From: Candidatus Levyibacteriota bacterium | GTDB taxonomy: Bacteria > Patescibacteriota > Microgenomatia > Levybacterales > UBA12049 | DNA length: 64,000 bases | Assembly: GCA_016432345.1 (NCBI GenBank) | Contig: CP066685.1 | Span: 496,236-560,235, forward strand | Direction of reading: 5' to 3' | In this document: positions 1-64,000 of the stretch, piece after piece | How the letters are laid out: each line of letters starts with the position of its first letter | Numbering within the stretch: the first letter of the stretch is position 1 | Notes under the pieces: model-generated | Databases searched by the model: none | What the model was told of the DNA's origin: nothing | The model's input: the letters and a program-made list of their open reading frames with translations, nothing else | Position numbers and translations under genes: made by a program

Positions 1-894
1 AAGGCGGATATTCATTGGCATACCATTGAAGAACAACTAAAATTTCCTCAAATTCTTAATAAAGAAAATATTGACCTGATGCATTTTCCCTACTTTTCTG
101 TTCCTCTTTTTTATAACAAACCTTTTGTTGTTACGATTCATGACTTAATTTTGCATCATTTTCCAACAGGCCGGGCTTCTACGCTTCCACTACCAGCATA
201 CTGGTTAAAACTATTTGTGTACAGGTTTATTTTGAAAAAATCGGCACAAAAAGCGCGAAGGATACTTACTGTGTCTTATGCAACAAAAGACGAGATTGTT
301 AAGCATTTGCATGTGTCTCAAGATAAAATTATCGTTACATACGAAGGAGTAGATACTAAATCTACAAATACCAAATACCAAATACCAAATACCAAATACT
401 TTTTGTATGTTGGGAATGCGTATCCACACAAGAATCTGGAGAGATTAATAGAAGCATCCACGAGAATCAAGCTAATACTAGTTGGTAGAGAGGATTATTT
501 CTATAAAAGACTAAAGGAGAAAGTAAAAAAAATGGGATTAGAAAAACAAATAGTTTTTTATGGATATGCGACTGACGAAGAACTTTCATTTTTATATAAA
601 AATGCTGAGGCACTAATTATGCCGTCTCTTATGGAAGGATTTGGCTTGCCAGTTTTAGAGGCAATGGCTAATAAATGTTTGGTTTTGGCATCAGATATTC
701 CGGCACATAGAGAAATAGCAGGAGATGCAGTAAGTTATTTTAACCCTCTAGATGTTAGAGATATAGAAAAAAAAATGCAGAACATTCATCCAGATGATAA
801 AGTTCAGAAAGGTTTTGATAGGGCAAAAATGTTTTCATGGGAGAGAATGGCAAAGGAAACTTTAAGTATATATGAAAGTTGCGTTAGTGTATGA
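1..894 (+). CDS. Glycosyltransferase family 1 (GT4-like, GT-B fold), 5' end cut by window edge
   Basis: Frame 1 is open from nt 1 with no stop before the ATG at 79, so the gene begins upstream of the window. The C-terminal half has GT1 hallmarks (FLYVGNAYPHKN, PSLMEGFGLPVLEAMA). It carries the (CAAATAC)5 array at 365-399. Confidence 0.85.
   Translation, partial: KADIHWHTIEEQLKFPQILNKENIDLMHFPYFSVPLFYNKPFVVTIHDLILHHFPTGRASTLPLPAYWLKLFVYRFILKKSAQKARRILTVSYATKDEIVKHLHVSQDKIIVTYEGVDTKSTNTKYQIPNTKYFLYVGNAYPHKNLERLIEASTRIKLILVGREDYFYKRLKEKVKKMGLEKQIVFYGYATDEELSFLYKNAEALIMPSLMEGFGLPVLEAMANKCLVLASDIPAHREIAGDAVSYFNPLDVRDIEKKMQNIHPDDKVQKGFDRAKMFSWERMAKETLSIYESCVSV
365..399 (+). repeat. Perfect heptanucleotide tandem array (CAAATAC)x5, 35 nt, in frame in a GT1 gene
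   Basis: Period-7 identity holds exactly from 365 to 399. It encodes NTKYQIPNTKY directly before the first beta-strand of the C-terminal Rossmann domain (FLYVG). Confidence 0.97.
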
Positions 895-1954
895 TCGAGT
901 AAATAAGTGGGGAGGGGCGGAGAGAGTTTTACTTACTCTTCATGAAATGTTTCCAGACGCTCCGTTATATACTTCTGTATATGATTCAAAGAAGGCGCCA
1001 TGGGCAGATATTTTTGATATTCGAACTTCGTTTTTACAAAAATTGCCGATTTCTTTCCATCACGAATACTACCCATTTTTAATGCCGTTGGCGTTTGAAG
1101 GTTTTTCGTTTGACGATTATGATTTAGTTATTTCTGTAACATCAGAGGCAGCAAAAGGAATTATTACTAAACCACATACTTTACATATTTGTTATTGTCT
1201 GACTCCGACTCGTTATCTGTGGAGTGGTTATGAAAATTATTTTAGAAATCCATTGTTTCAGATACTTTCTTATCCATCGGTTTCTTATCTTCGTGCATGG
1301 GATTTGGTTGCAGCAAAGCGGCCAGATGCGTATATTGCGATTTCGAAAGAAGTTCAAAATAGAATAAAAAAATACTACGATCGAGAATCAGAAGTAATAT
1401 ATCCACCTGTTGAAATACCAAATACCAAATACCAAATACCAAATACTGGCTTCTTTTTAGTTGTTTCACGACTTGTATCATATAAGCGGATTGATATTGC
1501 GATAGAAGCATGTAATAGACTCCGTTTGCCGCTTAAAATTGTAGGTGTAGGATCGGAAGAAAAAAGACTAAAACGAATTGCTGGTTCCACAATTGAATTT
1601 TTAGGAAACTTGACTGATAACGAGCTGGTAAGGTATTATAAAGCGTGTCTTGCGCTTATTTTTCCCGGCAATGAAGATTTTGGGATTGTAATGGGAGAGG
1701 CAAGTCTTTTTAGTAAACCTGTTATTGCATTTAAAGGAGGAGGCGCACTTGAGATTATTAGAGAAGGAAAGACAGGTGCATTTTTTTATCCTCAAACAGC
1801 GCAAGCGTTAACAGATTGTTTAATGATATTTAAATCTAAAAGTTTTAAGGATGAGATTATAAAAGATTGCGCAGTAAGGTTTGGCAAAGATAGGTTTAAA
1901 AAGGCATTTTTTGACATGATTGCTATGTTGTATAAAGAACATAGCAAAAAATAA
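872..1954 (+). CDS. Glycosyltransferase family 1 (GT-B fold)
   Basis: 360-aa ORF with an ATG start that overlaps the upstream gene. The C-terminal Rossmann half shows FFLVVSRLVSYKRID and FPGNEDFGIVMGEA. It carries a CAAATAC array at 1412-1446. Confidence 0.85.
   Translation: MKVALVYDRVNKWGGAERVLLTLHEMFPDAPLYTSVYDSKKAPWADIFDIRTSFLQKLPISFHHEYYPFLMPLAFEGFSFDDYDLVISVTSEAAKGIITKPHTLHICYCLTPTRYLWSGYENYFRNPLFQILSYPSVSYLRAWDLVAAKRPDAYIAISKEVQNRIKKYYDRESEVIYPPVEIPNTKYQIPNTGFFLVVSRLVSYKRIDIAIEACNRLRLPLKIVGVGSEEKRLKRIAGSTIEFLGNLTDNELVRYYKACLALIFPGNEDFGIVMGEASLFSKPVIAFKGGGALEIIREGKTGAFFYPQTAQALTDCLMIFKSKSFKDEIIKDCAVRFGKDRFKKAFFDMIAMLYKEHSKK
1412..1446 (+). repeat. Heptanucleotide tandem array GAAATAC(CAAATAC)x4, 35 nt, in frame in the adjacent GT1 gene
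   Basis: Perfect period-7 identity runs from 1413 to 1446. It encodes IPNTKYQIPNT directly before FFLVVSRL, the same structural position as 365-399. Confidence 0.97.
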
Positions 1955-1955
1955 C

Positions 1956-3038
1956 ATGAAAATTATTGTATTTGCAGGTGGCGTGGGAACACGACTGTGG
2001 CCTGTATCAAGAAAAAACACACCGAAACAATTTGAGAAAATAATTGGAGATAAATCTACTCTCGAACAAACGATTGAGAGGCTTTTATCTTTATATAAAC
2101 CACAAGATATTTATATCGCAACAGGTAAACGATATGAACGCATAATTAAAAAACAGCTTTCTCAAATACCTTATAGTAACTTTATTTTAGAACCAGAAAT
2201 GCGTGATGTTGGTCCAGCGATTGGTTTGGCGGCATCTATACTTGCAAAAAAATATGGAGATGAGCCATTAGCCATTTTGTGGAGCGATCATATTGTAAAA
2301 AATGCCGATGTATTTAAAAAAATCCTCTTTTTGGCAGAAGAAACAATTAAAAGAAAGCAGACCCATTTTATTTTTCTGGCACAAAAACCACGGTTTGCAA
2401 ACCAGAATATGGGTTGGATCGAGGTTGGAGATTTGAAACAGAAGAAAAATGGAGTGTCTGTTTATTTATTTAAAAAACTTATTTATCGCCCAGATCTTTC
2501 GGATGCAACCTTATTTTATAACAATGAAAACTTTGTGTGGAATTTAGGATATTTCGTAACAACTCCCAATTATCTTTGTTCGCTTTTTAAAACATTTACC
2601 CCTGATATGTACGTAAAACTTGAAGAAATTAGTCAAAGTTATGGGAGTACTATGTTTGAGAAAAAACTTAAACTTTTATATCCAACTTTAGAAAAGATAA
2701 GTTTTGATGATGCGATTTTGGTAAAAATGAAGCCTAGTAATGTTCTTGTTATCTCCGGGGATCTTGGGTGGAGCGATGTTGGCGCCTGGGAATCATTGAA
2801 AGAAGCATTAACAGAATCAGCAAACGACAATGTTACGAATGGCAAAGTGCTTCTTGAAGAAAGCCATGATAGCCTTGTTTTTAATTATAATGATCAACTT
2901 GTTGTTGGAATTGATTTAAATCAGATGCTAGTTATTAATACAAGAGATGTTCTTTTAGTATGTCCAAAAACAGCAGTTCCTAAAATTAAAAAGCTGGTAG
3001 AGAGTCTTTCTGGAACTGCGCATGAACATTTAGCGTAA
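1956..3038 (+). CDS. Sugar-1-phosphate nucleotidyltransferase, mannose-1-phosphate guanylyltransferase-like
   Basis: The N-terminus MKIIVFAGGVGTRLWPVSRK matches the NTP-transferase G-x-G-x-R-L-x-P motif. The ATG at 1956 lies 1 nt after the upstream stop, so the longer ORF-track start at 1920 is unlikely. Confidence 0.8.
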   Translation: MKIIVFAGGVGTRLWPVSRKNTPKQFEKIIGDKSTLEQTIERLLSLYKPQDIYIATGKRYERIIKKQLSQIPYSNFILEPEMRDVGPAIGLAASILAKKYGDEPLAILWSDHIVKNADVFKKILFLAEETIKRKQTHFIFLAQKPRFANQNMGWIEVGDLKQKKNGVSVYLFKKLIYRPDLSDATLFYNNENFVWNLGYFVTTPNYLCSLFKTFTPDMYVKLEEISQSYGSTMFEKKLKLLYPTLEKISFDDAILVKMKPSNVLVISGDLGWSDVGAWESLKEALTESANDNVTNGKVLLEESHDSLVFNYNDQLVVGIDLNQMLVINTRDVLLVCPKTAVPKIKKLVESLSGTAHEHLA

Positions 3039-3039
3039 T

Positions 3040-3711
3040 ATGGCTTACCAACAGACAGAGATAACAAAGAGCGTTTATTATGAAATTGATAAAAGAATTT
3101 TAGATATTGTATTTTCCTTATTTCTTCTTATTATATTTTTGCCAATTATTATTATTATTGCATTTCTTATTTGGCTTGATTTTTCGGGTCCAATTCTTGC
3201 AGATACACCAGAGAGGGTTGGGAAAAATGGTAAATTGTTTAAGATGTATAAATTTCGTTCAATGATTCAAAATGCTCATGAAATATTGCGCGAAAATCCA
3301 AAATTTCAGAAATTATTTGATGAGTATAAAAAAGGAAGCTACAAACTTAGAGATGATCCAAGAATAACTAATCTTGGAAAGTATATTCGTAAACACTCTT
3401 TAGATGAGGTTCCTCAACTTATTAATGTATTAAAAGGTGAAATGAGTCTGGTTGGCCCTCGGGCTTATTATCCAGACGAATTGCGGGAACAACAAAAAAA
3501 ATATCCCGAAACAAAAAAAGCAGTTAAAACTGTGCTTTCTGTTAGACCTGGTATTACAGGTTATTGGCAGGTTTCGGGGAGAAGTGCGATAAATTTTGAC
3601 AAACGGATTGAAATGGATGCTGAATATGTGCGAAAGAGGTCAGTTTTTCAAGATTTATGGATAATTGCAAAGACCCCTTGGGCAATGATTTCTGGAAAAG
3701 GAGCGCTATAG
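3040..3711 (+). CDS. Initiating sugar phosphotransferase (bacterial sugar transferase family, WbaP/EpsL-like)
   Basis: It has an N-terminal TM helix and the family signature DEVPQLINVLKGEMSLVGPRAY. Confidence 0.88.
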   Translation: MAYQQTEITKSVYYEIDKRILDIVFSLFLLIIFLPIIIIIAFLIWLDFSGPILADTPERVGKNGKLFKMYKFRSMIQNAHEILRENPKFQKLFDEYKKGSYKLRDDPRITNLGKYIRKHSLDEVPQLINVLKGEMSLVGPRAYYPDELREQQKKYPETKKAVKTVLSVRPGITGYWQVSGRSAINFDKRIEMDAEYVRKRSVFQDLWIIAKTPWAMISGKGAL

Positions 3712-3730
3712 CTTTCTTGATCTCGCAGGA

Positions 3731-3760
3731 TTGACATTAGTTAATTTATTAAGTTATCAT
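3731..3760 (+). promoter_or_regulatory. Sigma-70-type promoter (TTGACA-18 nt-TATCAT), 8 nt upstream of the 3769 ATG
   Basis: A consensus -35 sits at 3731-3736 and a -10-like hexamer at 3755-3760. No Shine-Dalgarno sequence precedes the ATG, which implies a leaderless or near-leaderless mRNA. Confidence 0.45.
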
Positions 3761-3768
3761 TACATGAT

Positions 3769-5736
3769 ATGGATGATTTGCCAAAAATGGAACTTCACTC
3801 TCCAGAAATAACATTAGTAGATAAAAAGAAACGTTTTTCCACAATGAAGCCTAATAAAAAATTAGTATTTATAATACTTATTCCTTTTGTTCTTATTATA
3901 GCTTTAGTAGCTATTGCTATTGTGCCAGCGAAAAAAACATACTTTTCAGCTCAAAAAACGTATAAGCAAGCAAGGGTAGCATGGGACGCTATTAAAAAAC
4001 AAAACATAGATCTTGGAGAAGAAGAACTTAAAAAAACAAAGGTAAGTCTTGAAGATACAAAGAAGGAACTTGAAGGTTTGTCTTTTCTTCGATTTATTCC
4101 TATAGCAAGTTGGTACTACAATGATGCAAATCATTTGTTAAAGGTTGGACTTCATAGCATAGACGCTTCGTTTATTGTGGTTGATGCTATCAAACCATAC
4201 TCGGATATTTTAGGACTTAAAGGAAAAGGTGGCAGTTTTGTCATGGGGAGCGCCGAACAGCGAATTCAGACAGCAATTTTGACTATGGGTAAAATTACTC
4301 CGCGTATAGATGATGTGGCAGAGAATATTGCCTTGGCTAAAACCGAAATAGACGCTGTTGATTCTAATCATTATCCGGCTTTCTTAGGGTTAGGAAAACT
4401 AAATACACAACTTGCTCAAGCGAAGGAATTTATAGATGGAACAACTGTTTTTGTAAATCAAGCGCAGCCGCTTATTAAAGTGTTGCCTTCTCTTTTGGGA
4501 GAGTCTGAACAGAAAAAATATCTTATTTTATTCCAAAATGCCAACGAATTGCGTCCAACAGGGGGATTTCTTACTGCTTATGCTATTTTTAGTATTGATA
4601 AAGGCAAAATTACTGTTGAAAAATCTGATGATATTTATAATTTGGACAATACAATCCCAAATTCTAAAAAGCCAAAAGCGCCGGCCCCAATTCTTAATTA
4701 TCTTGTTGGTGTACCTCTTCTTAATTTACGTGATGCCAACTTATCGCCTGACTTTCTCGAATCAATAAAAACTTTTAAGAGTTTATATGAGTTTTCCAGT
4801 GTCAAAGAGAAAATTGACGGTATTATAGCTTTGGATTCAAATGTTTTAACATCCGTGATTAAAATTTTAGATGACGAGGTATGGGCTGGCGGGATGGAAT
4901 TTACCACAAAAAACGATCCTCGATGTAATTGTCCCCAGGCAATATATAAACTTGAAAGTCTTATTAGCACTCCAAAAAGTTTGGATTTACGAGTTACCTC
5001 ACTTGCTGCTGCGCAGGCGCAACGAAAAGATATTCTTGGTACTTTGTTATATTCAATTATGCAAAAAGCCTTAAAGTCTTCTCCTAAAAAGTACTGGGGC
5101 CCGCTAGTGCAAGATTTGATAACTCAAGCTAATGAGAAGCATGTTCTTTTTGCTCTTAATAATAAAGATGCGCAACGAGGTGTAGAGGCATTAAATATGG
5201 CAGGACAGATAAAAAATGCGGAGGGAGACTATTTCCATTTCAACGACACCAATCTTGGCGGCGCTAAATCAAACCTTTTTGTAAAAGAAACAGTTGATCA
5301 AGATATAAAGGTGGATGGCGATGGCACCATAACAAAGACGGTTACTGTTTTGTATAAAAATCCTTTTCCTCCTTCTGATTGTAATTTGGAAAGAGGCAAT
5401 TTATGTTTAAATGGAATTTTACGCGACTGGTTTCGTTTATATGTTCCAAAGGGAAGCGTACTTATAGATAGTAAGGGTTCGGAGGTAAAAGTAACTACCA
5501 TAGAAGACTTAAACAAGACTGTATTTGAAGGATTTTTAACTGTTCGCCCGCAAGGATCAGCAATATTAACATTAACATATAGCTTGCCATTTAAATTGAA
5601 AGCAGGATCTCCATTACCGCTTCTTATTCAAAAACAGCCTGGAACAGACAAGAATGAATATACAGTTAAAATAAATGGAAGAACTGTTAATACATTTCCA
5701 TTGTTGACAGACAGAGAGTTAGTTATTAAACGATAA
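3769..5736 (+). CDS. DUF4012-like membrane-anchored extracytoplasmic protein
   Basis: 655 aa with a single N-terminal TM segment (LVFIILIPFVLIIALVAIAIV). The motif LFQNANELRPTGGFLTAYAIF recalls the DUF4012 core. Such genes commonly sit beside sugar transferases. Confidence 0.6.
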   Translation: MDDLPKMELHSPEITLVDKKKRFSTMKPNKKLVFIILIPFVLIIALVAIAIVPAKKTYFSAQKTYKQARVAWDAIKKQNIDLGEEELKKTKVSLEDTKKELEGLSFLRFIPIASWYYNDANHLLKVGLHSIDASFIVVDAIKPYSDILGLKGKGGSFVMGSAEQRIQTAILTMGKITPRIDDVAENIALAKTEIDAVDSNHYPAFLGLGKLNTQLAQAKEFIDGTTVFVNQAQPLIKVLPSLLGESEQKKYLILFQNANELRPTGGFLTAYAIFSIDKGKITVEKSDDIYNLDNTIPNSKKPKAPAPILNYLVGVPLLNLRDANLSPDFLESIKTFKSLYEFSSVKEKIDGIIALDSNVLTSVIKILDDEVWAGGMEFTTKNDPRCNCPQAIYKLESLISTPKSLDLRVTSLAAAQAQRKDILGTLLYSIMQKALKSSPKKYWGPLVQDLITQANEKHVLFALNNKDAQRGVEALNMAGQIKNAEGDYFHFNDTNLGGAKSNLFVKETVDQDIKVDGDGTITKTVTVLYKNPFPPSDCNLERGNLCLNGILRDWFRLYVPKGSVLIDSKGSEVKVTTIEDLNKTVFEGFLTVRPQGSAILTLTYSLPFKLKAGSPLPLLIQKQPGTDKNEYTVKINGRTVNTFPLLTDRELVIKR

Positions 5737-5740
5737 ATAT

Positions 5741-6283
5741 ATGAGACATCTTAAAACAGAAGGGATTATTATTAAACGTCGAAATAGTGGCGAGGCAGAT
5801 AGGATTCTTACTGTTTTTACTAAAAATAGCGGCAAGATACTTGTCAAAGCCATTGGTGTTCGCAGAATTATCAGTCGCCGGTCTCCTCATATAGAACTTC
5901 TGAATTATTCTTTTTTAACAGTATATAAAGGTCGAAATCTGCCTATTCTTACCGAGGCGCAGACAATTGATGATTTTTCGTCTTTAAAAACTAATCTTAA
6001 AACAATTGGTATTGCCTATCATCTTTGTGAGCTGATCGACAGTTTGTGCGCCGAAAATCAAGAGCAGGTGTTAGTATTTTCACTTCTTTTGCAAACACTT
6101 ATAAATCTTTCGGAAGGAAAAGATGCCAAGCAAGTTGTTTATGATTTTGAACATAGATTGCTTTTGGAGCTTGGATTTTCTTCACATATTCCATTATTAA
6201 GAACTGTTGATACTCACGCGGCAATTGAAGGTATTTTGGAGAGAAGACTAAAAACTACTCAACTTTTACAACATTTCCTCTAG
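5741..6283 (+). CDS. recO: DNA repair protein RecO (short form)
   Basis: The N-terminal OB-fold pattern TEGIIIKRRNSGEADRILTVFTKNSGKILVKAIGVRR is typical of RecO. At 180 aa it is shorter than canonical RecO. Confidence 0.7.
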   Translation: MRHLKTEGIIIKRRNSGEADRILTVFTKNSGKILVKAIGVRRIISRRSPHIELLNYSFLTVYKGRNLPILTEAQTIDDFSSLKTNLKTIGIAYHLCELIDSLCAENQEQVLVFSLLLQTLINLSEGKDAKQVVYDFEHRLLLELGFSSHIPLLRTVDTHAAIEGILERRLKTTQLLQHFL

Positions 6284-6316
6284 AATTTTTATTCGTATTT
6301 CTGCTATCATACGTCT

Positions 6317-7648
6317 ATGATAGATAATTTAATGGAAAAGCTGGTGGCACTTTGCAAACGCAGAGGTTTTATTTTTCCCGGGAGCGAATTATATGGGGGG
6401 CTAAATGGTACATGGGATTTAGGTCCATTGGGAGTGGCATTTGCCAACAACGTTAAGAAAGAATGGTGGAAAAGTGTTGTACAAGACAGAGAAGATGTTG
6501 TTGGACTTGATTCTGCAATTTTGCATCACCCGCAAGTTTGGGAAGCCTCTGGTCATGTGGCATCTTTTACAGATCCGCTTATTGAATGTAAAGTTTGCCA
6601 CGCGCGATTTCGCGCTGACCACAAAAACAACATTACTTTGCACGAAAAAACGCATCAAGAAAAAAATATTTGGACAGAAGTAAAATCATTTAATCTGATG
6701 TTTAAGACCTTTGTTGGTCCAATTGATGATGAGAAAAATAAGACCTATCTTCGTCCAGAAACAGCTCAAGGTATTTTTATTAATTTTAAGAATGTTTTGG
6801 AAACTACAAGAATAAAAATTCCTTTTGGTATTGCTCAAATTGGTAAGGGTTTTCGAAACGAAATCACCACCGGTAATTTTTTGTTTAGAGTTAGGGAATT
6901 CGAAATGATGGAGCTTGAGTTTTTTGTAAAACCAGGAACAGACAAGAAATGGCACGACTTTTGGAAACAAGAACGATTACAGTGGTATTTATCGCTTGGT
7001 ATAAAAAAAGAAAATATAAAACTTGTGGATTTACCAAAAGAAGATATCGCCCATTATTCAAAAGGCACAACCGAAGTCTGGTATAAATGGCCATTTAGTA
7101 GTTCGTCTGGTAAATCTGATTTTGGCGAACTGGAAGGTATTGCTAATAGAGGAGATTACGATTTAACGCAGCATGCAAAGTACATAGGCAAAGATATTTC
7201 TTATTTTGATCAAGAAGGTAACGAAAGATATGTGCCTTATGTAATTGAACCATCTGTTGGTGTTGGCAGGGCAATTTTGGCATTTTTAATAGATGCCTAT
7301 TATGAAGAAGAAAAACGAGTAGTGCTTAAACTTCATCCAAAACTTGCTCCATGTAAAGTTGCGGTTTTTCCGCTTCTTGGCAATAAAGAAGAGCTTATTG
7401 TAAAAGCAAAAGAAATATATAAAATTCTTAAAGAGTTGTTTGGAGGAGCAGTTATGTTTGATGATAGGGGAAACATTGGCAAACGATATTTATATCAAGA
7501 TGAAATTGGAACGCCTTGGTGTGTAACTGTTGATTTTGAAACATTAAAAGACAATGCAGTAACAGTGCGCGACCGCGATACTACCAAACAAGAACGAATT
7601 GTAATTTCCAAAGTTTCTTCTTTTCTGGAAAAGAAGCTTAATAGTTGA
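6317..7648 (+). CDS. glyQS: Glycine--tRNA ligase (homodimeric class II type)
   Basis: The sequence CKRRGFIFPGSELYGGLNGTWDLGPLG, plus FNLMFKT and RPETAQGIF, is diagnostic of GlyQS-type GlyRS. Confidence 0.93.
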   Translation: MIDNLMEKLVALCKRRGFIFPGSELYGGLNGTWDLGPLGVAFANNVKKEWWKSVVQDREDVVGLDSAILHHPQVWEASGHVASFTDPLIECKVCHARFRADHKNNITLHEKTHQEKNIWTEVKSFNLMFKTFVGPIDDEKNKTYLRPETAQGIFINFKNVLETTRIKIPFGIAQIGKGFRNEITTGNFLFRVREFEMMELEFFVKPGTDKKWHDFWKQERLQWYLSLGIKKENIKLVDLPKEDIAHYSKGTTEVWYKWPFSSSSGKSDFGELEGIANRGDYDLTQHAKYIGKDISYFDQEGNERYVPYVIEPSVGVGRAILAFLIDAYYEEEKRVVLKLHPKLAPCKVAVFPLLGNKEELIVKAKEIYKILKELFGGAVMFDDRGNIGKRYLYQDEIGTPWCVTVDFETLKDNAVTVRDRDTTKQERIVISKVSSFLEKKLNS

Positions 7649-7661
7649 TCTCGCTGTGGGG

Positions 7662-7689
7662 TTGACAATTTTAAGTGTGTTGATACAAT
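7662..7689 (+). promoter_or_regulatory. Sigma-70-type promoter (TTGACA-16 nt-TACAAT)
   Basis: TTGACA lies at 7662-7667 and TACAAT at 7684-7689, 12 nt upstream of the 7702 ATG. Confidence 0.45.
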
Positions 7690-7701
7690 AAAATAAGCTA
7701 T

Positions 7702-8169
7702 ATGCAAAACAAAAATATTGTAATGGCCGCAGGAGTTGTTTTTTTACTTGTTGCGGGTGGAGGATATTTTCTGTTTTTCCAAAAATCGTCTCCAGAGCCA
7801 GTTAAAACGCAAGAAAATATAGAAGAAGAGGTTGTTATTCCAACACTTACTCCACAACAGATTGGATTGGCATTTATTGCCAGAAGCGATAAAAGGGCTG
7901 TTAAGTTTAGTCTAACAGAGGTTTCTGATATTACATCAATTGATTACGAAATATCATATACAGCAAAGGGAGACATTCCACGCGGTGCAATTGGCCATAT
8001 TGATATTAAACCAACGGATGGAAAAACAGAAACAAATTATATTGATTTAGGAACATGCTCGTCGGGCAAATGCAAATATGATGAGGGTGTTGAGTCGGTT
8101 AAACTTTTTTTAAAAATTGCAAAAAATGACGGCAAGAATTATTCTGTAGAAGATTCTCTTAACTTTTAA
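7702..8169 (+). CDS. Hypothetical membrane-anchored/secreted protein
   Basis: 155-aa ORF with an N-terminal hydrophobic anchor (IVMAAGVVFLLVAGGGYFLFF). I recognise no family. Confidence 0.55.
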   Translation: MQNKNIVMAAGVVFLLVAGGGYFLFFQKSSPEPVKTQENIEEEVVIPTLTPQQIGLAFIARSDKRAVKFSLTEVSDITSIDYEISYTAKGDIPRGAIGHIDIKPTDGKTETNYIDLGTCSSGKCKYDEGVESVKLFLKIAKNDGKNYSVEDSLNF

Positions 8170-8251
8170 TTTCTCCAAATACCTATCTTCAGTAAATCTC
8201 TATATATGGTGTTTGTTTTGGGAAAAATCACTATTTTAGTTTGTTTGCCAC

Positions 8252-8314
8252 TTGACAACTTAATTAAAAATACCCAAAATGGGATATAGTGGGATAAGGT
8301 GGGATAGATTGGCG
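8252..8314 (+). promoter_or_regulatory. dcw (Pmra) promoter region with MraZ operator
   Basis: TTGACA lies at 8252-8257. It is followed by TGGGA at 8280, 8290 and 8300 and TGGCG at 8310, with exact 10-nt spacing, ending just upstream of the mraZ ATG at 8325. Confidence 0.75.
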
Positions 8315-8324
8315 AGGCAGGACT

Positions 8325-8768
8325 ATGTTACTTGGACAATATGATGGAAAAGCAGATGAAAAAGGAAGAATAGCATTTCCAAAAAAGTTACGGACTGCAA
8401 TTGGCAATAAGATAATTGTGACGTTTGGATATGAAAATTCGCTTATCGTCGTATCGGAAGAAAATTGGAAATCGCTACTTGAGGGGACAAAAGGAAAGCC
8501 ATTTATTCAAAAAGACGCGCGGGAAACGCAGCGATTTTTACTGGGAGGGGCAAGTTTTGTTGAACTTGACAGCAAAGGAAGGTTTGTATTGCCAGCTTAT
8601 TTACGAGAATTTGCAAAAGTTACGGGAGAAATTGTATTCCTAGGATTGTTTAGATACGTTGAAATTTGGGACAAAAAACGCTGGTTAGAATACATGGAGA
8701 CGCTTCAGAAAAGTATTGACACAATTGCAAAGAGGTTGACAGAGAGGGAAGAAGGATATAAAGGGTGA
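8325..8768 (+). CDS. mraZ: Transcriptional regulator MraZ
   Basis: The sequence has duplicated SpoVT/AbrB-like halves (DEKGRIAFPKKLR and DSKGRFVLPAYLR). It is the first gene of the dcw cluster. Confidence 0.93.
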   Translation: MLLGQYDGKADEKGRIAFPKKLRTAIGNKIIVTFGYENSLIVVSEENWKSLLEGTKGKPFIQKDARETQRFLLGGASFVELDSKGRFVLPAYLREFAKVTGEIVFLGLFRYVEIWDKKRWLEYMETLQKSIDTIAKRLTEREEGYKG

Positions 8769-9652
8769 TGGAAACGTATCATATACCGGTGCTTTTACAG
8801 GAAGTTATATCGTATCTTAACCCGCATAACGGAAAAAAGTATATTGATGCGACACTTGGAGGAGGAGGACACACAGGGGAGATTTTGAGGAGAGGCGGGA
8901 TAGTGTTGGGGATTGATATAGATCAAGATGCTATTAAGTACGTTCAGGAAAATCTCAAAAATTTAAAACAGCTAACTTTGGCGAGGGGGAATTTTAGAAA
9001 CATTGGAGAGATTGCGCGCTTACACGGTTTTAACAGAGTTTCTGGGATACTTTTCGATTTGGGGGTTTCGAGCCATCAATTTGATACAGCAGAAAGAGGA
9101 TTTAGTTTTCAAAAAGATGCACCGCTTGATATGCGGATGGATTCGTTAGGAGCATCAGGGCAGGTGAGAGCATCGGATCTTGTTAATGCTTTAACGAAAG
9201 GAGAACTCTATGAACTTTTTCGTAAACTTGGTGAAGAGCGTTGTGCTTGGGCCATTTCTGAAAGTATTGTTTGCGCCCGTAAAATAAAACCAATTGAAAC
9301 AACGAAAGAATTGGCGGATATTGTTGTAAAAGCAATGCCAAGAAAAATTTTTTCTGGTATTCATCCAGCAACCAAAGCGTTTCAGGCGCTGCGCATGGCG
9401 GTAAATGATGAGTTGGGAAATATTACGGCTGCTCTTCCGCAGGCATTTGATTTGCTTGAGAAGAATGGAAGATTGCTTGTTATTTCTTTTCATTCTTTGG
9501 AAGATCGGATAGTAAAAAATATATTTTTGGATTTGAAGAAAAAGAGTCAAGGAATTATTTTTACAAAAAAGCCAATTGCGCCGATTGAAAAAGAGATTTT
9601 AGCAAATAAAAGGAGCCGAAGCGCAAAACTTCGAGTAATTGAAAAATTATGA
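8765..9652 (+). CDS. rsmH: 16S rRNA (cytosine1402-N4)-methyltransferase RsmH/MraW
   Basis: The sequence shows YHIPVLLQEV, DATLGGGGH, DLGVSSHQFD and SFHSLEDRIVK. Confidence 0.95.
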   Translation: MMETYHIPVLLQEVISYLNPHNGKKYIDATLGGGGHTGEILRRGGIVLGIDIDQDAIKYVQENLKNLKQLTLARGNFRNIGEIARLHGFNRVSGILFDLGVSSHQFDTAERGFSFQKDAPLDMRMDSLGASGQVRASDLVNALTKGELYELFRKLGEERCAWAISESIVCARKIKPIETTKELADIVVKAMPRKIFSGIHPATKAFQALRMAVNDELGNITAALPQAFDLLEKNGRLLVISFHSLEDRIVKNIFLDLKKKSQGIIFTKKPIAPIEKEILANKRSRSAKLRVIEKL

Positions 9653-9936
9653 GGAAGAAAAGTACAGTATTTATGGCAATTGTTATTGCAAGCGTTGTTG
9701 TTTTTTCTATAGGGCAAGTAGCTGTAGCCAATAGCCTTTCAACAACTGGCATAACGTTATCAAAAATAGAAAAAGAAATAAATGCCTATTCTCTGGAAAA
9801 TTCATTATTAAAAGAAAAACTTCTGGTTAAGGAGTCATTGCAGTATATCGCATCAGAAGCGGCAACAATTGGTTTTGCGGAGGTAAAGTCGCAAATAATT
9901 ATTGGCAGTTCTTTGCCAATTGCCATTAAGCCATGA
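9649..9936 (+). CDS. FtsL/DivIC-like small bitopic cell-division protein
   Basis: 95 aa with an N-terminal TM helix followed by a coiled-coil-like segment. It occupies the canonical position between rsmH and ftsI. Confidence 0.6.
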   Translation: MRKKSTVFMAIVIASVVVFSIGQVAVANSLSTTGITLSKIEKEINAYSLENSLLKEKLLVKESLQYIASEAATIGFAEVKSQIIIGSSLPIAIKP

Positions 9937-11609
9937 CGGCAAGACTTCGTTTTACATTTATCTTTATTATTTTTTGCTTCTTTGGTATCACATCAAGGCT
10001 TTTTTACTGGCAGGTTGTAAAAGCAGAAGATCTGTCTAGGCTTGGCCAATCTCAATATGATACTTTTATAAAACTTACACCGAAAAGAGGAGAAATAAAA
10101 ACATCAGATAGATTTTCTCTTGTGGCAAATAAAGTTTCGTTTCTTGTTTTTGCCAATCCAAAAGAGATTAAAGATAAAAAAAAGACTGCTGATACACTCT
10201 CGTCAATTTTACATACGGATATAGCATCAGTTAGTGGATTTTTGTCGCTTGACCGTTTTTGGGTGCCAATAAAATCGGGTGTTGATAACGCTACGAAACA
10301 AACAATAGAGCAAGCAAAAGTTGATGGCGTTGGGTTTGAACAGCAGTCAATACGATTTTACCCGGAAGGGTCAATGTCGGCTCATCTAACAGGTTTTGTG
10401 GGTGAAGATGATGGTGGATTTAAGGGATATTTTGGATTGGAAGGATATTACGATAGGCAGTTGCGCGGAAAGGCGGGAATTGCGGTGCAAATAAAAGATG
10501 CACTGGGAAGGCCAATTCTTTCCAAAATGAATGACAAAACAGGAGTAATAGACGGAAGGAATTTGGTGTTGAGCATTGATAGAGTTGTGCAGTTTACGGC
10601 AGAAAAGCGATTAAAAGATGGCGTTGAAAAATATCAGGCAGCTGGCGGCATGGTTGGTATTATGGATCCAAAGACGGGAAATATTTTAGCAATGGTTTCT
10701 TATCCATCTTTTGATCAACAGGAATTTTGGAAGTTTGATGAAGGTTTATATAAAAACCCTTTTATCTCTAATTTATATGAGCCTGGGTCAACATTTAAGT
10801 CTATGGTTATGGCTGCAGGTATTGACAGTAGCGTTGTAAAACCAGAGACAAAATGTCCAATTTGCGCAAAATCTATTTCTATTGGCGGCTATGAAATAAG
10901 GACATGGAATGATAGATATTATCCTAATTCAACAATGGTAGATGTTATTAAGCATTCAGATAACATCGGTATGGTGTATGTAGGAAGTCAGCTGGGGATA
11001 AATAGACTCCTTTCGTATTTACATAAGTTTGGTATTGGCGCACAAACGGGTATTGATTTACAAGGAGAGGTTGCCCAGGAGTTGCGGGGTGCAGATAGAT
11101 GGTATCCGCTTGATGCTGCGACACTAACATTTGGCCAGGGGATTTCGGTAACACCAATACAGCTTTTAGATGCTTTTTCAGCAATTGCCAACGATGGAAA
11201 ACGAATGGAGCCGCATGTGGTGGCAAAAATTGAAACACCAGATGATCAGACTATCTTAATACCTCCTAAAGTCTTGGAGCAGCCAATTTCTCCAACAACC
11301 GCAAAAGTAATGACCGAGATTTTAGTAAATGCTGTGAGTAATGGCGAGGCGAAATGGGCAAAACCAAAGGGATATAGAATAGCAGGTAAAACTGGTACAG
11401 CACAGATTCCAATTGCAGGACATTATGATCCAAATAAAACAATCGCCTCATTTATTGGTTTTGCGCCAGCAGACAACCCAAAATTTGCCATGCTTGTTAT
11501 TGTTGACCGACCAACTACATCAATTTATGGCTCGGAAACCGCAGCGCCTATATTTTTTGATATCGCAAAAGATCTTTTAACCTACTACAGCATTTCTCCT
11601 ACGGAGTAG
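9933..11609 (+). CDS. ftsI: Class B penicillin-binding protein / peptidoglycan D,D-transpeptidase FtsI
   Basis: It has an N-terminal TM helix and the transpeptidase motifs STFK, SDN (HSDNIG) and KTGTA. Confidence 0.9.
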   Translation: MTARLRFTFIFIIFCFFGITSRLFYWQVVKAEDLSRLGQSQYDTFIKLTPKRGEIKTSDRFSLVANKVSFLVFANPKEIKDKKKTADTLSSILHTDIASVSGFLSLDRFWVPIKSGVDNATKQTIEQAKVDGVGFEQQSIRFYPEGSMSAHLTGFVGEDDGGFKGYFGLEGYYDRQLRGKAGIAVQIKDALGRPILSKMNDKTGVIDGRNLVLSIDRVVQFTAEKRLKDGVEKYQAAGGMVGIMDPKTGNILAMVSYPSFDQQEFWKFDEGLYKNPFISNLYEPGSTFKSMVMAAGIDSSVVKPETKCPICAKSISIGGYEIRTWNDRYYPNSTMVDVIKHSDNIGMVYVGSQLGINRLLSYLHKFGIGAQTGIDLQGEVAQELRGADRWYPLDAATLTFGQGISVTPIQLLDAFSAIANDGKRMEPHVVAKIETPDDQTILIPPKVLEQPISPTTAKVMTEILVNAVSNGEAKWAKPKGYRIAGKTGTAQIPIAGHYDPNKTIASFIGFAPADNPKFAMLVIVDRPTTSIYGSETAAPIFFDIAKDLLTYYSISPTE

Positions 11610-11652
11610 ACTAGCTAATTCGGCCTATAATAGGGTATAATGGAGGAAATTT

Positions 11653-12810
11653 ATGTGGCAGAGTATTAAAAATATATATCACCTTTGCAATGCTTTTTTG
11701 GCAAATGTTTGGTATGGCTTTCCAGCAAAAAAGCTAACAGTTATTGGCGTAACAGGAACTGACGGTAAAACCACTACCACAAATCTTATTTACCATATAC
11801 TTAAAACTTCGGGGAAAGATGTATCAATGATTTCAACAGTTGGGGCAAATATTAATGGAAAGGAGCATGATGTTGGTTTTCATGTTACGACGCCGTCTTC
11901 GTGGCAAATACAAAAGTTTCTAGCAAGAGTAAAAGGATATTTAGTTCTTGAGACTACGTCTCATGCGTTAGATCAAAATAGGATATGGGGTGTAGATTTT
12001 ACAGTAGGAGTTTTAACAAATGTTACTCACGAGCACTTGGACTATCACAAAACTTACGAAAATTATGTAAAAACTAAATCAAAGCTTTTAGAAATAGCAA
12101 AAGTCGCAGTTGTTAATAGAGATGATGTATCGTACGAATATATCTCAAAACTACAGCGCAAAAATCAAAACCTTGTAACTTACGGATTAAAAGAAAATGC
12201 AAATGTAAACCCAAAAGTTTTTTCTTTTAAATCAAAACTATTTGGAGAATTCAACAAGTATAATATTTTAGCTGCGGTTGCAGTATGTAAGTCGCTTGGT
12301 ATTGTTGATTCTGATATTCGAAAAGGTATTGAGACGTTTCGGCTTCCTGCTGGAAGAGCAGAAATTGTTTATAACGAAGGTTTTACAGTAATGATTGATT
12401 TTGCTCATACGCCAAACTCGTTTGCAAAGCTTCTCCTAGAGGTTAAAAAACAAACGAAGGGAAGGCTTATTCATGTGTTTGGCGCGGCGGGGTTGCGAGA
12501 TATATCAAAGCGGCCACTTATGGGAAAAGAATCAGCAAAATATGCGGATATAGTTATTTTAACAGCCGAAGATCCAAGATCAGAATCAATAGAAAAAATT
12601 ATGGATGATATACAAGCAGGAATTAAAGGTAAAAAATTGTATAAAATTGCAAATAGGCAGGAGGCAATAAATACTGCCATAAAAATGGCGAAAAAGGGAG
12701 ATTTTGTTGTTATAACAGGTAAAAGCCATGAGCAGTCAATGAATTATGGTAAAGGCGAGAAACCATGGAACGAGTTTAATGTGGTAAAAAGTGCTCTAAA
12801 AAATTTATGA
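11653..12810 (+). CDS. murE: Mur ligase, MurE-like, lacking the canonical N-terminal domain
   Basis: The P-loop VTGTDGKTTTT starts at about aa 33. MurE-like signatures include TSHALDQNR, HEHLDYH, DFAHTPNS and FGAAGLRDISKRP, and EDPRSE replaces DNPR. A GGAGG Shine-Dalgarno sequence precedes the ATG. Confidence 0.78.
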   Translation: MWQSIKNIYHLCNAFLANVWYGFPAKKLTVIGVTGTDGKTTTTNLIYHILKTSGKDVSMISTVGANINGKEHDVGFHVTTPSSWQIQKFLARVKGYLVLETTSHALDQNRIWGVDFTVGVLTNVTHEHLDYHKTYENYVKTKSKLLEIAKVAVVNRDDVSYEYISKLQRKNQNLVTYGLKENANVNPKVFSFKSKLFGEFNKYNILAAVAVCKSLGIVDSDIRKGIETFRLPAGRAEIVYNEGFTVMIDFAHTPNSFAKLLLEVKKQTKGRLIHVFGAAGLRDISKRPLMGKESAKYADIVILTAEDPRSESIEKIMDDIQAGIKGKKLYKIANRQEAINTAIKMAKKGDFVVITGKSHEQSMNYGKGEKPWNEFNVVKSALKNL

Positions 12811-14231
12811 AAAAGATAAGATCAATACATTTTGTCGGCATAAAAGGAGTGGGAATGACACCATTGGCTATAATTGCTAAGGAAGCTAGATTTATAGTTT
12901 CTGGTTGTGACATAGCCGATGAATTTATAACAGATGAATCATTAAAAAAAGCTGGAATTATGCCACTTATTGGATTTTCAAAGCATCATCTGGAAGATAT
13001 TGATATGGTTATTACAACAGGAGCTCACGGAGGATTTGATAATCCTGAAGTTATACATGCAAAACAAATAAAAATACCAGTTTGGACACAAGGAGAAGCT
13101 GTCGCAGAATTTATGAAAGGAGATTTATTTAATCGTAAACAAATTGGTATTTCTGTTACTGGTTCGCACGGAAAAACAACCACAACGGCGATGATTGCAA
13201 CTGTATTAAAAGAAGCGGGGAAAGACCCTTCATACGTGGTTGGCACTGGTTTTGTGCCTTCTCTTGGCAGTTGTGGACACTATGGGGAAGGTAAATATTT
13301 TGTTGCCGAAGCAGATGAATACGCAAATGAACCAACTTATGATAAAACATCTAAATTCTTATTGCAGCATCCAGAAATTCTTATTTTTACCAATATCGAG
13401 CACGATCATCCAGATTTATATCCAACAGTTGACGATGTTAGAGAGTCATTTTTAGAGTTTGCCAATAATCTTTCAAATAGCGGCATGCTTATTGCATATG
13501 GCGCAGATATACAAACGGAAAAACTATTAAAAAGATATACGGGTAAAGTTATTACATTTGGGTTTACTAAAAATTGTGATTTTGTTATTTCTCGAATAAG
13601 TGGCAGTGGAGAGCAAACATTTTTTTGGTTATCGAGACAGGGGAGTCTTTTGGGCGAATTTTGTCTTTCGATTCCTGGGGATCATAATGTGCTCAACGCA
13701 ACTGCAGCAATTATTGCAGGTTTGGAGTGCGGAATTGCAATTGATGTATTAAAGCAGGCAATTAAAAAGTTTGTTGGAAGCAAACGAAGATTTGAATATG
13801 TCGGCACATTACCTTCTGGAGCAGTGTTATACGATGATTATGCTCATCATCCAACAGAAATAAAAAAGACACTTGCGGCATTTAAAAAGCGATTTCCAAA
13901 ATCAAAATTAGTTTGCATTTTCCAGCCGCATACATATTCTCGAACAAAATCATTATTCGAGGACTTTATTAGTTCATTTCAGTCAGCTGACACAATTATA
14001 ATAAGTAATATCTATTCTTCTTTGCGGGAAAAAGCAGATTTAACAATTTCATCAAAGCTACTGGTTGACAGAATTAAGCTATTTCATAAGGACGTATGGT
14101 TTCTACCAGAGCTTGTTGATGTGATAAAATACGTTCAAGGGCAACAGTATGGAAAAGACACTGTTGTTGTTACTATGGGCGCAGGGGATATCTACAAGAT
14201 AGCGTCTAGTTTATTAGCGTCTAGCGTTTAG
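12807..14231 (+). CDS. murC: UDP-N-acetylmuramate--L-alanine ligase
   Basis: The sequence shows IHFVGIKGVGMTPLA, VTGSHGKTTTTAM and DDYAHHPTEI. Confidence 0.88.
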   Translation: MKKIRSIHFVGIKGVGMTPLAIIAKEARFIVSGCDIADEFITDESLKKAGIMPLIGFSKHHLEDIDMVITTGAHGGFDNPEVIHAKQIKIPVWTQGEAVAEFMKGDLFNRKQIGISVTGSHGKTTTTAMIATVLKEAGKDPSYVVGTGFVPSLGSCGHYGEGKYFVAEADEYANEPTYDKTSKFLLQHPEILIFTNIEHDHPDLYPTVDDVRESFLEFANNLSNSGMLIAYGADIQTEKLLKRYTGKVITFGFTKNCDFVISRISGSGEQTFFWLSRQGSLLGEFCLSIPGDHNVLNATAAIIAGLECGIAIDVLKQAIKKFVGSKRRFEYVGTLPSGAVLYDDYAHHPTEIKKTLAAFKKRFPKSKLVCIFQPHTYSRTKSLFEDFISSFQSADTIIISNIYSSLREKADLTISSKLLVDRIKLFHKDVWFLPELVDVIKYVQGQQYGKDTVVVTMGAGDIYKIASSLLASSV

Positions 14232-14233
14232 TT

Positions 14234-15214
14234 ATGGATACAAAATTAAAAGAACTGGAAAAGATTTTTGGTCAAAATAGAGTTAGGCTGGATGAGCCCA
14301 TGAGCGCTCATACCACTTTTAAAATTGGCGGTAAAGCGCAGTATTACATAGATATTGATAAAACAGACGATATCGTCAAAGCAGTTAAAGCTGCTAAAAC
14401 TCTTGATTTGCCATTTTTTATTTTTGGCAGCGGGTCGAATATTATTGTTGCAGACTGCGGTATAAAAGGACTTATTATTAAAAATAACTGTCGAAAGTTT
14501 GATATTGCTATTCTTAGCGGTCGGGTGAAAAACCAAAAAATTGATGTCGGTAAAGCATTGGTTGTTGCAGAATCTGGTGTAATTATAAATCAGCTTGTTA
14601 GGTTTGCTATAGAAAAAGGTCTAAGTGGACTTGAGTATCAGTTGGGGTTACCAGGGACAGTAGGCGGAGCTGTTTATATGAATTCTAATTTTCCTCGCAA
14701 AGGGGCATATATTGGTGATTGTGTTTTTTCTGCAAAACTTGTGACAAAAGAGGGAGAGATAAAAGAAGTTGATAAAACTTATTTTCATTTCGTCTATGAT
14801 TACAGTGTGTTGCAGGAAACAGGAGATATAGTATTATCAGTGGTGTTTCGTATGACTCCCGCGGACACAAAGGTTTTATGGGAAAGAGGTATGGAGGCAT
14901 TAGAGTATCGTAATAATTCACAGCCAAAAGGTGCATCTGCCGGCTGCACATTTCGCAACATTTCTATTGTTGAGGCAATAAGTATTCCAACACCAGATCG
15001 AATTACTTCCGCAGGTTATCTTATTGATAAAGCAGGGTTTAAAGGAAAACGTATTGGCGATGCTATGATTTCTGATAGACACGCAAATTTTATTCTTAAT
15101 ATGGGGAATGCAAGAGGGGAAGATGTTGTAGAACTTGTTAGACTTATAAAAGATGAAGTATTTAAAAAATTTAATGTTAAGCTTCATTTGGAAGTAAAAA
15201 CAGTAGGGTTTTAA
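14234..15214 (+). CDS. murB: UDP-N-acetylenolpyruvoylglucosamine reductase
   Basis: The FAD-binding N-terminus (HTTFKIGGKA, FIFGSGSNIIV) and the C-terminal segment AGYLIDKAGFKGKRIGDAMISDRHANFI match MurB. Confidence 0.92.
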   Translation: MDTKLKELEKIFGQNRVRLDEPMSAHTTFKIGGKAQYYIDIDKTDDIVKAVKAAKTLDLPFFIFGSGSNIIVADCGIKGLIIKNNCRKFDIAILSGRVKNQKIDVGKALVVAESGVIINQLVRFAIEKGLSGLEYQLGLPGTVGGAVYMNSNFPRKGAYIGDCVFSAKLVTKEGEIKEVDKTYFHFVYDYSVLQETGDIVLSVVFRMTPADTKVLWERGMEALEYRNNSQPKGASAGCTFRNISIVEAISIPTPDRITSAGYLIDKAGFKGKRIGDAMISDRHANFILNMGNARGEDVVELVRLIKDEVFKKFNVKLHLEVKTVGF

Positions 15215-15217
15215 TGT

Positions 15218-16537
15218 ATGGAAAAGTTTATTATAAACGGCGGTAAAAAGTTAAGAGGCGAAATTAGAGTTTCTGGAGCAAAAAATGTTGCGCTTAAAGC
15301 TTTAGTTGCAGCGTGTTTAACCAGTGAGGAAGTAATTATTGATAATGTGCCTCACATTTTGGACGTATTTACGATGATTGAGATTATTAAGGATCTTGGT
15401 GGAAAAGCAATCATGCGTGATCATACTGTTACAGTGCGCGTTGATACCCTGCGTACAAAAATTCCATTTGATAAGGCGGTAGAAGTAAGGACATCGTCTA
15501 TGTTTTTAGCTCCTCTTTTGGCTCGAGCTAAAGAGGCTATTGTTCCAAATCCAGGCGGTTGCCGTATTGGCGCACGACCAATAAATAGGATAATTAAGGG
15601 GTTAAGGCAAATGGGCGCAATTATTACATATAACAGTAAGGACGGCTATTTTCATGCAAAAGCGAAACAACTAAAAGGCGTAACGTATGAATTTAAAAAG
15701 AATACACATACAGGTACTGAAACGATGATTATGGCCTCGGTTTTGGCAAAAGGTAAAACAATACTTAAAAATGCTGCGCTTGAGCCAGAAATTGATGAAC
15801 TTATTGCATTTTTAAATGGTATGGGAGCGAAGATAAAAAGACATTTAAGAACAATTACAATCGAGGGAGTTGAAGAACTCCACGGTGCACATTTTACCAT
15901 TGGTCCAGATCGTAATGAAGCAGTAACTTATGCCATTGCTGGAATAATTACAGAAGGAGAGGTTATAGTTGATGGGATTTTAGCAAAAGATATAAAAGAG
16001 TTTTTAGGAGTCTTAGATAAGGCTGGCGGCGGATACGAAGAAAAAGCAGATGGGATGCGATTTTTTTACAAAGGGAAGCTAAAGCCAACGGATATTTCGA
16101 CAAGTTGTTATCCTGGATTTATGACAGATTGGCAAAGCCCTTGGGCGGTTCTTATGACGAAAGCAAAGGGTACATCGTCAATTCATGAAACAGTTTTTGA
16201 AAGCAGGTTTGGTTATGTAGAGGAGCTAAAAAAAATGGGCGCGCATATTGCATTTTTTAATCCTAAAGTTGATGATCCAAAACGTGTTTATAATTTTAAC
16301 CTTTCTGACGCCAAAAAAGATAGCTATCATGCAATTTCTGTTTCTGGTCCAGCAAAATTGCATAATGCAGTTGTAAACATCACAGATTTACGGGCAGGTG
16401 CGACATTGGTGCTTGCATCGCTTGCCGGAAGCGGTACAAGTGTTGTTTTTGGAGCTGAAAAACTTGACAGAGGATATGAAAAATTTGACAAATGTCTTGT
16501 CCGTTTAGGCGCAGATATTAAACGAGTGAAGGATTAA
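15218..16537 (+). CDS. murA: UDP-N-acetylglucosamine 1-carboxyvinyltransferase
   Basis: The sequence shows ISGAKNVALKALVAA, the active-site loop PGGCRIGARPI with Cys, and TDLRAGATLVLA. Confidence 0.94.
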   Translation: MEKFIINGGKKLRGEIRVSGAKNVALKALVAACLTSEEVIIDNVPHILDVFTMIEIIKDLGGKAIMRDHTVTVRVDTLRTKIPFDKAVEVRTSSMFLAPLLARAKEAIVPNPGGCRIGARPINRIIKGLRQMGAIITYNSKDGYFHAKAKQLKGVTYEFKKNTHTGTETMIMASVLAKGKTILKNAALEPEIDELIAFLNGMGAKIKRHLRTITIEGVEELHGAHFTIGPDRNEAVTYAIAGIITEGEVIVDGILAKDIKEFLGVLDKAGGGYEEKADGMRFFYKGKLKPTDISTSCYPGFMTDWQSPWAVLMTKAKGTSSIHETVFESRFGYVEELKKMGAHIAFFNPKVDDPKRVYNFNLSDAKKDSYHAISVSGPAKLHNAVVNITDLRAGATLVLASLAGSGTSVVFGAEKLDRGYEKFDKCLVRLGADIKRVKD

Positions 16538-16538
16538 T

Positions 16539-17792
16539 ATGCAAGCAGTTATTTTAGCAGCAGGAAAATCAAGTCGTTTTTATCCATTTACAAATTATTC
16601 ACACAAGTCGCTTATTAAAGTTGCGGGTAAACCGCTTATTGTGCATACAATTTTAAGCCTAAGAAAGGCAGGAATTTATGAAATGATTATTGTTGTAGGC
16701 GAAGAAAGCAAAATTCCATCTGTAGTTAAATCTGAAAATCTTGATGTGTCAATAAAATTTGTTGTACAAAAAGAGCCGCTTGGCATGGGTAATGCTGTGC
16801 TTTTGGCAAGGGAGCATATCAAAGGTGATTTTTTACTCCTGAATGCACATCATGTTGATGTTGATTTATTTTTTAATGATCTGATGGGGATTAAAGACGG
16901 GGCAGATGCGGTTTTGTTGTCAGAAGAGCGTGAAGACGCATGGAAATATGGGGTATTACAGGTTGAAGGTCAAAAAGTTCTGGACCTTGTAGAAAAGCCC
17001 AAAAAACAAGATTTATCATCTCATCTTTGCGTGGTTGGAGTTTATCTTTTTTCAAAAATGTTTATTGATACACTTGCAAAAATACCAAGCGAGCATTATC
17101 AATTGGAAACCGCTATTTCGAAGTTTGCCAAAATCCGCACTGTTTTGATGATTAAAGCAAAGCAAAAAACAATTACCTTAAAGTATCCGTGGGATGCACT
17201 TTTGGTTAAAAACTACCTGTTAAATAACCTAAAATCGCATATATCATCCAAAGCAAAAGTTGCCAAATCGGCAGAAATTATTGGCAATGTGTATATAGAT
17301 AATGGAGCAACTATAATGGAGGGGGCATGTATAAAAGGCCCGTCTTATGTTGGCAAAAACGCAGTAGTTGGAACAAAAGCAATTATTAGAAATGGTGTAG
17401 ATGTTGAGCAAGATTGTGTTATAGGAGCAACTATAGAAATAAAAAATAGTTTATTGCAAGATGGCACAACAACACATTCGGGTTTTATAGGGGATTCTGT
17501 AATTGGGAGAAAATGCAAAATCGCCGCGGCATTTGAAACAGCAAATGTGCGAATAGATAGAAAAACAATTGGCGTTTTGGTTGCTGATGAAAAGATTGAC
17601 AGTGGTTTAAATTCTCTTGGGGTGATTATGGGAGATGAAGTGCGAGTTGGCATTCGTGTTTCCATAATGCCAGGAGTTGTTATTGGTCAAAATGCGACCA
17701 TTGGTCCATCAACAACTGTTTCTCGCAATATAAAAGAAAAGGTAACGTATTACACGAAATTTCAGGAGGTTGTTGAGGAGAAAAGAGAATGA
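16539..17792 (+). CDS. GlmU-like bifunctional sugar-1-P nucleotidyltransferase / left-handed beta-helix acyltransferase
   Basis: The N-terminus AVILAAGKSSRF is the NTP-transferase motif. The C-terminal approximately 170 aa consists of hexapeptide repeats (IGNVYIDNGATIMEGACIKGPSYVGKNAVVG...). Confidence 0.7.
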   Translation: MQAVILAAGKSSRFYPFTNYSHKSLIKVAGKPLIVHTILSLRKAGIYEMIIVVGEESKIPSVVKSENLDVSIKFVVQKEPLGMGNAVLLAREHIKGDFLLLNAHHVDVDLFFNDLMGIKDGADAVLLSEEREDAWKYGVLQVEGQKVLDLVEKPKKQDLSSHLCVVGVYLFSKMFIDTLAKIPSEHYQLETAISKFAKIRTVLMIKAKQKTITLKYPWDALLVKNYLLNNLKSHISSKAKVAKSAEIIGNVYIDNGATIMEGACIKGPSYVGKNAVVGTKAIIRNGVDVEQDCVIGATIEIKNSLLQDGTTTHSGFIGDSVIGRKCKIAAAFETANVRIDRKTIGVLVADEKIDSGLNSLGVIMGDEVRVGIRVSIMPGVVIGQNATIGPSTTVSRNIKEKVTYYTKFQEVVEEKRE

Positions 17793-18265
17793 TGAAAAAA
17801 GTTGTGCTTTTTGACATTGACTACACACTTTTTGATACGGAAAAGTTTAAGGGCACTAATTTGCAAACATTTGCACTGTATAAAGAAGCAGTTGATGTTT
17901 TGGAGAAATTGAAAGACACTGTATATCTTGGCATTTTTTCGGAAGGAAATCTTGACCTGCAAAAAACAAAATTAATTAAAACAAAGATTCATAGTAGTTT
18001 TACTAGAAAACACATACATATTGTGGTAAATAAAGAGGAAAGAATAGAACAGGTTTTAAAGAAATATAAAAATTGTTTGGTATTTCTTGTTGATGATAAA
18101 CTTACTGTTTTATGCCAAGCAAAAAAGCTGCTTCCTTCTCTTGTTGCAATTTGGGTAAAACGAGGAATATATGCAGAAAAACAGTTGCCTATTAATGGTT
18201 TTACGCCAGATGCTATAATAGAAAACCTTCGGGAGCTCATCCCGATTATTTTAAAGGATAAATAA
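17789..18265 (+). CDS. HAD-superfamily hydrolase/phosphatase
   Basis: HAD motif I is present as VVLFDIDYTLFD. The 158-aa ORF overlaps both neighbouring genes. Confidence 0.7.
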   Translation: MMKKVVLFDIDYTLFDTEKFKGTNLQTFALYKEAVDVLEKLKDTVYLGIFSEGNLDLQKTKLIKTKIHSSFTRKHIHIVVNKEERIEQVLKKYKNCLVFLVDDKLTVLCQAKKLLPSLVAIWVKRGIYAEKQLPINGFTPDAIIENLRELIPIILKDK

Positions 18266-18268
18266 CGT

Positions 18269-20044
18269 ATGTGTGGAATTTTTGGATACGTAGGCTTTAA
18301 ATCAAATGCTGCTCAAATAGCGCTTGAAGGGTTAAAATTATTGGAGTATCGCGGATACGATTCTTGGGGCGTTGCGGTAAAGCTTGGAAAAAAATTGGTT
18401 GTTGAAAAACATATTGGGAAAATTACTCTAGCTAAAACAGAGCTTCCAAAGAGCAGTCTTGGTATTGGTCACACCCGATGGGCAACTCATGGAGGAGTAA
18501 CAATAACAAATGCGCATCCACATCTGGACTGTAGCGGCGAAATTGCTGTTGTTCACAATGGAATTGTCGAAAATTTCGAAGATTTAAAACATGAATTAGT
18601 TGCAAAAGGTCATGATTTTAAATCAGGAACAGATACAGAAGTTATAGCACATCTTATTGAGGATTATATAGGAAAAGAAAGAAGCCTGCAGGGTTTTGCT
18701 TCGTCTGTGCGGGACGCGTTTAATCGGCTAAAGGGGTTGAGCGCCATTGTGGTCGCGTATGCGCCATCATCAGAAATTATTGCAGTTAAAACAGGTTCGC
18801 CTCTTGTTGTTGGTGTTTTGAAAAACGAATTATTTGTTGCGTCGGATGCGTCTGCTATTGTACAGCATACTAAAAAAGTGTTGTTTCTCGAGGATAGACA
18901 GATGGTTATTTTGGGTAAAAAGTTGCAGTTACTTCGTTTGCCAGAAGGGAAACAAATAATACCAATATTTCATACTATCAATTGGGAATTTGCAAAAGCA
19001 CAAAAAGGCAAGCACAAGCATTTTCTACTCAAAGAAATTCACGAGCAGCCTAAAGTAATTGAAAATATCGCATTACATTATATTGAGGAAACACAACAGT
19101 TGTCAAAACTTATTACTGATGCATTTGGTACTTTTATGCTTGGGTGTGGTTCTGCATCGTATGCTGCGTTGGCAGGCACATATCTTTTTTCCAGAATTGC
19201 CAAGAAACACGTTAACTTTTCGATAGGTTCTGAATTTACTTATCTTGAGGATTATCTAACGCCAGAGAGTTTGCTGATTGCAATTTCGCAGTCTGGTGAA
19301 ACGATCGATGTGGTTGAGCCGGTTGAGAAAGCGAAGAAAAAAGGTTCACAAATTGCAGCGCTGGTGAACGTTTTGGGTTCAACATTGTATCGTCAGGCAA
19401 ATCATAAAATTCTTCTTGGAGCAGGAGTGGAAAAAGCAGTCATTTCCACAAAAAGTTTTATTGCTATGATATCTGTGTTACTTTTGACTGCGTACACGAT
19501 GGCAAAAAGACAAAATGAAGCGCAGGAAATGCTTCGTCTTGCGGCAAATAATATTCGTCTTATATTACAGGATTCGTATGTGAAGCATATAAAAACTCTT
19601 TCCAAAAAACTTAGCCGTACACAATACGTTTTTGTTATTGGACGAGGATTGTCTTATGCCATAGCTCTTGAAACAACGCTTAAGCTAAAAGAAACCAGTT
19701 ATACCCATGCAGAAGGATTTGCAGGAGGTGAGTTAAAACATGGTGTTATCGCTTTAATTGAAAAGGGAACTCCTTGTATTGTAATTGCTCCACAGGATGA
19801 AACTTATAATGAGATTATTTCCAATGCCCAACAAATAAAGGCCAGGGGTGGATATATTGTAGGTATTGGATCTAGAAAAAATGACGTGTTTGATCTTTTT
19901 TTTGAAACAGCCGATGTTGGAGATGCGACCATGCTTCCGCAGGTAGTTATTGCTCAACTTATTGCATATTACACGGCTTTAGCAAAAGGAATTTCTGATC
20001 CAGACAAACCTCGAAATCTTGCCAAAAGTGTGACGGTAAAATAG
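18269..20044 (+). CDS. glmS: Glutamine--fructose-6-phosphate aminotransferase (isomerizing)
   Basis: It has the MCGIFGY N-terminal nucleophile, two SIS domains and a C-terminal PRNLAKSVTVK. Confidence 0.95.
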   Translation: MCGIFGYVGFKSNAAQIALEGLKLLEYRGYDSWGVAVKLGKKLVVEKHIGKITLAKTELPKSSLGIGHTRWATHGGVTITNAHPHLDCSGEIAVVHNGIVENFEDLKHELVAKGHDFKSGTDTEVIAHLIEDYIGKERSLQGFASSVRDAFNRLKGLSAIVVAYAPSSEIIAVKTGSPLVVGVLKNELFVASDASAIVQHTKKVLFLEDRQMVILGKKLQLLRLPEGKQIIPIFHTINWEFAKAQKGKHKHFLLKEIHEQPKVIENIALHYIEETQQLSKLITDAFGTFMLGCGSASYAALAGTYLFSRIAKKHVNFSIGSEFTYLEDYLTPESLLIAISQSGETIDVVEPVEKAKKKGSQIAALVNVLGSTLYRQANHKILLGAGVEKAVISTKSFIAMISVLLLTAYTMAKRQNEAQEMLRLAANNIRLILQDSYVKHIKTLSKKLSRTQYVFVIGRGLSYAIALETTLKLKETSYTHAEGFAGGELKHGVIALIEKGTPCIVIAPQDETYNEIISNAQQIKARGGYIVGIGSRKNDVFDLFFETADVGDATMLPQVVIAQLIAYYTALAKGISDPDKPRNLAKSVTVK

Positions 20045-20047
20045 CGT

Positions 20048-20752
20048 ATGGAAAAAAAATCAATTGTTATTCTTCATGGGTGGGGATTAAGAGGATCTGT
20101 CTATAAAAATCTTGTTTTAATATTAAAGAAAGAGGGATACTCTGTTTACTTCCCCGATCTGCCTGGGTTTGGAGCAGAGTCGTTGACGAAAGACTCAATG
20201 ACACTCGATGATTATGTAACTTTTCTTCGAAAATTCATAGAAAAAAATAAACTTAAAAAACCAATTTTAATTGGTCATTCTTTTGGTGGAAGAGTGGCAA
20301 TTAAGTATGCATGGCGAAATCCACAACATATTTCCAAACTTATTTTAACCGGCGTACCAGTTATTCGCAATACATCATTTAGAAAAAAAATCGCATTTTT
20401 AATTGCAGTTGTGGGAGGAAAAATTTTGAAAGTTTTTAATCTAAAAATACAAGATATTGGAAAAAAAATCTTGTATAGATCGATTAGTGAATGGGATTAT
20501 TATAATGCGGGACCTCTTAGACAGGTGTTTAAAAATATAATCGGAGAGGAGCTTACTGGATATGCAAAAAGTTTAAAAATGCCAGTTATTTTGGTGTGGG
20601 GAAAAGACGATCGTATTGTTCCGTATACGGATGTTGAGAAGATTAAAAAAATTATTTCTCATGCGCAACCTGTTGTTGTTGCAAATACTGGTCATAGGCT
20701 TCCTTACTTGAATTCTAAAGCATTTTATACTGCGATTAAAAATTTTCTATGA
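20048..20752 (+). CDS. Alpha/beta-fold hydrolase
   Basis: It has the HGWG oxyanion region, the nucleophile elbow GHSFGG and a C-terminal GHRLP (His). Confidence 0.75.
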   Translation: MEKKSIVILHGWGLRGSVYKNLVLILKKEGYSVYFPDLPGFGAESLTKDSMTLDDYVTFLRKFIEKNKLKKPILIGHSFGGRVAIKYAWRNPQHISKLILTGVPVIRNTSFRKKIAFLIAVVGGKILKVFNLKIQDIGKKILYRSISEWDYYNAGPLRQVFKNIIGEELTGYAKSLKMPVILVWGKDDRIVPYTDVEKIKKIISHAQPVVVANTGHRLPYLNSKAFYTAIKNFL

Positions 20753-22338
20753 GTATTCTTTCTTTTTTTACTTCTCTTTTTTTTGGTATATGGATTACTC
20801 GTAATATCCTTTTTTGGATATCACTTTGGCAAACAAAAGAGTATCGTTTTGATCGGATGTGGGCGCATATTAAAGATACAGAGCAAGGAAGAGGTCTGTT
20901 TTTATCCCCCTTGTTACTGCTTAAACTTTTAGGAATTTTTGCTTATGGATTTGTTATCTATGAAAATTCATTGCTTCTTTCGTATCAAGTACTGATTGGA
21001 TTACTTTTTTTGTATCAGGCAAAAGATGTCTTTTTGGAAGTTCGTTCTCACACGCTTAAGAGACCAGTATTTACTCCAAAAGCATTTGTTATTTTTCTTC
21101 TTAGCATTATTGTTGCTTCTGTTTTTTTCTTCCTGCCATTTCTTGAAGAGTCTTTATGGTTTCTTATTTTAGATAGAATTGTACCTATTTTTGTTGCTCT
21201 TTTTATTTTCTTTTTTTCTTTTCCAACAGAACTATATAGGGATTTTCAAATAGGCAAAGCAGAGGAGAAAATTCGAAGAAACAAAAAGCTACTTACTATT
21301 GGGATAACAGGCAGTTATGGAAAAAGTTCTACAAAAGAGTATGTTGCTCAGATTTTAAGAAAAAAATTTAGAGTTCTTAAAACAAAAGGAACAAATAATA
21401 CTGCAATTGGTGTGGCAAATACTATTTTGGCGGGACTACAACAAGCAACAGAAATATTTGTTGTTGAGATGGGTGCGTATAAAAGGGGAGAAATTGCACA
21501 AATTTGTAGAATTGTTCATCCCAAAATTGGCATACTTACGGCGGTAAACAAGCAACACGTTTCTCTTTTTGGAAGTTTGGAGAATACGATTGCCACAAAA
21601 TACGAGCTTATAGATTCTTTGCCCAATAATGGTTTGGCTATCTTTAATGGCAATAATATAAATACAGATAATCTATATCTAAAAACAGATAAAAGGAAAG
21701 TGTTGTATGTATGCGAGAAGTCGGTAAAAAATGCTCAGATTGTCGCAACAAATGTACAAGTTAAAAAAACCTCTGTCTCATTTACCATTGTATATAGGAA
21801 AAAAAAGATTCGACTACAAGCGCCAGTCATTGGAAGTCATACTGTTGAAAATATCTTGCCAGCAATTTATCTTGGACTTTATTTGCATATGAAAGATGAG
21901 GAAATAAGAGACGCAGTATCATCATTTACTCCACCGCAACACACCATGACGCGGCACGAACTCGGAGGTGTTAGTTTGATTGACGATACGTTTAATGCAA
22001 ATCCGCAATCAGTACTTGCCGCACTTTTATATATGAGCATATATACTGAAAAAAAAATACTTGTGATGCAACCAATGATTGAGCTTGGAAAAGATGCCCA
22101 TTTGGAACATAAACGAATTGGAAAGGCAGTGGCAGACGTTTGCGACTATTTGTTGTTAACAAATAATAATTATCGTAAAGACATTCTTGAAGGAATTAAA
22201 AAAGGAGAAAAAAAATGCCATGTATATATTGGAAGCGCTTTGGAAATTATAAAATTTATTGAATCGCATACTAAAAAAGGAGATGTGGTTGTTTTTGAAG
22301 GAAAAGAAGCAGGGTTGCCGCTTGAGAAAATTTTATGA
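20749..22338 (+). CDS. murF: UDP-MurNAc-tripeptide--D-alanyl-D-alanine ligase (MurF) with an N-terminal polytopic membrane domain
   Basis: Residues 1 to about 165 form about 5 predicted TM helices. These are followed by the Mur-ligase P-loop ITGSYGKSSTKE, then VVEMGAYKRGEI and DDTFNANPQS. Confidence 0.75.
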   Translation: MSILSFFTSLFFGIWITRNILFWISLWQTKEYRFDRMWAHIKDTEQGRGLFLSPLLLLKLLGIFAYGFVIYENSLLLSYQVLIGLLFLYQAKDVFLEVRSHTLKRPVFTPKAFVIFLLSIIVASVFFFLPFLEESLWFLILDRIVPIFVALFIFFFSFPTELYRDFQIGKAEEKIRRNKKLLTIGITGSYGKSSTKEYVAQILRKKFRVLKTKGTNNTAIGVANTILAGLQQATEIFVVEMGAYKRGEIAQICRIVHPKIGILTAVNKQHVSLFGSLENTIATKYELIDSLPNNGLAIFNGNNINTDNLYLKTDKRKVLYVCEKSVKNAQIVATNVQVKKTSVSFTIVYRKKKIRLQAPVIGSHTVENILPAIYLGLYLHMKDEEIRDAVSSFTPPQHTMTRHELGGVSLIDDTFNANPQSVLAALLYMSIYTEKKILVMQPMIELGKDAHLEHKRIGKAVADVCDYLLLTNNNYRKDILEGIKKGEKKCHVYIGSALEIIKFIESHTKKGDVVVFEGKEAGLPLEKIL

Positions 22339-23570
22339 AACGACCAATTGCCATCGGACTTTCTCCAAATCTTGAAGGAAAAGATATTTTGTTTGCATTT
22401 CGTTTGTTGTGTATGCCAACTCGATGGCTTCGGGGTAATGGAGAGAAAAGGCTAGAAGCCTGGTTTAATACATTTTTCGCCCCGTTTTCTACAATAAGTT
22501 TTGTCAGTGGTCGTGGCGCACTTTTTGCAGTGCTTAAAGCTTTTGATATAAAAGCGGGAGATGAAGTGATTTTGCAGGCGTTTACGTGTTCGGTGGTACC
22601 AAATGCTATATTGGCCTGTGGAGCAACACCTATTTATGCGGATATAACTGATTCGTTGACTTTTGATTCTAAAAGAATAGAGCAAAAGATTTCAAAAAAA
22701 ACAAAAGCAATTATTGTTCAGCATACATTTGGGATACCAAGTGATATGGAGGTAATTTGTAGCATTGCAAAACAGCACAAGCTTTTTGTTATTGAAGACT
22801 GCGCGCATGTAATTGGTGGAGAGTTAAAAGGGCAAAAACTTGGCACGTTTGGAGATGCGGCGATTTTTAGTTTTGGGAGAGATAAGGCATTTTCATCGGT
22901 TTTTGGCGGTGTGGCGATTACAAAAGAAAAAGATGTTGTTAAAAGATTACAACAGATACAGCAATTACAAGCATATCCTTCGGTTTTTTGGTTGTTACAG
23001 CAGTTGTTGCATCCGATTGCAGCGGGTATTGTTTTGCCTCTTTACGATTTTTTTGGAATTGGAAAATTATTGCTTGTTTTGTTTCAGAAATTAAAATTAT
23101 TGTCTTTTCCAATAAAGTCGGAAGAAAAGAAAGGGAAGATGTCTATCTTCTTTGTGAAAAAAATGCCAAACGCGTTGGCAGAATTGGCACTGTTTCAATT
23201 ATCGAGACTCTCGGAGTTTAATAAAAAACGAGCAGAAGCAGCCTCTTCGTATCTGGAAGCGTTTGGAGTTCAAAACAAAATTATTGAGCAACAAAAAATG
23301 CCTCTCTTGCGGTTTCCACTTTTTGTGCAGAATCGAGATAAATTATTATTTTTAGCAAAGAAACAACATATCTATCTTGGAGCATGGTATAGCGAAATTA
23401 TTGATCCGAAAGGAGTGTTCCTTGAAAAGGTATATTATAAAAGAGGGTCATGTCCAAAAGCAGAAAATATTGCTGAAAGAATAATCAATTTGCCAACTTA
23501 TCCAACTTTATCAAAAGGTGAGCGAGAGAGGGTAATTAATTTTATGAAAGTATATGTACGAAATTCGTGA
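22335..23570 (+). CDS. DegT/DnrJ/EryC1/StrS-family PLP-dependent aminotransferase
   Basis: The sequence shows SGRGALFAVLKA, GDEVILQAFTC, VIEDCAHVIGG and FSFGRDKAFSS (candidate PLP Lys). A hydrophobic insertion of about 60 aa precedes the C-terminal domain. Confidence 0.72.
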   Translation: MKRPIAIGLSPNLEGKDILFAFRLLCMPTRWLRGNGEKRLEAWFNTFFAPFSTISFVSGRGALFAVLKAFDIKAGDEVILQAFTCSVVPNAILACGATPIYADITDSLTFDSKRIEQKISKKTKAIIVQHTFGIPSDMEVICSIAKQHKLFVIEDCAHVIGGELKGQKLGTFGDAAIFSFGRDKAFSSVFGGVAITKEKDVVKRLQQIQQLQAYPSVFWLLQQLLHPIAAGIVLPLYDFFGIGKLLLVLFQKLKLLSFPIKSEEKKGKMSIFFVKKMPNALAELALFQLSRLSEFNKKRAEAASSYLEAFGVQNKIIEQQKMPLLRFPLFVQNRDKLLFLAKKQHIYLGAWYSEIIDPKGVFLEKVYYKRGSCPKAENIAERIINLPTYPTLSKGERERVINFMKVYVRNS

Positions 23571-24576
23571 TATTACAAAAAAGAAAATTTGGGATGATTT
23601 TCTTCTGCAAAAAGAGGTAGTTTTTTACCCTTTTTTTCAAGCATGGGAATGGGGAGAGGTACAGCGGCGTATGGCGCGTAGCGTATGGCGAGTAGGAGTC
23701 TTTGACGAGGAAAAGCTTGTGGCAGTTTGTCAGATTGTTAAGGTAGTGGCAAAGCGCGGTACCTATTTGCATCTTCGGCATGGGCCGGTGCTTTTGCCGT
23801 TTGATTGGGAAGTGTTTGATGAAATTATTAATTACTCCAAAAAGTTGGCTGCTGAAGAAAGAGCGTCGTTTATTCGCATAAGTCCGGTTGTACCAAAGGA
23901 GTACGTGGACTTTGCAAATCTGAAAAAACGCGGTTTTCGGGATAGCGCTATGCACAATATGGATGCAGAGATTTGTTGGGTTTTGGATATAACAAAACCA
24001 GAAAATGAGTTGTTGAAAGAAATGAGAAAGTCGCATAGGTATCTTATTAAAAAAGCCCTTGGAATGGGAATAAAGATAATGGTATCCAAAGACACAGTAG
24101 ACCTTACTAAGTTTTTTCCGTTGTATCAAGATTTATCCAAGCGTAAACATTTTGTACCTCATAAAGGAGTACAGGAGGAATTTGATGTGTTTGCCAAAAA
24201 TGATGAGGAATTGCTTTTTTTAGCAACCTATAATGGAAAAGTTATCAGCGGGGCAATCATTGCCTTTGTTGGTAAAATGGCAATTTATCGTCATGGTGCG
24301 TCGGATAATGAATTTCGGGATATTCCGGCATCGTATTTAATCCAGTGGGAAGCAATGCGAGAGGCAAAAAAGCGGGGGATGGCTATATATAATTTTTGGG
24401 GCATTGCATCAAATGATCGAAAAACCCATCCATGGTATGGATTATCGCTTTTTAAAATGGGATTTGGAGGAAAAAGACTTGAATTTCTTCACGCTCAAGA
24501 TTTACCACTAACTTTTTCCTATTGGAAAACAAATCTTATCGAACGCATCTCGACCTGGAGAAAGGGATATTTTTAA
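23554..24576 (+). CDS. FemAB/FemX-family peptidoglycan aminoacyltransferase
   Basis: 340 aa. The segments FFQAWEWGEVQ, KSHRYLIKKA, MAIYRHGASD and YNFWGI resemble FemAB-family (lipid II peptide-branch) transferases. Confidence 0.72.
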   Translation: MYEIRDITKKKIWDDFLLQKEVVFYPFFQAWEWGEVQRRMARSVWRVGVFDEEKLVAVCQIVKVVAKRGTYLHLRHGPVLLPFDWEVFDEIINYSKKLAAEERASFIRISPVVPKEYVDFANLKKRGFRDSAMHNMDAEICWVLDITKPENELLKEMRKSHRYLIKKALGMGIKIMVSKDTVDLTKFFPLYQDLSKRKHFVPHKGVQEEFDVFAKNDEELLFLATYNGKVISGAIIAFVGKMAIYRHGASDNEFRDIPASYLIQWEAMREAKKRGMAIYNFWGIASNDRKTHPWYGLSLFKMGFGGKRLEFLHAQDLPLTFSYWKTNLIERISTWRKGYF

Positions 24577-24655
24577 ACGACTGTCGTTATAAATGTTGTC
24601 AAATCAAGCTAAATAGATATTTAGTAAAATAATAGTAATAGTGTTTAGTCTGAGT

Positions 24656-24685
24656 TTGCGTAGTATGGGGCAATCGGAGTATAAT
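24656..24685 (+). promoter_or_regulatory. Putative internal promoter for mraY (TTGCGT-18 nt-TATAAT)
   Basis: A perfect TATAAT lies at 24680-24685, 8 nt upstream of the mraY ATG. It sits within the only sizeable gap (117 nt) in the dcw cluster. Confidence 0.4.
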
Positions 24686-24693
24686 ATGAAGTT

Positions 24694-25710
24694 ATGGCGC
24701 AGGTGTTGGGGCTGATTATCCTTTCTTTTTTTATCACAGGCATACTTTTGGTTCCGTTTATTGATTTTCTCTATAAAATAAAGCTGCAGCGGCAGGTGCA
24801 AAAAACCAAGGATATGTTTGAAAAGCGGACTCCGCTTTTTGACAAGCATCATGCTTGGAAAGTAGGCACTCCTTTTGGTGGAGGAGTATTAATTATTGTT
24901 GTAGTATCTATTCTTACCCTTTGGGCATACGGCATGTTTGGTATTCTCATAAAGCCATGGGAGCTTTTTGTGCTCCTTTTTTCCTTTATCGGCTTTGGGC
25001 TACTTGGTTTGTACGATGATGTAAAAAAGCTTGTTAATGGCAAAAAAGCATCGGTTTTGGGCTTGCGCTTTCGACATAAATTCCTAATTCAGTGGTTTTT
25101 GGCCTTTATTATTGCCGCAGTTATGTATACTCAACTTGGGTACTCATTTATTTTTATTCATGGTTTTGGGCTGGCGACCATTGGCATTTTATACGTGTTT
25201 TTTGCCGCATTTGTGATTGTATCTTTTACCAACGCATTTAATATTGCCGATGGATTGGATGGTTTGGCAAGCGGTTTACTTTTAATTTGTCTCGGCGCGT
25301 TTTTGGCAATTGCATCATCCCAGCTTGACGATGCTCTGGGAGTATTTATTGCAGTGTTAATGGGAAGCGTCATGGCCTTTTTGTACTTTAATATTTATCG
25401 GGCGCGGCTTTGGCTTGGCGATGTTGGGTCTATGTCTTTGGGAGCGGCGCTTGCGGTAATAGGGCTTTTAACTGGAAAAACTCTTGCCTTGGCAGTTATT
25501 GGAGGAGTATTTGTTATCGAAGTAGGATCGTCTCTTATCCAAATTTTGGGTAAAAATTTTTTGGGTAAAAAAATTTTTCACGCAGCGCCATTTCACCTTT
25601 ATTTGCAAGAGCGAGGTTGGGAAGAACCAAAAATTGTGATGAGGGCTTGGCTGTTAGGGTTTCTCTTTGCCATTATTGGTTTGTATCTTGCATTTATTAA
25701 AGTTGGGTAG
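24694..25710 (+). CDS. mraY: Phospho-N-acetylmuramoyl-pentapeptide transferase
   Basis: The protein is polytopic and carries the signature NAFNIADGLDGLASG and HAAPFHLYLQ. Confidence 0.94.
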   Translation: MAQVLGLIILSFFITGILLVPFIDFLYKIKLQRQVQKTKDMFEKRTPLFDKHHAWKVGTPFGGGVLIIVVVSILTLWAYGMFGILIKPWELFVLLFSFIGFGLLGLYDDVKKLVNGKKASVLGLRFRHKFLIQWFLAFIIAAVMYTQLGYSFIFIHGFGLATIGILYVFFAAFVIVSFTNAFNIADGLDGLASGLLLICLGAFLAIASSQLDDALGVFIAVLMGSVMAFLYFNIYRARLWLGDVGSMSLGAALAVIGLLTGKTLALAVIGGVFVIEVGSSLIQILGKNFLGKKIFHAAPFHLYLQERGWEEPKIVMRAWLLGFLFAIIGLYLAFIKVG

Positions 25711-25719
25711 GCATGAGGC

Positions 25720-26793
25720 ATGAAAAAAATAGACATAGCACTGCTCGCGACCGCATTGCTTCTGACTTTATTTGGTCTTCTTATGATTTATGATGCTTCT
25801 TCATTTATTGCCTTTAGGGATTTTTTAGATAAGTATCATTATATTAAAGAACAATTTCGTTGGGCGACACTTGGTTTTTTGGGACTTTTAGTTTTTTCGT
25901 ATATTGATTATCACAAACTATATTCTCTTGCGTTTCCTGGTCTTATTGTGGCCCTTGTACTTTTACTTTTGGTTTTTGTACCTGGCATTGGCGTTTATGT
26001 TTTGGGGTCGCGCCGTTGGATTAATACTGGTTTTTTTATCTTGCAGCCTGCGGAGTTTGCAAAACTGGCTCTTGCCATTTATTTGTCTGCATGGTTTTCC
26101 AAAAAAGAAAAAGGAAGGTCAATTGCTTTTTTTATGCTTTTAGGTCTTGTTGTTGGGCTTATTATGCTTGAACCAGATATGGGAACAGCCAGCATTGTGC
26201 TTTTTGAGGCTTTAATCGCGTTTTTTTTATCTGGCGGAAGTATTGCTCTTTTTTTTCTGCTTGGGCCAGTTGTGGCTTTATTTGGATTTATTTTTATTAA
26301 ACTTGAGCCATACCGATTTGAACGATTAACGGCATTTTTAAAGCCAATTGATTCTCTTTCTAATTCTTCGTATCATATAAAACAAATTCTTATTGCTTTT
26401 GGTATGGGAGGTTTTGGTGGAGTAGGTTTAGGAAATTCTATACAAAAATATGCGTATCTTCCCGAGAATACAACAGATTCAATTTTTGCAATCATTGCGG
26501 AAGAGCTGGGATTTATTGGTTCGTTTATATTAATACTGGTGTATATAATTCTTATTTGGAGAGGTTTTCTTATAGCTAGTTGCGCCCGTGATACATTTGG
26601 TAAACTTTTGGCAGGAACAATTATTTCGTTTTTGTCAATTCAGATTATTATTAACTTAATGGCGCAAACTGTGCTTATTCCTTTGACTGGTGTGCCGCTG
26701 CCATTTATTTCGTATGGAGGGTCGGCTCTTGTTGTTGATTTGTGCGCAATTGGAATACTGCTTAATATAGCAAAGCAGGGTAATATGTCATAA
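25720..26793 (+). CDS. ftsW: SEDS-family lipid II flippase/peptidoglycan polymerase FtsW
   Basis: It is a SEDS protein of about 10 TM helices (QPAEFAKLALAIYLS, TDSIFAIIAEELGF, PFISYGGSA). It sits between mraY and murG. Confidence 0.88.
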   Translation: MKKIDIALLATALLLTLFGLLMIYDASSFIAFRDFLDKYHYIKEQFRWATLGFLGLLVFSYIDYHKLYSLAFPGLIVALVLLLLVFVPGIGVYVLGSRRWINTGFFILQPAEFAKLALAIYLSAWFSKKEKGRSIAFFMLLGLVVGLIMLEPDMGTASIVLFEALIAFFLSGGSIALFFLLGPVVALFGFIFIKLEPYRFERLTAFLKPIDSLSNSSYHIKQILIAFGMGGFGGVGLGNSIQKYAYLPENTTDSIFAIIAEELGFIGSFILILVYIILIWRGFLIASCARDTFGKLLAGTIISFLSIQIIINLMAQTVLIPLTGVPLPFISYGGSALVVDLCAIGILLNIAKQGNMS

Positions 26794-26797
26794 AGAT

Positions 26798-27907
26798 ATG
26801 AAAATTCTTATTACAGGAGGAGGTCACTTTTCGCCAGCAATGGCAGTAATTGAGTCGTTGCCAAAAGGCATAAGCGTATTGATGGTGGGTCGAAAGTACT
26901 CATTTGAAGGCGACAACGCGCTATCTATTGAGTATATAGTATGTCAAGAAAGAGGTATTCCATTTATTGCATTATCAACCGGAAGATTACAACGTAAGTT
27001 TACAAAATATACAATTTCCTCTCTTTTGAAAATTCCATTTGGATTTTTTAAAGCACAAAAAATAATGCGTGATTTTAAGCCAGATGTGGTGTTGTCGTTT
27101 GGCGGATATATTTCGCTGCCAGTTGTTTTGGCAGCATATGCGTTTAGGACTCCTATTGTGGTGCATGAACAAACGCTTGAAGCAGGAATGGCAAATAAAA
27201 TTGCATCGTATTTTACGAAAAAAGTTTGTATTTCATGGGAATCATCAAGAAAGTTTTTTCCGAAAAAGAAAGTTGTATTAACGGGAAACCCGATTAGAAG
27301 ATTTAAGATTAAAGATTTAAGATTAAAGATTAAAGATGACGAGAAATTGCCGATTATTTATGTAACTGGGGGGAGTTCGGGGTCGCATGCGATTAACCTG
27401 TTGGTTGAAGGATGTATTGAAGGGCTTTTGGAAAATTTCATTGTATTTCATCAAACAGGCGATGCAAAAGAATTTAATGATTTTGAAAGACTTAATACAT
27501 TTAAAAAAACTTTAAAAAGCTCGTTGCAGAAGCGGTATATTTTAGAAAAATTTGTGCCAATGCAGAATGTTGGAGAGGTAATTAATCGAGCGGATCTAAT
27601 TATATCAAGATCGGGAATCAACACAATAACAGAGCTGTTATTTTTTGGTAAACCTGCAATACTTATTCCTATAACATTTTCTCAAAGAAACGAGCAGTTG
27701 AAAAATGCTACTTTTTTGCAAGAACACGGCTTGGCAAAAGTACTGGAACAAGAGACGACAACAAGCGAAACGCTTTATCAGGAAATTTTAGAGATGCTAA
27801 AGCAGAAAAACGAATATATGAAATCCGCAAAAGAGGCAAAAAAGCTTGTTATTCCAGATGCTCGAGAAAGAATACTTGCTGTACTGCAGCAAGTTGTGAA
27901 AAAATAG
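26798..27907 (+). CDS. murG: UDP-GlcNAc:lipid I GlcNAc transferase MurG
   Basis: It is a GT28 GT-B enzyme with ITGGGHFSPA, VHEQTLEAGMANK, LTGNPIR and VTGGSSGSHAIN. It contains the period-7 cassette at 27301-27335. Confidence 0.9.
   Translation: MKILITGGGHFSPAMAVIESLPKGISVLMVGRKYSFEGDNALSIEYIVCQERGIPFIALSTGRLQRKFTKYTISSLLKIPFGFFKAQKIMRDFKPDVVLSFGGYISLPVVLAAYAFRTPIVVHEQTLEAGMANKIASYFTKKVCISWESSRKFFPKKKVVLTGNPIRRFKIKDLRLKIKDDEKLPIIYVTGGSSGSHAINLLVEGCIEGLLENFIVFHQTGDAKEFNDFERLNTFKKTLKSSLQKRYILEKFVPMQNVGEVINRADLIISRSGINTITELLFFGKPAILIPITFSQRNEQLKNATFLQEHGLAKVLEQETTTSETLYQEILEMLKQKNEYMKSAKEAKKLVIPDARERILAVLQQVVKK
27301..27335 (+). repeat. Period-7 array (ATTTAAG ATTAAAG ATTTAAG ATTAAAG ATTAAAG), 35 nt, in frame in murG
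   Basis: There are five units in two variants. It encodes FKIKDLRLKIKD in the interdomain linker just before IIYVTGGSSG. Confidence 0.93.
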
Positions 27908-27912
27908 ATAAC

Positions 27913-28338
27913 ATGAGGTCAAGATCTGCTCCAGCAAGAAGTAAGAAGCGTATTGTAAAAACAATTCTTTTTTCTGCTCTATGTTCGTTTATGTTTTTTA
28001 GCAGTGTTTCTTTATTGTACGTTGTTAAGTTTTGGCAAAAAAAAACATTTATAAGTCCGATTGCAAAAGAAACATTTGACTCAAATATTTACGATATCAA
28101 TAGTCTTCAAACTCTGCTGAAGGATAAAAATATTTCGTTTTCTTCTGTTTCGCCTTTTGATAATGCGTCTTATTTAGTGTATCTTAAAACTGGAGAGGAA
28201 GTGCTATTTTCTTCAAAAAAGCCATACGATATGCAAGTTTCCTCTTTACAACTGATTATCGCCAGGCTTACAATAGAGGGAAAGCGCTTCTCGCGTTTGG
28301 ATTTTCGGTTTGATAAGCCCGCCATAATAATTCGGTAA
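27913..28338 (+). CDS. Short FtsQ/DivIB-like bitopic protein
   Basis: 141 aa with a basic N-terminus followed by a TM helix. It occupies the position between murG and ftsA. Sequence similarity to FtsQ is not demonstrable by eye. Confidence 0.5.
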   Translation: MRSRSAPARSKKRIVKTILFSALCSFMFFSSVSLLYVVKFWQKKTFISPIAKETFDSNIYDINSLQTLLKDKNISFSSVSPFDNASYLVYLKTGEEVLFSSKKPYDMQVSSLQLIIARLTIEGKRFSRLDFRFDKPAIIIR

Positions 28339-28343
28339 AAAGT

Positions 28344-29663
28344 ATGACTGATGGAAAAATAGTTGTTGGTGTAGACATTGGTACTTCAAAGATTGTTACT
28401 CTTATTGCCAAGATAAGCAGTGACGATATTGTTCATGTTTTGGGGGTTTCCGAAATAAAATCCTCGGGAATACGAAAAGGACAAATTGTTGATATAGAAG
28501 ATGCAGTTTCTGCAATTAATGCCTCACTTGAAGCTGCAGAGCGAATGGCTGGATATTCGGTATCTAAAGTTGTTGCTTCAATTGGCGGAAGTCATATAGA
28601 AAGCCAAAATTCAAAAGGCGTTGTAGCTGTTTCAACACCCGAAGGAGAGATAACGCCATCTGATCTGCAGCGTGTGATTGATGCTGCTAGAGCGGTATCA
28701 ATTTCGTCAAGCCGTGAGATTATTCACGTGTTGCCTCGAAACTACACAGTTGATGGACAAGAGGGGATTAAGGATCCAATTGGCATGACAGGGATTAGAC
28801 TTGAAGTGGATACGCATATTATTACAGCATCGGCAACATCCATACGAAATCTGGAAAAAGCGCTCGGCGAAGTAGGTGTTGATGTTGACGCAATTGTTTT
28901 TAGCGGTTATGCCAGCAGTATTTCGGTGTTGTCGGATACAGAGAAAGAACTTGGTGTTATTTTGGCCGATATTGGCGCTGGTACAACAGATATATCAATT
29001 TACGTTGACGGATCGGTTTCGTATTCTTCGGTTTTACCAATTGGCGCGCGGCACATTACCAACGATTTAGCAATTGGATTACGCATATCGCTTGAAAGCG
29101 CCGAAAAGATAAAGCTATATCTTTCCGAAGGGCAAAAAACAAAAACCAGAATTGAATATGACGAAGAGATTGGTCCAAAAGAAAAAGAGTCTAAAGCAGA
29201 TTTTGTGGCAAAAGGAGACGAGGTAGACTTATCCCATCTAAATTTGCCGGAAGAAATTCGCAAAGTCTCAAAAAAAACTTTGATAGATGGAATTATTCGC
29301 CCTAGACTTAATGAAATTTTTACTTTTGTGGGTATCGAGTTAAAAAAGAGCGGTTTTGCCGGCCAAACACCATCTGGTATTGTGGTAACGGGTGGAGGAG
29401 CAAAAACAATTGGTATTTCAGAATCAGCAAAGCGCATGCTGGCAATGCCTGTTAGAGTTGGTTTGCCAAAAGGACTAAAAGGAATAACAGACGAAATAGA
29501 AGATCCTGCATTTTCAACAGCAGTTGGACTTATTTTATGCGGATCGAAAATAGAAGAAACATCGTCGTTGCCGTTTGGTATAACACTCCCTTCATTACCG
29601 GCTCTTCGTTTGGGGAAAATGCCCCAGAAAGTAATTTCGTTTCTTAAATCCTTCATGCCATAA
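28344..29663 (+). CDS. ftsA: Cell division protein FtsA
   Basis: It has the actin-like ATPase motifs VGVDIGTSKI and DIGAGTTDISIY, and a C-terminal amphipathic tail. Confidence 0.93.
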   Translation: MTDGKIVVGVDIGTSKIVTLIAKISSDDIVHVLGVSEIKSSGIRKGQIVDIEDAVSAINASLEAAERMAGYSVSKVVASIGGSHIESQNSKGVVAVSTPEGEITPSDLQRVIDAARAVSISSSREIIHVLPRNYTVDGQEGIKDPIGMTGIRLEVDTHIITASATSIRNLEKALGEVGVDVDAIVFSGYASSISVLSDTEKELGVILADIGAGTTDISIYVDGSVSYSSVLPIGARHITNDLAIGLRISLESAEKIKLYLSEGQKTKTRIEYDEEIGPKEKESKADFVAKGDEVDLSHLNLPEEIRKVSKKTLIDGIIRPRLNEIFTFVGIELKKSGFAGQTPSGIVVTGGGAKTIGISESAKRMLAMPVRVGLPKGLKGITDEIEDPAFSTAVGLILCGSKIEETSSLPFGITLPSLPALRLGKMPQKVISFLKSFMP

Positions 29664-29682
29664 AAACAAAATATTGGAGGTA

Positions 29683-29711
29683 TTGCAAATTTTTTTTTTA
29701 TCTGTTAGGAT
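29683..29711 (+). promoter_or_regulatory. Putative ftsZ-proximal promoter (TTGCAA-17 nt-TAGGAT)
   Basis: The hexamers lie at 29683-29688 and 29706-29711 in the 66-nt ftsA-ftsZ gap. Confidence 0.35.
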
Positions 29712-29729
29712 GGTTTCAACTTTCAAAGT

Positions 29730-30824
29730 ATGTTAATTAAACCTCAAACAGCAAACTTTGCTAAAATCCGCGTGATGGGTATTGGCGGCGGAGGAAATAA
29801 CGCCTTAAATTCTATGATTGCCCAAAGCCAAATTCAGGGAGTTGATTTTATCGCCGTTAACACCGATGCACAGGCATTATTAATGTGTCAATCTGCCACA
29901 AAACTGCAAATTGGTGATAATTTTACCAAAGGGCTTGGTTCTGGAGGCAATCCAGAAGTTGGAAGACAAGCGGCAGAGGAGTCGCAGCAAAAAATTAAAG
30001 ATATTTTAGAAGGAACAGACATGGTGTTTTTGGCTGCTGGAATGGGAGGCGGTACGGGAACAGGCGCAACGCCGATTATTGCTCAAGTTGCCAAAGAAGT
30101 TGGCGCTTTAACAATTGCCGTTGTTACAAAACCGTTTTCATTTGAAGGGACGCGTCGCATGGTAACGGCAGAAGACGGTGTCGAAGGTTTGCGTGATAAA
30201 GTTGATACATTAATTGTTATTCCTAACCAAAGGATATTGGATGTGGTGGATCGAAAACTATCGCTTTTGGAGGCGTTTAAAGTGGCGGATTCTGTGCTTA
30301 CCCAGGGCGTACAGGGAATTTCGGACCTTATTACCATGCCAGGGCTTATTAATGTAGATTTTGCCGATGTAAGAGCCATTATGACAAATGCAGGATCGGC
30401 TTTAATGGGTATTGGAGCTGGTGTTGGAGAAAACAGAGCGCAGACTGCTGCCAGAACCGCTATTTCCTCGCCGCTTTTGGAGATTTCCATGGATGGAGCG
30501 AGAGGAGTTTTATTTAATATTATTGGAGGTCCAGATCTAACCATGTCTGAAGTTGATGAGGCGGCAAAAATTATCGCAGCGGCGGCTGATCCTGATGCCA
30601 ATATTATTTTTGGCGCAACGATTGATGAATCCATGCGGGATCAACTTAAAATTACGGTGGTGGCAACAGGGTTTGACCAGACAAAACAGCGACTTAAAGA
30701 ATTTATTGTCCCAGAAAAAAAGACCGAAGAACAAAAGCCTATGGTTACTTCTTCTTCCCAAAAATCAGAAAACGACGAAGAAGACGTTTTCGAAATCCCC
30801 GCTTTTTTGAGGCAAAGGAATTAA
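29730..30824 (+). CDS. ftsZ: Cell division GTPase FtsZ
   Basis: It has the tubulin signature [17 protein letters not shown], and a C-terminal conserved peptide [11 protein letters not shown]. Confidence 0.97.
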
Positions 30825-30985
30825 TTATTAGTTTTTAGGTTAGACATAATCCTATATTATTTGATTTACACCTCTTTTTTTGTTATTATAGTTTCTCTTA
30901 ATAAATTATCGTGAGTTATTTTGATGCATTATGAGTATTGCAGAACAATTCTCGCTTTTTTACGTCAGCGTAATTAAATCATTTG

Positions 30986-32830
30986 TTATTGATTTGAATA
31001 GTCAATAATAAACGTTTCACAAAACTTTTTTTGAGATAAACTTTCCACATTAAAATCATGAAGAGTAAAATCAGAAGCATATCTCTTGAGGGCAAACTGG
31101 GAACAAACAGCGTCTTGGTAGATGTTATATACTGAACCAGAGTCTGAAAGCTGCACGATTGAAAGGCTTTTTTTAGGTATTTTTAGAGCATCGCAATCAT
31201 CTCCAGCATTCAAAATATAGGTTCGGCCATTTTCGAGTTGCTTAGTATGTTTGCAGTCAGTAAAAGAAATGTTTTTATACGTATAGTTGTGAGTTAAAAA
31301 TGCATTTCTAAAATATTCTGCTGTTTGTCTATTATAATTGTTTGAGTAAAAAATAAAATCCTTATAGGGGGTTTTGGGAGAATTGCTAATTATAGTTAAC
31401 GGTATATTTTTTTCTATTGCTATGGCTGCATATCGAGCTATAAGACGAGAACTAAAATTCGCGCCTTCCGACATGTAGACTGGTTGAATAAAAAAATAAA
31501 TATATAAGAAATTAGCAACTAATATCGCGTAGATAATTATGATAATAATTGTTGAAACGATAAGATATTTTTGATTTTTTGTAAAAGTTATTGTATGCCA
31601 AATTCCTATACCGATGAAAAGAATTAAAAAAGGAATATATAACGACGATCTCATTGCATAGGAAATACCAACAGTACTTACTACAGAAGGTAGAGGAGAG
31701 ATTACCAATAATGATGTTAGAAATAACCACAATTTTCTTTTATGCGCAAAGAGATAACAAAACCCAATAACAAAAAAAATATAGTCTGCCACATAGAAAT
31801 ATCCATGGTTGAATAGCGCAAACCGCAGCGTATATTCATTTTGGAAAAACAATTGGTTTGGTGAAAATGCACCAAAATACTTTGTTAGTATATTTTTTCC
31901 AGCAATGGTTATTTTGTTAATAAGAAAGTTTGTTGCGGGGTTTTGTATTGCAAGTTGTCTTGTCATATTTACTTCTGCAGCTATCTCACTGGATGAAATA
32001 AACCTTGTTTCTCCAAGTCTTGCTGAAGTGTTTTGGTTTTTTATGGAGATGAGAAACGAAAAAAATATAATAAAGCAAAAAGAAAGTAGTGTTATATATT
32101 GTTTTATATATCGTTTGTGATCTATTTCGCGCCATGTGTAAAAAGCAATAATAAAAAAATAAGGAAGAAATGTAATTTTATATGCCATATATGTGTAAAA
32201 ACCAAACGCTAATGGAATAATGGCATAGAGCTTTTTCCACCCTGACGTTTTTAGTAAAAGATACAAACTAGATATATAAAAAAATACTGCAAGTGATGCT
32301 TCGAATGCTGCCCTACCAAAAAAAATATTCCAAGGATTGAAACTTGCAAGAAGTCCAACAATAAATGCCGGTGATTTACCAACTAATTGTAACGTAATTA
32401 GAAATAATACAACCGAAAGTAAGGAATTAATAACCGCATAGAAGATATGCGCGGCAAAAAGAGAAGAGGGAAGCGGCCCAATAACAGGCGCAAGTAATGT
32501 ATATGGTAATTCTGCTTGCGCCGGTTCATCGGGTATTGGTGCAAACGAGAAGGGATTCCATTTGCCGCTTACATCGTGCCCTGTATAATATACAGCTTTT
32601 GCGTTTAGGACAAAAATCATATTGTCTTGAACAATTCCTATTGGAATTTTGTCCAGCCATATTGTTCGAACAGAAAGGGAAATAAAAAATAAAAGGAATC
32701 CAAGGAAAAGTGGTTTTGCAATTAACTTTTTTAGTATCACTGGTTTTATTTTTTCAGATTTTGCCAACAGTGTCAATAAAATTTTTGAAAAATCAGTTGC
32801 CAAAGAAACTAGCGGAGTTCGGCGAGGCAA
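30986..32830 (-). CDS. Polytopic membrane glycosyltransferase, GT39/ArnT/PMT-like (GT-C fold)
   Basis: It has about 12 TM helices over the N-terminal roughly 430 aa and a soluble C-terminal domain. The start is uncertain: the TTG at 32830 reads through an antisense ileS-derived 35-mer, and the GTG at 32740 (VILKKLIAKPLF...) is an alternative. Confidence 0.6.
   Translation of the reverse strand: MPRRTPLVSLATDFSKILLTLLAKSEKIKPVILKKLIAKPLFLGFLLFFISLSVRTIWLDKIPIGIVQDNMIFVLNAKAVYYTGHDVSGKWNPFSFAPIPDEPAQAELPYTLLAPVIGPLPSSLFAAHIFYAVINSLLSVVLFLITLQLVGKSPAFIVGLLASFNPWNIFFGRAAFEASLAVFFYISSLYLLLKTSGWKKLYAIIPLAFGFYTYMAYKITFLPYFFIIAFYTWREIDHKRYIKQYITLLSFCFIIFFSFLISIKNQNTSARLGETRFISSSEIAAEVNMTRQLAIQNPATNFLINKITIAGKNILTKYFGAFSPNQLFFQNEYTLRFALFNHGYFYVADYIFFVIGFCYLFAHKRKLWLFLTSLLVISPLPSVVSTVGISYAMRSSLYIPFLILFIGIGIWHTITFTKNQKYLIVSTIIIIIIYAILVANFLYIYFFIQPVYMSEGANFSSRLIARYAAIAIEKNIPLTIISNSPKTPYKDFIFYSNNYNRQTAEYFRNAFLTHNYTYKNISFTDCKHTKQLENGRTYILNAGDDCDALKIPKKSLSIVQLSDSGSVYNIYQDAVCSQFALKRYASDFTLHDFNVESLSQKKFCETFIIDYSNQ
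32773..32807. repeat. 35-bp direct repeat, copy 1 (ectopic copy of the ileS 5' coding segment)
   Basis: The sequence TCAATAAAATTTTTGAAAAATCAGTTGCCAAAGAA is 35/35 identical to 33838-33872. Confidence 0.95.
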
Positions 32831-32854
32831 GCCCGCATTTCTACGGCAGGGGAA

Positions 32855-33061
32855 TTAGCGTAAGAGAAGATAGCCTTCAATAAGGATGCCGCTTGCAATA
32901 AGGAGTGAAACAAGCAGTATTATTACAATAATAAAAAAAGGCACGGGGATTTTGGTGGCGTTGTATGCTCTTCGGGCAGAATAGATAACTAATCCTAAAC
33001 ATATAAGGAGCAACAGAAAAAATAGGAAGATAAATGTGTGTAACAGGATGTATTGAATCAT
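32855..33061 (-). CDS. Small two-TM membrane protein
   Basis: 68 aa with two hydrophobic helices. Its ATG overlaps the stop of the upstream gene (ATGA), which suggests co-translation. Confidence 0.55.
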   Translation of the reverse strand: MIQYILLHTFIFLFFLLLLICLGLVIYSARRAYNATKIPVPFFIIVIILLVSLLIASGILIEGYLLLR

Positions 33062-33687
33062 ACTTTGTTATGACTACCAGCTTCGATAGTGATACTTTGG
33101 ATGGCATCTTCTATTTCCTGGGCGTTTTCCGGTGTTTTAAAGAAAAATGGTTCATCACGTTCTAATTTATGAAACCGCACCGTAACATTTTCGATTCGTA
33201 AATAGTCGTAAAGCAAATTTGATGGACTTCTATCGATTTCCTGCTGGTGTATTTGTTCTAAAAAAATAACTTCGGAATAAAAACCGGAAATGCGAAAAAA
33301 CCGTTTGTGCACAATTGATTTGTTGGTAACAATATAAAATTGATAGTACCACGAAAGAAATGTATAGAGTTCGATTAACAGTATGGTCGCCATACCGGCA
33401 ATTGTCGCAATAAGCAGAAGCGTTTGTTTATTTGCAAAAAGAGATGTGAAGTTAAGTGTATTAGTTACAACTAGGAAAAAAGCGGTAAAGATAAAAATTT
33501 CAGTTAATATCCGAGCAAGCATGGAAAGTAAATATGTTACCGGATGTTCCCGTTGAGTGCAAAACACATTTTCTCCCGGAGCGCATTTTACCAGCGGGAA
33601 ATCCTGGAGTCTTTTTCCTGATTTATCAAAAAGTACATGCGAAATACTTGTTTCTTTCTTTTGTTTGAAGCTGCCAATTATATCCAT
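33058..33687 (-). CDS. Membrane protein with bacterial PH (YdbS/YdbT-like, bPH_2) domain
   Basis: 209 aa. Two central TM helices are followed by YYQFYIVTNKSIVHKRFF...IDRSPSNLLYDY, which is typical of bPH_2. A good RBS (AAGGTGGA) lies 7 nt upstream of the ATG. Confidence 0.6.
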   Translation of the reverse strand: MDIIGSFKQKKETSISHVLFDKSGKRLQDFPLVKCAPGENVFCTQREHPVTYLLSMLARILTEIFIFTAFFLVVTNTLNFTSLFANKQTLLLIATIAGMATILLIELYTFLSWYYQFYIVTNKSIVHKRFFRISGFYSEVIFLEQIHQQEIDRSPSNLLYDYLRIENVTVRFHKLERDEPFFFKTPENAQEIEDAIQSITIEAGSHNKV

Positions 33688-33767
33688 TGTTATCCACCTT
33701 GGTGGTATTATACCATTTTTCCTGTTTTGCTTGATGTGGGGTATTTTTTCGGTTACAATCTAAAGAC

Positions 33768-36581
33768 ATGTTAAAACCAGTCACCTCGCAAGTTGATTTT
33801 CCCAAACTCGAGGAAGAAATTATACAGTTTTGGAAAATCAATAAAATTTTTGAAAAATCAGTTGCCAAAGAAGCGCCAAAAGGTAATTGGACATTTTTAG
33901 ATGGGCCGCCTTTTATTACAGGGCTTCCTCATTATGGTAGTTTGCTTTCTAGTATTCCCAAAGATTTATTTCCCCGTTTTAAAACCATGCAGGGGTATAG
34001 GGTTAGACGTGTTTGGGGTTGGGATTGTCATGGTCTTCCGGCGGAAAATAAAGTGGAAAACAAATTGAGTATTACCCGCAAAAAAGATATTGAAGAAAAA
34101 ATAGGAGTTAAAAAATTTATTGACGAATGTAAATTGTATGTTAAGGATGTGTCTTCGGAATGGGAATGGTATGTAGACCACGTTGGCCGCTGGGTTGATT
34201 TTAAAAATGCCTACAAAACCATGGACTTACCATATATGGAGACAGTGATGTGGGTATTTAAACAAATGTACGACAAGGGTTATATTTACAAAGGTCTTCG
34301 GGTGTCGCTTTATTGCCCACATTGCTCAACGCCAATATCAAACTTTGAGGTTGCGATGGATGTTGATAATTATAAAGAGATAACTGATGCGGCAACAACA
34401 TATAAATTTGAGTTGCAAGATGAACTAAAGACGTTTATTCTTGCTTGGTCAACAACTCCCTGGAATAAAATTGTTACTCCTGCGTTGGCAGTTAATCCAA
34501 AATTGACTTATGTAAAAGTTAAGCAAGGTAACGAAAATTATATTTTAGCTAAAACAACTCTAAAAATACTTACTGGAGATTACAAAATTGTGGAAGAATT
34601 TAAAGGGGCAAAACTTGTGGGCATGCAGTATGTTCCGCATTACGATTATTATCCAATCGAAAAAGGCAAACAAGCATTTGTGATTATTCCTGGTGATTTT
34701 GTTACAGCAGAAGAAGGCACAGGAGTTGTAACAATTGCTGCTTATGGGGAAGAAGATTTAAAAGCCATGCAGGAAAATAATATCCATATTGAAATGCATC
34801 TGGACGAAGAAGGAACAATCAAACAAGATGTAGCACTTTTTGGCGGGATGTACTATCTTAAGGCGAATAAAGCCGTCAACGAAGATTTGGCAAAGAGGGG
34901 TTTAATTTATAAAGACGAGCAGTTGCCTCACAATGTTCCATTATGTTGGCGGTGTCATACTCGTTTGTATTATGGGCCGCAGAATGCCTGGTACGTGAAT
35001 GTGCAGAAATTAAAAAAAGAAATGAAGGAAACAAATGAGACTACTAATTGGTTTCCCAAACATTTTAAATATGGCCGATTTTTAAAAAGCTTAGAAGCAG
35101 CGCCAGATTGGTGTATTTCAAGAAGTCGTTATTGGGGATCGCCTGTGCCGGTATGGGAGTGTACATGCGGACAGCGGATAGTACCCGGTTCAATTAGAGA
35201 ATTAGAAGAATTCTCCGGTAAAAAAATTACAGATTTGCACAAACCCGAAATTGACGAAGTAATTATTAAATGTTTATCATGCGGCAAGAATGCAAAACGG
35301 GTCACCGAAGTTTTGGATAGCTGGATCGAAGCAGGTTCTGCGTCGTTTGCCGAACGCCATTTTCCTTTTAATAAAAGCGTAAAACTTACCGATTTTTTCC
35401 CACCCGATTTTATTGTGGAATATACAGGACAAATCCGCGCCTGGTTTTATGTGTTGCATGTGATTACAAATGCTTTGTATAAATCAAACGCCTACAAAAA
35501 TGTTGTGGTAACAGGAGTTATTTTAGGGACCGATGGCAGGAAGATGAGTAAAAATTACGGCAATTATCCAGATCCGAAAGAAATGCTGCAAAAATATGGC
35601 GGTGATGCACTGCGACTTTACTTAATGGGAAGTCCTGTGATGCATGGAGAAGATATCCTTATTTCTGAAGAACAATACAAACAACAAGTTAAAGGCACCA
35701 TACTTATTTTGTGGAATGTGTACAATTTTTTCGTATCAAATGCGATCGTTGACCAGTATCAAGTGTTAAGTATAAAGTATAAAGTATCAGAGAATATATT
35801 AGATCAATGGATCGTTTCATTGCTACAGAAGTTGATAAAAGAAATAACAGATGCTTTAGAAAAATACGATACTATTTTGGCTATAAAAGAAGCAGAAGGA
35901 TTTGTTGGTGATCTTTCGACTTGGTACATCAGGCGAAGTAGAGATAGGGTGGGAGCTGCGGTAGAAAATAGTAAAGATAAAAGGGCGTTTTATGAAACAA
36001 CATATTATGTGTTAACAACTCTTTGTAAACTTCTTGCGCCCATTATGCCATTTATTACAGAAGAGATGTATAAAAATTTAACAGGGGAGGAATCGGTTCA
36101 TTTATCGGATTGGCCGCGAACAGATCAAAGATTAAAGATCAAAGATCAAAGAATAGAAATCGAAATGGAGCAAGGTATACAACTTGCGTCAAAAGTGCAT
36201 GCTTTACGAAAACAGACAAATATCAAAGTTCGTATCCCTCTTAGAAAATTATCATACAAAGGACCAGAGGAACTTATAAAAGAAGTAAAGAAGGTTGTTT
36301 TGGATGAGGTGAATGTATACGAATTAGTTTATGCGGGCAAGAGTGATAATTATGAAGTTTCTGGTGATACAAGTCAAAAAAATCAGGATATCGAAGCAGG
36401 AAAAGCGCGGGATATTATTCGAAGTATTCAAGAAGAGCGAAAAAAACTTGGCACCAGCCTTGATGAATATGTTGATGTTGTTATCGAATCCTGGCCAAAA
36501 GAATTTGAAAATACAATCAAAAAGAAAGCGCTAGTTAAAACGCTTATTAAAGGTAATCAATTTAACGTTGTTAGAATATGA
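33768..36581 (+). CDS. ileS: Isoleucine--tRNA ligase (type 2, eukaryote/archaeal-like)
   Basis: The sequence shows GPPFITGLPHYG (HIGH variant), KMSKNYGN (KMSKS), a CP1 editing domain and WCISRSRYWG. It contains period-7 cassettes at 35755-35789 and 36123-36157. Confidence 0.95.
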   Translation: MLKPVTSQVDFPKLEEEIIQFWKINKIFEKSVAKEAPKGNWTFLDGPPFITGLPHYGSLLSSIPKDLFPRFKTMQGYRVRRVWGWDCHGLPAENKVENKLSITRKKDIEEKIGVKKFIDECKLYVKDVSSEWEWYVDHVGRWVDFKNAYKTMDLPYMETVMWVFKQMYDKGYIYKGLRVSLYCPHCSTPISNFEVAMDVDNYKEITDAATTYKFELQDELKTFILAWSTTPWNKIVTPALAVNPKLTYVKVKQGNENYILAKTTLKILTGDYKIVEEFKGAKLVGMQYVPHYDYYPIEKGKQAFVIIPGDFVTAEEGTGVVTIAAYGEEDLKAMQENNIHIEMHLDEEGTIKQDVALFGGMYYLKANKAVNEDLAKRGLIYKDEQLPHNVPLCWRCHTRLYYGPQNAWYVNVQKLKKEMKETNETTNWFPKHFKYGRFLKSLEAAPDWCISRSRYWGSPVPVWECTCGQRIVPGSIRELEEFSGKKITDLHKPEIDEVIIKCLSCGKNAKRVTEVLDSWIEAGSASFAERHFPFNKSVKLTDFFPPDFIVEYTGQIRAWFYVLHVITNALYKSNAYKNVVVTGVILGTDGRKMSKNYGNYPDPKEMLQKYGGDALRLYLMGSPVMHGEDILISEEQYKQQVKGTILILWNVYNFFVSNAIVDQYQVLSIKYKVSENILDQWIVSLLQKLIKEITDALEKYDTILAIKEAEGFVGDLSTWYIRRSRDRVGAAVENSKDKRAFYETTYYVLTTLCKLLAPIMPFITEEMYKNLTGEESVHLSDWPRTDQRLKIKDQRIEIEMEQGIQLASKVHALRKQTNIKVRIPLRKLSYKGPEELIKEVKKVVLDEVNVYELVYAGKSDNYEVSGDTSQKNQDIEAGKARDIIRSIQEERKKLGTSLDEYVDVVIESWPKEFENTIKKKALVKTLIKGNQFNVVRI
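33838..33872. repeat. 35-bp direct repeat, copy 2 (native ileS codons 24-35, WKINKIFEKSVAKE)
   Basis: It is identical to 32773-32807. It lies in the conserved N-terminal region of IleRS, upstream of the PPFITGLPHYG (HIGH-type) motif. Confidence 0.95.
35755..35789 (+). repeat. Degenerate period-7 array (AGTATCA AGTGTTA AGTATAA AGTATAA AGTATCA), 35 nt, in ileS
   Basis: It has five units of consensus AGTRTYA. It encodes QYQVLSIKYKVS. Confidence 0.8.
36123..36157 (+). repeat. Period-7 array (GATCAAA GATTAAA GATCAAA GATCAAA GAATAGA), about 35 nt, in ileS
   Basis: It has four clear units and one degenerate unit. It encodes DQRLKIKDQRI and shares AGATTAAAGAT(T/C)AAAGAT (17/18 nt, same reading frame, peptide RLKIKD) with the murG array. 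Confidence 0.88.
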
Positions 36582-37660
36582 GGTTTGGGGTACTGTCCGC
36601 TATAGATTGGAGTCTTCTTGTTCCTTCCTTAATTCTTGTTATTTTTAGCTTGGCAACTCTTTTTTCTATTAGCGTCTCTTATTTTTTAAGCCAGCTTTTT
36701 TACGTTTTGCTTTCTCTGGTTGTTTTTATTATTTTTTCTCAAGTTCATTATAAAGCAATACATTTGTATAGTTTACCCATTTATATTTTTTCTCTTCTTG
36801 CATTTTTGTTTGTTTTGTTTATCGGATTTGAAAGCAGGGGCGCTGTGAGGTGGATAGATATTTTGGGATTTCGTCTCCAGTTTTCCGAAATTCTAAAACC
36901 GTTTCTTATTGTATCGTTTGCTTCTTTTTTGGCAGATAGAAAAAATGCCTCTTTTTATTCGTTTATTTTAAGTCTTTGTTTTTTGTTTCCTATTGCTCTT
37001 TTTATCTTTCTTCAGCCAGATTTAGGGACAGCCATTGTGTATATATTGGTAGTTTTTGCGACAATACTTGTTTTTGGGTTTAGATTGCGGTTGTTTTTGG
37101 GAATTCTTGGGATATTTATTTTGCTTCTGCCTGTTTTTTGGCAATTTTTGCGTGATTATCAAAGATACAGAATCTTAACATTTTTGCGGCCCGAAGGCGA
37201 TCCGCTTGGTACATCGTATAATGGTATACAGGCGATGATTGCGGTTGGGTCGGGAGCGCTTTTTGGCAAGGGTTTGGGGCAAGGGACTCAATCTATTTTA
37301 CGTTTTTTGCCCGAGCGGCATACAGATTTTATTTTTGCCACAATTTGTGAAAGTTTTGGTTTTATAGGAGGATTAATTGTTATTTTTGTTTTTGCCTTTT
37401 TGCTTTACAGAATTTATATTTTGTATCTAAGCGTTGATGATAGTTTTCGTAAAACTTTCTGTATTGCTGCATTTTTTCTTCTTTTGACGCAGTTTTTTAT
37501 TAATGTTGGTATGAATATAGGGTTAGTGCCAATTGTTGGTATAACACTGCCGTTTGTGTCGTATGGAGGAAGTTCTGTTTTATCAAGTTTTATTCTTCTT
37601 GGCATACTTTCTAGCTTTAGCTATAGGCTTAAAAATAGAGAGACTCTGGAAATTCGCTAG
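36578..37660 (+). CDS. rodA: SEDS-family protein RodA (second FtsW/RodA paralogue)
   Basis: It is polytopic, with FSEILKPFLIVSFA, PERHTDFIFATICESFGF and PFVSYGGSS. Its start overlaps ileS in an ATGA arrangement. Confidence 0.8.
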   Translation: MRFGVLSAIDWSLLVPSLILVIFSLATLFSISVSYFLSQLFYVLLSLVVFIIFSQVHYKAIHLYSLPIYIFSLLAFLFVLFIGFESRGAVRWIDILGFRLQFSEILKPFLIVSFASFLADRKNASFYSFILSLCFLFPIALFIFLQPDLGTAIVYILVVFATILVFGFRLRLFLGILGIFILLLPVFWQFLRDYQRYRILTFLRPEGDPLGTSYNGIQAMIAVGSGALFGKGLGQGTQSILRFLPERHTDFIFATICESFGFIGGLIVIFVFAFLLYRIYILYLSVDDSFRKTFCIAAFFLLLTQFFINVGMNIGLVPIVGITLPFVSYGGSSVLSSFILLGILSSFSYRLKNRETLEIR

Positions 37661-37687
37661 ATAGTTTGTTATAATTATCTTTTGTGT

Positions 37688-38059
37688 ATGAATTACGTTA
37701 TTGTTGAAGCTGGTGGAAAGCAATATAAAGCATCGGTTGGAGATGTTTTAGAAATAGATAGACTTTCCGTCGAAAAAGATAAGGAGATTTCTTTTGATAA
37801 GGTACTTTTTTTGCGAACCGATGGACAGGTTCAAATTGGTAAGCCGACACTTTCTGACGTGCGGGTAAGGGGGAAGGTTTTGGATCACATAAAGGGAGAA
37901 AAAATTAGAGTAAGTAAATATAAAGCCAAAGTTAGACATCGAAGAACAACAGGTTTTCGCGCTGCTCTTACCAAAGTGCAAATAGTAGGAATTGACTTTT
38001 TAGGCAGTACGAAAACAGAAGAGAAGAAGAAAATAAAGGGAGATGTTCTGATATCTTGA
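37688..38059 (+). CDS. rplU: 50S ribosomal protein L21
   Basis: MNYVIVEAGGKQYKASVGDVLEID is the canonical L21 N-terminus. The ATG at 37688 is preferred over the TTG at 37682. A Lys-rich C-terminal extension of about 25 aa is present. Confidence 0.92.
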   Translation: MNYVIVEAGGKQYKASVGDVLEIDRLSVEKDKEISFDKVLFLRTDGQVQIGKPTLSDVRVRGKVLDHIKGEKIRVSKYKAKVRHRRTTGFRAALTKVQIVGIDFLGSTKTEEKKKIKGDVLIS

Positions 38060-38064
38060 CTTCT

Positions 38065-38099
38065 GTGAAAATTATGATTAAAATATAAATAATTTTCAC
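38065..38099 (+). other. Perfect 10-bp inverted repeat (hairpin, 15-nt loop) in the rplU-rpmA spacer
   Basis: GTGAAAATTA at 38065-38074 pairs with TAATTTTCAC at 38090-38099. A third AATTTTTCAC copy follows at about 38114. Confidence 0.6.
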
Positions 38100-38144
38100 A
38101 AAGAATAATTTTTAATTTTTCACTTTAACTTTTAATTTATTTTT

Positions 38145-38396
38145 ATGGCGCATACAAAAGCACAAGGGTCAGTAAAAGGAAATCGAGATTCAATTGCGAA
38201 GCGCTTGGGCGTTAAGCTTTTTGGCGGGGAAAAAACTAAACCTGGCAGTATTCTTATCCGTCAAAAAGGATCAAAATTTTTTCCAGGCAATGGAGTTTCT
38301 ATGGGAAAAGACTTTACTCTTTTTGCGACTATTGTTGGCTTAGTAAACTTTAAGACACTTCGAGGAAAAAAAATTGTGGAGGTACAGCACGCATAA
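38145..38396 (+). CDS. rpmA: 50S ribosomal protein L27
   Basis: The N-terminus is [24 protein letters not shown]. There is no N-terminal propeptide. Confidence 0.95.
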
Positions 38397-38407
38397 CATT
38401 TTTAGGT

Positions 38408-39250
38408 ATGGAAAATCAAGAAAGAATATTTGAACTAGAAGTATCACTGCTCCAGCCAAATCCTCTTCAACCGCGAGGCATTATTACCACAGAATCAATT
38501 TCGGAGCTTGTTGAGTCAATAAAAGAGCAGGGAATTTTAGAACCATTAGTGGTGGCAAAAACACCGGCTGGATATCAAATTATTGCTGGAGAGCGTAGAT
38601 TTAGAGCTGCCAGATTGGCAGGTTTTGCAAAAGTACCAGTTGTGGTGAAAGAAACCACTCCTCAAGGCATGCTGGAAATGTCTATTGTGGAAAATGTTCA
38701 GCGAGAAGACCTAAACCCAATTGAGAGAGCGCTTGCTTACAAACGGCTCATTGACGAATTTGGTCTTGGCACCAATGAGGTTGCAAAACGGGTTGGAAAA
38801 AGCGCTCCCACAGTATCTAATACCATTAGACTTTTGTCCCTGCCTGATGCCATAAAAGATGCGCTTGTGGCAGGTGTTATCACCGAAGGACATGTTAGAC
38901 CTCTTATTTCTCTGGGCGATATCAAGCTAATGCTTGAGCTTTTTAAAAAAATCCTCAAAGAAAACAGCACTGTTCGTCAGACAGAAGAACTGGCACGGCA
39001 AGTAAGAGGAGAAGTGCAAAAAAACGTGGGCGGCCGAACAGAAAAAGATAAGTTATGGATTCCAGAACTTGATGAAATAGCAAAAAAGCTAGAAAAAACA
39101 CTTGGGTTTGATACAGTCAGTGTTTTTCAATCCCGAAGCCAAGCCCGTGTTACTTTTGTGATTAGAGGAGATGTTGATATTACAACACCTAAGATTAAAT
39201 ACTTAAAAGAGCTGCTTACAAAAGAAGATGCAACACTGCAGCAAAACTAA
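38408..39250 (+). CDS. parB: ParB/Spo0J-family partition protein (no adjacent parA)
   Basis: It has the ParB box GERRFRAARLAG and the HTH segment NEVAKRVGKSAPTVSNTIRLLSLP. Confidence 0.88.
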   Translation: MENQERIFELEVSLLQPNPLQPRGIITTESISELVESIKEQGILEPLVVAKTPAGYQIIAGERRFRAARLAGFAKVPVVVKETTPQGMLEMSIVENVQREDLNPIERALAYKRLIDEFGLGTNEVAKRVGKSAPTVSNTIRLLSLPDAIKDALVAGVITEGHVRPLISLGDIKLMLELFKKILKENSTVRQTEELARQVRGEVQKNVGGRTEKDKLWIPELDEIAKKLEKTLGFDTVSVFQSRSQARVTFVIRGDVDITTPKIKYLKELLTKEDATLQQN

Positions 39251-39251
39251 T

Positions 39252-39824
39252 TTATTTAAAAGGGTTTTTAACAAGCCTCATTTGATTAACAGGCAAGTAA
39301 ACAAAAACCGATTTTCCAATTATTTCATTTTCTTTTATAAATCCCCATTCGCGGGAATCAGAGCTTGCTGGTCGGTTGTCGCCCAAAACAAGGTATGAAT
39401 TATTAGACACTGTAACTGGAATACCTTCTTTCATAAAAGCGCCGCCGTATGTTTTAACTTCGGGTGATAAATATGCGCTCTCATCGAGTTTTTGGTTATT
39501 TACATACACATTGCCATCTTTTATTTCAATCGAGTCCCCTGCAGTGCCAATAATTCTTTTTATGTAATCTTTTTTAAATTCCTCATTTTCTTGATTTGGC
39601 GCTTGAAACACGATCACATCTCCTCTTTTTATTTTTTCGATACGTAAAGAAATAATGCTGGTTAGGACGTACTCTTTATCTACGAAAGTTGGGTGCATAG
39701 AAGATCCGCTTACCTGGTATGGCCGAAAAAAGAAAATATAGGTGATAAGAAAAAGAACACCCGCAATAATAATGGTTTGGGCAATATCAAGCAGGTACGA
39801 GAAAATTTTTTGAATAATTATCAT
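39252..39824 (-). CDS. lepB: Signal peptidase I
   Basis: S26 motifs SGSSMHPTF and GDNRPASSDSREWG are present. The ATG at 39824 is preferred because the upstream TTG of the ORF track is itself the TTGACA of a promoter (TTGACA-17-GAGAAT-7-ATG). Confidence 0.88.
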   Translation of the reverse strand: MIIIQKIFSYLLDIAQTIIIAGVLFLITYIFFFRPYQVSGSSMHPTFVDKEYVLTSIISLRIEKIKRGDVIVFQAPNQENEEFKKDYIKRIIGTAGDSIEIKDGNVYVNNQKLDESAYLSPEVKTYGGAFMKEGIPVTVSNNSYLVLGDNRPASSDSREWGFIKENEIIGKSVFVYLPVNQMRLVKNPFK

Positions 39825-39887
39825 ATAATTTATTCTCGCAGAAGCTATTTGCTTTGTCAATTAGAGGTAAAGTATAATAAGTGAAAT

Positions 39888-39959
39888 GGACCTGTGGTTC
39901 AGTGGTAGAGCGTTCGCTTCACATGCGAAAGGCCGATGGTTCGAATCCATCCAGGTCCA
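39888..39959 (+). tRNA. tRNA-Val (anticodon CAC)
   Basis: Manual cloverleaf: acceptor GGACCTG/CAGGTCC, D arm GTTC/GAGC, anticodon stem TTCGC/GCGAA with loop TTCACAT, and T arm GATGG-TTCGAAT-CCATC. CCA is not encoded. Confidence 0.93.
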
Positions 39960-40662
39960 CAGATTGAGATAATCTAATCCATGTTTCTGCAGTTGCCGCG
40001 ATATCTTTCCAGCGTTTTCCTAAAAGGGCGCCGACATGGCTTACTCCTTTGAATTTAAAATAGTCCGCATTATAGTATTTTGCAATTTCTAGACTAACTT
40101 TTGGTGTTATATCAACGTCTGCTCCGCCAGAAATAACTAATACTCTTGCTTTAATTTTTTCTTTGTTTATTGATAATCCGCTTCGTAGTTGTTTAATTAC
40201 TTTTCCAGATTCATCCCGCCACTGCGGGTGAGCCCATAAAATTGTTTTTTTCGTTGCCTCGGGCATGCAGTCAGTGGTATCTTGTAATGTGGATTCTGTG
40301 CTCCATTTTATAACATCCGGCACATGTGTAGATTTTTTAATTGGCCAAGGTGGAGCGCTGTTTACCAATACAATTTTAGCAACATCTTCGACTTCTCCAA
40401 TTTTTTGGGCCAGCCAGCCGCCCATGCTTGCGCCTATCACAATTGGTTTTTGTTTGATTGTCGCAACTATTTTTTGTAGCTGTTTGACATAGTCAAAAAT
40501 ACTAACATCCTTGAGGGGTTTTTTGTTTCCGTTGAGTGTTGGCGCATAGCATCTATATTCGTGTGACTCAAAATATATTTTCCAGTATTCCCATTCCCAT
40601 CCGCCGCCGCCTGCGCCGTGGATAAAAATAATTGGCGGTTTTTTGTTTATTTTTCTTTCCAT
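39919..40662 (-). CDS. Alpha/beta-fold hydrolase, last gene of the TPP-riboswitch operon
   Basis: It has IFIHGAGGGGWEW and the nucleophile elbow GASMGGW. Its start overlaps the permease stop by 16 nt. Its 3' 41 nt are antisense to tRNA-Val. Confidence 0.7.
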   Translation of the reverse strand: MERKINKKPPIIFIHGAGGGGWEWEYWKIYFESHEYRCYAPTLNGNKKPLKDVSIFDYVKQLQKIVATIKQKPIVIGASMGGWLAQKIGEVEDVAKIVLVNSAPPWPIKKSTHVPDVIKWSTESTLQDTTDCMPEATKKTILWAHPQWRDESGKVIKQLRSGLSINKEKIKARVLVISGGADVDITPKVSLEIAKYYNADYFKFKGVSHVGALLGKRWKDIAATAETWIRLSQSVDLDGFEPSAFRM

Positions 40663-41402
40663 GGTAAAAGCATTTTTTCGAGAATACTAACCAAGATAAA
40701 AAGCAGCATGCTCAGTAGCGTTGTTACAAAAATCGTGGCAAAAACAAGTGAAATTGCGTAGGCGTTTGCAGCGGTTTGAATAAAAACACCTAGTCCCTTT
40801 TCTGCGCCAACATATTCCCCAACCATCGCCCCGGTAATGCTGTATGTTACGGCAATTTTAAGCCCTGAAAAAAAAGCCGGGAGAGCGGAGGGGAATTTAA
40901 GTAATCGCATAGTGTCTATATATGATGCGTTCATAGTTTTAAAAAGGTTTATAAATTCTTTATCAATGCGGGAAAATCCATCGGACATAGCAATTGTAAT
41001 TGGAAAGTAACAAAAAAGTGTTACTACAACAACTTTTGACCATATATCAAACCCAAGCCATATTAAAAGAAGGGGCGCAAGAGCAATAATGGGAATAGTT
41101 TGCGATGTTACTAAAATTGGATAGACTGCCCGTTTTACCCATGAAGATGTATCCAGTAAAACCGCAGTTGTTATACCAATAACAATTGCAGTAAAAATAC
41201 CAATAAGCGTTTCTATTAATGTTTGTTGTACGTGGGGAAGGATAATATTCCAGTTTCGAAAAAAAGCTTGCATAATAACAATGGGTGATGGAAGAAGTTG
41301 GTTGCTAATTTGTGACGTTTGCACGAATATTTCCCACACTGTAAAAAGTGTTGTAAAAAGGACAAAGGCAGGACCAAGATTAATGATTGTTTTTAGTTTC
41401 AT
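40647..41402 (-). CDS. ABC transporter permease (ThiX/SsuC/TauC-like)
   Basis: It has 6 TM helices and the binding-protein-dependent permease signature region. Its start overlaps the ATPase stop in an ATGA arrangement. Confidence 0.85.
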   Translation of the reverse strand: MKLKTIINLGPAFVLFTTLFTVWEIFVQTSQISNQLLPSPIVIMQAFFRNWNIILPHVQQTLIETLIGIFTAIVIGITTAVLLDTSSWVKRAVYPILVTSQTIPIIALAPLLLIWLGFDIWSKVVVVTLFCYFPITIAMSDGFSRIDKEFINLFKTMNASYIDTMRLLKFPSALPAFFSGLKIAVTYSITGAMVGEYVGAEKGLGVFIQTAANAYAISLVFATIFVTTLLSMLLFILVSILEKMLLPWKEK

Positions 41403-42160
41403 AGATTAAGAAGTAGCTGTTCAAGTAGTTGTTCGATTTCAACTGTTTTTTTGTCTTTTAGAAACTCGTGTTTTCTTGGTCTTGGAAGGTTAATATTTAC
41501 TTCTTTAATAATTGTTGCGGGACTGCTGCTTAAAACATATATCCTGTCGGAAAGAAGAATAGCTTCTCTTATATCATGAGTTACAAATAAAACGCTTGAT
41601 TTATATGTTTGCCAAACATCTAAAAGCCACATTTGCATAGAAAGTCTAGTTAGCGCATCAAGCGCTCCAAAGGGTTCGTCCATAAGTAGAAACTGATTAT
41701 TAAAAAGTATAGTTCTTAAAAGCGCCACCCGCTGCGCCATGCCTCCAGAAAGTGCATGAGGATAATAGTTGGCATAATCTGAAAGTCCAAATTTTTTAAG
41801 CATGTTACATGCTTCTTGTTTGGCTTTTTTTTCTGAAATGCGTTTTAGAGTTAGCCCCAACATAACGTTTTCCAAAACAGTTTTCCAGGGTAGAAGGAGT
41901 GGTTTTTGCAGCATGTAGCCTGACTTTCCAAGTAGTTTTTGGTTTTTTTGTTTATCTATGTATATTGTTCCAGTGGTTTGTTTTTCAAGGCCCGCAAGGA
42001 TATTAAGAAGTGTTGTTTTGCCGCAGCCGCTTGGTCCAATAATACTTACAAATTCACCATAATTAATGCGCATGGAAATTGAGGAAACGGTGTATGTTAG
42101 GGAACTGTTTAGAGAAAATGTTTTTGATAGATTTTTAACTTCTAGTTTGGGAGTCGTCAT
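41399..42160 (-). CDS. ABC transporter ATP-binding protein (ThiZ/NitT/TauT family)
   Basis: It has Walker A GPSGCGKTT, the signature LSGGMAQRVAL and Walker B FLLMDEPFGALD. The ATG at 42160 (MTTPKLEVKNL) is preferred because the longer ORF overlaps the upstream gene. Confidence 0.9.
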   Translation of the reverse strand: MTTPKLEVKNLSKTFSLNSSLTYTVSSISMRINYGEFVSIIGPSGCGKTTLLNILAGLEKQTTGTIYIDKQKNQKLLGKSGYMLQKPLLLPWKTVLENVMLGLTLKRISEKKAKQEACNMLKKFGLSDYANYYPHALSGGMAQRVALLRTILFNNQFLLMDEPFGALDALTRLSMQMWLLDVWQTYKSSVLFVTHDIREAILLSDRIYVLSSSPATIIKEVNINLPRPRKHEFLKDKKTVEIEQLLEQLLLNL

Positions 42161-42168
42161 GAAGCGCG

Positions 42169-43206
42169 CTACTTGAAAAACTGATTTGTGTATAACTTGG
42201 TAAAATCTAATGTCGTTACTGCCGAGCCTGATGCATCTTTTATTTGGCCTGTACTTAAAATAAACTTTGGAAATTCTGTCCAGGCTTTTTCGTCTTGAAC
42301 TCCCCATGGTTTATCTGGGTCCGTGTAACGAGGACTTAGATATTTTTGGCTTTCGACAACAAATTCTTTGTCATCAAACATTCCTTTTTGCGCAGAGTCA
42401 ATAAGGATTTGCGCCGACTCTTCTGGATTTTGTATAGCAAAATTATATCCTTTGGTGGTTGCTTTGATAAACTTTCTCAAAATCTCTGGCCTTCCTTTTA
42501 TTTGTGTGGGGCCGGAAATAAGGACCGGGGTATAGTAATCGGGAATACCATATTTTATAAGGGAAAATGAAACAAGTTTTACTCCCTGTCGTTTTGCTTG
42601 CACGCCTGTCCAGGCATCAAAAATCCAAACAAAATCAATTTTTTTGGTTTCTAAGGCTTTTATGCCGTCTATATCCAGCATGACTGTTTTAAAATTTCCT
42701 TTTCCATTATTTTTTTTGATCATTTCTGAAATAACTGCATTTTCAAACGGAGCGCCAAACCCGCCATAGATTTTTCCATCAAGATCTTTTGGAGTTTTTA
42801 TGCCAGAGTTTTCTGTTGCGGCAAGAGAGGAGGTGTTATGTCGAATAATTGTGGCAATTGATACCACAGGATTGCCAGAGGCAACAGATGTAACAACGCC
42901 TTCTGTATAACTTACGCCAACATCTGCTTTATTCGTTGAAACTAATATTTCGGATGAAACGTTTCCAGAATAGGGAAGAATTTTAACTTCGATTCCTTCG
43001 TTTTTGTAGTATCCTTTTTTTTGCGCCACATAAATACCTGTGTGGTTGGTATTGGGCGTATAGTCTAGGGCAAGCGTTACTGCTGTCAGTTTGGGCGTTT
43101 CTATTGGCGGTTTTGCAGGTTTTCTATTTTGTAACAAAAATAATCCTACTAGACCAAGAAGAACAATAAATGTTGCAAAAATGTATTTTATAGGTAGTTT
43201 TATCAT
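42169..43206 (-). CDS. NMT1/THI5-like periplasmic substrate-binding protein (ThiY-like)
   Basis: It has an N-terminal anchor and LALDYTPNTNHTGIYVAQKKGYYKNEGIEV, typical of NMT1/ThiY binding proteins. The ATG at 43206 is preferred because the ATG at 43221 lies inside the riboswitch. Confidence 0.8.
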   Translation of the reverse strand: MIKLPIKYIFATFIVLLGLVGLFLLQNRKPAKPPIETPKLTAVTLALDYTPNTNHTGIYVAQKKGYYKNEGIEVKILPYSGNVSSEILVSTNKADVGVSYTEGVVTSVASGNPVVSIATIIRHNTSSLAATENSGIKTPKDLDGKIYGGFGAPFENAVISEMIKKNNGKGNFKTVMLDIDGIKALETKKIDFVWIFDAWTGVQAKRQGVKLVSFSLIKYGIPDYYTPVLISGPTQIKGRPEILRKFIKATTKGYNFAIQNPEESAQILIDSAQKGMFDDKEFVVESQKYLSPRYTDPDKPWGVQDEKAWTEFPKFILSTGQIKDASGSAVTTLDFTKLYTNQFFK

Positions 43207-43292
43207 TTCCTTCGTCGGCATTACCCGAACAGGTTCAAAGGGTCGTCGCCTTAAGCAACCTCTCAGCCCATCTATTGAGCTCCCCTATTTAT
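43207..43292 (-). promoter_or_regulatory. TPP (THI-box) riboswitch
   Basis: The minus strand reads ...AUAGGGGAGCUCAAUAGAUGGGCUGAGAGGUUGCUUAAGGCGACGACCCUUUGAACCUGUUCGGGUAAUGCCGACGAAGGAAAUG. The conserved CUGAGA, ACCCUUUGAACCUG and GGUAAUGCC..CG.AGG blocks are all present. Its 3' end contains the SD/start codon. Confidence 0.85.
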
Positions 43293-43298
43293 GTGATT

Positions 43299-43327
43299 AT
43301 AATAAAACATGTTGATTTGTTTGTCAA
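43299..43327 (-). promoter_or_regulatory. Promoter of the riboswitch operon (TTGACA-17 nt-TATTAT)
   Basis: On the minus strand, TTGACA lies at 43327-43322 and overlaps the TPK stop codon. TATTAT lies at 43304-43299, just upstream of the aptamer. Confidence 0.55.
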
Positions 43328-43965
43328 CTCCGATTTAAAATGTGGACAAAAAGCAATTGTCCTTCCCCCATATCTACAGATACTTCTTTTTGGGTGAATA
43401 TATTACTGATGCCGCGTGATTTGCCAAAAAAAAGCGATTCGTTTTTCAAAGAGTATTTTAGATTTATTGTTGTAATATGAGAAACTTCTTTACTAAGCGG
43501 AATAAGGGAAAGCAGGTCATTTATGTCTCCTTTTATTTGTACCAGCTTTGGACCCTTTTCTACCCAGGCAATAATTGCGCCGTGAATGTACCTAACGGGT
43601 ATATTGGTACCAGCAAGAAGTGAAATGTTTGCTAAAATATGATCTATTCGATTACCCTCGATACCGCCAATAATGTCTATTTCTGTGGCATTATTGTCAA
43701 TTGCGTATTGTATGGCAAGTTCGGTGTCTGCTTCGTTTTTGGTTGCGGGATAAGTAACAAAAACAGTCCCCCTTTTTTTTAGCAAATCGCGTGTTTTTGT
43801 ATCTATAGAATCCATATCGCCAATAACAGCTTCGGGTATATAATTCCATTCCAAAGCGGTTTTGGCGCCAGAGTCGGCGGCGATTATTTTGTCGGCTATC
43901 TTTAGTGATTGGGTAATAATTTTTCCTTTTTCTATCCTACCGCCGGTAAAAATAACGTAGCGCAT
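43324..43965 (-). CDS. thiN: Thiamine pyrophosphokinase
   Basis: MRYVIFTGGRI...IIAADSGA...VIGDMDSI and the C-terminal thiamine-binding beta domain match TPK. The ATG at 43965 is preferred over the TTG at 44004. Confidence 0.82.
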   Translation of the reverse strand: MRYVIFTGGRIEKGKIITQSLKIADKIIAADSGAKTALEWNYIPEAVIGDMDSIDTKTRDLLKKRGTVFVTYPATKNEADTELAIQYAIDNNATEIDIIGGIEGNRIDHILANISLLAGTNIPVRYIHGAIIAWVEKGPKLVQIKGDINDLLSLIPLSKEVSHITTINLKYSLKNESLFFGKSRGISNIFTQKEVSVDMGEGQLLFVHILNRS

Positions 43966-44061
43966 AGAATGTATTCTACAAAAAAAATGAAGCAGTGTAT
44001 ACAACCTATAGTTTGCTTTTAGTTGGAAGAGATGGTATACTTTTGTACTTAATCATAAAAT

Positions 44062-45190
44062 ATGAGAGCAAGACAAGAATTAGAGACAAGACTAAATTTA
44101 GAAAAAAGGGATAATTCTGTTGAACAATATTTAAATGAGATAGGTAGGTATAGTTTGTTGTCTCGCGAAGAAGAGATAGGGTTTGGTAAAAAAGCGGATA
44201 GAGGGAGATATGCTTCAGCGCTACTTGGATATATATCAGGAGAAGAAATTGTTTGTAAGGGGTCATCGCCTGTTGCTCTTGATTTACTAAATGAATTTAG
44301 ACTTTGGCCATATGCCGAACTTGTTTTTGAGGATAAGAAACCAGAGCAAGAAATGAAGTTAGATAGAAGGTTGGCAAGGTCGGTGATAGGAATAAAAGTT
44401 TTAGATGAAGATGCTTTTGTTGATCGGCTTAGGGATTTGCAAGGTTGTTTACAAGAATATGTTTTAGATGGAGTTGAAGCAGAAAAAGAAATGATAAATG
44501 GAAATCTCCGTTTGGTTGTTTCGGTGGCCAAAAAATATATCGGCAGAGGGGTATCTTTTTTGGATATGATTCAAGATGGAAATGAAGGTTTAATAAAAGG
44601 GAGTAAAAAAATATCAATGGGAAAAAGGGTATAAGCTTTCTACATATTTAACACCTTGGATAATCCAGGGAGTAACACGGGCAATTGCCAATTACGGACA
44701 AATAGTTAGAGTTCCTGTGCAGGTGCATGATGACGCAAAAAAAGTCGCTTTTGTAGAAGGAAAACTTATGCAGGAAGGACTTGGACAAGAACCGACAGCA
44801 GAACAAATTGCCGCTGATCCAGCAGCAAAATTAAGCGTGGAAGCAATAAGAAGAGTTATGTTTGTTCGAACAACTATTGGTAGGATTTTAAGTCTTGATG
44901 AGCCGTCAGAATCAGATGGATATGAAGGAACAAAATTAAGTGATTTTGTACAGTCGGAGGACCCTGCGGTTGAAGATGAGGCGCTTAGAAATGTGCAAGG
45001 AGGAGAGGCAAAAAAAATTTTAGGGACTTTTACACCCAACGAGGAAAAAATCTTAAATTTATTATTTGGGTTGAAAGATGGGGTACCAAGAAGAGAATTG
45101 GATGTTGCAGAAATATTGGGTATTACACAACAGCGAGTTAGTGCTGTTAGAGCTAAAGTCCTGAAAAGATTAAGAGATAGTTTAAGGTAA
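44062..45190 (+). CDS. rpoD: RNA polymerase sigma-70 factor (RpoD/SigA-like), interrupted by a 1-nt frameshift
   Basis: Frame 1 (44062-44634) encodes regions 1.2 to 2.2 (NLRLVVSVAKKY, FLDMIQDGNEGLIKG) and then terminates. The +1 frame, open from 44597, continues with VKKYQWEKGYKLSTYLTPWIIQGVTRAIANYGQIVRVPVQV (regions 2.3-2.4) and regions 3-4 up to 45190. The junction lies at AAAAGGGAGTAAAAAAA (44595-44611). Confidence 0.85.
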
Positions 45191-45215
45191 TAAAAATAGT
45201 TTTTGAAGCGATGAT

Positions 45216-48200
45216 TTATAACATTTTCCTCATTTTAAGATAAGATAATCCTGTTGCTCCAAATAACAAAACCCCAGCAATCGGCAAAAAATTTATTTTA
45301 TTTTTTTCTTGCAGAGTTGGTTTATCTGCAGATTTGGATTCGACAGTTTGCTGATCTAATTTTGATTCTTTTTTGAGTTCTTCTTTTGGTTTTGGTTCTA
45401 TTTTTGCTCCCAGCACATTTTCTTTAAAGCCCGCTGCCGCGCCTTGTTCGGAAAATCCAATTGGCGTAGCGGCAATTTCGTTGGAGTAATCTCCTGGGGT
45501 ACATCCATTGCCCGCCCGTACTCTAAAATAATATGTCTGTCCGCCGGAGAGATTTTCTACCACAAAATTGGTTGTTCCTTTTCCTCCAATGTTGGGGTTG
45601 CCATACTGCAATTTTCCAGGCTCTGTTCCATAGGCAATAAGGTAATACGAAATTGGCCCCGCCCCTTCTTTCCATGATAGTGCGACGGTGTTGATGCCGG
45701 CAAAAGTGGAAGTGAGGGTAGGCGCGCTTTGTGGCTTTTCGTCGTTGCAAGTTGCAGCAGAGGTGGAGTTTGAAGATGTAGAAGATGAGGAACTAGAACT
45801 TGAAGCAGTTACTGTCGGTGTTGGTGTCGGAGTCGGAGTTGGAGTAGGTGTTGGTGTGGGAGTGAGCGTTGGGTCGCTGGCAAGGGTAATACTTCGTTCG
45901 TCGGTTACCTGCTCGGGCGAGCCGCGGGAAATAAGGCGGTAGTAGTAGGTTTTTCCAGGCAGCAAATCGGTGATTGTTACAGAATGGTTTTTTGTTTTTG
46001 TTGGTTTTTCGTCGGTTCCATTGTCGTATCCATATTTAGTTCCAGAGCCTTTGACTTTTTTTGACTGGCTGCCAAAAACAACGCGACTATACGATGGTCT
46101 ATCGGTTGTCCAGGTAACAGTAAAAGAAGTCGCGGTATTTTCGGCAACGGTTATTGACGTATCGTCAATTTTTGGGGCGATTTCATATTCTTCTGTGAGC
46201 GTGTCGCTTAGATTACCTGCAGTATCTTTTGCTACCGTTTTGAGTGTTACACTGCTGCCGTCAATTATAATTGGCGCAACGTAGATGAGTCTGGCGCTGG
46301 AGGTGGAAGGATCTGTTCCATCGAGGGTATAAAAAATGGTAGGTTTATTAGGTGCATCAAGACTTGTAATTTCAATTGATCGTGGTTTTAGATATTTATC
46401 TCCTGGAATGTCCACTGTAGGTTTGGTTGGAGGAATGCCATCTGTTGGAGTGGTAGTTTGTTGGTTATTCCATTTGTCTGATGAGATATCTTTAATGCCA
46501 GTTCCTGTTCCATTTCCTTTGAGGGTAACAATCGGTGTTTTTCCTGCGTCATTTGGTTCTGTTGTTTCTTCAATAGTTATTGTAACTTTGTTTTTCTCAT
46601 TGCCATCTCGTTTTGCGGTAACAACTTTGTATCCTTCAACATTAAAATCAGAATTATTGCTTGATTCATTTACTGTGTTCGCGTTTACATCCCGTACAAA
46701 AGTTACCTCAATTTTATCTATTTTGCCGTTGTTATTGGTATCAAGGGTTTTGGTGCTTTTTATTTGCGGTGGTGTGGTATCAGTTGGTGTTGTATCGTTG
46801 CTTTCGCCATTTTGTTTATATCCCAGAGAAAACGTCGCCGGCTCATCATTTTTTGTTTGGCTCGAAATTTTGTTTACAGTTGCGCTGCCAGTTGCTGTAT
46901 GTCGATACGTTTCAAGCTTAAATTGGTTTATGACAGCGCTTGTTGTTGCAACAGTAATGCTATATGTGTCGTTATTTGGTTTAGGTATTAGCAGCATTTT
47001 ATAGTCTGGACTTGTAGTTTCGCTTATTGGATCTTTAATGCCATGCTCTAGATAATAGATAGCGTTTGGTATATCGGTATAGGTGGTTGTGCCATTACTG
47101 CCTGCTTTTTGACCACTGCTATTTGTTAGATATATGTCAACATCTGGGTCTACAACAACTATTAGATACGAAAGATTCGTATTAGAAGGGATAAATCGTC
47201 TCATGGAAAGAAAAGTATCGTTGTATGAGGCTAAAGTTGTCCTCTCATCGTAAAAAGGATCGTTAATATCAAAAGTTGTTCCATTGATTCCCTTGGCAAC
47301 AATAAAATGTCCTGGTTCTTCAAGTATTACTGGATTATTACTATCTAATTGGTTTTTTAATTTAGTTTTGTCATTGTCGCCCCACACAAATTCTAAGGCA
47401 TCAAAATCAGTGATATTATTTACTGTTTTTGCAAGTTTGGATAAGTCGGCTATGGCTGCCCAATTTACTTTGCCTCGTATATAGCCACCATCGCCACCTT
47501 CATAATTTTTTAACCAAAGATTTAGAGTATCTGGTTGGAGATCAGATCCATCTGGCAATTTTTTAATACCATAGTAATTAAGTATCATTGCAGCCGATGT
47601 CATAGCACATCCCCAGCGATTGATTGTTGTTGCTTCTCCAGTTTTTGCCCAATCGGTTGCAGTGTCATATTCTAATCCCTGCCACGGCTCCGAAGTTTGC
47701 TTAAGTAGCGGAACATCGAGCGGAGAATCGATGTTCGTAACAACAATGTTATCAAACCAGACTTCTGAATCTGGATCTGCGCCAACGCTTGCTTGAAGAC
47801 CAATTGTTCCACCATCAAAATAAGGCGAAGAATCCTCCAATTTCCAGATTTCATCATTGTTAATAAATAATTTAATTACATTTTTAGAAAATTCTATTTT
47901 AAAATGGTATGTTTGGTTATCCTGAAAAGAATATGATTTTTGTTCTACTCGATAGTAACTTCCTATAACTTTTTGAAAGTATATAGTTGATCCGTAAGTC
48001 ATAAAGTCATACCAATTAGAGGAGTCTAAATACTTAAATAGGATGTTTCTATTAGCTATAGCTGTGTTTTTATATTCCATATCAAAGCTGTACGAGTATC
48101 CAATAAAGCCAGAAAGATCAAAATTGTTTGGAATAATTTCAGTTGTGCAACTTGGACCGTTTATTCTAATACCAGCCTTGCCATTTTCTATATTCCAAGT

Positions 48201-48404
48201 AGTAGGGATACCCCCGTACAAACAGGACTTTGATGTATTTGAGTATTGTGTGTTTCTTTTAACAGCCCAATTATTTAAATTTCCTGTATCAAAGTTTTCT
48301 TGGAATACTTTATGAGAGGCAAAGCTTTGTGAAGTAAAAAATAGACTAATAAAAGCCAAAAAAATAAAAACAAAAAGAAACCTGAGGGCCATCAGTTTCT
48401 TCAC
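45216..48404 (-). CDS. Large multidomain surface protein: signal peptide, LamG/ConA-like lectin, C39-like cysteine peptidase, Ig/FN3-like repeats, (TP)n/poly-Ser linker, FN3 and C-terminal anchor
   Basis: 1062 aa. The C39-like core carries Cys in RWGCAMTSAAMILNYYG and His in PGHFIVAKG. FYTLDGTDPS is chitobiase-C-like. TVTWTTDRPSYSRVVFG and LSWKEGAGPISYYLIAYG are FN3-like. The C-terminus LPIAGVLLFGATGLSYLKMRKML is a hydrophobic segment followed by a basic tail. Confidence 0.8.
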   Translation of the reverse strand: MKKLMALRFLFVFIFLAFISLFFTSQSFASHKVFQENFDTGNLNNWAVKRNTQYSNTSKSCLYGGIPTTWNIENGKAGIRINGPSCTTEIIPNNFDLSGFIGYSYSFDMEYKNTAIANRNILFKYLDSSNWYDFMTYGSTIYFQKVIGSYYRVEQKSYSFQDNQTYHFKIEFSKNVIKLFINNDEIWKLEDSSPYFDGGTIGLQASVGADPDSEVWFDNIVVTNIDSPLDVPLLKQTSEPWQGLEYDTATDWAKTGEATTINRWGCAMTSAAMILNYYGIKKLPDGSDLQPDTLNLWLKNYEGGDGGYIRGKVNWAAIADLSKLAKTVNNITDFDALEFVWGDNDKTKLKNQLDSNNPVILEEPGHFIVAKGINGTTFDINDPFYDERTTLASYNDTFLSMRRFIPSNTNLSYLIVVVDPDVDIYLTNSSGQKAGSNGTTTYTDIPNAIYYLEHGIKDPISETTSPDYKMLLIPKPNNDTYSITVATTSAVINQFKLETYRHTATGSATVNKISSQTKNDEPATFSLGYKQNGESNDTTPTDTTPPQIKSTKTLDTNNNGKIDKIEVTFVRDVNANTVNESSNNSDFNVEGYKVVTAKRDGNEKNKVTITIEETTEPNDAGKTPIVTLKGNGTGTGIKDISSDKWNNQQTTTPTDGIPPTKPTVDIPGDKYLKPRSIEITSLDAPNKPTIFYTLDGTDPSTSSARLIYVAPIIIDGSSVTLKTVAKDTAGNLSDTLTEEYEIAPKIDDTSITVAENTATSFTVTWTTDRPSYSRVVFGSQSKKVKGSGTKYGYDNGTDEKPTKTKNHSVTITDLLPGKTYYYRLISRGSPEQVTDERSITLASDPTLTPTPTPTPTPTPTPTPTVTASSSSSSSSTSSNSTSAATCNDEKPQSAPTLTSTFAGINTVALSWKEGAGPISYYLIAYGTEPGKLQYGNPNIGGKGTTNFVVENLSGGQTYYFRVRAGNGCTPGDYSNEIAATPIGFSEQGAAAGFKENVLGAKIEPKPKEELKKESKLDQQTVESKSADKPTLQEKNKINFLPIAGVLLFGATGLSYLKMRKML
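45813..45863 (-). repeat. Coding hexanucleotide repeat encoding (Thr-Pro)8-Thr linker, followed by a poly-Ser run
   Basis: TPTPTPTPTPTPTPTPT is encoded with varied synonymous codons. The adjacent SSSSSSSSTSS run is at about 45769-45810. Confidence 0.9.
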
Positions 48405-48435
48405 AATAATTTAGTTTAGTCAGGAATTGTATTAT

Positions 48436-48464
48436 TTGTCAAGCTAGGAGAATAATGTTAGAAT
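48436..48464 (+). promoter_or_regulatory. Promoter (TTGTCA-17 nt-TAGAAT), 6 nt upstream of the GTG start
   Basis: The hexamers lie at 48436-48441 and 48459-48464. There is no SD, which implies a leaderless transcript. Confidence 0.4.
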
Positions 48465-48470
48465 TAATCT

Positions 48471-49211
48471 GTGAGTAAATCAGATAGAAGAAAAAAACAT
48501 GAGGATTTTCATAAAAATACCCATATACAAAAGAGACTAATAAATGTAAATAATTTTACATACAGAATTATTATCTCTGTCATAAATAAATATTTAAAAG
48601 GAAAAAAGAAAATTTTAGATATTGGTTGTGGTGCTGGCACTATATGTTTATATTTAGCGGGTAAAGGATATGATGTGCTTGGAATAGACATTTCTCAAAA
48701 TGCTATTAATTCGTGCAATGAAAGTGCTAAAGTTTTGGGATTAGAAAATGTTAATTTTGAAAGAAAAACATTTCCCACAGAAATTCCTAATGATAAATTT
48801 GATTATATTATTTGCAGTGAGGTTATAGAGCACCTTGAGGACGATGATTTTGCTCTAAAAAAAATATATGCGCTTCTTAAACCTAATGGTATTGCCATTT
48901 TTTCTACTCCTTCAGAAAATGCTCCACTTTATAAACTTGGTTTAGCAAAGGAATTTGATGATAAAGTTGGTCATTTAAGACGATATACCGTGGAAAAATT
49001 GGTAGCGAAATGTAAAACAAACAATTTTTCTATTCTAGAAACAAGAAAAACAGAGGGTGTTTTAAGAAATTTTTTATTCCTAAATCCAGTTGCAGGTAAA
49101 TTTGTTCGTTTTATTAAATTTTTTATTTCTGATATCGTGACTTTTTTTGATGAAATATCCTTGAGATTATTTGGAGAATCACAAATTTTCGTAGTTGTTA
49201 AAAAGTTATGA
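48471..49211 (+). CDS. Class I SAM-dependent methyltransferase
   Basis: SAM motif I is ILDIGCGAGTICLYLA, and the post-I acidic residue is in VLGIDIS. The gene uses a GTG start; there is no in-frame ATG before motif I. Confidence 0.82.
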   Translation: MSKSDRRKKHEDFHKNTHIQKRLINVNNFTYRIIISVINKYLKGKKKILDIGCGAGTICLYLAGKGYDVLGIDISQNAINSCNESAKVLGLENVNFERKTFPTEIPNDKFDYIICSEVIEHLEDDDFALKKIYALLKPNGIAIFSTPSENAPLYKLGLAKEFDDKVGHLRRYTVEKLVAKCKTNNFSILETRKTEGVLRNFLFLNPVAGKFVRFIKFFISDIVTFFDEISLRLFGESQIFVVVKKL

Positions 49212-49951
49212 TCTCCTTTTTTTTTGGGAGGGGTTACAATTTTGAAGCGCATATAGTTTTAACTATAAATAAATTTTATATAGCAGTTTTTTTGTTTTTG
49301 CTGATTGTTATTCCTTTTATTACGTTTACATTGCAAAAAAAGAGCAGTGAGCCGTCTGTTACGAATTTTATACCTACTATTGCTCCGAGCGCCACAGAGA
49401 AGACTACCGCAACAATTACGGAATTTGTGCCGGTATCGGAAAGTCCACAGGATAATCAACAATTGACACCTCCGCCATTTTATCCAGGTTTGTCATGGAC
49501 ACTTGTAGACAAACAAGAACTAAAAAAAAGTATAGGTGATTATAAGGTTCATTATTCAAGCAAAAATCACGATGGTAATTTTTCTCTTTCTGGCAAAGAG
49601 TGGGTGGGGGTAAAACAAAAAATCTCACAAGTTGAATTAAACAAAATGGAAGGTGATTTTACTAATTACTATAACGACAAGCTTACAAAGCTTGGGTGGG
49701 AATCTTCAACAGAAACAAATGGATTTTTGCTTCAATCTATAGCTGCTGATGGTCCTAGTGGCGGTATTTGGGGATATGTTAAAGTAGAAAACGAAACAAC
49801 ATTAGAAGCCATTATTTTACAAAAAGAAACGCCAACTTCTCTTTTTTCTCCTCCAGAAGGAGATCCTGATCCATGTCCTTGTGATATTACCTTTCGAATA
49901 TTTGTAAGTAATCCCCAAGACCTTACAAAAGTTTTACCTACATCTCCTTAA
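49208..49951 (+). CDS. Hypothetical membrane-anchored extracytoplasmic protein
   Basis: 247 aa with one TM helix (FYIAVFLFLLIVIPFITF) and a Thr/Pro-rich linker. I recognise no family. Confidence 0.5.
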   Translation: MISFFFGRGYNFEAHIVLTINKFYIAVFLFLLIVIPFITFTLQKKSSEPSVTNFIPTIAPSATEKTTATITEFVPVSESPQDNQQLTPPPFYPGLSWTLVDKQELKKSIGDYKVHYSSKNHDGNFSLSGKEWVGVKQKISQVELNKMEGDFTNYYNDKLTKLGWESSTETNGFLLQSIAADGPSGGIWGYVKVENETTLEAIILQKETPTSLFSPPEGDPDPCPCDITFRIFVSNPQDLTKVLPTSP

Positions 49952-49952
49952 T

Positions 49953-50981
49953 ATGACTATACTTTTTTTTGCCAGGTTGTTTTGGCCTCATGGGGGTGGG
50001 GTGGAGACGCATGTTTTGGAAGTGGGGAAAAGGTTAATTGGAAAAGGATATAAGGTTGTAGTTGTTACCGAATTATTAGCAAAGACAAAAGAAAAAGAAA
50101 ATATAGGGGGGATTGAGATTTTTAGAATTCCGGTTGGGAAAGATAATTGGTTTAAGAAATTTAGAATTTGGAAGTGGTTTTGGCAAAACAGAAAGTTAAT
50201 CCAGCAAGCAGATATTGCGCATGCTCACGACGTTTTCTTTTGGTACCTGCCTTTTCGTTTTCTCTATCTTAACAAACCAATCTATACTACCTTCCATGGC
50301 TACGAAACAAAATTCCCTCCGGCAAAGAAAGCAATTTTCGTTCGTAGGCTAAGCGAGAAGCTCTCTTGGGGAAACATTTGTGTAGGAGACTATATTAAAA
50401 AGTGGTACAAGACAAAACCGAACTACATTACTTACGGAGGCGTGAACGTCCACCTCGGAGGAGTCATGGTTTCGCAAGCTCAGCAGCCTGCCACCATCCG
50501 AGGTGAAGACCAAAAACTTAACATACTTTTCATCGGGAGATTGGAGGAGGATATTGGGATTAGCTTGTATTTACAAGCTATACGAAAGATGAAAAAGACC
50601 AGAAATGTAGATGTTATTTTTTTGGGAGATGGGAGTTTTCGACATGAGGCAGAGAAGTTGGGCAGAGTTACAACATTTCAAGAGAAGTTTGTCGTCCAGG
50701 CAGATGTGGTATTTGCCTCTTCATATCTTTCGATGCTGTCTGCCATGGCTGCCAAAAAACCAGTTGTTGCCGTGTATACAAATTCTCTAAAAAAAGATTA
50801 CTTAACTATGACACCGTTTGCAAAGTTTATAACGATTGTTGATTCTCTTGATAAGATTGTGGATACAGTAAAAAATTTAGAGAAAACAAACCAGATGGTC
50901 GATCAGGCATATGACTGGGTAAAAGGTCAGACATGGGAGAAGATAGTTAATCTATATATAAAATTGTGGAAGATGAATTAA
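49953..50981 (+). CDS. Glycosyltransferase family 1 (GT-B)
   Basis: The sequence shows FWPHGGGVETHV and ILFIGRLEEDIG. A locally GC-rich stretch lies at about 50434-50510 in the interdomain linker. Confidence 0.8.
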   Translation: MTILFFARLFWPHGGGVETHVLEVGKRLIGKGYKVVVVTELLAKTKEKENIGGIEIFRIPVGKDNWFKKFRIWKWFWQNRKLIQQADIAHAHDVFFWYLPFRFLYLNKPIYTTFHGYETKFPPAKKAIFVRRLSEKLSWGNICVGDYIKKWYKTKPNYITYGGVNVHLGGVMVSQAQQPATIRGEDQKLNILFIGRLEEDIGISLYLQAIRKMKKTRNVDVIFLGDGSFRHEAEKLGRVTTFQEKFVVQADVVFASSYLSMLSAMAAKKPVVAVYTNSLKKDYLTMTPFAKFITIVDSLDKIVDTVKNLEKTNQMVDQAYDWVKGQTWEKIVNLYIKLWKMN

Positions 50982-51041
50982 CTATGATCTTTCGAAAGAT
51001 CAAAAGAAATTCAGATTAGATTGATTTGACAGTAATAAATT

Positions 51042-51992
51042 ATGAAGATAAGTTTTATTTCGACTGTTTACAATGAGGAGAAGACGATTGGATGGATGCT
51101 AGAGAGTTTGGCAAAACAGACGAGGATGCCAGACGAGATGATTATTGTAGATGGAGATTCAACCGACAGTACGCTGTCGGTAATTTTCAATTTTCAATTT
51201 TCAATTTTCAATCAAAACACAAAAAATAAATTTTCAAAAATAAAAATACTTACAAAAAAAGGGAATCGGGCGGTGGGACGAAATGAGGCGATAAGAAATG
51301 CGACAGGCGATATTATTGTATGTTCGGATGCGGGATGCCAGTTGGATAAGGATTGGGTGAAGAATATTGTGAAGCCGTTTGAAAATCCAAAAGTAGATGT
51401 TGTCGCAGGGTACTATGCAGCAAAGCCACAATCGATCTTTCAAAAATGCCTGGTGCCATATGTGCTTGTTATGCCAGATAAGATTGACCCTAAAAATTTT
51501 CTTCCGGCATCCCGCACAATGGCATTTAGAAAATCTATTTGGGAAAAAGTTGGTGGGTTTCCAGAAAGATACTCGCATAACGAAGATTATGTTTTTGCAA
51601 AGAAGTTAAAGCACATTGGAGTAAATATCGTTTTTGCCAAAGATGCCATTGTTTACTGGATGCCTCGAAAGAATCTAAAGCAAGCATTCATTATGTTTTT
51701 CCGCTTTGCCTTTGGCGACGCAGAAGCTCGTATTTTTCGCCCAAAAGTTTTTTTGATTTTCGTTCGTTATTTATTTGTATTTTTTCTCATTTTTTTACTT
51801 ATTGGTTTTCAACTATACGCTATACGCTATACGCTATACGCTATGTTTTTATTGTACGTGACGTGGTCTGTTTGGAAGAACTACAAATACGTTGCAGACT
51901 GGCGCGCAATCGTAATTTTGCCTATACTACAAATAACTGCTGATATTGCAGTAATTTTGGGAACGATATGGGGTATACAACACAGGCAATAA
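51042..51992 (+). CDS. Glycosyltransferase family 2 with C-terminal TM region
   Basis: The sequence shows ISFISTVYNEE, IIVDGDSTDST, GRNEAIRNA and CSDAG, with C-terminal hydrophobic helices. It carries cassettes at 51183-51213 and 51813-51844. Confidence 0.85.
   Translation: MKISFISTVYNEEKTIGWMLESLAKQTRMPDEMIIVDGDSTDSTLSVIFNFQFSIFNQNTKNKFSKIKILTKKGNRAVGRNEAIRNATGDIIVCSDAGCQLDKDWVKNIVKPFENPKVDVVAGYYAAKPQSIFQKCLVPYVLVMPDKIDPKNFLPASRTMAFRKSIWEKVGGFPERYSHNEDYVFAKKLKHIGVNIVFAKDAIVYWMPRKNLKQAFIMFFRFAFGDAEARIFRPKVFLIFVRYLFVFFLIFLLIGFQLYAIRYTLYAMFLLYVTWSVWKNYKYVADWRAIVILPILQITADIAVILGTIWGIQHRQ
51183..51213 (+). repeat. Perfect heptanucleotide array (AATTTTC)x4.4 in a GT2 gene
   Basis: Period-7 identity holds from 51183 to 51213. 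It encodes IFNFQFSIFN just after the DGDSTDST motif. Confidence 0.95.
51813..51844 (+). repeat. Perfect heptanucleotide array (CTATACG)x4.6 in the same GT2 gene
   Basis: Period-7 identity holds from 51813 to 51844. It encodes LYAIRYTLYAM within the C-terminal hydrophobic region. Confidence 0.95.
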
Positions 51993-53191
51993 AAGGGATT
52001 TCGTGGGTTGGTCTTCTTCGGGGAACGACGCGAATTGTATCATTTGCAAAAATTGCCATTCTGGCCAGAATTTTAACCCCAGCCCAATTTGGCGTGTATG
52101 GCATTGCCGCACTTGCCCTGTCTTTTTTAGATGTCCTGACCGAGACAGGAGTAAATGTTATTTTAATACAAGAAAAAGACGATATTGACCGACATATCAG
52201 TTCGGCATGGATTGTGTCGATAGCGCGAGGAATTTTAATGTCGGGGGTTATATTGGTTATGGCGCCGTTTGTTGCTGGTTTTTTCCAAAGCCCTGATTCG
52301 CTTTTTTTGTTGCAGCTAATTAGTATTGTGCCTTTGCTTCGCGGATTTATTAACCCTTCGGTGGTAAAGTTTCAAAGAGATTTACAGTTTAAGAAAGAGT
52401 TTTTATACCGGTCGGTGTTGTTCGTAATCGATGCTGGTACGGCGGTTGCAGTTGCCTTTGCCACTCATCAAGCGGCAAGTATTGTGGTTGGGTTGATTGT
52501 GGGGGTGGTTGTCGAAGCAGTATTGTCTTTTGTTGTTGCGAAGCCAAGGCCAACACTGCGGTTTGAAAACGAGTATATTGCCAAGATATTTCATAGGGGA
52601 AAATGGGTAACATTGTCGGGAGTATTCCAGTACTTATTCCAAAATGTCGACAACATTGTGGTTGGTAAGTTGCTTGGTACTGGGTCGCTTGGGCTTTATC
52701 AGCTTGGGTATTCCATATCTATTTTACCAATTAGCGAAGTGGCAGATGTGGTATCTCGGGTGACTTTTCCTGTTTATACAAAGATAGCAGATGATACCGA
52801 CAGGCTTCGTAAAGCATTTATGCGGACTGTTATGATTATTGCATGCGTTACGATTCCTTTTGGGATTATTTTGTTTTTCTTTTCCGAACAGCTAATTACT
52901 CTTGTATTTGGAAAGCAGTGGGTGGGTGTTGTTCCCGCTCTTCGAGTTTTGGCTATTTTTGGCGTTATTCGCGCAGTGTTTGGTTTTTGCGCCACGCTTT
53001 TTTTGGCAGTTGGAAAGCAAGAATATATTACCGTGGCAACGCTTGCAAGTATTACAGCCATGGGATTAGTTATTGTGCCGTTTGTTAATTCGTTTGGGTT
53101 GATTGGCGCAGCGTATGCAGCACTTGTTGGGTCAGTTTTTGGGAGCATTGTTTTTAGTTTTTTTACCATTAAGGTTTTGTATTCTAAATGA
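51968..53191 (+). CDS. Polysaccharide biosynthesis protein / Wzx-like MOP-family flippase
   Basis: 407 aa with about 12 TM helices. The N-terminus KGISWVGLLRGTTRIVSFAKIAILARILTPAQFG is typical of PST-family flippases. Confidence 0.78.
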   Translation: MGYTTQAIKGISWVGLLRGTTRIVSFAKIAILARILTPAQFGVYGIAALALSFLDVLTETGVNVILIQEKDDIDRHISSAWIVSIARGILMSGVILVMAPFVAGFFQSPDSLFLLQLISIVPLLRGFINPSVVKFQRDLQFKKEFLYRSVLFVIDAGTAVAVAFATHQAASIVVGLIVGVVVEAVLSFVVAKPRPTLRFENEYIAKIFHRGKWVTLSGVFQYLFQNVDNIVVGKLLGTGSLGLYQLGYSISILPISEVADVVSRVTFPVYTKIADDTDRLRKAFMRTVMIIACVTIPFGIILFFFSEQLITLVFGKQWVGVVPALRVLAIFGVIRAVFGFCATLFLAVGKQEYITVATLASITAMGLVIVPFVNSFGLIGAAYAALVGSVFGSIVFSFFTIKVLYSK

Positions 53192-54288
53192 AAATTGCAT
53201 TTTTTCATGAATTACCGTTTGGGGGGGCGCATCGCGTGGTTGTAGAATACGGAAAAATACTTTCCAAAAACCACGATGTCGATGTGTTTTATGTGGACAG
53301 GGAGGAAGAAAAAAATCTGGAGTCGATTTTTAATAAGTCTTATTTTTTTCGGTTTTCCCAAAAAAGCGGTCGTGGGTGGTGGGGGACACGTTTGTATAAC
53401 GATACTTTAGGGCTTTTTTTCTTGTCTATTTTGCATTGGCGGATAGCTCGGTTAATTGACGAGCAGAAATACGATTTTGTTTTTGTGCATCCGTCAAAAT
53501 TTACCCAAGCCCCTTTTGTGTTGCGGTTTCTTAAAAGCCCAATCATATATTTTTGCCAAGAGCCGCTTAGACTAGCATACGATCCATTTATATCAAGACT
53601 TCCAGACGTTTCGCTGCCAAAAATGTTATATGAGAAATCTGTGCGTTTTATGAGAAAAGTTATTGATAGGTCAAATGTTGGATTTTGTGATTTTATTTTG
53701 GTAAATTCGTCTTTTTCTAAAAAAACTATACAGCAAGCATATGGTAAAGATGCAACAGTTTGTTATTTGGGCGTAGATGAGAATAATTTTAAACAAATAC
53801 CAAGTAAAAATGAATACGATGTACTTTTTGTTGGACAAAAAATAGCTGTTGAGGGGTATGATTTATTGGAAGAGGCGTTGTCTTATTTTCCCAAAAAAAT
53901 AAAAGTAAAAGTTATTGAAAGAAATTTACAGGGAGAGGGGATAGCAGATAGACAACTTGCAGAAGAAATAAATAGCGCAAAAATTGTTGTGGCTTTAAGT
54001 CGAAATGAACCATTTGGATTAACTGTTTTGGAGGCAATGGCCTGTGGCGCGCCGGTTGTTGCGGTAAAAGAAGGAGGATATATTGAGACAGTTATAGATG
54101 GGGAGACAGGATTTTTAATTGACAGAAATCCAAATGAGTTGTATGAAAAAATTAGTATACTTCTTGCAGATGGAAAGTTAAGAGAAAGATTTGGAGAATA
54201 TGGCAAGCATCATGTTTTACAAAATTGGACATGGGAAAAAAGTGTCGAGAGATTTTTAAAAATAATTTCGCAAGGAGGGGAAAAATAA
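53188..54288 (+). CDS. Glycosyltransferase family 1 (GT-B)
   Basis: The sequence shows VLFVGQK and SRNEPFGLTVLEAMACGAPVVA (E-x7-E region). Confidence 0.85.
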   Translation: MKIAFFHELPFGGAHRVVVEYGKILSKNHDVDVFYVDREEEKNLESIFNKSYFFRFSQKSGRGWWGTRLYNDTLGLFFLSILHWRIARLIDEQKYDFVFVHPSKFTQAPFVLRFLKSPIIYFCQEPLRLAYDPFISRLPDVSLPKMLYEKSVRFMRKVIDRSNVGFCDFILVNSSFSKKTIQQAYGKDATVCYLGVDENNFKQIPSKNEYDVLFVGQKIAVEGYDLLEEALSYFPKKIKVKVIERNLQGEGIADRQLAEEINSAKIVVALSRNEPFGLTVLEAMACGAPVVAVKEGGYIETVIDGETGFLIDRNPNELYEKISILLADGKLRERFGEYGKHHVLQNWTWEKSVERFLKIISQGGEK

Positions 54289-55088
54289 TTATTTCAATTA
54301 TTATTGTTCACTACAAAGTAGAAAAAGAGCTTTTTGATTGTTTAAATTCAATTGAAAAATCACAACAAAAAAGTATTTACGAAATTATTGTGATTGATAA
54401 CAATGAAGAGCCGACAATAAAATCAGAGCTTTCTAAAAAATTTCCTAATGTAATTTACATTAAGACAAATAAAAATATAGGTTTTGGAGCGGCCAATAAT
54501 CTTGGCGCAAAAGTGGCAAAAGGCGAATTTTTATTTTTTCTAAATCCCGATACAAAAGTTTTTCTTAATACAATTGATGCGTTGATTAATTTTTTAAAAA
54601 ATCATCACCATGCAGGAATTGTGGCGCCGCTTCTTCTTAATAAAAAATGTAATCCTTATTCATTACAAGGAAGTGCAGTGTTGACACCATTTCGGGCAAT
54701 TATGTGTTTGTCATTTATTCAAAAACTTTTCCCAGAAAATATAATATACAAAGAGTATTACCTTTTAGATTGGGATAAGAAGTTTATAAGAGAAGTTGAT
54801 GTGATTCCTGGGACAGCATTTCTTGTGAGGAAAAAAATCTTTGAAGAAGTCGGTGGGTTTGACGAGCGATTTTTTCTTTTTTTCGAAGAAAATGATTTGT
54901 GCATGCGTGTTAAAGAATTTGGATACAAAATATATATAACGCCAAATGCAAAAGTTATGCATCTGTGGGGTGAAAGCACCAAAAGTTTGCCAAATACAAA
55001 GGAAATATTTAAAAAAAGCAGAGAGTATTATTTTCAAAAGTACTTCGGTTTTTTCTGGGCATCTGTTGTTGAGCTATTTTGCAGATGA
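54225..55088 (+). CDS. Glycosyltransferase family 2
   Basis: The sequence shows ISIIIVHYK, VIDNN, GFGAANNLG and FLNPDT. The start is uncertain: TTG at 54225 or ATG at 54231 would overlap the upstream gene by about 60 nt. A strong AAGGAGG SD at 54272-54278 points instead to ATA at 54285 or ATT at 54288. Confidence 0.8.
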   Translation: MDMGKKCREIFKNNFARRGKIIISIIIVHYKVEKELFDCLNSIEKSQQKSIYEIIVIDNNEEPTIKSELSKKFPNVIYIKTNKNIGFGAANNLGAKVAKGEFLFFLNPDTKVFLNTIDALINFLKNHHHAGIVAPLLLNKKCNPYSLQGSAVLTPFRAIMCLSFIQKLFPENIIYKEYYLLDWDKKFIREVDVIPGTAFLVRKKIFEEVGGFDERFFLFFEENDLCMRVKEFGYKIYITPNAKVMHLWGESTKSLPNTKEIFKKSREYYFQKYFGFFWASVVELFCR

Positions 55089-55100
55089 TACAATATAGTT

Positions 55101-55850
55101 ATGATTAGCGCTGTTATTCTTACCAAAAACGAAGAGGAGAATATAGAGGTTTGTATAAAAGGACTTCGGTGGTGCAATGAGGTAATTGTTGTTGATGATA
55201 ATTCAACCGACAAAACAAGAGAAATTGCAGAAAAATTAGGCGCCAAAGTAATTGATCATAGTTTAAATAATAATTTTTCTGAAGCGCGGAATTATGGATT
55301 GGAACAGACAAAAGGGGAATGGGTTTTATTTGTTGATGCAGACGAGCGGATTTCGGATTCGTTAGCTTTCGAAATAGGCAGTATGCTTACCATGCAGGCG
55401 GTTGACGCATATGATGCATTTTACATAAGAAGGATAGATACGATATGGGGAAGACAGCTGTTGCATGGAGAAAATGGTATGGTAAAGTTTATTCGGTTGG
55501 CCAAAAAAACAAAAGGTGAATGGAAAGGGGCGGTGCATGAAACATGGCAAATAAAAGGAAGGGTCGGACAGTTGAAGAATCCTCTTTATCATTATCCGCA
55601 CCAGACAGTTTCGGAGTTTTTAACAGAAATAAATTATTATACTACCATTCGGGCGCAGGAATTATACAAAAAAAGAGTAAAAGTGCATGTGTGGGATATA
55701 ATTTTGTATCCAAAGGCAAAGTTTTTTGTTAATTATGTTTTAAAAAGAGGTTTTCTTGATGGTATGCCAGGATTAGTTGTTGCGATACTCATGAGTTTTC
55801 ATTCCTATCTTGTCCGCGGTAAATTGTGGTTGCTATGGCAGAAAAAATAG
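55101..55850 (+). CDS. Glycosyltransferase family 2 (WaaE/Kdo-core-type)
   Basis: The sequence shows ISAVILTKNEEENI, VVDDNSTDKT, RNYGL and FVDADE. Confidence 0.85.
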   Translation: MISAVILTKNEEENIEVCIKGLRWCNEVIVVDDNSTDKTREIAEKLGAKVIDHSLNNNFSEARNYGLEQTKGEWVLFVDADERISDSLAFEIGSMLTMQAVDAYDAFYIRRIDTIWGRQLLHGENGMVKFIRLAKKTKGEWKGAVHETWQIKGRVGQLKNPLYHYPHQTVSEFLTEINYYTTIRAQELYKKRVKVHVWDIILYPKAKFFVNYVLKRGFLDGMPGLVVAILMSFHSYLVRGKLWLLWQKK

Positions 55851-56962
55851 TTAAGGTTTTTTTCGTTTTTCTTCTTTTGTTGTTTCCACTGGGGGAGATT
55901 GCCCGTTTTGACCTGGGGAATAATATTGCAGTGCATGCTTTTGATATGGTAGCTGTTTTTGCGCTTTTTGCCAAAAAACTTCCAAAGTTTATTCTTTTTT
56001 TTGTGGTGACATTAATTGTTTCTCTTCTTGTTAATATTAATAATTACCAAACAAATGAATTAATTACTGCATCTTTTTATCTTTTAAGATGGGTTGGGTA
56101 CGCGGGACTCTATGTTGTTGTTTCTAATTTTGATAAACAGTTTAAAAATAAAATCATTCAACTTTTAGTTGGGGTCGGTGCAATAATAGTTGGGCTTGGG
56201 TACATACAGTATTTTTTGTATCCCAATCTTCGTAACTTGTATTATGCAGGGTGGGACGAACATTTATATAGAATGTTTAGTACATTTTTAGATCCGAATT
56301 TTGCCGGGGCATTTTTTGTGATGTATTTCATGTTTGTTTTGGGAAAGGCTTTAGAAAATGGACAAAGTAAATATTATTACACCATATTAGGTGTTTTAAC
56401 ACTGGAAGCAATTTTTCTGACCTACTCTCGGAGCGCATATATTATGTTTGGTGTTGCCCTAACGGTTTTTTTCTTGTTGAAAAAGCAAAAAAAGTTATTG
56501 TTTTGGTGGATACTGGGGCTTGTTTTATTATTGCCAGTTTTGTTTTTATTCTCGCCAAAATCTGAAGGGACAAATTTGTTACGGACAACTTCATCTAATG
56601 CCAGGGTTTTAGCAATGGATCAGGCAATAACCATTATTAAAGATAATCCAATTTTTGGCGTTGGGTTTAATGCCTATAGATACGAGCAAGAAAAGCGTGG
56701 GTATTTAGGGCAATCGACAAAAGAAAACCATGCGGGTGCTGGGACAGATAATAGCTTCTTGTTTGTTTTGGCGACAACGGGAGCAATTGGATTTAGCGCA
56801 TATTTTTATCTGTGGTATTCGATTGTCCGTAGACAAAAAAGTATTGTAGCGCTTTCATCAATTGCTGGGCTTTTTGTGAACGCATTTTTTATTAACAGTT
56901 TGTTTTATCCAATTATTATGGCGTGGATATGGATTTTAACAGGTATTACTGAGAACGAGTAA
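55826..56962 (+). CDS. O-antigen ligase/polymerase-like (Wzy_C) polytopic membrane protein
   Basis: It has about 10 TM helices with a central loop, LTYSRSAYIMFG...NHAGAGTDNSF, characteristic of the O-antigen ligase family. The start may be the ATG at 55835. Confidence 0.7.
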   Translation: MVAMAEKIVKVFFVFLLLLFPLGEIARFDLGNNIAVHAFDMVAVFALFAKKLPKFILFFVVTLIVSLLVNINNYQTNELITASFYLLRWVGYAGLYVVVSNFDKQFKNKIIQLLVGVGAIIVGLGYIQYFLYPNLRNLYYAGWDEHLYRMFSTFLDPNFAGAFFVMYFMFVLGKALENGQSKYYYTILGVLTLEAIFLTYSRSAYIMFGVALTVFFLLKKQKKLLFWWILGLVLLLPVLFLFSPKSEGTNLLRTTSSNARVLAMDQAITIIKDNPIFGVGFNAYRYEQEKRGYLGQSTKENHAGAGTDNSFLFVLATTGAIGFSAYFYLWYSIVRRQKSIVALSSIAGLFVNAFFINSLFYPIIMAWIWILTGITENE

Positions 56963-57668
56963 CAGTTATTTCTTTTTCGGTTTTATTACCTGCTTCGTCT
57001 GTGGCAATAACTTTAATTTTATTCTCTCCGTTTTGTAAAGGCAAATCATACGAAAACTTTCCCTCGTTATCTACAATTGCCCATAGGTCGTTTACTGTTA
57101 TTTGTGTGCCTGTATCTGTTTTGCCTTTTACAGTTACGGTTTTATCATCTTTTCCAAAAGATTGTTTGTCGTTTGGTGATTCAAGATTAAGCGCTGGAGC
57201 GTCTTTTTTAAATATAATTGTGTAAGAATTTGAGAAGTCGCTTTCTTGTTGTTTTGATGAAGGATCGTTTTGTATTGCTTTCGCCTGAATAAAATTTTCC
57301 CCTTGTTTGAGTTGGATATCTGCAAAAGAAAAAGTGTTTTTTTTGTCAACTTTTTTCTCGTCTTCTTTTTCTCCGTTAAGAAAAAGTTGTATGGTTTGGT
57401 TTTCTAAAGCGCTGCCGCTAATGGCGATTGTGGCGCTGTTTGTGGCGCTTGGCAGGGCATCCAAAACTGGCGGGGCAACATACACATTTTTTGGTTTTGC
57501 TACTTCTTGCGTGTCCTTTGCTCCTAGAAGGAAATATGAAACATTTGCTAAAAGCGGTATGCCAAACTTAGCAAGGAATCCTAAAACAGCAACAATTCCG
57601 ATAATGCTAAGTAGTATTGACTGTTTTGTTTGCCGTTCTACTCTTCTTGATAATCGTGATTGCGTCAT
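56946..57668 (-). CDS. Hypothetical membrane-anchored protein with Ig-like beta-sandwich repeats
   Basis: 240 aa with an N-terminal TM helix and two repeats of the type ...GENFIQAKA... and ...GENKIKVIATDEAGN... Confidence 0.55.
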   Translation of the reverse strand: MTQSRLSRRVERQTKQSILLSIIGIVAVLGFLAKFGIPLLANVSYFLLGAKDTQEVAKPKNVYVAPPVLDALPSATNSATIAISGSALENQTIQLFLNGEKEDEKKVDKKNTFSFADIQLKQGENFIQAKAIQNDPSSKQQESDFSNSYTIIFKKDAPALNLESPNDKQSFGKDDKTVTVKGKTDTGTQITVNDLWAIVDNEGKFSYDLPLQNGENKIKVIATDEAGNKTEKEITVTRSQ

Positions 57669-57690
57669 ATAGAATAGTATTACTTTATAA

Positions 57691-57763
57691 GCCGATGTAG
57701 CTCAGTTGGTAGAGCGGCGCTTTCGTAAAGCGTAGGTCGCAGGTTCGATCCCCGCCATCGGCT
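57691..57763 (+). tRNA. tRNA-Thr (anticodon CGT)
   Basis: Manual cloverleaf: acceptor GCCGATG/CATCGGC, D arm GCTC/GAGC, anticodon stem GCGCT/AGCGT with loop TTCGTAA, and T loop TTCGATC. There is one A-C mismatch in the T stem, and CCA is not encoded. Confidence 0.88.
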
Positions 57764-58386
57764 CACCTTTTTGTTTCGAGAAATTTTTTACCATGTCCGA
57801 CTGTAGTGTTGATAGGCACATTATTTTTACACAGTGGGCAATTAGCTTCATCATAATTTTGGGTAAATAATTCGTCTAAGGCATAAAATGGAATTCCCAT
57901 ACTTTCGGAATTAACGTTTTTTGGATCTCTATTAACCATTACTCCGACTGCTATAGCATATCCTCCATGTTCTTGCACGCTATTTATGACTTTTTTTACA
58001 GAGCCGCCGGTGGTTGTTAGGTCTTCCACAATCAAGACATTTTTGTCTTTTACAAATCTTTCGTAGCCGCGGGTAAAGATTTGATTTTTTTCCAGAGTTT
58101 TTTCGGTATATACGCCAAAAATCTTTTTATTTTTTAATTTTGATAAATGATATGCAGTCCATTGCGATAAAATTATTCCGCCTAAAGCCGGGCCAACAAC
58201 CACATCTATATCCATATCTTTAAATTTTTCTGCAAATAATTTTCCAACTTGGGACGCTTTATCGGTGTGAGGATACATGGCGTCTTTATTAATATAAATT
58301 GGCGAGTGTTTACCAGATGTTAAAACAAAATGATCGTTGGTAATTAGCGCACCGGTTTCTTTAAGTATGTCAAAAACAGTTTTCAT
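57763..58386 (-). CDS. pyrE: Orotate phosphoribosyltransferase
   Basis: It has the PRPP-binding motif VLIVEDLTTTGGS and a type I PRTase fold, and sits in pyr context. Confidence 0.85.
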   Translation of the reverse strand: MKTVFDILKETGALITNDHFVLTSGKHSPIYINKDAMYPHTDKASQVGKLFAEKFKDMDIDVVVGPALGGIILSQWTAYHLSKLKNKKIFGVYTEKTLEKNQIFTRGYERFVKDKNVLIVEDLTTTGGSVKKVINSVQEHGGYAIAVGVMVNRDPKNVNSESMGIPFYALDELFTQNYDEANCPLCKNNVPINTTVGHGKKFLETKR

Positions 58387-59180
58387 CGGTAGGAATTAAT
58401 TATATTGCGCATTTCGCAGGCTTTTTGGCAGGCTTTTTCCACAAAATCTGCATCTTTTCCTGCATATATTATTTCTCTTGAGCTATTGCAGATAAGATTA
58501 TTTCCATTTTTATCAATCCCTGCTGTTACGGCTTTTTCTATAGAGGCTCCTTGCGCTCCAATTCCGGCAGTTAAAATTGGACTCTTTGGAAATAGTGTTC
58601 TAACATTTTTAAGAGCTTCTGGATCTGTTGCGCCAACAAACAGCGCGATATTTGGAAACATCCATTTTTTTACTTCTTCCGCAGTATGTATATTTTCGAA
58701 AGTTGAGGCGTCTTTATTGGATGTTTTTATAATAATAATTGGCGATTTATCTTTGTACTCAAAAAATGGCTCAACAGAATCTTTCCCAAGAAACGGAAGA
58801 ATAGTTACGGCATCCGCGTCCCAATATTCAAACATCGCTTTGGCATACATTTTGGCGGTATTTGGTACATCGGCCCTTTTTGCATCAAGAATAATTGGAA
58901 TATGTCCAAAAGAAAAATGTAGATATTCAATAGTTTTTTTAAGTTGTTTAAGCGAGTCTAACCCATACGCTTCGTAAAATGCAATATTTAATTTGTAAGC
59001 GCAGACCACGTCTGCTGTAGCGTTGATAATTGATTTATTAAAGGTGAAAATTGGTTCTTTTTCCGCTTTTAAGTGTTGTGGGAGTTTTTCAAGATCGGTA
59101 TCCAGTCCAACACAAAGGAGGGAATTATTTTTCTTTGTTGCTTTGTCCAGTTTTTCCTGAAATTTAGTTTTTATTGTCAT
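58383..59180 (-). CDS. pyrF: Orotidine 5'-phosphate decarboxylase (long/type 2 form)
   Basis: The sequence shows LCVGLDTD and IILDAKRADVPNT (DxKxxD). Its start overlaps pyrE in an ATGA arrangement. Confidence 0.85.
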   Translation of the reverse strand: MTIKTKFQEKLDKATKKNNSLLCVGLDTDLEKLPQHLKAEKEPIFTFNKSIINATADVVCAYKLNIAFYEAYGLDSLKQLKKTIEYLHFSFGHIPIILDAKRADVPNTAKMYAKAMFEYWDADAVTILPFLGKDSVEPFFEYKDKSPIIIIKTSNKDASTFENIHTAEEVKKWMFPNIALFVGATDPEALKNVRTLFPKSPILTAGIGAQGASIEKAVTAGIDKNGNNLICNSSREIIYAGKDADFVEKACQKACEMRNIINSYR

Positions 59181-59188
59181 AGCAACCT

Positions 59189-60268
59189 CTATAAGGACAG
59201 TCCTTTAAAAATTTCGTGCGCAAGATATGGGTTCCACATGGCGGCTGTTGCAGATTGGACAACATCTGCGCCGGCTTTTCGGTACTCCAGATAATCATTT
59301 GGATTCATTACTCCGCCAACACCAACTATTTCGTATTTATAGCCATTTTTTTGACGGATAGTATTTAATTTGCGGGTCATTTCCAAACCAGCCCATTTAA
59401 TTCCTGCTCCGCCAACGCCGCTTCTTAGCCTATTTTTTCCCGGAAGAGCCTGTTTTCCTTGCTGGTCTACAACTTCAACTTGAAGCGTGTTGATGGCCGA
59501 GATGGCTTGGGCATACTCATTTGCGATTTCTGCCAGTACTTCGATATCTTTATCTAATTTATAGTGGCCGACTTTTAGAATAAGCGGGGTATTGCCAATT
59601 GCTTCTCGTATTGCTTCGCAGACTTTTTGGGTAACGTCCAGGCTGTAACAAACCAACCCTTCGTTGCCGATGTTTGGGCACGAAAGATTTGCCTCCAGCG
59701 CTTTTGCGCCGGTGTCGTTGGCTAATTTTGCGGTGAGGGCAAAGTCTTTTATAAAATCTTCTTGGGTTTGGTTTTCTTTAACTGTGCCCATAAAACTTAA
59801 GATCATTAGTTGCCCTTTTTTTGCATAAGCAACAGCTTTATGCGCGTCTGGCTGCCAGATATTTGGATTTTGCGATGGCACACCGAAAGAATTGGTGATA
59901 GTTATGTTTTTGACTGCTTTTTCTTTGCCGATATTTTTTATCACCACTTGTCGCAACTTTTCGGGATGAAGGTCGCCTTTTATATCAACCGAGACCACAT
60001 TGGGGAAGGGGTGAGAAGGGAAAAAAGCCGCCCGAACTGTTTTGTAGCATGAAACATCAAATCCCCATTCAAAAGCTGTTTTTATAAATTGGCTGTTTAA
60101 GAGTGGTCCAGCCGGAATACCAAAGGGAAGGTTGATATTAAAGCCTAAAAACTTGTATGTTTTTTTAATATCCCGTTGGGGTGGGGTGATATTTTGAGAA
60201 AGAATTGGCGGACCTTTGGCAAAGTTTTCATCAAAGGATATGTTTGGATCATAAAACGCTGGTTGCAT
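59189..60268 (-). CDS. pyrD: Dihydroorotate dehydrogenase-like flavoenzyme
   Basis: It has a TIM-barrel DHOD pattern (NLPFGIPAGPL, NLSCPN with Cys, GVGGV). The ATG at 60268 is preferred over the TTG at 60307, which would overlap atpC. Confidence 0.72.
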   Translation of the reverse strand: MQPAFYDPNISFDENFAKGPPILSQNITPPQRDIKKTYKFLGFNINLPFGIPAGPLLNSQFIKTAFEWGFDVSCYKTVRAAFFPSHPFPNVVSVDIKGDLHPEKLRQVVIKNIGKEKAVKNITITNSFGVPSQNPNIWQPDAHKAVAYAKKGQLMILSFMGTVKENQTQEDFIKDFALTAKLANDTGAKALEANLSCPNIGNEGLVCYSLDVTQKVCEAIREAIGNTPLILKVGHYKLDKDIEVLAEIANEYAQAISAINTLQVEVVDQQGKQALPGKNRLRSGVGGAGIKWAGLEMTRKLNTIRQKNGYKYEIVGVGGVMNPNDYLEYRKAGADVVQSATAAMWNPYLAHEIFKGLSL

Positions 60269-60278
60269 TATATCATTA

Positions 60279-62954
<2,676 letters not shown>

Positions 62955-62970
<16 letters not shown>

Positions 62971-64000
62971 ACTTTTTTGAAATCCTCCAGCGTTTTTTTT
63001 AAAAGTTTAGTTGTTTCTTCGTTAATTTTATTTCCTGTGCTTAGTTCTTCCAGTACTTTTGCTTTGTGTGTTTTTGTGTATTCATGAAGTTCTTTTTCGA
63101 ATCTTTGCACCTGTTCAACTGGCACATCGTCCAAAAAGCCATTACTTACAGCCCAAAGACTTAATACTTCTAAACTTTCTGGAAGTGGCTGGTATTGCGG
63201 CTGTTTTAAAATTTCAGTCATCCGTTTACCTTTTTCCAGTTGTTTTTGAGTGGCGGCATCTAATTCACTGCCAAATTGAGCAAAGGCTGCTAATTCTCGG
63301 TATTGAGCTAGTTCGAGACGCATTTTTCCAGAAACAGATTTCATGGTGCCAGATTGAGCGGCCCCGCCGACCCGAGAAACAGAATTACCAACATTAATAG
63401 CAGGTCGAATACCAATATTAAATAAATCTCCCTGCAAAAAAATCTGCCCGTCGGTAATGGAAATAACATTGGTTGGGATGTAAGCTGAAATATCACCAGC
63501 CTGGGTTTCGATAATGGGAAGAGCGGTAATCGAACCATCGCCGTTTTTTTTGTTTAATCTTACAGCGCGTTCAAGTAATCTACTATGCAAGTAAAAAATA
63601 TCACCAGGATAAGCCTCGCGGCCAGCGGGACGACGTAGCACTAAAGACAATTGACGATATGCCCAGGCGTGTTTGGTAAGATCGTCATAGACCACTAGCA
63701 CATCTTCGCCTTTTTCCATAAAGTATTCGGCTATAGCTGCGCCAGCATAAGGAGCTAAGTATTGCAAAGCCGCCGGATCAGGCGCATTGGCCGCCACAAT
63801 TATAGTGTATGAATCTGCGTTTTCTTCTTTGAGTCTGTTGATAATTTGGGCAACAGTTGATTGCTTTTGACCAATTGCCACATAGACGCAGATAACACCT
63901 TTGGTGCGTGGAGCGTGGCTCGTGGATTTTTCGTGGGTAGATCGTTGATTAATAATAGTGTCAATGGCAATAGCTGTTTTGCCCAAACCTCGATCTCCGA
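62955..64000 (-). CDS. atpA: F1 ATP synthase alpha subunit, 5' end beyond the window
   Basis: The reading frame is open to nt 64000. The P-loop GDRGLGKT lies at the edge, the Leu of GLGK being the TTG mis-called as a start in the ORF track. It contains a 12-aa insert directly after the P-loop helix (63902-63936). Confidence 0.95.
63902..63936 (-). repeat. Degenerate GC-rich period-7 segment (plus strand TGGTGCG TGGAGCG TGGCTCG TGGATTT TTCGTGG) in atpA
   Basis: There are three clear TGGNNCG units plus two decayed units. It encodes most of a 12-aa (36-nt) insert, [12 protein letters not shown], relative to E. coli and B. subtilis alpha subunits (INQ-x5-ICIYV). It is locally much more GC-rich than its flanks. 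Confidence 0.7.

Follow-up and report, generated by a model that had tools for sequence, protein, structure and literature searches.

The heptamer arrays and their host genes

The window, by which is meant the whole stretch of 64,000 nucleotides of Candidatus Levyibacteriota DNA that was analysed, opens with two overlapping plus-strand genes for GT4-family (GT-B) glycosyltransferases. GT1 (1-894), whose 5′ end is cut by the window edge, is assigned from its translation and from Pfam, which places Glyco_transf_4 at residues 9-120 and Glycos_transf_1 at residues 127-270. GT2 (872-1954), which overlaps the end of GT1 and encodes 360 amino acids, is assigned from Pfam and from an AlphaFold2 model (pLDDT 89, pTM 0.87). 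Its protein is 100% identical to one encoded on a 762,565-bp contig of an NCBI Candidatus Levyibacteriota MAG. GT1 orthologues in Levybacteria share 60-74% identity, and the best orthologues of window genes in the searched genome contigs are 62-71% identical. The GT4 genes adjoin NTP-transferase, Bac_transf and DUF4012 genes, a glycan context predicted from Pfam and gene neighbourhood. A second predicted glycan cluster at 50-57 kb holds a flippase and a Wzy_C polymerase-type gene (Pfam).

Array 1, (CAAATAC)5, occupies positions 365-399 of the plus strand in the GT1 hinge. It is perfect (100% matches in TRF), in frame, and encodes (T)NTKYQIPNTKY; the hinge reads ..VDTKS TNTKYQIPNTKY FLYVG, with the array beginning at codon position 2. 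Array 2, GAAATAC(CAAATAC)4, lies at 1412-1446 on the same strand in the GT2 hinge and is reported by TRF as 1413-1446 with 4.9 copies at 100%. It is likewise in frame, begins at codon position 1 and encodes EIPNTKYQIPNT between ..YPPV and GFFLVV. The repeat is translated as the heptad QIPNTKY, and both tracts are internal, with five units each, at residues 122-133 and 181-192 of the two proteins. The arrays are identical at 34/35 positions, as the original prediction had stated, and an exact 35-nt match, AAATAC(CAAATAC)4T, is common to 366-400 and 1413-1447. With up to one mismatch, the 14-mer CAAATACCAAATAC occurs 8 times in the window against 0.11 expected, a count that none of 100 shuffles reached.

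In GT1 and GT2 alike the array falls between the N-terminal Glyco_transf_4 domain and the C-terminal Glycos_transf_1 domain (Pfam). Translations, Pfam and the GT2 model agree with the predicted placement, in frame and directly ahead of the strand that opens the C-terminal domain. In the model, residues 181-193 form a coil (block pLDDT 75) that runs directly into strand 194-198 (FFLVV). GC-rich hairpin inserts occupy the equivalent hinges in other lineages. The predicted consequence of the 7-nt unit also holds, in that a tract longer or shorter by one unit would put either gene out of frame.

BLASTP aligns the two proteins in their C-terminal domains alone, at 38% identity over 133 residues with the repeat peptide included. 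Outside the hinge the N-terminal domains are not alignable, which bears out the earlier description of the hosts as otherwise dissimilar. Paralogy was rejected as the source of the shared arrays, given 34/35 identical positions in the arrays, 38% identity in the C-terminal domains and no N-terminal alignment at all.

Period-7 repeats across the window and its relatives

Further heptamer arrays are scattered over the window, each with a unit of its own, so that CAAATAC arrays are confined to two sites in 64 kb. The hinge of MurG carries an imperfect GATTAAA/GATTTAA array of 6.4 copies (27292-27337, plus strand) encoding FKIKDLR-LKIKDDE. A class I aminoacyl-tRNA synthetase gene on the plus strand has two imperfect arrays, AGTATAA (4.7 copies, 35755-35787), between the catalytic and anticodon-binding domains, and AGATCAA (4.4 copies, 36122-36152). 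An intergenic, degenerate TAATTTT array of 4.9 copies lies at 38106-38138 with no strand assigned. A plus-strand gene for a GT2-family (GT-A) glycosyltransferase contains two perfect in-frame arrays, (AATTTTC)4.4 at 51182-51212 and (CTATACG)4.6 at 51813-51844, the latter in the hydrophobic C-terminal part. The single CAAATAC in a third GT4 gene (53794-53800, plus strand), once suggested as a seed or relic of the arrays, was dropped as a chance occurrence outside the feature, since the heptamer is present 26 times in the window, 17 times on the plus and 9 times on the minus strand.

The excess of period 7 over neighbouring periods and over shuffled sequence is evident in both the window and the orthologous loci. 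Four perfect period-7 arrays of at least 3.5 copies lie in the window, against none in 100 shuffles, and among the other periods from 2 to 15 the same threshold yields a single ATT run. In the window together with 80 orthologous loci, period 7 accounts for 38 of 61 arrays. A survey of 1.33 Mb, drawn from a sample of loci biased toward glycan gene clusters, found 71 period-7 arrays; stop-free stretches of 150 aa or more enclose 58 of them (82%). The arrays range in length from 21 to 35 nt with a sharp cut-off above 35. Hosts in relatives include the housekeeping genes for PolA, Fpg, RecO, DNA ligase and an M50 peptidase, as well as two more genes of synthetase type, one for a class I Trp/Tyr-type enzyme and one for a B3_4-domain protein. 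Heptamer arrays are thus a genome- and lineage-wide feature that extends to essential genes. Genomes rich in arrays include this one, L024, L067, L073 and L082, and there are array-free Patescibacteria as well.

Within glycosyltransferases the arrays favour the hinge, with 21 of the 25 arrays of GT4 ORFs at a relative position of 0.41-0.61. Period 7 is found in 12 of 81 GT2 orthologue hinges, with differing units. In the window, each of the four perfect arrays belongs to a glycan gene, and imperfect arrays lie in housekeeping genes or between genes; the larger set does not bear this out at a significant level. There, purity is 89% in GT4 genes against 88% in other genes (p=0.65), and the contrast seen in the window was discarded.

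An ancient cassette shared by GT1 and GT2

In other Levybacteria the GT1 and GT2 hinges both carry a cassette of the form (4 x NAAATNN)-CAAA-TAAATCNN-(about 4 x NAAATAC). The two hinges match unit for unit in L082, L209 and L219, and the GT2 cassette keeps a length of 75 nt in three species. Window arrays 1 and 2 correspond to the B arrays of this cassette. Array 2 equals the first A unit and four B units of the 75-nt form after an in-frame loss of 33 nt (21+4+8). Immediately 5′ of array 1, the plus-strand sequence TAAATCTA (357-364) is a relic of the junction unit TAAATCNN, as judged by its layout in heptamer register against the GT1 hinges of L082 and L209, where its counterparts are TAAATCCA and TAAATCAA. 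The homogenised units vary by species at constant copy number (CAAATCT x4, CAAATAT, AAAATAC x4, CAAATTC).

Since the cassette is common to GT1 and GT2 in several species, the copying is ancient and, as judged from these comparisons, took place before the Levybacteria species concerned diverged. The original prediction favoured copying or templated insertion over two independent expansions. The cassette of L082, L209 and L219 supports the first part, that the shared unit reflects copying, and speaks against a recent insertion in this genome.

Copy number, frame and conservation

Array 2 recurs unchanged in L081, a genome whose GT2 protein is 74% identical. The longest identical run between the window gene and its L081 counterpart is 39 nt and coincides with the array, in genes whose overall identity is 71.6%, with about 53-57% at third codon positions. 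Such conservation of the array DNA might also reflect selection for the repeat as such. In five species the B array comprises about 4 units, and the arrays are invariant across 10 + 3 same-species contigs from different samples. The hinge is in frame in 80 of 81 orthologues, the single exception having no array. No copy-number frameshift allele was seen among the 81 orthologues, about 20 array-bearing alleles and 13 same-species contigs, a test that is weaker than one on isolates as a MAG consensus displays the majority allele alone.

Length is conserved along with frame. The window hinge measures 51 nt, a length also found in orthologues of other phyla that have no array, and the array therefore fills the hinge and does not lengthen it. 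GT1 hinges form clusters of 35 and 42 aa, which differ by 7 aa. In MurG the hinge consists of a two-heptad duplication that is kept in orthologues with a modal length of 34 aa; its sequence differs between species and its two halves stay alike within each species. In this respect essential MurG behaves like the glycosyltransferase arrays, with concerted evolution at constant length.

Several truncated proteins were considered as OFF alleles and rejected. The contigs of three members of the 90% clusters (P0252, P0253 and P0278) are identical as far as some position within the array and then run on into unrelated DNA. In two others, P0260 and P0261, the split falls at a poly-A run in an array-free gene. 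A metagenome scan for (CAAATAC)3 gave at least 80 loci, most of them in unrelated organisms with GC from 0.22 to 0.63; no allele of the window genes was among the matches listed, and the only glycosyltransferase hinges among those matches were L101, L116 and L122.

Assembly breaks at the arrays

In k=31 assemblies of the same strain, drawn from as many as 8 sequencing runs, each perfect array that was reached contains a contig break. All six independent same-strain contigs end inside the (AATTTTC) array and all three start inside the (CTATACG) array. For array 2, five independent same-strain contigs reproduce the last 29 nt and the right junction (1418 onward) with no mismatch. An exact look-up of the GT2 protein in the sequence record returned no match, since the k=31 contigs break inside this array. 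A single allele predicts no k=31 break at (CTATACG) or (AATTTTC), and the breaks there hint that the population is heterogeneous in length or sequence at these sites. A second copy of either array elsewhere in the genome would account for the breaks too. The break position agrees exactly with whole-unit alleles for (CTATACG) and does not fit them for (AATTTTC).

In three contigs, L206-L208, the sequence passes into unrelated DNA at a point exactly within a heptamer array. All three are short metagenomic contigs, and assembly chimerism at shared repeats is the simplest explanation of the joins. The arrays also have a practical side, in that they create identical stretches of at least 30 nt in different genes, cause breaks and false joins when CPR genomes are assembled with short k (seen here in six to eight runs and three chimeric contigs) and inflate the apparent variability of hinges in protein alignments.

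Origin and maintenance of the arrays

The arrays are probably a tolerated heptamer microsatellite, constrained in frame and length and self-homogenising, rather than a dedicated on/off switch. This preference follows from the distribution of in-frame 7-base repeats, which are lineage-wide, long-lived and found in essential genes as well. Arrays 1 and 2 would be the surviving B arrays of an old cassette in the interdomain hinge of both GT4 genes, copied between the adjacent GT1 and GT2 before the sampled species split. The mechanism of this ancient copy was presumably ectopic conversion between neighbouring genes, and its direction is likewise a matter of inference. The cassette is probably an instance of a wider trait of these Patescibacteria, in which period-7 repeats arise far more often than repeats of other periods. 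The likely cause is replication slippage with a preferred 7-nt register, of the kind put forward for bacteria at large (Mrazek et al. 2007, cited in PMC4692102).

Survival of such arrays inside genes would depend on three conditions. The unit should contain no stop codon in any of the three phases; the net length should keep the frame, with changes fixed in 3-unit steps (21 nt, 7 aa); and the site, for example a domain hinge or a loop, should tolerate any sequence. Purity might then be maintained by repeated slippage or conversion, that is by concerted evolution, and copy number by selection on reading frame and hinge length. An adaptive switching role is presumably absent. If correct, this reading provides a clean natural case of a non-triplet microsatellite that is long-lived inside genes, filling permissive hinges, changing in 3-unit steps, keeping a fixed copy number and being re-homogenised in each species even in MurG.

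The original prediction saw in the arrays the architecture of a contingency locus. In that event their mutability would itself be selected, one-unit changes would switch GT1, GT2 and the GT2-family gene, and the surface glycan of an uncultured, episymbiotic CPR bacterium would vary, perhaps for phage evasion or host adaptation. The anatomy is suggestive, with perfect in-frame coding repeats of a non-triplet unit in host genes of predicted surface-glycan context, with all four perfect arrays of the window in glycosyltransferases, and with array DNA conserved in L081 far above the gene background. The AAGACTC VNTR of NeuO offers a precedent (PMC3046976). The k=31 breaks at all perfect arrays are a further point, the one at (CTATACG) lying exactly where a co-existing longer allele predicts. 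Against this stand the consensus sequences, which contain no ON and OFF repeat-number polymorphism and no copy-number frameshift allele, and the truncated cluster members, which are joins into unrelated DNA and not unit changes. Copy number is identical across species, with 5 units as opposed to the 2 to 93 of NeuO. Tracts of this kind are not avoided in housekeeping genes here, like arrays being present in MurG, aminoacyl-tRNA synthetases, PolA, Fpg, RecO and DNA ligase; the essential genes share the concerted evolution, and purity is no higher in glycosyltransferase genes. The contingency reading is therefore not supported by these comparisons, and both the switch and the purpose suggested for it are unlikely. 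It is quite unlikely, too, that both views apply at once, with a peculiarity of replication or repair generating and re-homogenising 7-nt arrays in general and the cassette forming a selected switch module, which would make the glycosyltransferase-hinge arrays the first CPR contingency loci, of the ON/OFF or the rheostat kind. If the arrays do switch, they would constitute a phase-variation system for CPR surface glycans, with a bearing on how episymbionts deal with hosts and phages.

It is very unlikely that the peptide is the object of selection, the heptads serving as a flexible spacer whose 7-aa steps tune domain closure and activity of the GT-B enzyme, a rheostat as in NeuO. The lengths of GT1 hinges in 7-aa steps (35 and 42 aa), the 75 nt of GT2 in three species and the coil of lower pLDDT in the GT2 model would suit such a role, and NeuO activity scales with heptad number (PMC3046976). 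However, the peptides are unrelated between lineages (units TGGAAAT, TCAGTCG, ACATCGG and others), the reading phase of the repeat differs between GT1 and GT2, a hinge of 51-57 nt suffices in array-free orthologues, and what is conserved is the DNA rather than the protein sequence.

Active or recent copying, by ectopic gene conversion between arrays or by a mobile mini-cassette that now spreads identical arrays in the genome, is most improbable. The identical 35-nt stretch in GT1 and GT2 is what such a process would leave, and units are reused elsewhere, TCAGTCG at three sites in L073 and AATTAAA twice in L060. The age of the cassette argues the other way, as do L082 and L084, where different units in GT1 and GT2 point to no ongoing homogenisation between the genes. 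Pairs of arrays with the same unit in one locus (5 against 1.7 expected, a level attained in 69 of 2000 permutations) speak for copying, but the enrichment is modest, and the other window arrays differ in unit. The switches to unrelated DNA in L206-L208, which might be read as recent copying, are most simply chimeras. An assembly or sequencing artefact is barely conceivable, even though short-read assemblers mishandle repeats and k=31 contigs break at the arrays, as the GT1 and GT2 ORFs are intact and in frame, array 2 recurs in the independent L081 assembly of another species, five same-strain contigs match its right part without mismatch, and homologous arrays are found in dozens of assemblies.

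Comparison with known repeat systems

The closest parallel is NeuO of the E. coli K1 prophage CUS-3, a contingency locus with an AAGACTC poly-psi VNTR (PMC3046976). Like arrays 1 and 2, it is a coding 7-nt repeat in a surface-glycan enzyme in which three units make one heptad (PMC3046976). In both cases the full-length protein is obtained from one residue class modulo 3 only, and the peptide is disordered in NeuO and a coil in the GT2 model. The NeuO tract differs in starting 2 nt after the start codon and in having 2 to 93 copies with many OFF alleles among isolates (PMC3046976). Arrays 1 and 2, in contrast, lie in an internal hinge with 5 units, a copy number constant across species and samples and no OFF alleles seen, and have counterparts in essential genes; the N-terminal position and highly variable copy number of the poly-psi type are thus lacking.

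Heptameric SSRs are over-represented in bacteria, and slippage over a polymerase footprint has been proposed for them (Mrazek, Guo & Shah 2007, as cited in PMC4692102). Examples include the Xanthomonas GGGAATC and Nostoc GGGGA(C/T)T families and three tandem heptanucleotides of the cyanobacterium Calothrix PCC7601, and TAACTGA repeats are described from Beggiatoaceae (PMC4679880). These families resemble the present arrays in the prominence of period 7, in units that are lineage-specific and may be reused within a genome, and in the proposal of 7-nt slippage. They differ in being described as mainly intergenic and often G-rich or single-unit, with suggested regulatory roles. The Calothrix heptanucleotides are known as STRR sequences. 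The present arrays show no intergenic predominance, 82% lying within ORFs, and are in frame, with diverse A/C-rich units and up to 35 nt, in a CPR host. Literature searches returned no report of in-ORF heptamer arrays of this kind for CPR.

The amino-acid tandem repeats of Borg elements are also perfect in-ORF nucleotide repeats that do not disrupt the gene, encode disordered segments, evolve fast and are genome-specific (PMC9879509). Their units are divisible by three, whereas the units here have 7 nt, total length alone keeps the frame and each single-unit change is a frameshift. Ogata and colleagues are said to have described, in 2000, palindromic elements of Rickettsia that are inserted in frame in protein genes. 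Those elements share with the arrays the persistence of repetitive DNA in coding sequence at structurally permissive sites. Unlike tandem heptamers, they are palindromes of about 100-150 nt, and insertion of a palindromic element was rejected as the origin of the arrays, which are direct tandem repeats. The likeness fits the GC-rich hairpin inserts in the hinges of other lineages better than it fits the arrays.

Two heptamer arrays in adjacent glycosyltransferase hinges

GT1 (1-894, 5′-truncated) and GT2 (872-1954) are adjacent GT4-type (GT-B) glycosyltransferase genes. TRF and sequence inspection place (CAAATAC)5 at 365-399 in GT1 (array 1) and GAAATAC(CAAATAC)4 at 1412-1446 in GT2 (array 2), with an exact 35-nt match between 366-400 and 1413-1447. 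Allowing one mismatch, the two-unit 14-mer occurs eight times in the window (0.11 expected). Both arrays are in frame, in different codon phases, and are translated as TNTKYQIPNTKY in GT1 and EIPNTKYQIPNT in GT2. In each protein Pfam assigns Glyco_transf_4 before the array and Glycos_transf_1 after it. The AlphaFold2 model of GT2 (40 orthologues as input, pLDDT 89.2, pTM 0.87) has residues 181-193 as a coil with a local dip in confidence, directly N-terminal to strand 194-198 (FFLVV). The window derives from a Candidatus Levybacteria/Levyibacteriota MAG, and GT2 has a 100% identity match at NCBI, encoded on a 762,565-bp contig. The original prediction of matching in-frame arrays before the first strand of the C-terminal domain is thus borne out, as is the dissimilarity of their hosts, which align only across that domain (38% over 133 residues, repeat peptide included). 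A single CAAATAC in a third glycosyltransferase gene, once suggested as a possible seed or relic, was discarded as uninformative, since the window holds 17 copies on the plus strand and nine on the minus strand.

Heptamer arrays in the window and in relatives

TRF finds six further period-7 arrays in the window. Imperfect ones lie in the MurG hinge (27292-27337) and twice in one class I aminoacyl-tRNA synthetase gene (35755-35787 and 36122-36152), a degenerate one is intergenic (38106-38138), and two perfect ones, (AATTTTC) at 51182-51212 and (CTATACG) at 51813-51844, share a GT2-family gene. Every intragenic array is in frame. Seven is the sole enriched tandem period: four perfect arrays reach 3.5 copies or more, against none in 100 dinucleotide shuffles, and a scan of periods 2-15 found no perfect array of another period in the window save one ATT run. 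The only sizeable non-heptamer tandem repeat is a hexamer/dodecamer, GTCGGA (45813-45863, 8.3 copies, 79% matches), in a 1062-aa minus-strand ORF (45216..48404). A perfect 35-nt direct repeat, TCAATAAAATTTTTGAAAAATCAGTTGCCAAAGAA, at 32773-32807 and 33838-33872 (1065 nt apart), flanks a minus-strand ORF (33058..33687) and might reflect either the duplication of a gene start or promoter or the termini of a small insertion.

Relatives were sampled as 80 orthologous GT2 loci, each centred on a glycosyltransferase gene. Together with the window they hold 61 tandem arrays of at least 3.5 copies, 38 of them of period 7. The distribution is patchy, the window genome, one Woesebacteria locus and two Daviesbacteria loci being rich and most loci having none. 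Over 1.33 Mb the count of period-7 arrays is 71, of which 58 fall within stretches of 150 aa or more that are free of stops; they measure 21-35 nt, with a steep drop above 35 nt. The 51 host ORFs comprise 23 of GT4 type and four of the GT2 family, a share inflated by the centring of all loci on such genes; among the others are PolA, Fpg, RecO, DNA ligase, an M50 peptidase and additional synthetases. Arrays in GT4 hosts and in other hosts are equally pure (89% vs 88%, p=0.65), and 21 of 25 arrays in GT4 ORFs sit at relative position 0.41-0.61, the hinge.

One Daviesbacteria locus (L073) is an independent instance of one heptamer unit reused at multiple sites: TCAGTCG or its complement TGACGAC lies at 2536-2599, 5689-5713 and 10578-10602, one array having 9.1 copies, two sharing the 3′ flank AAAGTC and one site being the GT2 hinge. 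Recurring (AATTAAA)n arrays in unrelated Patescibacteria loci (L021:12588, L041:7734, L060:3399 and 15553, L061:12891), most with the left flank ..TGGG, suggest a conserved gene or element carrying the array.

Search for copy-number variants

A true contingency switch, as originally proposed, would operate through slipped-strand changes in copy number. Full-length members of 90% protein clusters are equal in length. Arrays are also identical among ten contigs of one species, and among three of a second species, taken from several samples; one of these arrays is a perfect (AAATCTC)4.6. The window strain itself turns up in independent k=31 Logan assemblies from eight runs, matching without mismatch over as much as 12.3 kb, and its contigs break within every perfect array reached. 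At array 2, five of five begin at 1418, fully explained by a 35-nt two-copy match that exceeds k. Three of three begin at 51815 or 51816 in the (CTATACG) array, and six of six end in the (AATTTTC) array at 51207 (four runs) or 51197 (two), their opposite ends scattered. Simulation with a single allele predicts no break at either array; a co-existing longer allele, or a longer copy at another locus, reproduces 51815 exactly. The (AATTTTC) ends are only approximated, and 51207 and 51197 fit no clean whole-unit variant. These breaks are a real lead for heterogeneity, if an ambiguous one. A switch is considered unlikely overall.

Three truncated cluster members were rejected as unit-change alleles. 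Their short metagenomic contigs, L206 (about 1640), L207 (about 845) and L208 (about 640), are identical to a Levybacteria GT1 or GT2 gene into its heptamer array and then run into unrelated DNA, which beyond the L208 breakpoint is a GT-A gene; such joins are either assembly chimeras at arrays common to genes or real ectopic recombination.

Hinge length across orthologues

The stretch from the P178 codon to the L196 codon measures 51-57 nt in most GT2 orthologues, including those of Chloroflexota and Gemmatimonadota. The window gene has 51 nt, so its array fills the hinge and adds no length. Period 7 gives the best autocorrelation in 12 of 81 GT2 hinges, with unrelated units (TGGAAAT x8, ATCAAAA x7, TCAGTCG, ACATCGG and TTCAATT among others). 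GT1 hinges cluster around lengths of 35 and 42 aa, which differ by 7 aa, as three units encode; such spacing would suit arrays that tune hinge length; the ordinary GT2 length speaks against this reading, which we consider improbable.

Hinge length is divisible by 3 in 80 of 81 GT2 orthologues. The exception (L077:10440-10760) lacks an array, its hinge measures only 26 nt, and its gene lies in two overlapping ORFs (..VIFPSCKT* and MQNLKEYYLYVG..), which may encode the N and C domains as separate polypeptides or represent a pseudogene. At the same hinges some AT-rich genomes carry in-frame GC-rich palindromic or hairpin inserts, both in GT2 (L013, L019, L023, L025, L061, L066, L067, L076) and in GT1 orthologues (P0129, P0131, P0139, P0148, P0225). 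Among them are CCTCCTTCGCCAAGGCTTCGGCGGGCAAG, which encodes ..SSFAKASADKQ.., and hairpin sequences like ATTCCTGCGAAAGCAGGAAT; some of these inserts split a heptamer array. The core GCCAAGGCTTCGG occurs in L023, L061 and L073 and, at one mismatch, in five further loci. These inserts look like small in-frame selfish elements.

An ancient cassette common to GT1 and GT2

Protein alignments show heptad-coded hinges to be frequent in orthologues of GT2 (NTKYQIP, NTKYKIQN, KSQISNKSQ) and of GT1 (ITNSKSQITNKSQNTKYEIPNTKY and similar). When DNA of contigs with both genes is set out in heptamer register, both hinges follow the layout [A: 4 x NAAATNN]-CAAA-TAAATCNN-[B: about 4 x NAAATAC]. The two genes match unit for unit in L082 and recognisably in L209 and L219, and in all three the GT2 hinge is 75 nt. 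The window GT2 hinge consists of the first A unit (GAAATAC) and four B units, the cassette minus exactly 33 nt (21+4+8), and in the window GT1 hinge the junction survives as TAAATCTA (357-364) together with the B array. This common layout makes arrays 1 and 2 homologous B arrays, their five copies inherited without recent expansion. Its presence in several species dates the copying before their divergence; copying, as read from the identical units, did take place, but long ago. Current active copying, which the matching units of the window would fit, is very improbable: the units of the two genes differ in L082 (CAAATTC in GT1, AAAATAC in GT2) and L084 (GT1 of AAGCTCA type), so no between-gene homogenisation is ongoing.

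Turnover at constant length

Units are uniform inside an array and differ from species to species (CAAATCT x4 in L219, CAAATAT and AAAATAC x4 in L082, CAAATAC x4 in the window), and copy number stays constant across species despite the change of unit. This is concerted evolution, which implies that slippage or conversion acts on the tracts over evolutionary time. Locus L081 belongs to another species (GT2 73% identical in aa and 71.6% in nt to that of the window; third-position identity 53% over all aligned codons, 57% at conserved residues), and its GT2 array is identical to that of the window within a 39-nt identical run, the longest of the gene. A MerR-family gene replaces GT1 upstream, so the GT2 array persists in its neighbour's absence. 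L081 has two more heptamer arrays, (GAAATTG)3.9 at 1-27 and (ACCTACA)4.9 at 409-442. An artefact, to which contig breaks within arrays might seem to point, is scarcely credible, the GT2 array being present in this independent assembly too.

In Levybacteria the MurG hinge is an internal duplication of two heptads, which resemble each other within a species and change from one species to the next (YRISNIE/YRISNKK, FPISNFQ/FPISNEK, FQISNFK/FQISNER; FKIKDLR/LKIKDDE in the window), while the compared segment keeps a modal length of 34 aa. Here a repeat derived from heptamers evolves in concert inside an essential gene, where a frameshift offers no useful OFF state; the array dynamics thus need no switching function.

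Interpretation and known systems

The arrays probably represent a heptamer microsatellite cassette of long standing that homogenises itself, occupies a permissive hinge and was copied long ago between adjacent glycosyltransferase genes. Such a cassette would be constrained by reading frame, stop-free units and hinge length, and would exemplify a wider tendency of these Patescibacteria towards heptamer repeats. We infer slippage as the mechanism and, likewise, the cause of the 7-nt register. An excess of heptameric SSRs in bacteria generally and a polymerase-footprint hypothesis are described in PMC4692102, which cites Mrazek et al. 2007.

In the literature searched, no CPR genome is reported to carry in-frame heptamer arrays. 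The heptamers known from Xanthomonas, Nostoc, Calothrix and Beggiatoa lie mostly between genes (PMC4692102, PMC4679880), and Borg repeats within ORFs have unit lengths divisible by three (PMC9879509). The nearest paradigm is the AAGACTC VNTR of NeuO, whose 7-nt unit codes for heptads in an enzyme of surface glycans (PMC3046976); it differs from the GT1 and GT2 arrays in tract position, copy-number range and its demonstrated polymorphism.

Follow-up and report, generated by a model that had tools for sequence, protein, structure and literature searches.

The window analysed here, a stretch of 64,000 nt from a Candidatus Levyibacteriota bacterium, carries on its forward strand a murG coding sequence at 26798-27907 (369 aa), which was identified by Pfam, NCBI identity, phmmer and its neighbour genes. 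The gene order around it is mraY-ftsW-murG-ftsQ-like-ftsA, and the dcw-cluster context is provided by the MraY-type Glycos_transf_4, FtsW/RodA, MurG and FtsA products. The protein is 100% identical to NCBI QQG40463.1 and bears both GT28 domains, PF03033 at the N-terminus (aa 8-144, 84.3 bits at a cut-off of 26.2) and PF04101 at the C-terminus (aa 186-356, 109.2 bits at a cut-off of 22). Among solved structures, phmmer matched it to 7D1I (E = 2.5e-33) as well as to 3S2U and 1F0K, and the AlphaFold2 model (mean pLDDT 89, pTM 0.86) folds into two halves of alternating strands and helices resembling Rossmann domains. By homology and predicted structure, the protein is assigned as the GT28 UDP-GlcNAc:lipid I transferase with a two-domain GT-B fold. 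In E. coli and B. subtilis, murG is an essential gene.

A heptanucleotide tract lies in frame within murG, 46% along the ORF. The letters at 27301-27335 read ATTTAAG ATTAAAG ATTTAAG ATTAAAG ATTAAAG, exactly the 35-nt, five-unit period-7 sequence described in the initial annotation. The limits set by TRF are wider, 27292-27337 on the forward strand (6.4 copies), where the first copy, GATTAGAA, has a 1-nt indel; matches amount to 87% at period 7 (score 69) and 93% at period 14 (score 76). In the register AGATTTA, common to the window and three relatives (L113, L114 and L116), five full units occupy 27299-27333 of the same strand: AGATTTA (27299-27305), AGATTAA (27306-27312), AGATTTA (27313-27319), AGATTAA (27320-27326) and AGATTAA (27327-27333), the next bases being AGAT-GAC. 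These units encode R168-K179 (RFKIKDLRLKIK), and the peptide at the tract is LTGNPIR-RFKIKDLRLKIKDDEKLP-IIYVTGGSSG. The peptide given initially, FKIKDLRLKIKD, was correct, though the flanking R and DEKLP had been omitted.

The periodicity is specific for seven nucleotides and arises at the DNA level. When the whole window was searched at lags 2-24 for 35-nt stretches with at least 85% lag identity, only lag 7 stood out, with five regions including murG, and lag 14 picked up the murG site again. None of 200 dinucleotide-preserving shuffles of the window gave such stretches, and upon synonymous codon resampling of the same peptide the observed 25 of 28 lag-7 matches were reached in 0.02% of 100,000 trials (P = 0.0002). 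The results clearly confirm that the murG tract is a genuine heptanucleotide simple-sequence repeat, with at least three head-to-tail copies beyond chance, just as the earlier claim of DNA-level periodicity had it. A chance origin, as low-complexity sequence from a linker rich in Lys, Ile and Asp in an AT-rich genome, would agree with the genome GC content of 37% and with the biased composition of the linker. The shuffling and resampling results, the restriction of periodicity to lag 7 and the presence of the same feature in orthologues nevertheless reduce the probability of this origin to almost nothing. As for a possible signal in the mRNA, there is no zero-frame X XXY YYZ motif of a -1 programmed frameshift site in AGA TTT AAG ATT AAA GAT TTA AGA TTA AAG, no RNA structure signal at or downstream of the murG tract (z = +0.43), and, with Rfam covariance models at the gathering score, two tRNAs and a TPP riboswitch in the window but nothing near murG.

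The tract is situated in the interdomain linker of MurG (codons R167-P185, 27296-27352, forward strand), between strands E159-161 and E186-190. Residues 162-185 are coil in the AlphaFold2 model, with a pLDDT of 54 for the block 171-180. The position at the GT-B interdomain linker was rightly recognized from the start. In the alignment of MurG orthologues, the linker is preceded by the invariant G163, N164, P165 and R167 and followed by the conserved LP(I/L)IY(I/V)TGGS. Its length is 55-60 nt whether or not an orthologue carries the tract, and the P. aeruginosa MurG (3S2U) aligns across the linker of the window MurG without a gap. Hence the tract represents no net insertion, and its description as a cassette or insert has to be abandoned. 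The structure prediction proposed as a check did return a coil with low pLDDT. The initial annotation had also held that a linker of the same length lacking periodicity in distant MurG proteins would mean periodicity by chance; the equal length was indeed found, but the periodicity is still not due to chance. We also rejected an origin of the five units from a two-unit seed by one in-frame gain of three units, because tract-bearing linkers are no longer than the tract-free ones.

Other heptamer tracts occur in the window, all listed here on the forward strand. Two perfect ones of the same class as in murG, (CAAATAC)x5 at 365-399 and (AAATACC)x4.9 at 1413-1446, have the same unit and lie in the interdomain linkers of a GT4 glycosyltransferase and its adjacent paralogue. 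They encode aa 96-107 and 181-192, which follow the N-domain match to Pfam and precede the C-domain match, just ahead of the first C-domain strand, as in MurG, which upholds the claim that the three genes carry their tracts at the same structural position. Two further perfect tracts belong to one GT2 gene: (AATTTTC)x4.4 at 51182-51212, directly 3' of a GC-rich hairpin (51162-51181), and (CTATACG)x4.6 at 51813-51844, in the C-terminal hydrophobic region. Perfect runs in the window thus number four at period 7, the only one at any other period being of 15 nt at period 3. The perfect heptamer tracts fall within a polysaccharide locus, in its glycosyltransferase genes. Imperfect tracts are present in ileS at 35755-35787 (AGTATAA, 84%) and 36122-36152 (AGATCAA, 91%, encoding DQRLKIKDQR), at both of which sites the orthologues bear tracts too, and in the intergenic region at 38106-38138 (TAATTTT/AACTTTT), upstream of an ORF that is probably L27.

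The murG and ileS tracts are identical in frame at 17 of 18 nt (AGATTAAAGATTAAAGAT vs. AGATTAAAGATCAAAGAT), both encoding RLKIKD. This match, noticed initially, is real, but it does not reveal a shared cassette: in 12% of random tract pairs the two units differ by no more than one cyclic mismatch, and about 2.5 of the 21 pairs in the window would therefore be expected to do so. Likeness of this kind is thus to be expected by chance in an A/T-rich unit family. Insertion in murG of a mobile or recombining 35-nt cassette, common to ileS and the glycosyltransferase genes, could still be invoked to explain the similar tract length at all loci and the identical units of the two adjacent GT4 paralogues. 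Such an origin is highly improbable in view of the absence of net insertion, terminal repeats and target duplications, the different units at different loci of one genome, the murG/ileS likeness within chance, and the orthologous tracts with species-specific units, which favour evolution in place.

The alternation of T and A between the murG units is forced by the reading frame. AGATTTA as the second or fifth unit would read ATT TAA, and AGATTAA as the third or sixth would read GAT TAA; to escape an in-frame TAA, murG needs A at 27311 and 27332 and T at 27318. Relatives in the same unit family dodge the stop differently, by changing TAA to TAT, which gives RFKIYDL. The window and its three relatives sharing the AGATTTA register deviate from this unit at hardly any position except those where it would create an in-frame TAA, and they do so by two different fixes. 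In line with this, none of 10 coding tracts whose unit contains a stop is perfect, compared with 16 of 27 whose unit does not (P = 0.0017). The alternation would represent the smallest departure from perfect periodicity that leaves the frame open. According to the initial annotation, the T/A variants would suppress slippage, in keeping with selection against frameshifts in an essential gene; it is stop avoidance that accounts for them instead, and the perfect murG tracts of three other species (L024, L026 and L036) indicate that essentiality does not enforce interruption.

The comparison set comprised 80 orthologous loci of Candidatus Levybacteria (1.26 Mb), which together with the window represent 81 species. 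Among the 80 loci, perfect runs of at least three copies numbered 14 at period 7 vs. 4 at all other periods from 2 to 30 combined, and with the window added TRF detected 45 non-overlapping period-7 tracts. A weak unit consensus, AARWWTC, can be written for the tracts, but it is partly a product of rotation choice and carries no evidential weight. All 37 coding tracts leave full-length in-frame ORFs.

A strong murG tract is found in 18 of the 81 species, and 7-residue-lag identity in the linker in 43 of 111 close MurG homologues, with whole clades possessing an intact murG and an ordinary non-periodic linker. In the relatives the tract starts right after the GNPxR codon and has five units, except in L015, where about three extra units (+7 aa) are present. 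Perfect tracts occupy the same site and register in L036, (AATTTTC)x4.9, L024, (AAAGTTC)x4.9, and L026, (GAAATTC)x4.9; those of L057, L007, L016, L008, L072, L032 and L009 are near-perfect, and that of the window ranks among the more degenerate. The units are uniform within a species and different between species, at a MurG identity of 52-59%, and such species-specific uniformity requires ongoing homogenisation. As judged from these alignments, tracts at the same site of murG, each with its own unit, point to the concerted evolution of an old microsatellite. Deeply diverged species likewise keep tracts at two identical sites of ileS and in a Mur ligase, and perfect ones persist inside murG, ileS and a Mur ligase.

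Since seven is not a multiple of three, the gain or loss of one unit shifts the frame, so the tract might be taken for a contingency locus in which unit-number slippage toggles murG on and off, in the way that surface-structure genes are switched by tetranucleotide and heptanucleotide repeats. The perfect tracts of the window, which reside in a polysaccharide locus, within its glycosyltransferase genes, do provide the classic setting for phase variation, and Logan k=31 contigs of this species end or start inside the tracts at 1413, 51182 and 51813 in every sample, which could reflect length heterogeneity. However, the contigs break at 1413 because of the 31-mers shared with the tract at 365, and at 51182 and 51813 they end 26 or 16 nt into the tract, which does not match simple ±1-unit alleles and may be due either to heterogeneity or to a graph artefact. 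The murG tract itself is interrupted (87%) and lies in the middle, not near the 5' end, of a gene essential in model bacteria. An identical MurG was present in three further samples (exact-protein match to three Logan contigs), so no unit-number difference exists among the four sources in all, and none was seen within the tract-bearing strain-level clusters (about 9-10 at 90% identity or more, a small sample). All the coding tracts are in full-length ORFs, compared with 65.6% phase-OFF genomes for the neuO tract (PMC13001214). Phase variation of murG is therefore very unlikely.

Searches for further variants gave little: the JGI metagenome scan with the MurG protein yielded no relative above 57% identity, and no record matched the exact GT2 protein of the window. 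A split murG (P0137 + P0135, L118) was considered as an OFF allele and rejected, as its frameshift sits at an A-run upstream of GNPIR, outside the tract. Inside orthologous murG tracts we observed GC-rich 16-nt palindromes, TCCGCCA[AT/GC]TGGCGGA and CCTGCCGGCAGG. In a strain-level polymorphism, one unit has its AATT core exchanged for the palindrome (+12 nt); a transposon-footprint origin, by 7-bp target duplications, was rejected, since the palindrome replaces the core and no 7-bp duplication is seen.

Taken together, the results make it fairly probable that the murG tract is an in-frame, slightly degenerate heptanucleotide repeat which is maintained by slippage and filtered for frame, linker length and the absence of stops. 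Five units based on AGATTTA form the coding sequence of the unstructured MurG interdomain linker, and would descend from a heptamer tract located at exactly this murG site across much of the phylum. Replication slippage in 7-nt steps or intra-tract conversion (concerted evolution) may keep the periodicity, and selection on the essential gene would let through only those variants in which the frame is retained, the linker stays at about 18 residues and stop codons are absent. The encoded linker peptide presumably needs no specific sequence, and the tract would be nearly neutral.

Plain slippage, however, does not account for how little the tracts vary in length (about 26-36 nt). Their median length is 33 nt, with an interquartile range of 29-35; those that are perfect span 26-36 nt, none being of 21-25 nt or longer than 36 nt, and intergenic tracts, free of the frame constraint, have the same lengths as the coding ones. 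Moreover, in-frame steps are only those of ±3 units, which homogenise at period 21 only, and perfect period-7 tracts therefore need net-zero double slips or conversion. Since every slip of ±1 unit is expected to be lethal, selection ought to favour mutations that interrupt the tract; perfect tracts in essential genes persist nonetheless. At an intergenic junction, the (AAGAATT)x4+ATG tract is identical at 31 of 31 positions in two species (L009 and L036) whose flanks are 72% identical, and this sequence conservation looks like constraint. The narrow length and the perfect tracts in essential genes leave room for a selected role.

The tracts might accordingly be viewed as selected cis-acting elements of defined length (~33 nt, 7-nt periodic) that act at the DNA or RNA level, the murG copy being placed in a tolerant linker; such an element could, for example, bind a multimeric factor as an array, act as a signal for pausing or translation, or provide a site for recombination or landing. 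Apart from the length distribution, intergenic tracts included, and the junction tract just mentioned, this would agree with the identical sites retained in murG, ileS (two) and a Mur ligase across deep divergence, with a periodicity near the ORF-permitted maximum in four diverged species, and with the preferential insertion of the 16-nt GC-rich palindromes in heptamer tracts. [quoted passage not shown] We regard selected elements as rather doubtful, given that unit sequences differ between species and between loci, that clades with non-periodic linkers keep murG intact, that neither an RNA structure signal nor an Rfam match was obtained, and that the murG tract of the window is among the more degenerate. 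In a broader form, offered here only tentatively, tracts of ~33 nt with 7-nt periodicity may be actively maintained in Levybacteria, and probably in other CPR, at fixed positions, among them gene junctions and the interdomain linkers of the essential genes murG, ileS and a Mur ligase. They would be nucleic-acid elements under selection, with a mechanism that sets the length or rewrites the tract, and with periodicity and length conserved instead of sequence. Such tracts would also serve as preferred insertion sites of the 16-nt GC-rich palindromic nano-elements, and murG would be a stop-constrained instance of an undescribed kind of element.

The slippage-maintained repeat and the selected element differ in what they would mean. 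Repeats that invite frameshifts do not usually survive in the interior of essential genes, and yet in murG, ileS and a Mur ligase perfect or maximally periodic heptamers persist at the same codon position throughout a candidate phylum, with species-specific units and near-constant length. If purely mutational, they offer a natural system in which concerted evolution and slippage by 7 nt could be measured where selection is at its strictest, and imply that a microsatellite can supply the entire coding sequence of a protein linker; if selected, they would constitute a new class of elements defined by periodicity, not by sequence, in minimal-genome bacteria. In practical terms, k=31 assemblies break at heptamer tracts, and CPR gene calls from metagenomes may therefore be fragmented there. 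In the literature we found no paper tying CPR or Patescibacteria to heptanucleotide repeats.

Heptanucleotide repeats are known from other bacteria, the cyanobacterial STRR heptamers being one such group. Repeat-derived sequences inside coding genes are represented by the Rickettsia palindromic elements (RPEs), dispersed copies of 100-150 bp from one family that are in frame and add length. Like RPEs, the tracts show that essential proteins can tolerate repeat-derived sequence in a surface loop, whether added or replaced, and the 16-nt GC palindromes inside orthologous murG tracts appear to act in an RPE-like way; unlike RPEs, the murG tract is local and tandem and adds no length. Classical contingency loci are found in glycosyltransferase genes of Haemophilus, Neisseria and Campylobacter. 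The four perfect tracts of the window in GT4/GT2 sugar-transferase genes fit this pattern on paper, but no OFF alleles or copy-number polymorphism were seen, and such tracts are also present in murG, ileS and a Mur ligase.

Closer parallels are provided by long heptanucleotide SSRs. According to PMC4692102, heptameric repeats are over-represented in many bacterial genomes, for which polymerase slippage was proposed (Mrazek 2007, cited therein), and GGGAATC and GGGGA(C/T)T repeats are described for Xanthomonas and Nostoc, respectively. In common with the SSRs as portrayed there, our tracts consist of head-to-tail 7-nt units with period 7 over-represented, and retain the same neighbour genes in related species with varying sequence and length. 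The known SSRs are mostly intergenic (7-11% intragenic in Xanthomonas) and G-rich, with one unit family per genome, whereas the Levybacteria tracts are mostly coding, including essential genes, and A/T-rich, with locus-specific units and lengths tightly grouped near 33 nt. The neuO gene of the E. coli K1 phage CUS-3 has a (5'-AAGACTC-3')n tract of 3-53 copies, in which every three units give a peptide repeat of seven residues, and activity requires a copy number that is a multiple of 3 (PMC13001214). Just as in neuO, the heptanucleotide repeat of murG lies within a coding sequence and the frame is kept in three-unit steps only. The neuO tract, however, is located at the 5' end of an accessory surface-modification gene and varies in copy number (PMC13001214), whereas that of murG has five units, is always in frame, and resides mid-gene, at the domain linker of an essential protein.

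The repeat that the initial annotation had read at 27301-27335 (ATTTAAG, ATTAAAG, ATTTAAG, ATTAAAG, ATTAAAG) is present as stated. TRF bounds the murG tract at 27292-27337 (6.4 copies and 87% matches at period 7; 93% at period 14). The murG ORF (26798-27907) carries both GT28 Pfam domains well over the cut-offs, encodes the same protein (100%) as NCBI QQG40463.1, matches the solved MurG structures 7D1I, 3S2U and 1F0K, and lies in the order mraY-ftsW-murG-ftsA; the nearest genomes are Candidatus Levybacteria (Microgenomates, Patescibacteria/CPR). The AlphaFold2 model (mean pLDDT 89, pTM 0.86) places coil at residues 162-185, between strands 159-161 and 186-190, with the block 171-180 falling to pLDDT 54. 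R168-D180, encoded by the tract, is the GT-B interdomain linker.

The same position had been proposed for the tracts of two GT4 glycosyltransferase genes, and this was borne out: each tract falls after the Pfam N-domain match and ahead of the C-domain match, immediately in front of the C-domain's first strand. These perfect (CAAATAC)5 tracts, at 365-399 and, in the adjacent paralogue, at 1413-1446, lie as direct repeats 1,048 nt apart, and recombination between them would yield a fusion of one paralogue's N-domain with the other's C-domain. In five samples, Logan k=31 contigs begin within the second tract. A GT2 gene also has two perfect tracts (51162-51212, hairpin included, and 51813-51844), the first directly 3′ of the GC-rich hairpin ACCGACAG-TACG-CTGTCGGT. 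Logan contigs stop within the first, after 16 or 26 nt of it (six samples), and start 2-3 nt into the second (three samples), which may reflect heterogeneity or an assembly-graph artefact. As for an RNA role of the murG tract, neither an Rfam family nor an RNA structure signal was found; a TPP riboswitch (43190-43296, minus strand, 67 bits) and two tRNAs (39888-39959 and 57691-57763) are unrelated to it.

A lag scan of the window (28 lag comparisons, lags 2-24, threshold of at least 85% identity) revealed five regions at lag 7 (359-404, 1409-1451, 27297-27340, 51177-51217 and 51807-51849) and none at any other lag, save lag 14 at the murG site, while 200 dinucleotide-preserving shuffles gave zero regions. 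Period 7 also accounts for four perfect runs of three or more copies, the sole other such run being of 15 nt at period 3. When the peptide RRFKIKDLRLKIKDDE was held fixed and recoded with the codon usage of the window, the observed 25 of 28 lag-7 matches were equalled in 0.02% of 100,000 trials, thus indicating that the periodicity lies in the DNA and not only in the protein. A chance origin of the murG tract is poorly supported.

The tract had been regarded as a cassette inserted into murG, but the linker is as long as the window's in 30 aligned homologues of 52-59% identity, is typically 55-60 nt in 75 orthologous loci, periodic or not, and aligns without gaps to P. aeruginosa MurG (3S2U). 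The tract makes up the linker without lengthening it, and its reading as a mobile cassette is poorly supported.

Nor did the proposal hold that the alternating T/A variant suppresses slippage in an essential gene. Three successive 7-nt units cover all three reading frames, so that in the frame of u2 and u5 an AGATTTA with A after it reads ATT TAA, and in that of u3 and u6 AGATTAA reads GAT TAA. We compared the DNA of the window (AGATTTA, AGATTAA, AGATTTA, AGATTAA, AGATTAA) with that of the three homologues with the closest linker peptides, L113 (GAATTTA, AAATTAA, AAATTTA, AAATTTA, AAATTAA), L114 (CGATTTA, AGATTTA, TGATTTA, AGATTTA, AGATTAC) and L116 (AGATTTA, AGATTTA, TGATTCA, AGATTTA, AGATTAA). 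The deviations from AGATTTA sit exactly at the stop-risk positions, where either TTTA becomes TTAA (Lys; window and L113) or the A of the next unit becomes T (Tyr; L114 and L116); the sole deviations that an open frame does not require are u4 of the window and a single base of L116. Among coding tracts, 0/10 with a stop-containing unit are perfect vs. 16/27 with a stop-free unit (Fisher P = 0.0017), and other species have perfect tracts in murG, in ileS and in a Mur ligase gene. The interruptions are therefore explained by the need to keep the ORF open.

Among 80 orthologous loci (one genome per species, 1.26 Mb in total), many murG genes bear a tract of about five heptamers right after the GNPxR codon, in a shared register but with a species-specific unit. 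The tracts are perfect in L036, (AATTTTC)x4.9, L024, (AAAGTTC)x4.9, and L026, (GAAATTC)x4.9, and near-perfect in L057 (AGTTCGA/TGTTCGA), L007 (AATTCAA/AGTTCAA), L016, L008, L072, L032 and L009. A strong tract is found in 18 of 81 species, and when the linker is compared with itself at a lag of 7 residues, 43 of 111 close homologues match at 3/7 residues or more (e.g., KFQISNF/KFQISNE, KYRISNI/EYRISNK, NYELRSM/NYELSDE); other clades have ordinary conserved linkers, such as RKEFEMGDLRTD... and RGVVLNAKPF.... Since MurG identity among tract-bearing species is about 55%, neutral sites are saturated, and tracts uniform within but different between species at such sites imply continuous homogenisation. 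Judging by these comparisons, the murG tracts appear to undergo concerted evolution. More distant loci, with MurG 32-44% identical (L099-L102 and L094), bear several period-7 tracts (AAATCCC x8.4, TTTCGAA, TGGGATT, and a cluster at L102:3645-3857), and L094 (44%) keeps (AAATATC)x3 at the murG site, with a GC-rich insert dividing it; heptamer tracts of this sort are probably not confined to Levybacteria.

Phase variation of murG is poorly supported: three more samples contain exactly the window's MurG, and none of ten clusters at ≥90% identity, which comprise 29 sequences and of which nine have tracts, shows a change in unit number. The differences there are point changes, one of which restores a consensus unit (TTG to TTC, homologue P0133), and one palindrome polymorphism, in which the 16-nt TCCGCCAACTGGCGGA stands in place of the AATT core of unit 3 (net +12 nt) between L119 and L120, whose murG genes are 98.5% identical. 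Short GC-rich palindromes of the types TCCGCCAGCTGGCGGA, TCCGCCAATTGGCGGA and CCTGCCGGCAGG, encoding PPAGG, SANWR or LPAGKAG, lie inside tracts of murG and glmS (L001:6260-6275, L023:1832-1849, L005:10504-10518, L010:10534-10554, L044:10518-10529, in glmS L029:4883-4898, and L120 against L119), which points to a tiny element, either mobile or hairpin-generated, targeting heptamer tracts. One ENA contig (L118:74-1160) has murG split into two called ORFs of 162 and 158 aa; the frameshift lies at an A-run upstream of GNPIR, outside the repeat, and may be a sequencing error or mark a pseudogene.

A cassette shared with ileS had also been proposed. The 17/18-nt in-frame match exists, but it does not establish a link, since chance gives such pairs: of pairs drawn at random from 45 tracts, 12% have units within one cyclic mismatch, and about 2.5 are expected among the window's 21 pairs vs. 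two observed. The ileS orthologues have their own tracts, with species-specific units, at the window's two sites (35755-35787 and 36122-36152; relative positions ~0.70 and 0.84-0.89). Across L001, L008, L013, L021, L035, L038, L041 and L046, two or three sites are conserved, each locus with its own unit, and several tracts (L001, L035, L041, L046) are perfect. In three species (L022:975-1006, L036:829-857, L071:2825-2851), a Mur ligase of 399-417 aa, with the domains Mur_ligase_M and Mur_ligase_C, bears a tract at relative position 0.43.

The 45 non-overlapping period-7 TRF tracts of the loci and the window comprise 37 coding ones, every one with a full-length ORF, and 8 that are intergenic or at gene junctions. 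Related intergenic AACTTTT/TAATTTT tracts precede start codons in three genomes (window 38106-38138, L044:9953-9984, L026 about 4230-4255); the genes behind them differ, being murG in L044. At L009:2749-2779 and L036:2905-2935, (AAGAATT)x4 followed by ATG encodes the tail ...RIKN* of a Mur-ligase-like gene before the downstream ORF MQKLIVNGGKKL..., and a similar (AAGAATC) tract stands just upstream of ATG at L017:3670-3698. Upstream of glmS, L016:4338-4440 has a 37-nt insertion whose sequence is approximately the reverse complement of the heptamer tract next to it; the resulting long inverted repeat is absent from L018:2391-2425, which is otherwise near-identical.

The best-supported account is that of a microsatellite maintained by slippage or conversion. 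A heptanucleotide microsatellite would have become linker coding sequence in an ancestor of much of the phylum; its periodicity would be kept by 7-nt slippage or conversion, and the tract filtered for frame, linker length and the absence of stops. A selected element defined by its periodicity is rather unlikely, but some points that fit the slippage account poorly keep it alive. Tract length is narrow, intergenic DNA included (median 33 nt, interquartile range 29-35, over all 58 period-7 TRF rows, overlapping ones counted; 26-36 nt for the 18 perfect tracts), the few longer tracts measuring 46-71 nt (L015 murG, with about three additional units, among them). In-frame ±3-unit steps homogenise only at period 21, so that perfection at period 7 requires either conversion or double slips with no net change. 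Selection in essential genes should favour mutations that break up a tract, and still perfect ones survive there; the L009/L036 junction tract is 31/31 identical despite flanks of 72% identity. The initial annotation was right on the position and class of the tract, but not on the cassette, the anti-slippage selection or the ileS link.

An excess of heptameric repeats has been reported for many bacteria and attributed tentatively to polymerase slippage (Mrazek 2007, as cited in PMC4692102), and mid-protein repeats are generally suppressed (PMC3315296). In the literature on CPR bacteria, we did not find such tracts described. Like murG, neuO has a coding heptanucleotide repeat, but it has between 3 and 53 copies and is OFF in most genomes (PMC13001214). 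The murG tract belongs to a known kind, the heptanucleotide repeats, and is distinguished by conserved placement in essential genes, apparent concerted evolution and near-constant length.

Follow-up and report, generated by a model that had tools for sequence, protein, structure and literature searches.

A probable illegitimate-recombination scar, copied from ileS, beside a glycosyltransferase gene inserted between ftsZ and ileS in a Candidatus Levybacteria genome

Introduction

SPDIR is a documented process that inserts intragenomic DNA, in patches of 3 to ~100 bp, where microhomologies occur (10.1101/2023.11.22.568220). As outlined there, each patch is identical to an ectopic donor in the same genome, lies at a non-homologous site and has microhomology at both crossovers, and no dedicated recombinase is involved. 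We describe a probable patch of this kind in a Candidatus Levybacteria (CPR) MAG, where a 35-nt sequence of ileS recurs upstream of the gene (copy 1, below) within a 64-kb window, the whole stretch of DNA analysed. Copy 1 matches its own genome's ileS at 35 of 35 positions and has microhomologies of 4 and 9 nt, the target being inferred. SPDIR itself uses single-stranded DNA at replication forks and is controlled by RecA, DprA and exonucleases. Copy 1 differs from its products in that it is seen fixed in nature, where a 2-kb gene insertion ends, whereas those are isolated microindels, and its host is an uncultured CPR bacterium. Template switching of the MMBIR/FoSTeS type, known mainly from eukaryotes and E. 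coli stress models, offers a similar picture: a junction insert whose template lies ~1 kb off, in the same orientation, each switch being marked by microhomology.

On a larger scale, the window resembles products of homology-facilitated illegitimate recombination (HFIR), as in natural transformation, and integration hotspots flanked by core genes. Foreign cargo lies beside an anchor gene, here ftsZ, whose 3' end has been replaced while the old end is kept as a short duplicate, and the cargo at the same site varies among related genomes (none, one gene, four genes or other). Unlike in HFIR, however, a neighbouring gene has templated filler at the junction, which to our knowledge is not standard in that process, and a donor and a left crossover within ftsZ are putative. 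Integrase-mediated islands also occupy gene ends, for example at tRNA or icd 3'-end att sites, and duplicate those ends. As in such islands, a duplicated gene 3' end (the ftsZ tail) forms a boundary here and the incoming DNA supplies a new end that keeps the gene intact. But there is no integrase among the listed island ORFs of the window and two related loci (L019, L018), the remnants vary in length (8-17 codons), and the 35-mer lies outside any repeated att core.

Results

The 35-mer TCAATAAAATTTTTGAAAAATCAGTTGCCAAAGAA occurs exactly twice in the window, in the same orientation, at 32773-32807 (copy 1) and 33838-33872 (copy 2), both on the plus strand. Copy 2 is native ileS sequence, as the preliminary description of this DNA had stated, and covers codons 24-35, (K)INKIFEKSVAKE. 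No third copy was found in the window with up to 3 mismatches allowed, and none of 100 shuffled controls gave a match. Direct-repeat families number at least 60, and among the 20 largest this is the only dispersed one with two 100%-identical copies. The bases that flank the two copies differ on both sides (left G versus A, right A versus G), so the repeat is exactly 35 nt long. Its length had been likened to that of 35-bp cassettes elsewhere in the window, but the agreement is coincidental: those cassettes are tandem arrays of about five heptamers inside ORFs, and in the window repeat listing no repeat units adjoin copy 1, which sets it apart from CRISPR spacers and arrayed cassettes.

Copy 1 is identical to the genome's own ileS, 1065 nt away, whereas every foreign ileS segment among the ~100 loci examined has at least 4 mismatches to it. 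Copy 1 is thus evidently derived from this genome's own ileS, and the perfect identity implies that the event was recent or that the copies have been homogenised. Copy 2 contains a 23-nt core, AATAAAATTTTTGAAAAATCAGT, that many unrelated metagenomic bacteria share unchanged in their ileS, and 35 of the 36 metagenome matches to it are native ileS sites; the full 35-mer is in none of the 36. The sole non-ileS match (L127) lies on an A+T-rich contig without recognisable bacterial gene context and looks like chance. To the left of copy 1 there is no similarity to ileS codons 1-23, and tblastn there matched IleS residues 24-35 only, which speaks against a simple colinear donor fragment.

Left of copy 1 lies a gene on the minus strand (30986-32740) for a GT-C type (PMT_2/ArnT-like) membrane glycosyltransferase of 584 aa. 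The label comes from the precomputed domains of distant homologues (PF13231/PF02366); there is no direct Pfam match for this protein or for either of the small membrane proteins described below. The annotated start is TTG 32803 (605 aa), and only this version of the ORF overlaps copy 1. Its 36 homologues, mostly 576-588 aa long, start at about one point, and more than 20 full-length ones begin about where GTG 32740 falls. These N-termini support GTG 32740 as the real start and the annotated TTG as an over-extension. Copy 1, which had been thought to be read antisense by a GT39-like ORF, is therefore upstream non-coding DNA.

A predicted promoter for this gene (32741-32776, minus strand) consists of a -35 TTGACA (32776-32771), a 17-nt spacer, an extended -10 (TG)AAAAAT (32753-32748) and 7 nt before the GTG, a leaderless layout in which transcription is predicted to start at about 32741-32743. 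The first 4 nt of copy 1 coincide with the TTGA of this -35. In front of the two closest homologues (L087, L088) the arrangement TTGAC(A/T)-17-A(A/G)(A/G)AAT-6 or 7 nt-start is kept, and conservation among the three loci reaches the -35 and ends there, which places the left junction within TTGA. The conserved layout and the homologue N-termini bear out the earlier proposal that TTGACA could serve as a -35 for a start at GTG 32740, but not that the copy created it, since the hexamer, within which the junction falls, is ancestral. The closest glycosyltransferase homologue is 73% identical and the closest homologue of the 209-aa protein 78%, neither near enough to reveal the pre-event junction.

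The two copies bracket 1030 bp (32808-33837) that hold, as originally reported, two small genes, the ileS promoter and the ileS start (codons 1-23). The 68-aa ORF (p68; 32855-33061, minus strand) encodes a small membrane protein and is an ancestral neighbour of ftsZ, 82% identical in L007 and also present in L087 and L090. The 209-aa ORF (p209; 33058-33687, minus strand) encodes a membrane protein of a small Levybacteria-restricted family with 12 homologues, and is divergent from ileS. A promoter-like site, TTGATG-17-TACAAT (33731-33759, plus strand), lies 8 nt before the ATG of ileS (33768-36581, plus strand), which encodes a class I tRNA synthetase (Pfam PF00133, E=1.7e-114) and was compared with 80 relatives.

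Five relatives (L007, L089, L090, L092/L093) have ftsZ convergent with p68 and p209, followed by divergent ileS, with no glycosyltransferase gene and no ectopic copy; ftsZ abuts p68 in each. The p68-p209-ileS segment is kept in L007, L087, L089, L090 and L092, and where the window has the glycosyltransferase gene there is a different island, of 4 genes, in L087 and another gene in L091. Since five relatives have the segment yet lack the glycosyltransferase, the DNA between the repeats is ancestral. It had been considered an inserted or mobile unit, but the synteny in relatives runs the other way: it is the glycosyltransferase gene that is absent, leaving a single ileS site, while 32808-33837 is present. 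Comparison of the loci thus shows an ancestral layout of ftsZ, convergent p68 and p209, and ileS, in which the stops of ftsZ and p68 overlap, and the inserted DNA is, on this comparison, a ~2-kb glycosyltransferase block on the other side of copy 1. No integrase, transposase or inverted repeats were found in the window (ORFs, repeats, Pfam).

The junctions of the block carry pieces of ftsZ. The ftsZ ORF itself (29730-30824, plus strand), recognised by FtsZ homology, ends in 27 nt (30798-30824) CCCGCTTTTTTGAGGCAAAGGAATTAA that encode PAFLRQRN*, the current functional tail according to the tail alignment and presumably the FtsA-binding one. It is followed by a 161-nt spacer at the left end of the block (30825-30985) that resembles nothing else in the window or in relatives. 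At the other end, 32799-32814 (tail1, plus strand), GCCAAAGAAACTAGCG, reads CAA AGA AAC TAG (QRN*) and is a remnant of an older ftsZ 3' end. It is identical at 16 of 16 positions to the true ftsZ stop region of L090 (...CGCCAAAGAAACTAG followed by CG), a match that defines both tail1 and its overlap with the last 9 nt of copy 1, GCCAAAGAA.

Beyond tail1 lies a G+C-rich spacer of 19 nt (32813-32831), CGGAGTTCGGCGAGGCAAG, with no other copy in the window. Nor does the 24-nt stretch right of copy 1 have a second copy there (up to 3 mismatches; short-word BLAST). Comparable G+C-rich spacers part ftsZ-tail copies in L065, L071, L019 and L018. The spacer leads into a second, non-coding copy of the ftsZ 3' end (tail2; 32832-32858, plus strand), CCCGCATTTCTACGGCAGGGGAATTAG, which would read PAFLRQGN*. 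It is identical to the window's own tail at 20 of 26 positions, to that of L007 at 21 of 26 and, by hand count, to that of L092 at 24 of 27, and its differences from true ftsZ tails are mostly synonymous. The tail2 and p68 stops overlap, offset by 1 nt just as the real ftsZ and p68 stops are in L007, and the 400 nt downstream match the flank of the true tails in L007, L089, L090 and L092 at 75-82%. To judge from these alignments, tail2 is the ancestral ftsZ end that the insertion left behind.

The 35-mer exactly fills the gap from the glycosyltransferase -35 hexamer to tail1. It shares TCAA with the former, a microhomology of only 4 nt exact, and GCCAAAGAA with the latter, these targets being inferred from relatives that are only 73-82% identical (L087, L090). 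Two other short matches, in A+T-rich DNA, are probably chance, and their flanks do not match: a 13-mer, AGTTGCCAAAGAA, recurs in the ftsZ body (30086-30098, VAKE), and a 15-mer that spans the left junction, GTGTCAATAAAATTT, is also found at 16746-16760 in a nucleotidyltransferase gene. An Rfam search of the window and nine related loci returned only tRNAs and a distant TPP riboswitch, with no hit at the junction or the tail copies. Folding of both strands at the junction was no better than that of shuffles (z = -1.4, +0.3), and we therefore claim no terminator there.

Discussion

How did part of ileS come to lie beside the glycosyltransferase gene? We consider it probable that copy 1 is a scar of microhomology-mediated illegitimate recombination at the right junction of a ~2-kb insertion (30825-32831). 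A recombination scar or pasted 35-nt fragment was among the possibilities raised in the preliminary description, and the synteny of relatives, the junction overlaps and the source in the genome's own ileS make it the best reading. A block with the PMT_2-like glycosyltransferase gene would have been inserted in the ftsZ 3' end, within a variable ftsZ-ileS hotspot, and a strand copied or derived from ileS, 1 kb off, may have annealed at TCAA and GCCAAAGAA and then been fixed. One route would be a single-strand patch of the SPDIR type, or else two template switches while the insertion junction was repaired or replicated. By another, the 9-nt microhomology would have given rise to a ~1.07-kb tandem duplication, from the ftsZ tail to ileS codon 35, and an incoming cassette, anchored by ftsZ homology and joined illegitimately at TCAA, would then have overwritten the left unit down to its last 35 nt. 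Natural competence has been demonstrated in CPR Saccharibacteria (PMC10633639). The patch may have been tolerated, and perhaps favoured, because the -35 survives whole and gains A+T-rich DNA on its upstream side. On this reading copy 1 is a scar of repair and no new genetic device, any function of its own being putative. Recombination between the copies would remove the ileS promoter and the first 23 codons, so deletion products should be lethal.

We think it unlikely that copy 1 is instead a retained regulatory element, acting either in trans as an antisense to ileS codons 24-35 or as an UP-like element with part of the -35. As an antisense, a 35-nt perfect complement would be carried on predicted minus-strand read-through transcripts of p209-p68. 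Copy 1 does lie downstream of p68 on that strand, a terminator scan found none there, and the stability of the hairpin that separates p68 from copy 1 falls short of significance (z = -1.4), which would allow read-through; read on its antisense strand, the patch also puts TTTTTCAAAAATTTTA directly upstream of TTGACA. However, an ectopic copy at the corresponding position is found in none of 80 + 7 related loci, the promoters of the homologues in L087 and L088 have unrelated sequence upstream, and the glycosyltransferase transcript from the conserved promoter would start downstream of the patch, leaving that gene's own mRNA without it. No Rfam family matches copy 1. The complementarity to ileS mRNA is perfect by construction and has no conservation in the 87 related loci, and an antisense function is unsupported.

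It is about equally improbable that the site upstream of the glycosyltransferase first held the 5' end of a divergent GT2 gene, a look-alike that ileS then converted to identity at 35 of 35 positions. Such a gene lies upstream of the homologous glycosyltransferase in L087, and its 5' coding region holds the 13-mer AATAAAATTTTTG in the same orientation, a stretch that its KNKIF codons share with ileS. But the register differs, as the distance from the 13-mer to the start is greater in L087; the window has no other recognisable trace of a GT2 gene, its homology to L087 ending at 32760; and the right end of the patch abuts an ftsZ tail instead of GT2 sequence. Mechanistically, this route would still be a microhomology-seeded ectopic patch.

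Much less probable again is a 1065-bp mobile unit (p68, p209 and the ileS promoter and head) with the 35-mers as attL/attR or as a target-site duplication. Exact direct repeats do flank a discrete segment, and a 1065-bp circle is formally compatible with a k=31 assembly graph. The flanked segment, however, is syntenic in at least 5 relatives with a single ileS site, there are no recombinases, transposases or terminal inverted repeats, and excision would cost an essential gene its promoter and its first 23 codons. The target duplication suggested earlier also fails because the flanks are not one interrupted sequence, that to the left of copy 1 not being ileS, and attachment sites do not fit relatives that keep the flanked segment and miss the glycosyltransferase side instead. 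The left junction is moreover linear in Logan contig L001 (SRR12113426), which equals window positions 32360-33767 exactly over 1408 nt and crosses copy 1 with both flanks. Contigs from SRR12113425/428 and SRR4343428/430 begin or stop inside the 35-mer, which is how a k=31 graph should break at a repeat of 35 nt. Although the source is a MAG and mis-joins can generate short exact repeats, an assembly chimera or chance similarity is scarcely credible given the shuffled controls, the independent SRR12113426 assembly of the copy 1 region, the runs of a second accession series (SRR43434xx) that reproduce the interior up to the repeat, and the colinearity of copy 2 with every other IleS compared.

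The region around the scar varies among related genomes. Across 25 loci, the distance from ftsZ to ileS ranges from 355 to ~9500 nt. The cargo is absent in L007, L089, L090 and L092, a glycosyltransferase gene in the window, a 4-gene island in L087, Fic/NYN genes and others in L019, and a dehydrogenase-like ORF and others in L018. From this range of loci, the ftsZ-ileS gap is evidently a variable, core-gene-flanked hotspot in Levybacteria, strewn with extra ftsZ-tail copies. In L065, a 115-nt duplicate of the ileS promoter and head flanks a PMT-type glycosyltransferase cassette, and L019 has, relative to L022, a 3.6-kb insertion with ftsZ-tail copies on both sides. In both the window and L019, the downstream flank of the extra tail copy is that of the true tails in sister lineages.

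Tentatively, the short and strongly conserved ends of ftsZ and ileS, both essential genes, could be recurrent crossover handles in Levybacteria for a cassette dock that is recombinase-independent or uses a recombinase in trans, with an old gene-end copy left at each acquisition and the 35-mer as a by-product. The handles may be the 27 nt that end ftsZ and, at the start of ileS, ~100 nt that reach to the invariant NKIFEKS codons. Some ftsZ-tail copies sit behind promoter-like sequences. Such copies might be expressed as small RNAs or FtsZ C-terminal micropeptides.

Taken alone, the 35-mer is probably a natural example of a microhomology-templated patch fixed beside a horizontally acquired gene in an uncultured CPR bacterium, and its analysis also corrects a mis-annotated glycosyltransferase start codon. 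Its wider value is as a pointer to the cassette hotspot between ftsZ and ileS in Levybacteria, the more interesting lead, where former 3' ends of ftsZ, joined in one genome by a former ileS 5' end, pile up as direct repeats around accessory genes that include PMT-type glycosyltransferases and Fic- and NYN-type proteins. If general, the pattern would let one gene acquisition after another be read from the genomes of organisms still beyond cultivation, and would indicate how tiny genomes without obvious mobile-element machinery swap surface-modification genes.

A 35-nt copy of ileS upstream of its source

The 35-mer TCAATAAAATTTTTGAAAAATCAGTTGCCAAAGAA occurs in the window as two exact copies in the same orientation, at 32773-32807 (copy 1) and 33838-33872 (copy 2); a search allowing up to 3 mismatches found no third copy there, and none of 100 dinucleotide-preserving shuffles contained a match. 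The bases adjoining the copies differ on both left and right, so the repeat is exactly 35 nt long. Among the repeat families listed (the 20 largest of at least 60 direct-repeat families), it is the sole dispersed family with two fully identical copies. Copy 2 comprises codons 24-35 of ileS, an open reading frame matched by PF00133 (Pfam, E = 1.7e-114), and the IleS relatives are all from Candidatus Levybacteria/Patescibacteria MAGs, with a top amino-acid identity of 72%. The exact repeat, with its second copy in native ileS codons, is thus as the preliminary description reported it.

Logan contig L001 (SRR12113426) is identical to positions 32360-33767 and crosses copy 1 with both flanks, which rules out an assembly artefact as the origin of the repeat. 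Other runs, among them a second accession series (SRR43434xx), gave contigs that start or stop within the 35-mer, because a k=31 graph must break at a 35-nt repeat. Since the closest match among ~100 other loci examined has 4 mismatches, the source of the patch is this genome's own ileS.

The repeat length had been tied to 35-bp cassettes elsewhere in the window, a connection that did not hold: these are probably six tandem arrays of 7-nt units (365-399, 1413-1446, 27292-27337, 36122-36152, 51182-51212 and 51813-51844; units CAAATAC, GATTAAA, AGATCAA, AATTTTC and CTATACG). All lie within long open reading frames, one near the ileS 3' end, and have ~4.4-6.4 copies over ~31-46 nt. Six is unusual for 64 kb, and the arrays may be sites prone to slippage or phase variation. 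In the window Rfam matched a minus-strand TPP riboswitch (RF00059, 43190-43296, 67 bits) and two tRNAs (39888-39959 and 57691-57763), and nothing else.

Ancestral gene order and the inserted block

In the closest relative, locus L007 (FtsZ 92% and FtsA 84% identical), ftsA-ftsZ is followed by the small membrane-protein genes p68 and p209, both facing ftsZ, and then by ileS-rodA in the ftsZ direction; a glycosyltransferase is missing, and ftsZ and p68 end in overlapping stop codons. Related loci L089, L090 and L092/L093, reached via p209 homologues, have the same empty arrangement, and neither they nor L007 contain an ectopic ileS fragment. Because these relatives have the counterpart of the 1030 bp between the 35-mers and lack the glycosyltransferase, that segment is ancestral, which leaves the block 30825-32831, on the far side of copy 1, as the new part. 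The possibility raised earlier, that the segment between the repeats was inserted, therefore picked the wrong side: in the proposed synteny comparison the glycosyltransferase and the ectopic copy are indeed absent from relatives, but segment 32808-33837 is not.

The window also carries the ftsZ 3' end as a non-coding copy, tail2 (32832-32858, ftsZ orientation; CCCGCATTTCTACGGCAGGGGAATTAG, reading PAFLRQGN*), which is identical at 20 of 26 positions to the current ftsZ tail (30798-30824), at 21 of 26 to the L007 tail and, by manual count, at 24 of 27 to the true tail of L092. Differences from true tails within the FLRQ codons are synonymous. The stops of tail2 and p68 overlap at a 1-nt offset, just as those of ftsZ and p68 do in L007, and the 400 nt after tail2 align at 75-82% with DNA after true ftsZ tails (L007, L089, L090, L092). 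Tail identity, synonymous differences, stop-overlap geometry and the matching flank together identify tail2 as the ancestral ftsZ end, displaced by the arrival of the glycosyltransferase block plus a new ftsZ end.

Rightward from the glycosyltransferase start, the junction consists of 32 nt of promoter, the 35-mer, ACTAG, a 19-nt G+C-rich spacer (CGGAGTTCGGCGAGGCAAG, with no other copy found in the window) and tail2. Tail1 (32799-32814; GCCAAAGAAACTAGCG), formed by the final 9 nt of the 35-mer and the 7 nt after them, reads QRN* in the ftsZ frame and matches the L090 stop region of true ftsZ (...TTCGCCAAAGAAACTAG, then CG) without a mismatch; it is a second, older ftsZ-end remnant. Modules of a tail, 22-54 G+C-rich nt and a tail copy also occur in loci L065, L071, L019 and L018. 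The ileS-derived patch bridges the glycosyltransferase -35 (4 nt in common, TCAA) and tail1 (9 nt in common, GCCAAAGAA), and its uniquely ileS-derived core is only ~22 nt. The 15-mer GTGTCAATAAAATTT, which crosses the left edge of copy 1, recurs in a nucleotidyltransferase gene (16746-16760), and the 13-mer AGTTGCCAAAGAA, at the right end of copy 1, recurs within ftsZ (30086-30098, VAKE); these recurrences are probably chance in A+T-rich DNA but could be further microhomology partners.

Start and promoter of the glycosyltransferase

The NCBI annotation (HYV37_02750, hypothetical protein, 605 aa, minus strand) starts at TTG 32803, within copy 1. Homologues are mostly 576-588 aa, and because their N-termini lie approximately at GTG 32740 (MILKK...), the true protein is predicted to be the 584 aa from that codon, with copy 1 upstream and non-coding; the public start, which falls in the ileS-derived patch, would be early by 21 codons. 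The window protein has no direct Pfam match, and the label 'GT39-like' (GT-C) seems reasonable because distant homologues have PF13231/PF02366 (PMT_2/PMT).

A sigma-70-like promoter sequence on the minus strand comprises TTGACA (32776-32771), a 17-nt spacer, (TG)AAAAAT (32753-32748) and 7 nt to the GTG. The layout recurs, down to the AATCTGA at the end of the spacer, upstream of the two closest homologues (L087, L088). Similarity to L087 ends at 32760, the -35 hexamer itself excepted, and the TTGA of that hexamer is the reverse complement of the first 4 bases of copy 1. The homologue N-termini thus contradict the earlier claim that the 35-mer is read antisense as coding and, with the shared layout, make plausible its proposal of TTGACA as a -35 for a start at GTG 32740. 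The -10 hexamer is only 7-8 nt before the start codon in the ileS (33754-33770) and glycosyltransferase (32738-32753) promoters, a spacing also noted in L065 (~3360-3380), and 6-7 nt before it in L087 and L088. This spacing suggests that the ileS and glycosyltransferase mRNAs may be leaderless.

A likely scar of illegitimate recombination

We consider it likely that copy 1 is a scar of illegitimate, microhomology-mediated recombination at the edge of an inserted gene, because the patch is short, identical to a nearby ectopic donor, has putative microhomology at both ends and lies at such an edge with no recombinase. The preliminary description had suggested a recombination scar or a pasted 35-nt fragment, and that part of its interpretation is upheld. 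A single strand from ileS could have annealed at both microhomologies and been incorporated in one step (SPDIR), a process documented to yield intragenomic patches of 3 to ~100 bp (10.1101/2023.11.22.568220); two template switches while the insertion junction was being repaired would have the same outcome. In a two-step route, tail1 and ileS codons 33-35 would have produced, through their 9 nt of homology, a ~1.07-kb tandem duplication with exactly the novel joint ...GCCAAAGAA to ACTAGCG, after which an incoming cassette, anchored by ftsZ homology and joined illegitimately at TCAA, would have overwritten the left duplication unit, sparing its last 35 nt. The two routes fit equally well, and we infer both the route and the donor identity. 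Uptake of foreign DNA is plausible, given that CPR Saccharibacteria have been shown to be naturally competent (PMC10633639).

Gene conversion of a look-alike at the copy 1 site, a variant of the same mechanism, could draw on a 13-mer common to the 35-mer and the divergent GT2 gene of L087, but sits poorly with both the register and the right junction and seems improbable. Equally improbable is a function for copy 1, whether as an antisense acting in trans on ileS mRNA and carried by p209-p68 read-through transcripts or as an UP-like element, since none of the 87 related loci examined has a copy in this position and the DNA upstream of homologous promoters is unrelated. That the 35-mers are mobile-element or att sites is very hard to credit, given that the flanked segment is ancestral, that recombinase, transposase and inverted repeats are all lacking, and that excision would take the ileS promoter and first 23 codons.

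Recurrent copies between ftsZ and ileS in Levybacteria

The interval between ftsZ and ileS is a hotspot: its length ranges from 355 nt to ~9.5 kb in the 25 loci holding both genes. Close relatives differ in their cargo at the ftsZ/p68 site: L007, L089, L090 and L092 have none, the window has one glycosyltransferase, L087 has p411-GT2-glycosyltransferase-DUF2079 and L091 has another gene. Extra non-coding 27-nt ftsZ-tail copies (PAFLRQRN*) lie between ftsZ and ileS in at least 12 Levybacteria loci (window 32832-32858; L010, L015, L016, L018 (four), L019 (four), L020 (three), L064, L065 (two), L071, L082 and L083), almost always in ftsZ orientation, with the homology edge mostly at (I)PAFLRQ and mostly synonymous differences between copies. 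The flank downstream of one extra L019 tail is 88% identical to that after the true tail of L022, revealing an independent 3.6-kb insertion in L019, with no integrase among its ORFs. Because the extra-copy flanks in the window and L019 equal true-tail flanks in sister genomes, insertion into the ftsZ 3' end appears to have recurred, leaving old tails behind.

Several extra tails have in common an upstream element of ~100 nt that combines promoter-like TTGACT-17-TAAATT/TATAAT with a conserved AAAGGCTATTTATT...GGTG stretch (L018:70-260, 1742-1932 and 3748-3938; L071:554-744; L083:8633-8823; L064:4532-4722; L019:4688-4878; L010:8485-8675). Three L018 copies could encode a 17-codon peptide beginning with M or L, a free FtsZ C-terminal peptide. 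These upstream elements have no Rfam match, and element plus tail may specify a small RNA or a micropeptide, or be just a repeated scar.

The ileS head is also copied in L065, where the promoter and first 26 codons of ileS recur as a 115-nt duplicate (526-640 vs 3339-3455) 2.8 kb upstream of the gene. The duplicate stops at the AATAAA of the NK codons, exactly where the window patch starts; it is the mirror image of the window case, at the other side, and flanks a cassette of two minus-strand membrane glycosyltransferase-like genes (530 aa, PMT/PMT_2; 328 aa). A 23-nt ileS core, AATAAAATTTTTGAAAAATCAGT (NKIFEKS), is DNA-identical in ileS of 35 otherwise dissimilar metagenomic contigs (among loci L094-L129), and is unusually conserved DNA, available for cross-lineage annealing.

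The 35-mer patch adds a natural case to a known type of event and is of modest interest alone. The recurrent ftsZ-tail and ileS-head copies around Levybacteria cassettes merit separate systematic study.
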